The notes under the pieces: model-generated
What the model was told of the DNA's origin: nothing
The model's database searches: none
Seen by the model: only the letters and a program-made list of their open reading frames with translations
Program-made: the position numbers and the translations under genes
From: Plasmodiophora brassicae
Taxonomy: Eukaryota
Assembly (NCBI GenBank): GCA_036867785.1
Contig: CP145422.1
Span: forward strand, 1,107,680-1,127,679
Reading direction: 5' to 3'
DNA length: 20,000 nt
In this document: positions 1 through 20,000 of the stretch, one piece after another
How the letters are laid out: each line of letters starts with the position of its first letter
Position numbering within the stretch: position 1 is the stretch's first letter

Positions 1-2
1 CC

Positions 3-1147
3 GTTCTTCTCGACCAGGACCCGGTACTGGATACGTTTTAACCCAGCGATCCATTTGCGCTGACCCCGCCTTTGTCATGACCAGTCCATATGGTGCGTCT
101 CGTCATGGAACGACCTTGGCAGACCTCGGTATGCACACGACAATCGAACCCTGTCCCGAACGGATTACTTCCCTGGACTTGTACGGTACAAATGAGTGTC
201 GCGGGGGGTCTCGGGTGAGTCAAAGGCTCCTGCATTGTAGGGATGGATGCTCAGCCGGTCGCTGTGGCTGGAGTTGAGTCCACGCTTCCCCTTGGATCAG
301 TGGGATCATTGGATGCGTCTCGACACTGTCAGTCGCGGCCGCTCGTGTATTGTCCCTGAGGTGCGGTTTCGCCCATTTCTGGTAATCGGTTCTCAGGTGT
401 TCGATGTTGACGCAGGTATCACGAAATCGAAATATTGGAGAGAGCGGCACAACGGACGGAGCGTTCTTCGCGTCGCGCGTAGCATCTATCAAGTTCAACG
501 AAGACCCGGTCGATGACTTTGGCCCTGTGGATTACCTGTTGAAGCGGAACTATGATCGGTACGTCCGCGACGTTGTTCGGCGCGGTCGGATCATGGGCGA
601 CGTGGGGGAGATTGCCGCGTTTGTCGGGGCGAACAGTCGTGGCAGCGCGGGGACAAAGCAGTACCTCGTGGCTCCTTACCTGCTTGAAGAGTATGCGTCT
701 GTAACCGCGTCTCTCGACCTGCTGGATACCCCGCGTGGGTACTACCAGGGCGTCACTCTGCTGTCACTGGGGCCGTCTCGCGGCATTGTTCTGATTGATC
801 GTCGTGTTTCGCCGTTCTGTCCTGATCATCTGCGCCAGCTTCCGAACCCATCCTTGTTGGCGCTGGCCGCTGAACGGAATGTCGACTGTGACGCGACCTG
901 CGCCGGGGTGTCGATGGTTTGCGATCGATACCATTTCCAATTCATCAATACGTGCTCGGCGCTGGAGAGCGCGTTCCCCTGCGAAAGAGGGTGTCTGGGT
1001 GGCGTTGTTGGCGATGACGTGCCGAACTATGTGTCCAGTTCAGCGAAGCCGGACCTGCACGGGTTCTGCCTGACTACCGAGGGATGGCCAACGTGCACCG
1101 CCAAGCACTGGACCACTTCCCGTCTGTGTCCATGTATTCCTCGATAG
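3..1147 (+). CDS. MGAT1: Alpha-1,3-mannosyl-glycoprotein beta-1,2-N-acetylglucosaminyltransferase I (GT13/GnT-I family), 5'-partial, with C-terminal GnT-V-like Cys-rich domain
   Basis: Spliced exons <3-23, 85-180, 241-360, 416-1147 (GT-AG introns 24-84, 181-240, 361-415) give LLDQDP-SIWCVSSWNDLG...LSRTDYFPGL-GWMLSRSLWLELSPRFPLDQWDHWMR...GRSCIVPE-VSRNRNIGESG, the hallmark GT13 motifs. TAG stop at 1145-1147. Confidence 0.92.
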
Positions 1148-1668
1148 GCAGCCGGTTGCGTCCCATCCTGTTATTCTTGCATTTCAAGCTCATTAAACCG
1201 ATCCATCTACCTGACGCGCTGAGCCTGACGTCGCTAGGTTGTATGATCCCGATAGCCGGTTTGGACGTAGACATTCGTTTCGCCCGTGGAAAACAACGTT
1301 GCCGAGGATGTGACAGCCCTCGTCAGGCTGCATAAACAAAGGCCTACGATACACCTGCGACCTGCGTGACCTTGGGCGCAGGAGCGTCTTTTGAAAAGGC
1401 AACATCGACGGCGCAGGTCGCTCTTCTGGCATATGAACGTAAGCGCATTCATTGCCCACTGATAACCGAAGTGGTATCATCGTCGACGCGATAACAACGC
1501 CCTGCAATCCGTTGATGGGTGCTGTTCCGACAAGTACTTCGTTTTCGGTCATGACGTCGGATGCCCCATGAGGAAATTGTTGTCTCCGACAGATACGGTG
1601 TAGTTATCGAAAATGTAGAATACTGACCAGAACGTGGGCACCACGAACTGAGGGGAAGTCCCCTGATC

Positions 1669-2217
1669 TCAACCCTGCTCGACCTGGTTGCCGGCTTCAT
1701 CCTTCTCTTTCATCATCTTGCCGACCACGAAGCTCCAAGCGTCGCGCGACTGGCGTACCTTGATGGCGTATACAGCCAACGCGGCAATGCAAATCATGAG
1801 CAGGACGGTGAACAGCGTCATTGCCAGCAGTGTGATCGTGCGTATGTCGCTGGTAACCATCTCCTTCCATGATTCATGCGAGCCTGGTGTCGATGTCGAA
1901 TATTGAGCAGCAGTAGACGACCCAGCCGCCGGTTCTGCAATTGAAGCCTGCCGCTTCCCAATGGCCCTCACGACGGCAACCGTGCCTAGGGCAGCCGCCG
2001 TGCCTGCTGCAGCCAAGAGCTTAGCGTTCCCGTCTGTGGCAGTCAAAGGTGAGGCCGCCTGGGCAGTATGCTCTACCGCTACGACGTTACTCTTTGTCAT
2101 GAACGGGGCTGGCGGTGCCGGATGGTCATCCTGACGGTCCCCACTAGTGGCATCGGCGTCAGGCAGGAGGAGCACGCATACGGCCAACCACACGAACGAC
2201 GTGACGAGATGTTCCAT
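1669..2217 (-). CDS. Hypothetical 182-aa protein with N-terminal signal peptide and C-terminal transmembrane helix
   Basis: From ATG 2217: MEHLVTSFVWLAVCVLLLPDADA (hydrophobic core, AxA cleavage site), an Ala/Ser/Thr-rich middle with an internal hydrophobic stretch, then ITLLAMTLFTVLLMICIAALAVYAI followed by basic residues. Single exon. Confidence 0.7.
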   Translation of the reverse strand: MEHLVTSFVWLAVCVLLLPDADATSGDRQDDHPAPPAPFMTKSNVVAVEHTAQAASPLTATDGNAKLLAAAGTAAALGTVAVVRAIGKRQASIAEPAAGSSTAAQYSTSTPGSHESWKEMVTSDIRTITLLAMTLFTVLLMICIAALAVYAIKVRQSRDAWSFVVGKMMKEKDEAGNQVEQG

Positions 2218-2468
2218 GGGCAGCGGTTCGCAGGCACACGCGGCGATGTCGACGGGCTGGCGATGGCCCGCTACGCCCCGAAATAGAATCTCCCGACACC
2301 CGAAATGGCAGGGCACACGCAGCAGCACCAGACAGTGAGACCCCAACAGCTGTGTCCACTAAACGACTTCCGTCGATGACGCTGGCCGCGCCAACAGACC
2401 ACAGCAGCGGGAACCGACTGACGTAACTGACGTAATATATTCGTGTCGATAGGGCGACCGCGCATGCG

Positions 2469-3656
2469 TCATTCCGCCTGCCTATCGATGAACTTGCTTT
2501 CTGGGTAGAACGTCGCGCCGACTAGCTTGCCGTTGAACGACCGCGTCTTCAGGACGTCCCGAGCCGCGCTGGCATGATCGACGCTGTCGAACTGGACCCA
2601 TATCTTGCCGACACCGGGCGGGTCGTTTTCGGGGCCGTCCGCCGACGGCTTCGGGATCCAGACTTGCTCAACCGGACCGAACTTCTGGCACTCCTCGCGC
2701 ACGTCCAGCAGAATATCATCGTACTCGTCCTTGTCGAGGAGATCGCCCCTCGAGCACATGTTAGTCAGCAGAATGACGCGAGTGGGCGCCGTGATGGCCT
2801 GGTCGACGAGGTGAGCAGGAACGGGCGGCGCCGCTGTCGAATGGGCCGGTAGTCGGCCGGTGCAGTCCGCTGGGGCGGCTGGCAGGCCGGCAATATCCAT
2901 GACGAACGTGTCAAGGTGGTCCGGTGCCGGCATGTAATCCGCTGGGCGTCCCACGCGAAGCGGGCGACCGCCGAGCATCAGGCCGTCAAAGATGTCGATG
3001 CAGCGGGTCGCATCTGAGACAGCACGACATTCGCTGATTAACGATTTCAGCTCACATACGAACGGGGCCGACCAATCATACAACATGTGACATGTAACTT
3101 ACACGAACTGAGAAGACGAGGTCAGAATCGGAGCACACACGGGCCAGACGCGGTCCGAACTTACACAGAAGGACCCGTCGGAGCTCGTCCAGACGGAGAC
3201 GACGGGGTTCGGCGTGGTGATCCCACTGGCGATGGCCGCGTTCGTGAAGAACTGGACGAGGGCGGCCTCGGTGAACCCCGCGCCAATCGGCAGGTTGCCG
3301 CAGTACAGGCGCCGGGCCTGACGAGTGACCTGCGCCAGCTGCGGGTTCGATCCCGCGGGCGATTGCGACAGGAGCTGCTTGATGAGCTCCGGGTTGGGTC
3401 GGGGCGGCGACGGGATCGCACGGGTGCGGCTGCGGCTGCGGGTCTGGCGACGGCTGCGGCTGCGGCTGCGGCTCCGGTGACGGCGATGGCGGCGCGGCGA
3501 CCTCGACGATGGACGCCGGCGAGGGTGACGCCCGGACGGCGACACCGACCTGTGCCGGCGGCGGTGACGCGACGACCGGGATCGCGACCGCGACTGCGAC
3601 CGCGACCGGGACCGGTGCCGATGGCGAGGGCGTCGGTCGGATCGCGGTTCCGACAT
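2469..3656 (-). CDS. U2AF large subunit (U2AF65)-like splicing factor: RS domain, RRM1, C-terminal UHM (about 353 aa)
   Basis: Exons 3656-3165, 3107-3103, 3033-2469. RS-rich N-terminus; TRQARRLYCGNLP (U2AF65 RRM1 start); FCFVECR...FDGLMLGGRPLRVGRPADY; PTRVILLTNM...EYDDILLDVREECQKFGPVEQVWIPKP...GVGKIWVQF...RSFNGKLVGATFY (UHM). Confidence 0.9.
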
Positions 3657-4157
3657 CTGTCCTTGCTGCGCGGTCCGCACCACCCGCCGCGGATTGTCCA
3701 ACTGAGCCGCCACAATTCGGCGACGGCCAGATGCGACCTGTGCCGTCAGCCGCGCACGGCTGACGGCACCACGCCCCGGGTGGATACAACGATTTATATA
3801 CCGAGGTAGGACAGCGCAGGCGAAACAACCAGCGGGGGCACCCTGCAGTACATGGATGGTTGCAATGGGAGAGAGACCCGTGCGAGTTACACGCCAATGT
3901 GGCGAGATCGTCATAGTAGGCGGGGTAAGGCCGTCCTCTGTTTCACCTGGGCGTTATGCTCGTCAGCAGTAGAGCGGAAGCCTGCCTGCTGAGGTAGGTA
4001 GTGCTGCTACTTACTCTAATAGTGCAGGCAGTGTGCTCACCTGTCGTTGGGTGTCCCGTTTTGGGGCGGCGGCGGCGTCGCGTGCGTCGGGGTCTCATTG
4101 CGGGGCTGTGCAGCGGCGCGGGTTGATCCTGTCCCAGTCGGTTGGGGTGCCGCCGCC

Positions 4158-4665
4158 ATGTTCATCGACAAGCTCAGCAAGAACGCGTCGCACCGATGGG
4201 CCATGCTGCGTACCATGGCGACGCAGCTGCTTCAGTACGGGCGGATTGAGACGACGCTGCCCAAGGCGCGGCAGCTGTCCAAGGTGGCCGACCGCCTCAT
4301 CACGTACGCCAAGCGCGGCACGGCCGGGTCCCGCATGCAGGCGACCCGCATCGTGCGAAGCACGGACATGATCGACAAGCTGTTCAAGGAGATCGCCCCT
4401 CGGTACACGCACCGGGACGGCGGGTACACGCGCGTCCTGCGATCCCGCAAGCGGTACGGCGACAACGCCACCATGGCCTTCATCGAATACGTTGACAGGT
4501 ACGCGCACCTGGGCGGCTAACCGCATGTCAACTGATGCTGGATCTCGTTTGGGCAGACCCGGGGAATTGCGACAGGCGCGAGCGCCGCCCACGATGGCAC
4601 CGCGGTCGTCTACGACGGCGTCATCCGTGTCGGACGTCGATGTTGAAGGCGAGACTGTCCAGTAG
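4158..4665 (+). CDS. MRPL17: Ribosomal protein bL17, nuclear-encoded, probably mitochondrial (149 aa)
   Basis: Exons 4158-4498 and 4557-4665 (intron 4499-4556). KLSKNASHRWAMLRTMATQLLQYGRIETTLPKARQLSKVADRLITYAKRG...LFKEIAPRYTHRDGGYTRV...GDNATMAFIEYVDRPGELR are canonical bL17 motifs. Confidence 0.95.
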
Positions 4666-4768
4666 ATCGGGATCGGCAATAAAGCCTCACAGGTCTCCCC
4701 AACATCTAAATATCTGTGCATCTAACAACGACAGGCACGCGTCTCTCTATCCGTGTTACGTGACGACG

Positions 4769-7278
4769 ATGACGGATACGATGGACATGACGGTCGTCCA
4801 GCCGTTGTCGATGACAATCATGACGGAGGGGACGACGACGGTCATGGGGTCGTTTGCCACGAGTCGTAGGGACGACGGGGTGGGCGACGGACGACAGGAG
4901 GATCGCGGCCTGGAGGATCCCGTGCTGACGAGCTTCTGGGACTTGGTCCCCGACATCGTCGAGGTGTACATGCGAGGAAGTGCAGGTGCCGGTGCTGTTG
5001 GAACAGGGGCGGTATCGTCGCCATCTGTCGCACGAGTCGAGGCATTGCCTGACGACGCACCGGATTCCATTGCCATACCTTTGCAGTCCATGCGATTCGA
5101 CAACAAACCCATCAGAACCAAGGTATGTACACTGAACACGGCCAGTATGGGGTAACCAGCAATGGGCGCGACCTGAGCGTCTGACGCAGATCAGGACGGC
5201 GGAGGAGAAGAGGGCCGAAATCATGGCGAAATGGCAGAACGACGCCAGGTACAGAGACTTGTTCGACTCGGCCGTCATTGTCGTCGTGGACGACGCTGAC
5301 GATAACGCCAACAACACTGCATCCGGCGGCTCGCCAGACGATAGTACAAGCAGCAAAGGGTCGGTGGGGGGTATTCGACCCGTTGGCCCAGTGTTCTGAA
5401 CGGCGCGCGCTCGATGGTAGGCAATCGTGCGACCTGAGCGACTACGTGGGGCAGGCCCAGTCGACGCATTCCCTGAAACTGAAGCAGCCGATGTTACTGT
5501 CGTCGGCGCACCCGCTCGCCAGCCAGGCATACAAGGTCTTCAAGAAGATCGCCACGTACATGATGGATCGCAAGTCCAGCAAGACGCCTCTCGTTCAGGT
5601 AGGGTCTGTGCGGCAGCCGCCCTCGGCGTTTCAGTTCACATGTGTGGCGTTTCAACAGGCACACGAGCTGCTCGAGGTGGCCATCAGGGCTCCAGAAGCC
5701 CTACGCGATGAGATCCTTGTTCAGGTTATGAAGCAGACGAACGAAAACCCGTCGCCTGAGTCGACCGTTCGTGGCTGGCGCCTGCTGTCGTTATGCCTCG
5801 GGCACTTCCCGCCGTCGTCGCAGCTGGCGCCCTACGTCAAATCGTATGTCGCGTCCGCGATCCAGTCATCGTCCAGCGAGGTCGTCGACATCGCCAAGTA
5901 CTGCATGTCGAATGTGGCACAAGTCGTCGTCAGCGGCGCCCGGGTTCATGCTGCGTCCAATGCAGAGATTGCCGCCTGCGAACGTCGCCGACCTGTCGTC
6001 GTCAAGGTACGCCTGGGACGTCGACGGCGCGCCACTCGACTAACACATCGTGCACGGCTTGTAGATCTGGCACTCGAGCGACCCTCGCGACGTGCTGCGA
6101 GTGGCTGTCGAGCCGCATACGACTGTCCGGGCCACGGTTCAGGCCGTCTCGGTGCGCCTGGGTATAACGATGCCGGCCGCGTTCGGCCTGTCCGTTCGAC
6201 GACGCAAAGGCGCCCTGCGTCAGGAGATGGCCGCGTACGAGAAGGTGCTGGACGTCGTGTCCGAATGCCTCATGGCGGGGCGGGCCAAGGACAAGGACAA
6301 CGCAACGGTCAAAGGGAAAGCCCGAACGCCAAAGGCGTCGTCGTCGTCGGCCGACGAAGCTGATCTGGTGGTGGCCATGAGCGGGATTGATGTCGGGATC
6401 CTGTTTCACGCGCGTCTCCTGATTGCCAGCAAGAACGCGTCACTGTCCGATGGCGAATTGCACATATTCTTCCAGCGGTGCGTGTCGGACGTGCTGGCCG
6501 GTCATTACCCGGCCGACGAGAAGGACCTCATGGCCCTGGCCGTCATCCAGTGCTATGCCCAGCGCATCTGCAAGGACGCGAAGGACAGTGCAGGAGCCAG
6601 CCAGCAGGGCATGCCGGAGACATTGCCAAGGACCGGGAGTGGGGCATCGGCGGAAGATCAGGGGTCCGACTGGCTGTTCGAGTACCTGCCCGCTGATATC
6701 ATCGCCATGCGCAGTCGCCCGTACCTGCAGAAACGACTGATGACCGATGCGGTCAAGACCATGGAGGGCAAGTCCAGGCGCGATGCCGAGATGGAATACC
6801 TCAGGTTCGAACCGCTCCATCGTGCATGCGTTCACGCCGGATGACCGATTAATGCTGTGGTTGCCAGATACACGGAGAAGTGGCCGACCAGCGGAGGGAC
6901 ATTCTTCGCCGCCACGCGACTAAAGAACGAGGCCAAAGGCAACGAGGACCAGCCTGTACTTCTGTGCGTCACCGAACGCGGTCTGCACTGCTGCGATCCG
7001 GGAACGAAGGCAGTCGTGAGTTGCGCCTGCTGTCGTACGGTATTCCCGCAATGTGCTCATTGTCGTAGAGGCAAATGTTCCCGTACGCTCGCATAAAGAC
7101 GATGGGCGACGTGAACGGGAACCTGCTGTCCGTGGTGGCCGGGTCCGACCTACACGAGTTCCGCATGCAATTCCTGACGGATCAGGCGCCTATGATCCAC
7201 GACCTCATGCAAGAGTATATTTCCGTCATGGCCAGCACCCACTCGAACGTCATCCAAGACGTCATCACCGAATCGTGA
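4769..7278 (+). CDS. MyTH4-FERM domain protein without a motor domain (about 715 aa)
   Basis: Predicted exons 4769-5122, 5190-5359, 5421-5598, 5659-6006, 6065-6804, 6868-7015, 7069-7278 join in frame. MyTH4 motifs: VFKKIATYMMDR, LRDEILVQVMKQTNENPSPESTVRGWRLLSLCLGHFPPSSQLAPYV. FERM motifs: FQRCVSDVLAGHYP...LMALAVIQ, AEMEYLR..EKWPTSGGTFF, VLLCVTERGLH. The start codon and first two exons are less certain. Confidence 0.85.
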
Positions 7279-8324
7279 GATGGCAAGCAACACCAGCATG
7301 CATGCATGCACGAACGATTGTACATCAGTCCATGTCCCGCCAGCGTTGACAACGACATGCTAGTTTGGTAGATCAGCGGTCGTCGAGACCGACAACCTTG
7401 TTATTCAGCGTCCGATCCTGCATGTATTTATACACGATGCAGAATACAGGACTACTGCCCATATGTGTATGGCTGCTGTAGACGTACGTAGCGTTCTTGT
7501 TCGCAGTTAGGCGGCGAAGTCGACCTCTGTTAGCATTCGGCCTTACCACATTCTGCAAACTGTTTACAAAGAAGGAGCGGAACAGCCCAAGTGCTGCAGG
7601 GAGGGAAGAGGCCCGCGTCCAGCTCTAACAGAGCACCGAGGTCACCAATCCTGGTCCGATTCAGAGACGCACCATGTAGTAGTAATAACTAGCCCAGCTT
7701 TTGATTGTCAGAGGCGGCGACCGTCTGGAGGTGTAGGTACCTGCGGAATGCGGCAGGCCAACACGGAACGAAGCTCGTTTCAGGCTAGAACGATCAGCGC
7801 GTCGGCGAATTGCTCTCTACGAAACTGTAAAATGCCTCAGTCTTATAACGTACAATGCAGCACATGAGCAGTATTATAGACGTCTTGGGGTAAGGATAGA
7901 TCAAGATGAAAGCATCCACGAGGGCGGACACTGAACATCGGGATCGTAATTTGGCAGCGGTCCGTTCGAGGACTTACGCCTGCCAAGCGTTCCCGCAGTC
8001 ATAACGGTTGGCGAGACGCCGATCCGGATCCATGCCGTTTGCTATAAACGCTATGGGCAATGGCCGTCCTGCCCGGTACACGATAGCAACCCGCGTCGTC
8101 GCGCTCCTTGTTCTAAATTGCCTGACTGTGGACATGGGCCATGGCAAGCTTGGTGGTCATTTCCGAGATTCATCACTAACAGGAGATCGGTCAGAAACAA
8201 AATACACAGGTCACCGGATCCCGACATGTGGATATTGTAATATTGTAATGACGAGATCACTCGAGAATGGTATGAGAGCACAGGCTGTGGACCCGTGGTG
8301 CATTGTCACCGGAACACAATATTG

Positions 8325-11300
8325 TTACTCTTTGACCATGGCAGAGGGTGTTGCTGTGATGTGCCGCCGGATTGTGTCGAGGACCGTCGCAGCGGTATCG
8401 ATCAAGGCCATGTCCGTCGGCTGCTGTATGACGGCTTCGAGTTTGCCGATGAACGTCGTGTCGAGCGTTTCTGGGAACGTTCCGGCGCCGATTTGCACAC
8501 GAACCAATGGCCACCATGTAACCATACACTGCAACAGGCGAAGCAAATTCGCACGATGTATCATCAGTGCGCGATCAGCAGGCGGTGGTGGCCCAGGCGC
8601 TGCAGACGGCATGCCCAGAATCAGATCTACGACAGGATCCGAAGGCTTACTGGTCGGGTTGACAATGTGAATGCGATGCAGAGGGTGCATGCGTTTATGC
8701 GCACCCTGGCACAATTCGCATTCGTCGAAATCGTCGCAGTCGAAGCAGTGGTAGCGGGTTGACGAGAAACCCAGGTCCTTCCGACATACATCACAAGAGA
8801 ACTGAACCGATACGCCCTGCAAGCGACTGATAGAATGGTGCAACGCATCCAAAGCTGACGGCGTCGTCGTTGGTTTCGACGTCCGGCAAAGACCATTAGA
8901 CCTCTCGACGACGTCGGCCCATGATATTGGTGACTCCAACCGCACCGGGGCCCACCTGCCGGGGAAAGAGGGTGGGGGTCCACCCATGGAAAATGCAGAG
9001 GATGCAGAGGACGCTGCGCGGGTTGACGATCCACCAAACAGACTTGAAGGCGGCACAGGCGGTGCTGCCGCGGAAGGCGCCGGTGAACCAAAGTACACAG
9101 GTACTGGCCCCACCGTTTGCGACCCACACCCCGGCCTGGCTGGCGCTGAAGGCGCACAAGGCACATTGCGAATCGGCAGGCTTGCCGGATTCGGCGAACC
9201 GAAGAACCCGTGTGCCTGAGCAACAGCCGGAACCAAATGCGGATTCGGTGGGCGGACCAGACAAGGTTGTGGGTCGGGAGCCGCGTGCTCCATATCGATT
9301 GGTTCGTGAGGAATCGTGGTCTGCGCACGGCCAAGGTACGATGTCGAACCCGACGGCGCCGGCACGTTGAACGCGAACGACACGTCGTCTTCGATGCGGT
9401 CGCGCATGCGCTGGACCGCGACACTGCCGTTCCAGACCACGTACTTCGAATCGGTCATGGCTGACATCCATTCGTATGCCAGATCTGCACCGGATAACGT
9501 TTCGTCAGCGACGCGAACATTCGTGCGGTCGTCAATGTTGCCGTTGATTACAACCCGGATCCGGCGAGATACCTCCTCAAAGTCGGGCAGGCGACTCACG
9601 ACGTAGAGCATCAAGTCTTGGTCAACATCGGCCCCGACAATCTTCGCACCCACAGAATTCACGTCTGTGACGACGTCGGGCTTGTCGAACTGAAGTCGAT
9701 TCCCAGCTTGAGCCGCGAGAACTTGGACGCCTGATACGGTGATGTCGATCGGCTGTCGACGAAGAGCGGCAACCCACGCTGCAAATTCGATCCTGAAGAT
9801 ACGGTCCAGGCCAGGCTCGTCGACCTGCATCGACAGCAATGCAGGGCATGGGCCTAGAACGCGAGCCACTCGCGATGCGGTATCCTGACTGACCCAGGCC
9901 CCAAATCCGGTAACAACGCCACCACAGACCTGCAATTCCCTGCACACCACTTCCAGGTCGTCCAGTACGGCATCAACCGGGCCATTATGCCCGCCGTCCG
10001 TATCAAAGTCGATGAACGTCTTGAGGTTCAGGGACTCGCCGGCGGCTTTAGCGAGCAGTGGTCGTGCCAGTTGCTTTGCACCTCGAACAGGCACCACGAA
10101 ATCTGTGCCGCCGTTAGGACGAAGCCCAGACAGCCAGGCAAACAACTCGTTGACAGAATCGAGCGCCTGGCGCGTGGCGTCGTTCGTGAAACTGGACTGA
10201 TGCAGAGATTCGGGGGCGTCTTTGACCCGAAATGACACAAGACGGTGGCCCAGCAGCGTATGGTCAAATGCAATGACAAGTTCTGCCCAGATATCGTTGC
10301 CGTCGATGAGACCTGCATTCAGCAATGTCTTGATTGCGCCCAAACGTTTCTCGATGCGCGTGCGCGCCATCTTGTTGAAACAGTCGCGAACAGTGCCCGT
10401 CTGAGACCAAACCAGGCCAGTGCTCCCCGACGAATCCGACATTGTCAGGTGCAGAAGCAGGGCAGGTGACCTTCGGCTCGACAGCGACGTCGGCGTATGA
10501 ATCCGGACGCGCATCAGCCGACCGGGAACCGACACGGTTACACGTTCGCGATCCAGGTCGTTGTTCGGCGCTAGGATCGTGCATTGCGTCGAGAGGCTAT
10601 CGTTGACAGATGTCTGCAGAAGACGGTCGGCCTTCGGATTCGGTATTGCCAACCATGCGACCAGGAACGTCGGTTGCGGGGGCAAGCACGCCCACCGGTA
10701 TCCACGTTCCGATATTGGCGACGCCGCCAGCATGCAGTAATTGGTCGGGAACTGGGATTTCAAATGGTGATACGCTCGGCTGTGGGTGCTAACGGGCAGA
10801 AGTTCCGCCGAAGACGGCAGGCGCAGGGAAACAGAAAGCAACGTATTGCCAGATCCATCGTAGACCGGTGCCCAGGGTAGGAACAAGGCAAACGGAAGCA
10901 AACGGCCGGTGCCAAGGTCGCTTCCGTCGGGACGTGAACCCATCATATCGTACAGAACCGGGTTCAACGCTGACAGACGAAGCGTGACGCGACCCTTGTG
11001 AGCAACGGGGCCGATTTCGACGGTGATGTCGTCGTCGACGGCCGCTGTCGCAATCCCGGCGGTCTGATTCGTCCCGGATTGGCGAACGGCATCGACAACG
11101 GCCTGCGCTTGAGCGGTGTACGCGATGGACGTCGGGATATCAATCCAGGACTGGGTCGTTTCGTCCCATTCGTGCAACGCTGTCGAGATGAGATTGAGCA
11201 GAGATTTGTCGTGCGAGGAGATTCTAGTGCGGGCCAGGCGCAGACGCACCGACATGGACTCCCCCGGATGCGGGTTCGTAAAATCCAGTGTCAGCGTTAC

Positions 11301-11411
11301 GCGCAAAGCGTCCTCCGATACAGTCACATCAAAGGACATCGCAGACGGATGGATGACTGGACGCGGCGGCGCACGTGACCACCCAGCAGAAGCTGAACAC
11401 TGTAGCGCCAA
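8325..11411 (-). CDS. Large protein with VIT-like N-terminus, vWA domain, Pro/Ser-rich linker and ZZ-type zinc finger
   Basis: 1028-codon open frame. VIT-like FDVTVSEDALRVTLTLDFTNP; vWA MIDAS DSSGS, LRPNGGTDF, DTDGG, VTGFG; ZZ finger CDVC..RYHCFDCDDFDECELC..H...H. First in-frame ATG is at 11339; a CTACAG acceptor at 11400 suggests unresolved upstream exons (11457-12170). Confidence 0.8.
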   Translation of the reverse strand: MALQCSASAGWSRAPPRPVIHPSAMSFDVTVSEDALRVTLTLDFTNPHPGESMSVRLRLARTRISSHDKSLLNLISTALHEWDETTQSWIDIPTSIAYTAQAQAVVDAVRQSGTNQTAGIATAAVDDDITVEIGPVAHKGRVTLRLSALNPVLYDMMGSRPDGSDLGTGRLLPFALFLPWAPVYDGSGNTLLSVSLRLPSSAELLPVSTHSRAYHHLKSQFPTNYCMLAASPISERGYRWACLPPQPTFLVAWLAIPNPKADRLLQTSVNDSLSTQCTILAPNNDLDRERVTVSVPGRLMRVRIHTPTSLSSRRSPALLLHLTMSDSSGSTGLVWSQTGTVRDCFNKMARTRIEKRLGAIKTLLNAGLIDGNDIWAELVIAFDHTLLGHRLVSFRVKDAPESLHQSSFTNDATRQALDSVNELFAWLSGLRPNGGTDFVVPVRGAKQLARPLLAKAAGESLNLKTFIDFDTDGGHNGPVDAVLDDLEVVCRELQVCGGVVTGFGAWVSQDTASRVARVLGPCPALLSMQVDEPGLDRIFRIEFAAWVAALRRQPIDITVSGVQVLAAQAGNRLQFDKPDVVTDVNSVGAKIVGADVDQDLMLYVVSRLPDFEEVSRRIRVVINGNIDDRTNVRVADETLSGADLAYEWMSAMTDSKYVVWNGSVAVQRMRDRIEDDVSFAFNVPAPSGSTSYLGRAQTTIPHEPIDMEHAAPDPQPCLVRPPNPHLVPAVAQAHGFFGSPNPASLPIRNVPCAPSAPARPGCGSQTVGPVPVYFGSPAPSAAAPPVPPSSLFGGSSTRAASSASSAFSMGGPPPSFPGRWAPVRLESPISWADVVERSNGLCRTSKPTTTPSALDALHHSISRLQGVSVQFSCDVCRKDLGFSSTRYHCFDCDDFDECELCQGAHKRMHPLHRIHIVNPTSKPSDPVVDLILGMPSAAPGPPPPADRALMIHRANLLRLLQCMVTWWPLVRVQIGAGTFPETLDTTFIGKLEAVIQQPTDMALIDTAATVLDTIRRHITATPSAMVKE

Positions 11412-12237
11412 AGCGTTCAGATTGGCTCTGACGACTCCTGCACATCGCTGTCAGTTCTACCGACGGAAGACGGATTCCGGATCACCATTGGGCGGTGTTG
11501 TGTCGTCCCCTGGCCCAGGTGCCAGCTGCGCCGAACTGATCGCCTCCTCTTCGCTGGGAGCAACCATGCCGCGGACGCTCCCATCGGCGCCGATCGTGTA
11601 GCAGCCGGTGACCGCATCCGAATGCCGGTCGCGAAACCACTGCATCTGCTTCGCGCCACGAAACTTGATGGCGGCGTTCTTCAGGCCCTCCCGTCGCACT
11701 CAGGTTTCCGTTGACAGAAAGAATTTTGCTTCAATCACGCCGGAGGCCGCTCTGAATGGAGAAGATCCCAGACATAAGCCTGTCGTCTTGCGAATCGCCC
11801 CAAGCGCCGTAACGCCAGCAGAGTGTTGCGTGAATCCGTCGCGCACGGCAACGACGTAAGCGGATGATGAGTAGACCGTGCTGACAGGTGTACGCGCGCC
11901 TGGTCTCCCTTACAAGGGGTTGTTGCGAGATCGAGCCACAGTTAGCTAAGAAGACGTTGGAAGGAGCATTAAAAATTAGAGGCAGCGGGACAGTTTTCAT
12001 CGACATAGATGCTACTGTTCTTCTCGTATTGCGAAGATGTAGCACAAATTGGTTAGGTGTGCTCGTGCCATATATAAAGTCAGGAAAACCCGTTCGGGGA
12101 TGCTGAAAGACGAGCGGGATGGTATCCTTGCCTTCAACATGCACGCTGGCTTCGTTCGCCGTTAGCAAGTTTGGCCAACAACGGGTTCATGATGTTTGAA
12201 CCAGGCCACATTGCCAGCATCATGCTTCGTTGCGCCA

Positions 12238-12500
12238 CTATCGATCTCGAAGCGGCAGCAGGTAGTGCTTCGAGCAGACGCCGTCCTCCATGCAGGGCGA
12301 ATCGGGGTTATCCGCCCCGCAAGTGCCGTGCATCATGTGCGACTTGACCAAGTCGTATAGAAGTGGCTGCCGGTCTGGGTCAGGGATTTCCGCGCACACC
12401 AACGAATCGACCAGGCCGACGTCATCGGTCCTCATCTCGAGCCAGATCACGATGTTTGCAAGCGCAGCCCGGTTCGTTGCATAACCGAGACCAGTTTACA
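12238..12500 (-). mobile_element. Degenerate Helitron Rep (RepHel) fragment
   Basis: VIWL...VDSLVCAEIPDPDRQPLLYDLVKSHMMHGTCGADNPDSPCMEDGVCSKHY matches the conserved Helitron Rep segment (AEIPD..LY..V...M.HGPCG..NP.SPCM..G.C.K.YP). The upstream QRTGL/LANIVIW looks like a frameshifted, decayed EFQKRGLPHAHILIW HUH motif. Confidence 0.85.
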
Positions 12501-12701
12501 CCTGTCAGTACGGTCTACTCATCGCTGTGCTTATCGACAATATCCAATTCCATCTGTCATCCTAAGGTGATCAGGTGAAGGAAACAGTTTCGCCGATCGG
12601 GTCTGTAGTCGTAAACATCCGGAATTACGCTATCCAGAGCATGAAACGCAATTCGGAGGAGAGGCGACTTGGCCTTGTTTAGTATCCGCGGCGCGTCTGT
12701 T

Positions 12702-13398
12702 TCAGGGAGATGTCTTCTTGCTGGCCGCTCGTATCCAGAACTGTAGGTCCAGCTGCTTGGAGAATTCCTCTTTGCAGTTGTCGCAGCCGCCACCGCAATT
12801 GACGACCTTCTTTAGGTCGTACAGCGATTTCATGATCGTGTATCCGTCATTTGTTAGGATCTTCTTCGTGTCGCGATCAAACACGAAGAAGGCGGGAAAT
12901 TCTGCCAAAGTTTAGTGCCAGACGGTCGTTCGAATGCCCAAGCTATTACCGATGCAGTGGTCCTTGAGCATCTTGCGGACGGCGGCCAGGTCGGCCTCCG
13001 TCTTGGGGATGTAGTTCAGGTTGAAGAACTTCTTATCCCGCATGAATTTTGCAAACCCTTCGTTGTCGAACGGAATCTCGTTGAACGAATGGTTTTGGAT
13101 GACCAGCGAAATTTGAGACGCGTTGTACTCCTGGATACGGCTCAGATTCGGCGATCTGGAACATTGAAATTATTTGTCAGGCGACCGGTTGTAGATCCGA
13201 GCGCACTTACATCATGCCGCAGTACTGACACCACCCCATCGACGTGAACACGATGACGACCTTGGACAGATCTTCGCGCTTGCATCTCTGTTGATCCTTG
13301 TTCAGCAGACCGGACCAGTCAAACGAATCCATGCTGAGCTGCGGATGGTTCAACTCGTGGCACCTGGACCCGTCGCATCGATAGTTGTCGTTGGACAT
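12702..13398 (-). CDS. Thioredoxin-fold oxidoreductase (nucleoredoxin/tryparedoxin-like), WCQYC active site, about 197 aa
   Basis: Exons 13398-13211, 13155-12950, 12901-12702 (introns of 55 and 48 nt, GTAAGT/GTAATA..CAG) total 594 nt in frame: KVVIVFTSMGWCQYCGMISPNLSRIQE...KMLKDHCIEFPAFFVFDRDTKKILTNDG (cis-Pro loop and the typical IxxDG tail). Start codon uncertain. Confidence 0.8.
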
Positions 13399-13948
13399 TA
13401 TCGAGTTGGTTGGATGGGATTTTCGCGATATGACCTTGCGGCACGCGAACGTATCTTCGCTGAGTTTACCCTCCAGACAGGTGACAGCCCGTAACTCCGT
13501 GGTGGGCGTCGTCAGCGCGGCAGACGACCCAACGACGCTGCCGGCAACGCCGCCTACTGCGACATCGTACACTGCTGCCCGGTCGGCACCGTACGGCACA
13601 AGTCGTCCAGGCCCAGATGCGCCTGCCTGCCCTGTCCGCTCGTGACGTCGCCGCCGAACAGAGGCACCGTGTTCATCCAGAGTACCAGTACTCAGATGAT
13701 GCTGCTCAGATGCTGCTGCCACCCGGTCACATGATCATGACCGTACTCGACCCCGCAGCGGCCCTTGCTGTGACGATCCTGTCCAAATACATCAGTTCGT
13801 TATATCACCAGGCGCCGACTCTTGCGACCGACCGCCCCCGTAGTGGGCAGCGGCGGCGTTAGCACAGAAGCTTCTTGCGCAAAGAGCCCCAAGCAAACGA
13901 ACTCACTTAATGGCAGGAGGTGGCCGCAGAGCGCCCGTTCGTCTACAG

Positions 13949-14131
13949 ATGGAGGACGACGCCAGGACCAACTCCGACGCCGAGGCCAAGGAGCATGAAT
14001 CGTCGACAGATGACGAAATCGATCGAGGGCTTCAGTCAACAAACCTGCACGGTAAGAGCCCGATCTTTATGCCTTTGAGGGGTTTTAGGAACTTCTATTT
14101 GTATTTGTCAGATACAGCTAAAGCGTCGTGA
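13949..14131 (+). pseudogene. Possible remnant of a host gene interrupted at the retrotransposon 3' junction
   Basis: Acidic coding-like stretch MEDDARTNSDAEAKEHESSTDDEIDRGLQSTNLH, a strong donor GTAAGA at 14052, an acceptor TTTGTCAG at 14111 (60-nt intron), then only DTAKAS-stop before the element's 3' region. Confidence 0.35.
14074..14089 (+). repeat. Short interstitial telomere-like remnant TTTGAGGGGTTTTAGG
   Basis: About two degenerate TTTTAGGG units on the same strand as the terminal telomere, about 110 nt beyond the ORF2 stop. Confidence 0.45.
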
Positions 14132-14191
14132 GCTCGGCGGGAACGGACGTGAATAGGACAGGCTTGACTCGAGTGACAGGATCGGCGGAGT

Positions 14192-14226
14192 GCGCAGCGT
14201 TCACGGCGGGCGCCATGAACGCGCGC
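14192..14226 (-). promoter_or_regulatory. Predicted RNA stem-loop spanning the ORF2 stop codon
   Basis: Sense RNA GCGC-GCGUUCAUGGC-GCCC-GCCGUGAACGC-U-GCGC: an 11-bp stem with one U-G wobble plus 4 bp after a single-U bulge. Confidence 0.55.
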
Positions 14227-17200
14227 GGCGCTCTATGTCGGCCGCACTGTGCCCGTCCAGTGGCGACTGGACACGGCCGGACGACGATGCAGGCGACGGC
14301 GCGTCGGGGCGCAGCGGCACACGAGCTTCATGCTGGGGTCCAGCGTCGGCTTCCGCCGGTCGCCCGGTCGCGTTGGCAATACATCTCATCACGATGGCCG
14401 TCATTATCGCCGTCGGCGAGAGATGGTGGGCGCGTCGACGAACTCGGGCATCGGCATCGATCTCTGGGCCGGCTATGTCCGCACCGCCCAGGAACCCGAC
14501 CAGTGCAGGGTCGTCGAGGACATGTTCGGCGACTTCAACGGCGACTCGCGCGTTCTCGTTGTCCTCATCGTCGCTGATCTCGTTCCATAGCGTCGCGTCC
14601 AGGCCAGCAAGCGCAGCGACGCCCTGAGCGGAGATGGCGAGCGACTCGCCGCGGATGCAGCGGGCGGCAACGGCGCGGATGAACGTGCCCAGGACGGCCA
14701 GCCAGCGTCGCTGGCGATCGCTCAGCCGAAACGTCGGGTCGCGCGGATCCGGCATGCGGCGCGGTCGTAGACGGTCGTCTTCTCTGGCGGGCGGCGCCGT
14801 CAGGCGTGCGTAATCGTTGAGCTGGATGGCGACGTAGTCGATGGCGACGCCCGTGTCCGCCCTGTTGAAGTGCAAGGCATGGATGCGCCAGTCGATGATT
14901 GGCCTGAGCAGGCGCGACGATTCAGTGCAACGGGCAGCAATGTGATACCTCGAGAGGTTCTTGTCGTTGCACGCCCGGCACTGGGCGTTCGAGCCCGGTA
15001 TGCGGTTCGTGACCCATGAAGCCACCGCATATGCGTCGTCGCCCGAGTGGTACGCCGCCGGAAACGGGAGGTTATACGGCTGCAGCTGCAGGCGCATCAG
15101 CTTGCAGGACGCATCAGCGGCAGCCCACGTGTGGAGCTCGAGCGCTTGCAGCAGGGCGTCTTGCCGATCGGGCAGGCGTGGGCGCTTCCGCGTCGGGCGG
15201 CCGGCTTCGGCGTCGGCGAGTTCTTCACGGGCGCGTTGCTCGCGGGCGTCACGACCGTTCCTGTAGATGGCGGTTGCGTCCGCGTAGACCTTGCAGCCCT
15301 TCAGCATCATGTTGAATCGGCTGCGCGGGTTGCTGAGCGCCCAGCGCGTGACGCGGACCAGGAACGGGACGCGATCGCCATCCTTGATCTGCTCCGACCA
15401 CGTGATCTGCTTGAACGCGAACCGGGCGCGCAGCTTGGCCTGGCGGGCAGCGGCGGGCACGAGTCCCGCGTACCGGAGCATCAGGGACGAGCCGATGCGG
15501 CGGCGGTATCCACCGAAGAACAGGGCGGCGGCCGACTTCTGCAGCTGGTCGAGCTTCTTCAGTAGGCCGACGTGGCTGTTGCTGATGGCGAGTCCGTACT
15601 CGGCGCGCGAACGGATCCAGGCGCCGACGACGCGCGTCTTCCGGACGATCGACAGGTGCTTCGTGCTGAACACGCCCGAGTGCATGATCCCGATCATGGC
15701 CTTCTCGGCTTTGGCTGTCCGCGAGGCGAGCTGGGCTCGATGATCGAGGCGACCATCCTTCATGACGACGCCCAGGAAGCACACCGGCTTGTCGAGCTCG
15801 TGCTCCTCGACGACGCGGTTGCCGCCGATGGTCAGGGCTGCCGGCTGCGCGGCGGTCGACGTCCTCGGCCTGGAGACGATCGATTTCGTCGCGTTCCACT
15901 CGAGTTCGTGCCGCTGCGCGTACTCCTGACAGAGGTCCATCATGGCCTGGGCCATCTGGTCGGTGAAGGCGTGCAGCAGGGTGTCGTCGGCGTAGAACTG
16001 GCAGGGCACCGGCATGTGGTCGAACATCGGGGCCTCGTCGCCGAACCGCGACACGATCAGGTACGGCAGGTCGTCGATCAGGACGTTGAATAAGTCAGGG
16101 GAGCCAATCGCGCCCTGGAATAGGCCGACGAGCGCGGCGATCCGCTCGGACAGCTGCCCGTCCAGAGCAATGATGAAATGGCAGCCGTCAAACAAGGCCT
16201 GCAGAACGGCGATGATATGTGCAGGTACGCCTCGTCTGCGTAGCTTTGAGTAGACATGAATGCGGCGGGCGCTATCATACGCCTTCCTCATGTCGAGGAG
16301 GACCTCGATCAGCGGCTTGCGTCGTGCCGCCCAGTGGGTGGTCAGCTCGTCGGCCACCCACACGGCTTCGGGGACACCGATGCCTCGCCGAAATCCAAAC
16401 TGGAGGAAGTGCATCTGCAGCCACCCCTTCAGGTGCATGTACGTGATCAGACACGTCTCATATGCCTTCCGGAGGTGGGACTGCAGCGCAATGCCTCGCC
16501 AGTTCGACGGGTCGGCGGGTTCGGTGTTCCGTTTGTGCACGGGCACAACGAGCGCCGACCGCCAGTCAGACGGCACGAGCTGCACAGTGTACAAGCAGGT
16601 GAGCATGCAGGATATCCAGGGGCCGGCGGCATCCGGGTCACACTTCAGGAGGTCCATCGGTATGTTGTCCGGGCCGACCCCCTTCATCCACTCATGCCGT
16701 TTGATGATGGCGGTGACGACAGCGGGGCCGAACGCATGGCGCTCCTCGTCGTCCAGGTCGTTGGAGAGGCGCGGGGAACGCAGGCGCGGGCCGTCGTCCA
16801 CGCCCGGCTTCTCGAAGACCGCTTTCCAATGGTCGGCGAATTCCTCGATGGACGGGCGCTGGCTGGGCTGCAGCTGCGACGTGGCCGCAAAGACGCGTCG
16901 CATCGAACTGAGGTAGAAGCGCAGGTCGCAGCGCTGCAGCGCCTGCCAGTCGGGACGCATCGTTGCCGTGCGACCTCGCTTGGACCGGGAGCTGGGCCAG
17001 CAGGCGATGTCCTCGAGAACGGCGCGAAGGACGTCAGTGGTGTGGCGGTACAGGCTGTCGACGGCGTCCTGCAGGGCTGCGGTAGGGTGGTCAGCGATCT
17101 CGTCGAAATCACTGGTGGCATCCAGCCACAGGGCACGTAGATAGTTGTAGGCCGGGGCCAGCAGGACCGACAGGGCTGGGCGATCGTCCGGGTCAGCGAA

Positions 17201-17965
17201 CATCCTGCGCGCCCAGGAGTAGCGCTTCGGGTCAACGCGTTCCGGCACGACGTGATCGCTCGCGACAACCAGCATGCGATGCGCCGTGCTGATCGGTGCG
17301 TCGACCACGCTGAGGCGCGCAGAGTCGAGACCGCGGGTCAAGGCGAGATCGACGACGGAGCGTCCGTTGCCGTTGGGCACCACGAATGTCCAGCGACTGG
17401 GATCGCCGCGGAGTGCATAGTTCAAGAGTGACAGTGAGCACCGGCCGATCAGCTCCATGACGTGAGGCTTCCGCGGGCAGGACGTGCTGTCGCCGGAGAC
17501 GTCGCCGAGGCGAGCGTTAAAGTCGCCGACAATGGCGAGACGGTCCCCGTCCGAGCAGTGCGTCGCAATGGCGTTGGCGAGGCCGAACAGCGTCATCTGG
17601 TACGTGTCGACAGGCAGTGACCTGGCCGGGCGGATGTACACGCCGGCGACGACAAGGTCCTCGCCAACGCGCCAAACCGCCCACCTTGGAGTGATGCACT
17701 TGCGCTCGCGGGCGACCTCCCGCAGCGCCACAGCGGCCGGGACCATGATGCTGATGCCACCATGGCCCCTAAGTTCGTTGGCGGATCGCCCGCCAGCGAC
17801 ATGTCGAATTTGGTAATCTGTGAGAACATTGGTTAGTAGCGATTCAGAACGTACATAGGTTTCCACAAAGACCGCCGCCGTGAGGCGACGATCTCTGAAG
17901 AAGGCGGCCGTGGCCTGGAGCTTGGCAGCGTCCAGGCCATCGGAATTCCACGCAGCGATCAGCAT
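14201..17965 (-). CDS. LINE ORF2: AP-like endonuclease, reverse transcriptase, CCHC zinc knuckle
   Basis: APE motifs AWNSDGL, FVETY, GGISI, GVYIRP, IVGDFNAR, WTF..RSVVDLAL, TAHRML. RT motifs KGVGPDNIP, VPVHKR, NWRGIAL, QFGFRRG, LDMRKAYDS, GLFQGAIGSPDLFN, FYADD (YADD at 15983-15994), NATKS, FLGV. C-x2-C-x8-H-x4-C at 14927-14980. Confidence 0.97.
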   Translation of the reverse strand: MLIAAWNSDGLDAAKLQATAAFFRDRRLTAAVFVETYVRSESLLTNVLTDYQIRHVAGGRSANELRGHGGISIMVPAAVALREVARERKCITPRWAVWRVGEDLVVAGVYIRPARSLPVDTYQMTLFGLANAIATHCSDGDRLAIVGDFNARLGDVSGDSTSCPRKPHVMELIGRCSLSLLNYALRGDPSRWTFVVPNGNGRSVVDLALTRGLDSARLSVVDAPISTAHRMLVVASDHVVPERVDPKRYSWARRMFADPDDRPALSVLLAPAYNYLRALWLDATSDFDEIADHPTAALQDAVDSLYRHTTDVLRAVLEDIACWPSSRSKRGRTATMRPDWQALQRCDLRFYLSSMRRVFAATSQLQPSQRPSIEEFADHWKAVFEKPGVDDGPRLRSPRLSNDLDDEERHAFGPAVVTAIIKRHEWMKGVGPDNIPMDLLKCDPDAAGPWISCMLTCLYTVQLVPSDWRSALVVPVHKRNTEPADPSNWRGIALQSHLRKAYETCLITYMHLKGWLQMHFLQFGFRRGIGVPEAVWVADELTTHWAARRKPLIEVLLDMRKAYDSARRIHVYSKLRRRGVPAHIIAVLQALFDGCHFIIALDGQLSERIAALVGLFQGAIGSPDLFNVLIDDLPYLIVSRFGDEAPMFDHMPVPCQFYADDTLLHAFTDQMAQAMMDLCQEYAQRHELEWNATKSIVSRPRTSTAAQPAALTIGGNRVVEEHELDKPVCFLGVVMKDGRLDHRAQLASRTAKAEKAMIGIMHSGVFSTKHLSIVRKTRVVGAWIRSRAEYGLAISNSHVGLLKKLDQLQKSAAALFFGGYRRRIGSSLMLRYAGLVPAAARQAKLRARFAFKQITWSEQIKDGDRVPFLVRVTRWALSNPRSRFNMMLKGCKVYADATAIYRNGRDAREQRAREELADAEAGRPTRKRPRLPDRQDALLQALELHTWAAADASCKLMRLQLQPYNLPFPAAYHSGDDAYAVASWVTNRIPGSNAQCRACNDKNLSRYHIAARCTESSRLLRPIIDWRIHALHFNRADTGVAIDYVAIQLNDYARLTAPPAREDDRLRPRRMPDPRDPTFRLSDRQRRWLAVLGTFIRAVAARCIRGESLAISAQGVAALAGLDATLWNEISDDEDNENARVAVEVAEHVLDDPALVGFLGGADIAGPEIDADARVRRRAHHLSPTAIMTAIVMRCIANATGRPAEADAGPQHEARVPLRPDAPSPASSSGRVQSPLDGHSAADIERRARSWRPP

Positions 17966-17975
17966 CGCTGCGTGG
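17948..17975 (-). promoter_or_regulatory. Perfect 12-bp hairpin at the ORF1/ORF2 junction (candidate translational-coupling element)
   Basis: Sense strand CCACGCAGCGAT-GCTG-ATCGCTGCGTGG. The ORF2 ATG (17965-17963) and ORF1 TGA (17961-17959) straddle the 4-nt loop. Confidence 0.7.
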
Positions 17976-19632
17976 GGTTCGTCTCAGTCGTCCCTGCCAG
18001 ACCGGCCGAGGCCGGCGCCGGCAGGACAGGGCGCATGGTGCCCTGTTCGTCGGTCTGGGATGCGCTGCGTGCTGCAGCATCGTTGTCAGCGGAGGCGGCT
18101 GGGCCGCCGCCAGCTCGTTCGTCCGCCGCGCCAGATGGTTCACCCTCCTCCTCCTCCTCCAGCGTCAGCGATACAGCTTGGCGTTTGGCGATCGGCCTAC
18201 GCCGCATGCTGTACGACTTCTGGCTGTCGAGCTGGAACGCGTTGTCGTCTCGGACGTCGTCCGCCGGCATTTCCACCAGGTCGGAAGATGGTGGCGTGAG
18301 CTCGTTGATGATTGAGGCGACTGGGGGATACAGCGCGCCCATCGCACATGAGCTGCATGAATCGGCATTGGTGTGGGCGTCGTCGTCGCAGATGTCAATG
18401 CTTGGGCGGTCGTCCTCGGGCGTGACAGGAACGTCATCAGTGGGGCTTTCGGCGGGCGCCACGCTCTCGTCAGTACTTGGGGCAGCCTGCACAGGAACAA
18501 CAGCAGGCGGCGCGTCAGTGGGCCTCATAGGCCCCGAGCTCATCGGCGGGCGTGGCTGCTCCCCAGCCGGTGCCATGGGCACGTGGTGATGATCAGGGGC
18601 CGGTGCCGCCCTTGACCGCTCCCAGTCAAGCATTGCCTCGAACTGCCGCTTCGCGGATCGTCGCAGACAGCTGTCAACGCGGCTCGTGATTCGCTCCAGC
18701 CGATAGATGAAGTTGTCGTTCGCGAACTGCTCTTGCTCTGGCTTGGCCAGCTTGCGGAACGCCGCCGAATCGAACAGGAACGGTTCTGTCGGGCGCCGGT
18801 CGAAGTACGTCCGGTAGTCGTGGTGAATGAGCCGGTTGACGATGTCGTTGGTCTCGTGCTCGTAGGCCCACACCTCGAGCATCGACGTCCCATGCAGGAA
18901 CCCGATTTCGACAATCTTGCGAATGTCGAAGCCCTTCGTTTTCAGGATTCGACGGATTGCACTGAGCGGCTGGCGTCGAAAACCGCGAACGTACACCGGG
19001 CGTAGCTTCCAGCTGAGCATCGTTGTCGACTGAGGCGGGGCGCCGACGGCGCGGGTGTCATCGATGGGGTAGAGCGGTCGCCACTGCAGGACTTGCGTCG
19101 TGCTGCCCGCAACAGGTCCAGGCGCGCTGCTGGTGGCGGCTTCAGCGTACGTGGCCGGACAGCGCCTTGCGGCACGGGTCCGCGTCAGTTCCCCGATCTT
19201 GCTGGCTTGAGCGGCGAGGTCTGACTCCAGCCGAGCCGCTGTGCTCGCGTGTTGTTGGCGCGACTCGGACAGGTCCCTGTTGAGGGCGTCAAGTCGCTCT
19301 TCCACGATGGATACGCGGCCCGTCACGTCAATCGTGCGATCTCCAGCCAGGCTGCGGACGATCCCGTGCAGCTCAGTGACGTTACGTTCGTTCGCGGTGA
19401 CGCGGCTCTGCAGGGCAGAGACCGCGTCCTTGTCAGGTGCAGGATCGTTTGACGCTGGCTCGCGATCGGTGTCGTCCACAGTTCGCAGAGTAGCAGGCTC
19501 GCCATCATCGTTGACCTCGACGTCGGGTGGCGCGGGCGTGGCGCTCTTGGTGGGCCTCTGCGACCGCAGCCAGGCCGACGATAGCTGCGACCCAAGGGCG
19601 GCGATCTGCTTCATCATCGCCGTTCCGCCCAT
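17959..19632 (-). CDS. LINE ORF1 (gag-like nucleic-acid chaperone): coiled coil, RRM-like core, disordered acidic/Pro-rich tail
   Basis: 557 aa directly upstream of ORF2. Heptad-like region VSALQSRVTANERNVTELHGIVRSL...LDALNRDLSESRQQHASTAARLESDLAAQASKIGEL; ATYAEAA motif common in LINE ORF1s; beta-alpha-beta pattern PVYVRGF..PLSAIRRILKTKGF..IVEIGFL..MLEVW. Confidence 0.85.
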   Translation of the reverse strand: MGGTAMMKQIAALGSQLSSAWLRSQRPTKSATPAPPDVEVNDDGEPATLRTVDDTDREPASNDPAPDKDAVSALQSRVTANERNVTELHGIVRSLAGDRTIDVTGRVSIVEERLDALNRDLSESRQQHASTAARLESDLAAQASKIGELTRTRAARRCPATYAEAATSSAPGPVAGSTTQVLQWRPLYPIDDTRAVGAPPQSTTMLSWKLRPVYVRGFRRQPLSAIRRILKTKGFDIRKIVEIGFLHGTSMLEVWAYEHETNDIVNRLIHHDYRTYFDRRPTEPFLFDSAAFRKLAKPEQEQFANDNFIYRLERITSRVDSCLRRSAKRQFEAMLDWERSRAAPAPDHHHVPMAPAGEQPRPPMSSGPMRPTDAPPAVVPVQAAPSTDESVAPAESPTDDVPVTPEDDRPSIDICDDDAHTNADSCSSCAMGALYPPVASIINELTPPSSDLVEMPADDVRDDNAFQLDSQKSYSMRRRPIAKRQAVSLTLEEEEEGEPSGAADERAGGGPAASADNDAAARSASQTDEQGTMRPVLPAPASAGLAGTTETNPTQRC

Positions 19633-19684
19633 TCGGTTCGAACACTTGATTTTCTTCGCTGGTGCGGGCGGGTTGCGGCACTGG

Positions 19685-20000
19685 TAGGGCTTAGGGTTTT
19701 TAGGGTTTTAGGGTTTTAGGGTTAGGCTTAGGGTTTTTTAGGGTTTTAGGGTTTTAGGGTTTTTTAGGGTTTTTAGGGTTTTTTAGGGTTTTTTAGGGTT
19801 TTAGGGTTTTAGGGTTTTAGGGTTTTAGGGTTTTAGGGTTTTAGGGTTTTAGGGTTTTAGGGTTTTAGGGTTTTAGGGTTTTAGGGTTTTAGGGTTTTAG
19901 GGTTTTAGGGTTTTAGGGTTTTAGGGTTTTAGGGTTTTAGGGTTTTAGGGTTTTAGGGTTTTAGGGTTTTAGGGTTTTAGGGTTTTAGGGTTTTAGGGTT
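19685..20000 (+). repeat. Telomere, (TTTTAGGG)n, with a proximal variant zone at 19685-19798
   Basis: Homogeneous TTTTAGGG from 19799 to the window end. Proximal units include CTTAGGG, TTAGG, T5AGGG and T6AGGG. The G-rich strand runs 5'->3' toward the end, as expected for a chromosome terminus. Confidence 0.98.

What the first reader, a model, noticed from the sequence alone, without database searches (positions are those of the whole stretch)
14074..20000. Intact LINE capping the chromosome end in telomerase-like orientation: candidate telomere-targeting or healing retrotransposon
Seen: an intact ORF1+ORF2 element sits between the last host gene and the TTTTAGGG array, with only 52 nt between the ORF1 ATG and the first repeat. 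It is encoded on the minus strand, so its cDNA is the G-rich strand extended toward the chromosome end. Known: target-primed reverse transcription starts from a 3'-OH at the element's 3' end. Drosophila HeT-A/TART/TAHRE and Giardia GilM/GilT have this 5'-end-distal polarity, and Bombyx SART/TRAS and Magnaporthe MoTeR are telomere-repeat-targeted. Inference: this family either inserts into TTTTAGGG arrays or is primed from eroded or broken ends and then re-capped by telomerase. I do not know of such a family described for plasmodiophorids or Rhizaria, but cannot search to confirm.
Basis: partly seen in the sequence, partly recalled or inferred. Interest (0 to 1): 0.92.

Follow-up and report, generated by a model that had tools for sequence, protein, structure and literature searches.

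The report
Telomere-tailed LINE capping a chromosome end
A jumping gene (LINE) of the clubroot parasite Plasmodiophora brassicae forms the last 5.6 kb of a chromosome under the telomere, and it and its relatives end in a short piece of telomere repeat instead of the usual poly(A), which suggests that telomere DNA primes their copying.

Summary
A LINE lies at 14085-19686 on the minus strand. ORF1 (557 aa) and ORF2 (1254 aa, APE + RT + CCHC) are open. The 5' end touches a terminal TTTTAGGG array 52 nt from the ORF1 ATG.

Three corrections:
- The element does not follow the last unique host gene. It follows a broken copy of a repeat with about 80-150 times single-copy depth (13494-14078).
- Its 5' UTR is cut short, because other copies run on past 19686.
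- It is multicopy, biased toward the 3' end, and transcribed.

New evidence concerns the 3' end. The window copy and all 5 of 5 metagenomic relatives with a visible 3' end lack poly(A). They end in 1.5-5 C-strand telomere-type units, always starting CCTAA. The unit is T4AG3 in the window, matching the host telomere. It is T4, T5, T2 or T3 in the relatives. One relative is a head-to-tail tandem joined by five such units.

Best reading (0.55): a LINE lineage whose reverse transcription is primed by a G-strand telomeric 3' end. Here it sits on a broken end and telomerase capped it afterwards.

The decisive census of copies could not be run, because no genome is held. Other copies show non-telomeric flanks beyond 1-2 units.

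Verdict: new variant of a known kind, interest 0.62.

The parts
14085..19686 (-). LINE copy (non-LTR retrotransposon), the part shared with other copies in sequencing runs
   Evidence: Loose ends of other copies at 14085 (before) and 19686 (behind). Summed contig depth is above single copy across the stretch, and 3' exceeds 5'.
17959..19632 (-). ORF1, 557 aa. No Pfam family. The core (residues 223-315) is weakly shared with ORF1 of relative L004. The frame is open upstream to 19686, so the N-terminus may be cut.
   Evidence: Residues 205-557 are 99% identical (350 of 353) to a protein named by NCBI as hypothetical protein PBRA_009705 of Plasmodiophora brassicae.
14201..17965 (-). ORF2, 1254 aa
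17252..17953 (-). APE-type endonuclease domain (ORF2 residues 5-238)
   Evidence: Pfam Exo_endo_phos E 2.3e-5 (24.7 bits, cut-off 24.5) and Exo_endo_phos_2 E 9.1e-5. E35, GDFN 157-160, D216 and H229 are invariant in 7 of 7 family proteins aligned.
15845..16534 (-). Reverse transcriptase domain (ORF2 residues 478-707)
   Evidence: Pfam RVT_1 E 1.2e-18
14927..14980 (-). C-terminal Cys-Cys-His-Cys motif of ORF2 (C996, C999, H1008, C1013)
   Evidence: Invariant columns in the alignment of 8 family proteins
14090..14200 (-). 3' UTR, 111 nt, no poly(A), no significant fold
   Evidence: fold z-score +1.63; no Rfam match
14079..14089 (-). 3' tail CCTAAAACCCC, about 1.4 C-strand telomere units (GGGGTTTTAGG on the + strand). 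It lies between the LINE body and the broken repeat A.
   Evidence: It is the only CCTA(2-5)CCC match on either strand of window 1-19684. Same register as in 5 of 5 relatives.
19687..20000 (+). Terminal telomere array (TTTTAGGG)n, G-rich strand running to the end of the window. The first ~100 nt hold variant units (T5AG3, T6AG3, and GCTTAGGG twice). The TA at 19685-19686 is shared by the LINE and the first unit.
13494..14078 (+). Fragment of another high-copy repeat ('repeat A'), cut at 14078. Intact copies elsewhere continue with non-telomeric sequence. It holds an ATG-started open frame from 13910.
   Evidence: Depth 5931/23429/9753 against single-copy 74-79/267-288/66 in X1/X5/X7. Loose ends at 13494 (before) and 14078 (behind).. 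No Pfam family.

Best explanation
This is a nearly full-length copy of a multicopy, transcribed APE-type LINE of Plasmodiophora brassicae. Both ORFs are open and the outer 5' UTR is missing. The element belongs to a lineage, also present in soil and rhizosphere metagenomes, whose members carry no poly(A). They end in a short run of C-strand telomere repeats that always starts CCTAA.

Proposed mechanism (inferred): reverse transcription is primed by the 3'-OH of a G-strand telomeric repeat (...TTAGG-3') that pairs with, or lies directly against, this tail. That fixes the orientation so that the element's 5' end points to the chromosome end.

Proposed history in the window:
1. The chromosome had been cut inside a copy of another repeat, at 14078.
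2. About one telomere unit joins that break to the LINE 3' end.
3. cDNA synthesis, or later erosion, stopped inside the 5' UTR at 19686.
4. Telomerase built the present array on that end.

Two routes cannot yet be told apart. In one, the primer was a free, short or healed chromosome end. In the other, the element's endonuclease nicked the base of an existing array.
For: Shown:
- LINE anatomy.
- The copy is multicopy with a 3'>5' depth gradient. Contigs identical to the window have, relative to single-copy depth: in X1 about 13x at 15612-16150 and 5.5x at 18778-19686; in X7 9x at 14726-15082 and 0.7x at 18949-19686; in X5 2x at 17364-17879 and 0.9x at 19175-19714. The tool warns that depth is not a copy number.
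- RNA. Run X9 skips three 48-55 nt introns in host genes, so it holds RNA. It covers the LINE 15810-19686 in two contigs without differences at depth 42-45. The intergenic stretch 11874-12746 has depth 1.3-2.7.
- Tail. 6 of 6 visible 3' ends end in CCTAA-phased telomere-type units: window T4, L001 T4, L002 T5, L003 T2, L004 and L006 T3. The window's tail type equals its own telomere.
- Control. The motif occurs in 5 of 6 family loci (the sixth lacks a 3' end), in 1 of 49 other loci (228,848 nt), and once in window 1-19684, at the LINE end.
- L004 is a head-to-tail tandem: tail of 5 units, then 21 nt, then the ORF1 ATG.
- Intact copies of repeat A continue past 14078 with non-telomeric letters (X5 and X7). 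So the telomere unit at the junction was not in the target beforehand.
- The rest of repeat A is not found beyond the LINE.

Inferred: the priming step, the order of events, and telomerase capping.
Against: - No census of copies was possible.
- The 3' flanks of L001, L002, L003 and L006 are non-telomeric after 1.5-4 units and unrelated to the LINE.
- In X1, three contigs of other copies have about one variant unit followed by non-telomeric letters before 14085 (agreement only 0.64).
- The 5.5x contig of X1 continues 5' into non-telomeric sequence. So many copies may be interstitial.
- The APE domain is kept in the family. 7 of 8 aligned members match Exo_endo_phos_2, and the catalytic-type residues are invariant. 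An element that only used free ends would not need it.
- The hosts of L001-L006, and hence their telomere repeats, are unknown. The match between tail and telomere is verified in 1 case only.
- The LINE-telomere bridge is shown in one run, which may be the assembly's own source.
- No conserved 3' UTR structure was found.
Confidence: 0.55

Rival explanations
1. Coincidence plus healing. An ordinary dispersed LINE had inserted into a copy of repeat A in a TE-rich subtelomere. Later a terminal deletion broke the chromosome inside the LINE's 5' UTR and telomerase healed the break. The telomere-like tail is only this family's simple-repeat 3' end, as other LINEs have (TAA)n or similar, and has no link to telomeres.
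For: - Other copies extend beyond 19686, so the end really is a truncation.
- Only TA is shared between the LINE and the first unit, and the first units are irregular, as expected for de novo addition.
- Other copies and relatives have non-telomeric flanks after 1-5 units.
Against: - It needs the break to fall within the outermost part of a 5.6 kb element of the one orientation that matches end-priming.
- It does not explain why the tails are restricted to CCCTA(2-5) units in one register across relatives that are only 31-35% identical in ORF2.
- It does not explain why the window's tail equals the host telomere unit.
- It does not explain why L004's 5' end also abuts telomere units.
Confidence: 0.22
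2. TRAS-like site-specific insertion. The APE nicks the G strand of double-stranded telomere repeats at one position of the unit, and the element integrates inside an existing array, here at its base. It also integrates into short interstitial telomere-like tracts and into the tails of earlier copies, which gives tandems. No free end is needed. This is a sub-case of the main reading (same primer, different way of exposing it).
For: - The APE is conserved in the family.
- The register of the junction is fixed in 6 of 6 cases.
- The L004 tandem is what insertion into a predecessor's tail would give.
- SART1Bm needs at least three repeats and uses a defined position (abstract of PMC7265360).
Against: - Proximal tracts are only 1.5-5 units. 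In the window the tract is about 1.4 units, less than SART1Bm needs.
- Intact repeat A has no telomere-like site at the break, so an array must first have been added there.
- No poly(A) is present, unlike TRAS and SART (recalled).
Confidence: 0.2
3. Assembly artefact. A LINE contig was wrongly joined to telomere repeats or to repeat A.
For: - Both repeats are longer than short-read word sizes.
- No listed contig spans 13574-14726.
- The Stjelja 2019 passages mention repeat-rich contig ends that resisted assembly.
Against: - X5 record 16 spans 511 nt of LINE plus 28 nt of the variant telomere units without a difference, at single-copy depth.
- The variant units next to the LINE are unique sequence, not a generic array.
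Confidence: 0.03

Closest known systems
TRAS1 / SART1 of Bombyx mori (telomeric-repeat-specific LINEs, R1 clade)
   Same: Both are APE-type LINEs with two ORFs tied to telomere repeats, with a fixed junction register. TRAS has the same strand relation, with the C strand on the sense strand (recalled). These elements are listed as telomere-inserting in PMC10088271 (passages). SART1Bm target rules come from the abstract of PMC7265360.
   Different: - TRAS and SART carry poly(A) and sit inside long arrays (recalled, plus the abstract on the poly(A) need). Here there is no poly(A) and only 1.5-5 units lie on the proximal side.
- Their ORF1 has CCHC knuckles (recalled). Here ORF1 has no Pfam match.
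- The RT clade was not determined here.
Athena and Coprina, endonuclease-deficient Penelope-like elements
   Same: [quoted passage not shown] This is the closest match to the tail seen here.
   Different: - They are PLEs (telomerase-related RT) without an endonuclease, and they have hammerhead ribozyme motifs.
- Here the element is a LINE-type RVT_1 with a conserved APE and has no Rfam ribozyme match.
HeT-A / TART / TAHRE of Drosophila (jockey clade)
   Same: The 5' end is distal, the 3' end faces the centromere, elements are added to chromosome ends, and they form head-to-tail arrays (abstracts of PMC5537684 and PMC2173066 in search listings; polarity recalled). L004 shows such a head-to-tail pair.
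   Different: The Drosophila elements replace telomerase and carry poly(A) (recalled). Here telomerase repeats cap the element, only one copy is present at this end, and the tail is a telomere unit.
Zepp of Chlorella vulgaris
   Same: It is a LINE-like element that accumulates at a chromosome terminus, with telomere repeats added onto a 5'-truncated copy. This is recalled from Higashiyama 1997, which is not held. It is listed as telomeric in PMC10088271.
   Different: Zepp has poly(A) tails and nested or tandem piles (recalled). No telomere-unit tail is reported, to my recollection.
GilM/GilT (Giardia), MoTeR (Magnaporthe), FoTeR (Fusarium)
   Same: They are non-LTR elements confined to telomeres and oriented arrays (listed in PMC10088271; FoTeR abstract start only, in the listing).
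   Different: They are single-ORF elements without an APE and with a restriction-like endonuclease (recalled). Their telomere-like repeats lie at the 5' end in MoTeR (recalled). Here the element has two ORFs, an APE, and a 3' tail.
Endonuclease-independent L1 insertion at dysfunctional telomeres (Morrish et al. 2007)
   Same: A LINE RT uses a free chromosome end as primer. I saw this only in the reference list of PMC4700185. The content is recalled.
   Different: That is an experimental situation with poly(A)-tailed L1 in repair-deficient cells. It is not a lineage with a telomere-type tail.

Membership tests
APE-type non-LTR retrotransposon (LINE) | Reverse transcriptase domain of the non-LTR type | tested here: met
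   RVT_1 E 1.2e-18. 8 of 8 family proteins match RVT_1. Best PDB matches are R2 proteins (1.6e-12) and human L1 ORF2p (2.9e-9).
APE-type non-LTR retrotransposon (LINE) | N-terminal apurinic/apyrimidinic-like endonuclease | tested here: met
   Exo_endo_phos 24.7 bits against a cut-off of 24.5. E35, GDFN, D216 and H229 are invariant in 7 of 7. The residue before the His is Ala or Pro rather than the Asp of the 'SDH' motif (motif recalled). The APE region alone finds no PDB chain by sequence.
APE-type non-LTR retrotransposon (LINE) | Multicopy with 5' truncation, so 3' parts are more abundant | tested here: met
   Depth gradient in 3 of 3 DNA runs. The tool cautions that summed contig depth is not a copy number.
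APE-type non-LTR retrotransposon (LINE) | Poly(A) or simple-repeat 3' tail | tested here: met
   No poly(A). The tail is a telomere-type unit in 6 of 6.
APE-type non-LTR retrotransposon (LINE) | Assignment to a named clade (L1, Tx1, R1, jockey ...) by RT phylogeny | not tested
The family stands apart: 23 of the 150 listed representatives have E <= 1e-52, and the next tier is at 1e-49 and weaker with 25-31% identity.
Telomeric-repeat-specific LINEs (TRAS/SART type) | Copies embedded in telomere arrays, with repeats on both sides | tested here: inconclusive
   The window has an array on the 5' side but about 1.4 units on the 3' side. L004 has 5 units between copies. L001, L002, L003 and L006 have 1.5-4 units followed by other DNA. 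Short-read metagenome contigs could not cross long arrays.
Telomeric-repeat-specific LINEs (TRAS/SART type) | Poly(A) tail at the junction | tested here: not met
   0 of 6
Telomeric-repeat-specific LINEs (TRAS/SART type) | Endonuclease cleaves telomere repeats at one position | not testable with these tools
   Only the fixed junction register (6 of 6) hints at it.
Terminal-addition retrotransposons (HeT-A/TART type) | 5' end distal, 3' end toward the centromere at a true chromosome end | tested here: met
Terminal-addition retrotransposons (HeT-A/TART type) | Copies confined to chromosome ends, in head-to-tail arrays | not tested
   No genome is held. There is a single copy at this end. A tandem is seen only in relative L004.
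EN-deficient Penelope-like elements (Athena/Coprina) | Reverse-complement telomere repeats at the 3' end | tested here: met
   6 of 6
EN-deficient Penelope-like elements (Athena/Coprina) | No endonuclease; hammerhead ribozyme motifs; PLE-type RT | tested here: not met
   The APE is present. There are 0 Rfam matches at E <= 0.1 in the window and L001-L006. So this is not a member. It resembles them only in the tail.

The most novel reading that the evidence does not exclude
A LINE lineage works in a telomerase-like way. The 3' end of its RNA (or its obligatory primer) is the C-strand telomere unit of its host, and the unit co-evolves with the host's telomerase template (T2, T3, T4 and T5AG3 forms seen). 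The element can extend or heal chromosome ends in organisms that still have telomerase. In P. brassicae it creates new chromosome termini at breaks inside other repeats and so shapes the variable karyotype of this parasite.
Probability: 0.35. Interest if true: 0.82.

Novelty: new variant of a known kind. Interest (0 to 1): 0.62.

Why it matters
- Telomere-associated retrotransposons are known from insects, Giardia, Chlorella, fungi, rotifers and a lizard (PMC10088271 passages). My searches and the passages read found none for Rhizaria.
- The combination seen here is a conserved APE endonuclease, no poly(A), and a C-strand telomere unit as the 3' end in a fixed register. It joins the strategy described for endonuclease-free Penelope-like elements to an ordinary LINE body.
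- If the tail really follows the host telomere unit, the family gives a natural series for studying how a retrotransposon RT is aimed at a telomeric primer. That bears on the old question of how telomerase and retroelements are related.
- For P. brassicae genomics, it explains why some chromosome ends are hard to assemble. It also flags a young, transcribed element whose number of identical full-length copies seems to differ between samples (about 5.5x, 1-2x and about 1x).

Tried and rejected
- Whole-genome census: not possible, no genome is held.
- Earlier notes of this scan: none for this genome or sequence. A word search gave two Naegleria cases that did not change my reading.
- Genome-contig scan: 9 loci, all distant (22-28%), no family member. 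Viral-contig scan: none.
- Naming the RT clade failed.
  - The Atlas gave only unnamed clusters. Some neighbouring clusters carry zf-RVT on 18-30% of members, which is a lead only.
  - PDB matches by sequence are weak, and there are none for the APE alone.
- Conserved 3' UTR structure: z-scores +1.63, -1.04, +0.47, -1.49 and +0.42 in 5 of 5 folds, so none.
- Ribozymes and other Rfam families: 0 matches.
- Pfam for ORF1, repeat A's open frame and the neighbouring ORFs: nothing. In one search the repeat-A frame was entered one base off. It was redone correctly.
- Downstream flanks of L001, L002, L003 and L006 as 5'-truncated LINE copies: rejected, since blastn found only self-matches.
- RNA holders: no run is on record as RNA ('no RNA holder listed'). 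X9 is treated as RNA only because its contigs skip introns.
- X7 record 24 (depth 0.7x) and X9 record 29 run 83 and 167 nt past 19686. Their letters were not shown, so they say nothing on whether those continuations are telomeric.
- Papers not held: Gladyshev & Arkhipova 2007, Higashiyama 1997, Arkhipova & Morrison 2001.
Full report
**1. What is in the window**

- The + strand ends in 38 copies of TTTTAGGG (19691-20000, TRF score 495).
- Telomere-like letters begin at 19685. The first ~100 nt hold variant units: T5AG3, T6AG3, and GCTTAGGG twice inside a 38-nt duplication.
- On the minus strand lie ORF1 (17959-19632, 557 aa) and ORF2 (14201-17965, 1254 aa), overlapping by 7 nt.
- ORF2 has an APE-type endonuclease (residues 5-238) and RVT_1 (478-707). 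It also has a C-terminal Cys-Cys-His-Cys motif that is invariant in the family.
- ORF1 has no Pfam family.
- 52 nt separate the ORF1 ATG from the first telomere-like letters.
- The species is Plasmodiophora brassicae. ORF1 residues 205-557 are 99% identical (350 of 353) to a protein that NCBI names as a P. brassicae hypothetical protein.
- TTTTAGGG is the telomere unit reported for that species (passages of PMC6823432 and PMC11191646).

**2. Boundaries, copy number, RNA**

I laid Logan contigs of four runs from four studies on 11001-19720 at 85% likeness.

Boundaries:
- Single-copy host contigs have depth 74-79 (X1), 267-288 (X5) and 66 (X7). All stop at 13574.
- 13494-14078 has depth 5931, 23429 and 9753, about 80-150 times single copy. 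It is a fragment of another repeat ('repeat A').
- In X5 and X7, contigs of repeat A continue past 14078 with non-telomeric letters.
- Contigs of other LINE copies diverge before 14085 (X1, 3 contigs, agreement 0.64) and behind 19686. So the LINE is 14085-19686.

Copy number:
- Depth over the LINE falls from the 3' to the 5' part in 3 of 3 DNA runs.
- Contigs identical to the window have these depths relative to single copy:

| Run | 3' or middle part | 5' part |
|---|---|---|
| X1 | about 13x at 15612-16150 | 5.5x at 18778-19686 |
| X7 | 9x at 14726-15082 | 0.7x at 18949-19686 |
| X5 | 2x at 17364-17879 | 0.9x at 19175-19714 |

- The tool warns that contig depth is not a copy number. I read these figures only as multicopy, 3'-biased, and probably differing between samples.

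The two ends of the LINE:
- X1's 5.5x contig runs on 142 nt past 19686 into non-telomeric sequence. So full-length copies have a longer 5' region and the window copy is truncated there.
- The ORF1 frame is open from the ATG to 19686, so ORF1 itself may be cut.
- X5 record 16 (19175-19714, no differences, single-copy depth) bridges the LINE and the variant telomere units. That supports the junction, though this run may be the assembly's own source.

RNA:
- X9 skips three 48-55 nt stretches with GT..AG ends on the minus strand in host genes, so it holds RNA.
- Its contigs cover the LINE 15810-19686 without differences at depth 42-45. The intergenic 11874-12746 has depth 1.3-2.7.
- So some copy of the LINE is transcribed.

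**3. The 3' end**

- On the minus strand the 3' UTR (111 nt, no poly(A)) ends ...GAAGTT. It is followed by CCTAAAACCCC (14089-14079) and then the broken repeat A.
- On the + strand this reads GGGGTTTTAGG, about 1.4 telomere units.
- Intact repeat A has no such letters at that point. The unit was therefore added, either by telomerase on a break or from the LINE RNA. It was not already present in the target.

**4. Relatives**

- ORF2 finds a paralogous P. brassicae RT at 48% identity and six metagenome proteins at 34-36%.
- The exhaustive search lists 23 of 150 representatives at E <= 1e-52. A weaker tier follows.
- A scan of metagenome contigs gave 46 loci, of which L001-L006 are family members (31-35% identity).
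- L005 lacks the 3' end. In the other 5 of 5 the 3' UTR ends without poly(A) in C-strand telomere-type units that start CCTAA:
  - L001: CCTAAAACCCTA
  - L002: CCTAAAAACCCTAAAAACCCTTA
  - L003: CCTAACCCTAAC
  - L004: five CCCTAAA-type units
  - L006: four CCCTAAA-type units
  (alignment with CCTAA invariant)
- Control: CCTA(2-5)CCC occurs on the sense strand in 5 of 6 family loci and in 1 of 49 other loci (228,848 nt). It occurs once in window 1-19684, at 14089.
- L004 is a head-to-tail tandem. Its contig ends overlap, and the tail is followed after 21 nt by the ORF1 ATG of the next copy.
- The flanks after the tails of L001, L002, L003 and L006 are unrelated to the LINE.
- The ORF1 core is weakly conserved (E 1e-4).
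- APE residues are invariant in 7 of 7.

**5. Mechanism**

Shown: every visible 3' junction places the antisense strand of the LINE directly after a G-strand telomere unit ending ...TTAGG. Both visible 5' ends (window, L004) are followed on that strand by G-strand units.

Inferred: a G-strand telomeric 3'-OH primes reverse transcription. That gives the 5'-distal polarity automatically.

Three points remain open:
- Whether the units come from the RNA (a templated tail) or from the primer.
- Whether the primer is a free end or an APE nick. In L001, L003 and L004/L006 an AATAAA lies 14-20 nt before the tail. That would put RNA cleavage at the tail's start and favour a primer-derived tail. The window lacks this signal, and its use in these organisms is assumed.
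- How the conserved APE is used. It argues that nicking is part of the life cycle.

For the window I favour this sequence of events: a break in repeat A, then a short seed, then the LINE, then telomerase. My reason is that the remainder of repeat A is absent and the target had no telomere-like site.

**6. Rivals**

- Chance location plus later healing explains the truncation and the non-telomeric flanks of other copies. It does not explain the tail series, the register, the match to the host unit, or L004.
- TRAS-like insertion at the base of an existing array shares the primer and differs only in how it is exposed.
- Misassembly is unlikely given X5 record 16, but the 3' junction bridge was not among the rows shown.

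**7. Comparison with known elements**

- Known telomere-linked elements are listed in PMC10088271 (passages).
- The tail strategy is the one described for the endonuclease-free Athena and Coprina PLEs (PMC8557442 passages). This element, however, has an APE and no ribozyme match.
- It differs from TRAS/SART by the lack of poly(A) and of long proximal arrays (abstract of PMC7265360; the rest recalled).
- It differs from HeT-A/TART and Zepp by the tail (recalled).
- Searches for such a family in P. brassicae found none. The passages of three genome papers mention only repeat classes and the telomere unit. Supplements were closed and may list the family.

**8. Verdict**

A real, young, transcribed LINE caps this chromosome end. 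Its lineage has a telomere-unit tail, which is a new variant among telomere-linked retrotransposons. Telomere targeting or healing as a regular function remains to be tested by a genome-wide census.

Noticed in passing
window 13494-14078 (+): Fragment of a very abundant repeat (80-150 times single-copy depth in 3 DNA runs). It has an ATG-started open frame from 13910 and a possible GT donor at 14052. It has no Pfam family, and its nature (a TE 5' part?) is unknown.
   Followed up: partly
window 11866-12523: 27-nt inverted repeats, 96% complementary, 604 nt apart. The depth inside (12165-12455) is about 3x in X1 and 2x in X5 but 1x in X7, and contigs break at 12328-12354. This is a possible small MITE-like element that varies between samples.
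   Followed up: no
L051 1-6041 and L026 1-6087: A different retroelement. It has one ORF of 1644-1679 aa with RVT_1 only. It is flanked on both sides by (TTAGGG)n on its sense strand, the orientation opposite to the family studied. It is probably another telomere-repeat-specific non-LTR family. One copy sits in a contig filed under a bacterial MAG.
   Followed up: partly
L005 62-1018 (same element as L003 1-951): ORF1 of this relative carries an MLLE domain, the PABP C-terminal type (E 1.2e-10). That is notable for an element without poly(A).
   Followed up: no
window 19685-19790: The telomere units next to the LINE are irregular (T5AG3, T6AG3, and GCTTAGGG twice within a 38-nt duplication at 87% identity). 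The same GGGC-TTAGG form appears in the loose-end consensus of other LINE copies' 3' junctions in X1.
   Followed up: partly
window 18778-19686 in runs X1, X5, X7: The number of identical copies of the LINE 5' part seems to differ between samples: about 5.5x, 1-2x and 0.7x of single-copy depth. This hints at recent activity. Contig depth is a poor measure.
   Followed up: no
window 11437-11484, 12902-12949, 13156-13210 (minus strand): Three short introns (48, 48 and 55 nt, GT..AG) in neighbouring host genes are shown by spliced contigs of run X9. The 1028-aa ORF at 8325-11411 has a ZZ zinc finger.
   Followed up: no
ORF2 residues 226-229 (window about 17279-17290): In all 7 family proteins, the His that aligns with the last catalytic His of APE nucleases is preceded by Pro or Ala, not by the Asp of the usual Ser-Asp-His motif (motif recalled). 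The effect on activity is unknown.
   Followed up: no

What the first reader, a model, noticed from the sequence alone, without database searches (positions are those of the whole stretch)
17943..17980. Perfect hairpin presenting the overlapping AUG-C-UGA start/stop at the ORF1/ORF2 junction
Seen: ORF1 ends CGA UGC UGA and ORF2 begins AUG CUG AUC (7-nt overlap, -1 frame). They lie at the apex of a perfect 12-bp stem, CCACGCAGCGAU-GCUG-AUCGCUGCGUGG, extendable by GAA/UUC after a 2x2 mismatch. A perfect 12-bp inverted repeat centred exactly on the junction is unlikely by chance. Known: telomeric SART1 translates ORF2 by coupling at an overlapping UAAUG with help from downstream RNA structure. 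Inference: the AUG is sequestered until ribosomes finishing ORF1 melt the stem, giving termination-reinitiation that fixes the ORF1:ORF2 ratio.
Basis: partly seen in the sequence, partly recalled or inferred. Interest (0 to 1): 0.78.

Follow-up and report, generated by a model that had tools for sequence, protein, structure and literature searches.

The report
Stop-start hairpin in a telomeric LINE
A jumping gene at a chromosome end, apparently of the clubroot parasite, places the point where its first gene stops and its second starts at the tip of a perfect RNA hairpin, probably to pass ribosomes from one gene to the next; this is untested.

Summary
On the minus strand, ORF1 (19632..17959, 557 aa) and ORF2 (17965..14201, 1254 aa, endonuclease plus reverse transcriptase) of a non-LTR retrotransposon overlap in AUGCUGA. 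This overlap sits at the apex of a perfect 12-bp, 4-nt-loop hairpin (17975..17948; -22.8 kcal/mol, -24.5 with the GAA/UUC extension).

Perfect stems this long are about 50-fold rarer in shuffles. The hairpin is the second of four adjacent strong hairpins (18028..17862), which form the most structured stretch of the element's mRNA. Codon choice favours the structure: native -106.0 against -72.1±7.2 kcal/mol for synonymous resamples, 0 of 300 as stable.

ORF2 has no other usable start and no frameshift site, and 22 AUG triplets lie upstream of it. Termination-coupled reinitiation is therefore the best reading, with the hairpin array as its cis element. The specific "masking" role is only inferred, and masking matters less in eukaryotes than in bacteria.

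No DNA of relatives could be obtained, so conservation and covariation are untested. The element matches Plasmodiophora brassicae proteins at 98-99% identity and abuts (TTTTAGGG)n.

Verdict: a real feature and a new variant of a known kind. Interest 0.55.

The parts
17943..17980 (-). Junction hairpin B: 12-bp perfect stem, GCUG loop, 2x2 internal loop, 3-bp outer stem
   Evidence: Sequence. The repeat finder I2. -24.5 kcal/mol and pair probabilities 0.97-1.00. Present in MFE and centroid folds.
17959..17965 (-). AUGCUGA: ORF2 start codon (17965..17963) overlapping the ORF1 stop codon (17961..17959)
   Evidence: ORF lists and sequence.
17959..19632 (-). ORF1, 557 aa, no Pfam family. Its C-terminal tail ...TNPTQRC encodes the 5' arm of the hairpin
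   Evidence: Residues 205-557 are 350/353 identical to P0152, named hypothetical protein PBRA_009705 [Plasmodiophora brassicae], with the same C-terminus.
14201..17965 (-). ORF2, 1254 aa: apurinic-type endonuclease (aa 5-238) plus reverse transcriptase (aa 478-707). Its first residues MLIAAWN encode the 3' arm of the hairpin
   Evidence: Pfam Exo_endo_phos 2.3e-05 and RVT_1 1.2e-18. PDB matches to R2 and LINE-1 ORF2p reverse transcriptases, 1.6e-12 to 4e-06. Relatives' N-termini.
17989..18028 (-). Hairpin A, upstream of the junction, inside ORF1
   Evidence: -30.5 kcal/mol, 17 pairs of which 3 are G-U; the antisense strand gives only -22.7. Strongest 40-nt fold in the element.
17908..17943 (-). 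Hairpin C, immediately downstream of the junction hairpin (core 17938..17912)
   Evidence: -26.3 kcal/mol. Present in the folds.
17862..17901 (-). Hairpin D
   Evidence: -26.0 kcal/mol, 17 pairs of which 4 are G-U; antisense only -12.3.
17624..17794 (-). Second strongly structured patch, in ORF2 codons about 58-114
   Evidence: Synonymous-resampling z -3.65, 0 of 50. Dinucleotide-shuffle z -4.43 for 17790-17621.
17984..17986 (-). UGA in the ORF2 frame, 6 codons upstream of the ORF2 AUG. It limits any frameshift window to 17983..17966
   Evidence: Sequence (printed).
19691..20000 (+). (TTTTAGGG)n telomere-type array abutting the element's 5' end and running to the window's end
   Evidence: TRF: period 8, 38 copies. 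Sequence. This repeat is the P. brassicae telomere repeat (PMC6823432, passages).
14079..14089 (-). CCTAAAACCCC, one telomere-repeat unit at the element's 3' junction
   Evidence: Sequence. The boundary assignment is my inference.

Best explanation
The hairpin is an RNA-level cis element of a stop-start (termination-reinitiation) cassette in a bicistronic non-LTR retrotransposon mRNA.

Proposed mechanism:
1. A ribosome translating ORF1 unwinds the hairpin.
2. When UGA reaches the A site, the P-site codon UGC lies one base 3' of the ORF2 AUG.
3. At that moment the 28-nt hairpin (17975..17948) coincides almost exactly with the stretch of mRNA a ribosome covers. This uses a footprint of 28-30 nt and a P-site offset of about 12 nt, which is recalled knowledge, not from a call. 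Both arms would be held open inside the ribosome, while hairpin A behind and hairpins C and D ahead stay folded.
4. After peptide release and loss of the 60S subunit, a fraction of 40S subunits shifts back one base, takes up initiator tRNA and starts ORF2.
5. The flanking hairpins limit sliding of the 40S. This is the role reviews give to the downstream structure in SART1.
6. Once the ribosome has left, hairpin B refolds and closes the site.

Shown: the anatomy, the predicted stability, the excess structure over two kinds of null model, and the lack of any other route to ORF2.
Inferred: reinitiation itself, the role of each hairpin, and any effect on the ORF1:ORF2 ratio.
For: Geometry:
- A perfect 12-bp stem is centred on AUGCUGA.

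Stability:
- -22.8 and -24.5 kcal/mol, pair probability about 1.

Structural context:
- Four adjacent hairpins span 18028..17862: -107.3 kcal/mol for 169 nt on the sense strand against -92.6 on the antisense strand.
- Hairpins A and D carry 3 and 4 G-U pairs, so they are much weaker on the other strand.
- Of 90 windows of 170 nt across the element, the junction windows have the lowest MFE (-108.1) and the best z-score (-9.19).

Codon choice:
- Synonymous-codon resampling of the junction window gives native -106.0 against -72.1+-7.2, z -4.74, 0 of 300 as stable. None of the 300 keeps 12 pairs in the hairpin's register.
- 31 control windows give a mean z of -0.42 (sd 1.40), with a minimum of -3.65.
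- Asn7 uses AAT, 3 of 45 Asn codons in the element, and this creates the UUC of the outer stem.

Need for an unconventional start:
- 22 upstream AUG triplets.
- An in-frame UGA 6 codons upstream and no slippery heptamer.
- Met lies exactly five residues before the endonuclease's Trp-Asn pair in 8 of 10 family members at 29-41% identity; the other 2 are shorter at the N-terminus. The start position is therefore conserved.

The stop is real:
- An independently deposited protein, P0152, ends with the same ...TNPTQRC.

Precedents:
- SART1, UAAUG with downstream structure (PMC5972666, PMC10275272, PMC3894237, passages).
- RHDV, AUGucUGA at about 20%, and FCV, AUGA at 5% (PMC2699510, Table 2 passage).
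Against: - There is no comparative evidence. The window holds no second copy. The only relatives found were proteins without DNA. The two loci from genome contigs were unusable.
- The stem is purely Watson-Crick, so it folds equally on both strands (antisense -28.1). The family looks young, with other copies at 98-99% identity. A recent inverted duplication would look the same.
- A second perfect hairpin, 13 bp with a 4-nt loop, lies at 3740..3769 in unrelated DNA. Such palindromes therefore arise here for other reasons too.
- Eukaryotic 40S subunits do not load internally, so masking an internal AUG has no obvious purpose.
- A stem of about -23 kcal/mol is modest.
- The TURBS core UGGGA is absent from the 155 nt upstream, and nothing else has been identified that could tether the 40S after a 557-codon ORF.
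- Refolding of hairpin B might expel the 40S rather than help it.
- All structures are predictions from a single sequence.
Confidence: 0.45

Rival explanations
1. Hairpin B is a neutral, young palindrome, for example a short inverted duplication from template switching during replication or reverse transcription. On this reading ORF2 is still made by reinitiation at AUGCUGA, but the stem contributes nothing.
For: - 12 of 12 Watson-Crick pairs with no G-U, and equally stable on the antisense strand.
- The ORF1 tail that forms the 5' arm belongs to a protein with no recognised family, and no ORF1 relative beyond 99% identity was found. That tail is therefore probably free to change.
- The family is young.
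- Another perfect 13-bp hairpin lies elsewhere in the window.
Against: - It does not explain why the palindrome is centred on the junction. I estimate odds of about 1 in 1000 at the observed rate of such hairpins.
- It does not explain why three further strong hairpins, two of them strand-specific, flank it.
- It does not explain why the junction is the extreme of the element in both null models.
Confidence: 0.25
2. The structured domain of about 170 to 430 nt, including hairpin B, serves another RNA-level purpose. Examples are recognition of the element's own RNA by ORF1p or ORF2p as they emerge (cis preference, particle assembly) or protection from nucleases. On this reading its position at the junction is incidental to translation.
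For: The excess structure extends well beyond the junction, to 17624. Most of it lies inside ORF2 coding sequence.
Against: The single perfect stem is centred to the base on the stop-start overlap. No binding motif is known, and Rfam gave no match (0 matches at E up to 1).
Confidence: 0.15
3. The structured region acts as an internal ribosome entry site, recruiting ribosomes directly to the ORF2 AUG independently of ORF1 termination.
For: A 431-nt region has z -8.55. IRES-like structures next to ORF2 starts have been predicted for some vertebrate L1 spacers (PMC5381506, passage).
Against: Most of the structure is downstream of the AUG. The stop and start overlap, which an IRES would not need. 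There is no Rfam IRES match.
Confidence: 0.08
4. ORF2 is made as an ORF1-ORF2 fusion, either by -1 frameshifting in the C4 run (AAC CCC A, 17979..17973) or because the true sequence is a single ORF.
For: The ORF2 frame is open for 6 codons upstream of the AUG. The proline tRNA could re-pair at -1 on CCCC. One extra C in the run 17977..17974 would fuse the two frames (sequence; my reading).
Against: - There is no X XXY YYZ heptamer.
- Hairpin B starts inside the candidate slip site, so there is no spacer, and hairpin C is about 36 nt away.
- An independent record, P0152, ends at the same stop.
- 8 of 10 relatives start with Met at the same position, with no ORF1-like extension.
Confidence: 0.03

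Closest known systems
SART1 (Bombyx mori telomere-specific non-LTR retrotransposon): translational coupling at UAAUG
   Same: Both are bicistronic LINE mRNAs with no spacer and overlapping stop and start. RNA structure next to the junction is implicated: reviews say the structure needed in SART1 lies downstream of the stop-restart site (PMC5972666, PMC10275272, PMC3894237, passages). Here hairpins C and D are predicted there. Both elements sit at telomeric repeats.
   Different: The overlap is AUGCUGA (start before stop, 7 nt), not UAAUG. The stop and start themselves sit in the apex of a perfect hairpin, a feature that the review passages I read do not mention for SART1. Clade membership was not tested. 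The host is a rhizarian protist. The original SART1 paper could not be read.
Calicivirus and influenza B termination-reinitiation (TURBS class; RHDV AUGucUGA, FCV AUGA)
   Same: The start lies a few bases upstream of the stop, in a different frame. RHDV's AUGucUGA differs from AUGcUGA by one base of spacing (PMC2699510, Table 2 passage).
   Different: TURBS needs the UGGGA core 40-90 nt upstream, pairing with 18S rRNA (PMC5972666, passage). No UGGGA occurs in the 155 nt upstream here. Complementarity to the host's 18S rRNA was not tested.
Helminthosporium victoriae virus 190S (victorivirus) stop-restart
   Same: A structured RNA element close to a stop/restart site in a lower eukaryote (PMC10275272, passage: a pseudoknot upstream is proposed).
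   Different: There the structure is an upstream pseudoknot. Here it is a simple hairpin that contains the two codons, flanked by further hairpins. No pseudoknot was sought or found.
Bacterial and RNA-phage translational coupling by hairpin opening
   Same: The start site of the downstream cistron is base-paired and must be opened by the ribosome translating the upstream cistron. Hairpin sequestration of a phage ribosome binding site is discussed for Q-beta in PMC2978339 (abstract seen in the listing). The wider statement is recalled.
   Different: Masking matters in bacteria because free 30S subunits bind internal sites directly. No such route is known in eukaryotes, so the logic does not transfer directly.

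Membership tests
APE-type non-LTR retrotransposon (LINE) | ORF2 with an N-terminal apurinic-type endonuclease and a central reverse transcriptase | tested here: met
   Pfam Exo_endo_phos aa 5-238 (2.3e-05, 24.7 bits against a cut-off of 24.5) and RVT_1 aa 478-707 (1.2e-18). PDB matches to R2 and LINE-1 ORF2p.
APE-type non-LTR retrotransposon (LINE) | Assignment to a named clade (R1, L1, Tx1 and others) | not tested
Termination-reinitiation (stop-start) cassettes | Stop of the upstream ORF and AUG of the downstream ORF overlap or lie within about 20 nt of each other | tested here: met
   AUGCUGA at 17965..17959. The distance criterion is from PMC10275272 (passage).
Termination-reinitiation (stop-start) cassettes | No conventional route to the downstream ORF | tested here: met
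   22 upstream AUG triplets. There is a single candidate start codon, with an in-frame stop 6 codons upstream.
Termination-reinitiation (stop-start) cassettes | Downstream initiation depends on upstream termination, at low efficiency (about 3-20%) | not testable with these tools
   This needs reporter assays or ribosome profiling.
TURBS class (caliciviruses, influenza B) | UGGGA core 40-90 nt upstream of the restart site, presented by a motif 2/2* stem | tested here: not met
   No TGGGA in the 155 nt upstream of the AUG.
TURBS class (caliciviruses, influenza B) | Complementarity of upstream sequence to 18S rRNA | not tested
SART1-type coupling | UAAUG overlap | tested here: not met
   The overlap is AUGCUGA.
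SART1-type coupling | RNA secondary structure downstream of the stop-restart site | tested here: met
   Hairpins C (-26.3) and D (-26.0) are predicted directly downstream. Only their presence was tested, not whether they are required.
Programmed -1 ribosomal frameshift site | Slippery heptamer X XXY YYZ within the overlap | tested here: not met
   None occurs in 17983..17959. There is only a C4 run.
Programmed -1 ribosomal frameshift site | Stimulatory structure 5-9 nt downstream of the slip site | tested here: not met
   Hairpin B begins inside the C4 run, and hairpin C is about 36 nt away.
Hairpin-gated translational coupling (bacterial/phage type) | Downstream start codon paired in a stem that the upstream ORF's ribosome must open | tested here: met
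   The A and U of the AUG are in the top two pairs, and the whole stem lies within the last 5 codons of ORF1 and the first 6 of ORF2. This is predicted structure only.
Hairpin-gated translational coupling (bacterial/phage type) | Free small subunits can bind the unmasked site directly, which is the reason for masking | not testable with these tools
   This is not expected in eukaryotes (established knowledge) and would need experiment.
Conserved RNA structure (any family) | Stem maintained by compensatory changes in relatives | not testable with these tools
   No DNA of relatives was available. Rfam gave 0 matches.

The most novel reading that the evidence does not exclude
A eukaryotic counterpart of phage-style hairpin-gated coupling. 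The proposal is a footprint-sized hairpin holding both the stop and the start, bracketed by strand-specific hairpins that cage the post-termination 40S subunit. It would form a TURBS-independent reinitiation module, conserved in a so far undescribed lineage of telomere-associated LINEs of Rhizaria.
Probability: 0.2. Interest if true: 0.75.

Novelty: new variant of a known kind. Interest (0 to 1): 0.55.

Why it matters
How LINEs translate ORF2 from a bicistronic mRNA is still unsettled. Reviews read here describe SART1 and human L1 as only partly understood (PMC2881922, PMC5972666, passages).

This junction offers a compact cassette that is easy to mutate. The stop and start sit in the apex of a perfect hairpin about as long as a ribosome footprint, and other hairpins flank it. 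That layout would allow direct tests of whether local RNA folding can hold or position a post-termination 40S subunit without a TURBS-type rRNA tether.

The element is also, as far as my searches show, an undescribed telomere-adjacent LINE in a rhizarian plant parasite. Two searches found no paper on it (13 and 3 papers listed, none about such an element by title). Passages from two genome papers mention no retrotransposon at telomeres.

Tried and rejected
Looking for copies or relatives with DNA:
- A second copy of the element in the window: only noise hits.
- Relatives' DNA in genome contigs. The first scan found none. A 4-sequence alignment gave 2 loci on contigs filed as bacterial MAGs.
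- L001 is a decayed LINE at 26% identity, with 63 nt upstream and no start codon.
- L002 is an AT-rich single-ORF LINE.
- Neither locus has a comparable junction, so covariation could not be tested.

Protein and RNA searches:
- ORF1 relatives: only a 99% identical P. brassicae protein. The ESM Atlas gave only weak fungal hypothetical clusters, best score 0.91 with recognition below its threshold. PDB gave nothing credible (E 0.03).
- Rfam: 0 matches.

Readings rejected:
- TURBS core UGGGA: absent.
- -1 frameshift: rejected on anatomy.
- Assembly error at the C4 run: rejected, because P0152 ends identically.

Other:
- The Kojima et al. 2005 paper on SART1 is not held. I relied on review passages.
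- One structure scan timed out and was rerun with coarser settings (only 20 shuffles per window, so the z-scores are rough).
- No supplements were consulted.


Full report
WHAT IS THERE

The finding's coordinates lie in a 5.6-kb non-LTR retrotransposon on the minus strand, at about 19690..14090. ORF1 runs 19632..17959 (557 aa) and has no Pfam family. ORF2 runs 17965..14201 (1254 aa). It carries an apurinic-type endonuclease (aa 5-238, Exo_endo_phos 2.3e-05) and a reverse transcriptase (aa 478-707, RVT_1 1.2e-18). Its RT matches solved R2 and LINE-1 ORF2p structures at 1.6e-12 to 4e-06.

The element's 5' end abuts an array of (TTTTAGGG)n that runs to the end of the window (19691..20000, 38 copies). 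One telomere unit, CCTAAAACCCC, sits at its 3' junction (14089..14079).

ORF1 residues 205-557 are 350/353 identical to a protein named hypothetical protein PBRA_009705 [Plasmodiophora brassicae]. ORF2 residues 192-442 are 98% identical to PBRA_009698. TTTTAGGG is that organism's telomere repeat (PMC6823432, passages). The window is therefore most likely a chromosome end of the clubroot parasite, carrying a young multi-copy LINE. The rest of the window holds ordinary host-type genes: glycosyltransferase, RRM, MyTH4/FERM and ZZ domains.

Read on the minus strand, the sequence is GAA-CC-CCACGCAGCGAU-GCUG-AUCGCUGCGUGG-AA-UUC, 17980..17943.
- ORF1 ends CGA UGC UGA and ORF2 begins AUG CUG AUC.
- The overlap AUGCUGA is 17965..17959, and ORF2 is in the -1 frame.
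- The 12 pairs are all Watson-Crick.
- The hairpin folds at -22.8 kcal/mol, or -24.5 with the outer GAA/UUC pairs.
- Its pair probabilities are 0.97-1.00 in contexts from +-50 to +-400 nt.
- It is present in the MFE and centroid folds of 121 nt (z -6.18, 0 of 200 shuffles as stable) and of 431 nt (z -8.55, 0 of 100).

In the whole window, perfect stems of 12 bp or more with loops of 3-10 nt give 3 rows from 2 distinct hairpins. The mean over 100 dinucleotide shuffles is 0.04 rows. The second hairpin is a 13-bp one at 3740..3769, in unrelated DNA. This genome therefore does make such palindromes elsewhere. Even at that observed rate, centring on one particular junction has odds of roughly 1 in 1000 (my arithmetic).

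The hairpin (B) is one of four adjacent strong hairpins:

| Hairpin | Coordinates | Energy (kcal/mol) |
|---|---|---|
| A | 18028..17989 | -30.5 |
| B | 17980..17943 | -24.5 |
| C | 17943..17908 | -26.3 |
| D | 17901..17862 | -26.0 |

In a 40-nt sliding fold of the whole element mRNA, A, C and D rank 1st, 3rd and 4th. B was masked from that list only because it overlaps its neighbours.

The 169 nt fold at -107.3 kcal/mol on the sense strand against -92.6 on the antisense strand. A and D contain 3 and 4 G-U pairs and lose 8 and 14 kcal/mol on the other strand. That asymmetry points to selection on the RNA rather than on the DNA. B itself is strand-neutral.

Among 90 windows of 170 nt, the junction windows have the lowest MFE (-108.1, z -5.75) and the best z-score (-9.19) (20 shuffles each, so rough).

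I also resampled synonymous codons according to the element's own codon usage, keeping both protein sequences. The junction window is -106.0 against -72.1+-7.2 (z -4.74, 0 of 300 as stable). None of the 300 resamples keeps 12 pairs in B's register. Thirty-one control windows give a mean z of -0.42 (sd 1.40). Their minimum is -3.65, at 17794..17624, a second structured patch still within the first 115 codons of ORF2.

The rare Asn codon AAT (3 of 45) at ORF2 codon 7 supplies the UUC of the outer stem.

WHY ORF2 NEEDS A SPECIAL START

- The ORF2 frame is closed by a UGA 6 codons upstream of its AUG, and none of those 6 codons is a near-cognate start.
- The next in-frame Met is residue 74, past the endonuclease's N-terminal catalytic residues.
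- 22 AUG triplets precede the ORF2 AUG on the mRNA: 13 in the ORF1 frame, 7 and 2 in the other two frames. Leaky scanning is therefore out.
- There is no X XXY YYZ heptamer. The only slip-prone run (C4, 17977..17974) lies inside hairpin B with no spacer, so a frameshift is unlikely.
- One extra C in that run would fuse the two frames. However, the independently deposited P0152 ends with the same ...TNPTQRC, so the stop is real.
- The start position is conserved. In 8 of 10 family members at 29-41% identity, Met lies exactly five residues before the Trp-Asn pair (M-x-x-x-x-W-N). The other 2 models are shorter at the N-terminus.
- The 3' arm of the hairpin therefore encodes a constrained peptide (I-A-A-W). 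The 5' arm encodes the last residues of ORF1, a protein with no recognised family. The likely direction of adaptation is that the ORF1 tail was shaped to complement the ORF2 start (inference).
- In the 8 relatives with the conserved Met, the second residue is K (3), R (3), T (1) or L (1). K and T codons always begin with A, so at least 4 of the 8 must read AUGA. That would place a UGA in the same relative frame as here. It is a hint only, because no DNA was available.

MOST LIKELY MECHANISM (confidence 0.45)

The most likely mechanism is termination-coupled reinitiation, with the hairpin array as its cis element.
- When UGA is in the A site, the P-site codon UGC is offset by one base from AUG.
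- A footprint of 28-30 nt with a P-site offset of about 12 nt (recalled knowledge) would cover 17976..17947, which is almost exactly hairpin B.
- Both arms would then be held open inside the terminating ribosome, while A (ending 17989) and C/D (from 17943/17938) stay folded on either side.
- The flanking hairpins could limit movement of the post-termination 40S. Reviews assign this role to the downstream structure of SART1 (PMC5972666, PMC10275272, PMC3894237, passages).
- B refolds once the site is vacated.
- Calicivirus junctions are similar in form: RHDV AUGucUGA at about 20%, FCV AUGA at 5% (PMC2699510, Table 2 passage). Their UGGGA tether is absent here.

The anatomy and statistics are shown. 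Every functional step is inferred.

WEAKNESSES

- The stem's perfection, its strand neutrality and the youth of the family fit a recent inverted duplication equally well.
- Masking an internal AUG has no clear purpose in a eukaryote.
- About -23 kcal/mol is a modest barrier.
- Refolding could even disfavour 40S retention.
- All structures are predictions from one sequence.

COMPARISON AND NOVELTY

The cassette works most like the SART1 and calicivirus stop-start cassettes. It fails the defining sequence features of both: no UAAUG and no UGGGA. It is not a frameshift site.

The review passages I read do not describe a stop and start held in the apex of a perfect, footprint-sized hairpin within a hairpin array. 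My searches listed 15, 39 and 33 papers, none of which reports one by title or by the passages read. I therefore class it as a new variant of a known kind, resting on one sequence.

The element itself appears undescribed in the literature I could search (passages of PMC6823432 and PMC11191646). Repbase and the papers' supplements were not consulted.

Noticed in passing
window 19691-20000 and 14079-14089: The element's 5' end abuts (TTTTAGGG)n running to the window's end. A single telomere unit, CCTAAAACCCC, sits at its 3' junction, with the element's sense strand collinear with the C-rich strand. This fits insertion into, or priming from, telomeric repeats, as in a telomere-targeting LINE. No paper found describes such an element in Plasmodiophora.
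   Followed up: partly
window 3740-3769: A perfect 13-bp inverted repeat with a 4-nt loop (GTGCCGTCAGCCG-CGCA-CGGCTGACGGCAC) in unrelated host DNA, between an ORF with a weak RRM match and a MyTH4/FERM gene. Its purpose is unknown.
   Followed up: no
window 14187-14226 (minus strand): The ORF2 stop codon (14203..14201) lies in the 3' arm of the second strongest 40-nt hairpin of the element, at -28.3 kcal/mol, about 110 nt from the 3' end. It may be a 3'-end recognition stem.
   Followed up: no
window 17624-17794 (minus strand): A second patch of excess RNA structure inside ORF2: synonymous-resampling z -3.65, 0 of 50, MFE -99.8.
   Followed up: partly
window 18063-18071 (minus strand): A third copy of CACGCAGCG, the 9-base core of the hairpin's 5' arm, lies 92 nt upstream in ORF1. 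It could pair alternatively with the 3' arm. The window holds 3 matches against 0.70 expected, and 7 of 200 shuffles reach 3. The local hairpin wins in all folds.
   Followed up: partly
window 17974-17977 (minus strand): A C4 run lies just upstream of and inside the 5' arm. One extra C would join ORF1 and ORF2 into a single frame. An independent protein record ends at the same stop, so the two-ORF layout is real.
   Followed up: yes
window 19691-19800: The telomere units nearest the element are irregular (CCCTAAAAAA variants, CCCTAAGCCTAA), unlike the regular outer array.
   Followed up: no
L001 1-3823; L002 1-1434: Two contigs filed under bacterial MAGs in the genome collection encode eukaryote-type LINE endonuclease/reverse-transcriptase fragments. 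They are probably eukaryotic contamination of the bins.
   Followed up: partly
window 404-11339: Neighbouring host-type ORFs carry GNT-I/glycosyltransferase, weak RRM, MyTH4, FERM and ZZ zinc-finger domains, so genes lie within 3-6 kb of the telomeric element.
   Followed up: no
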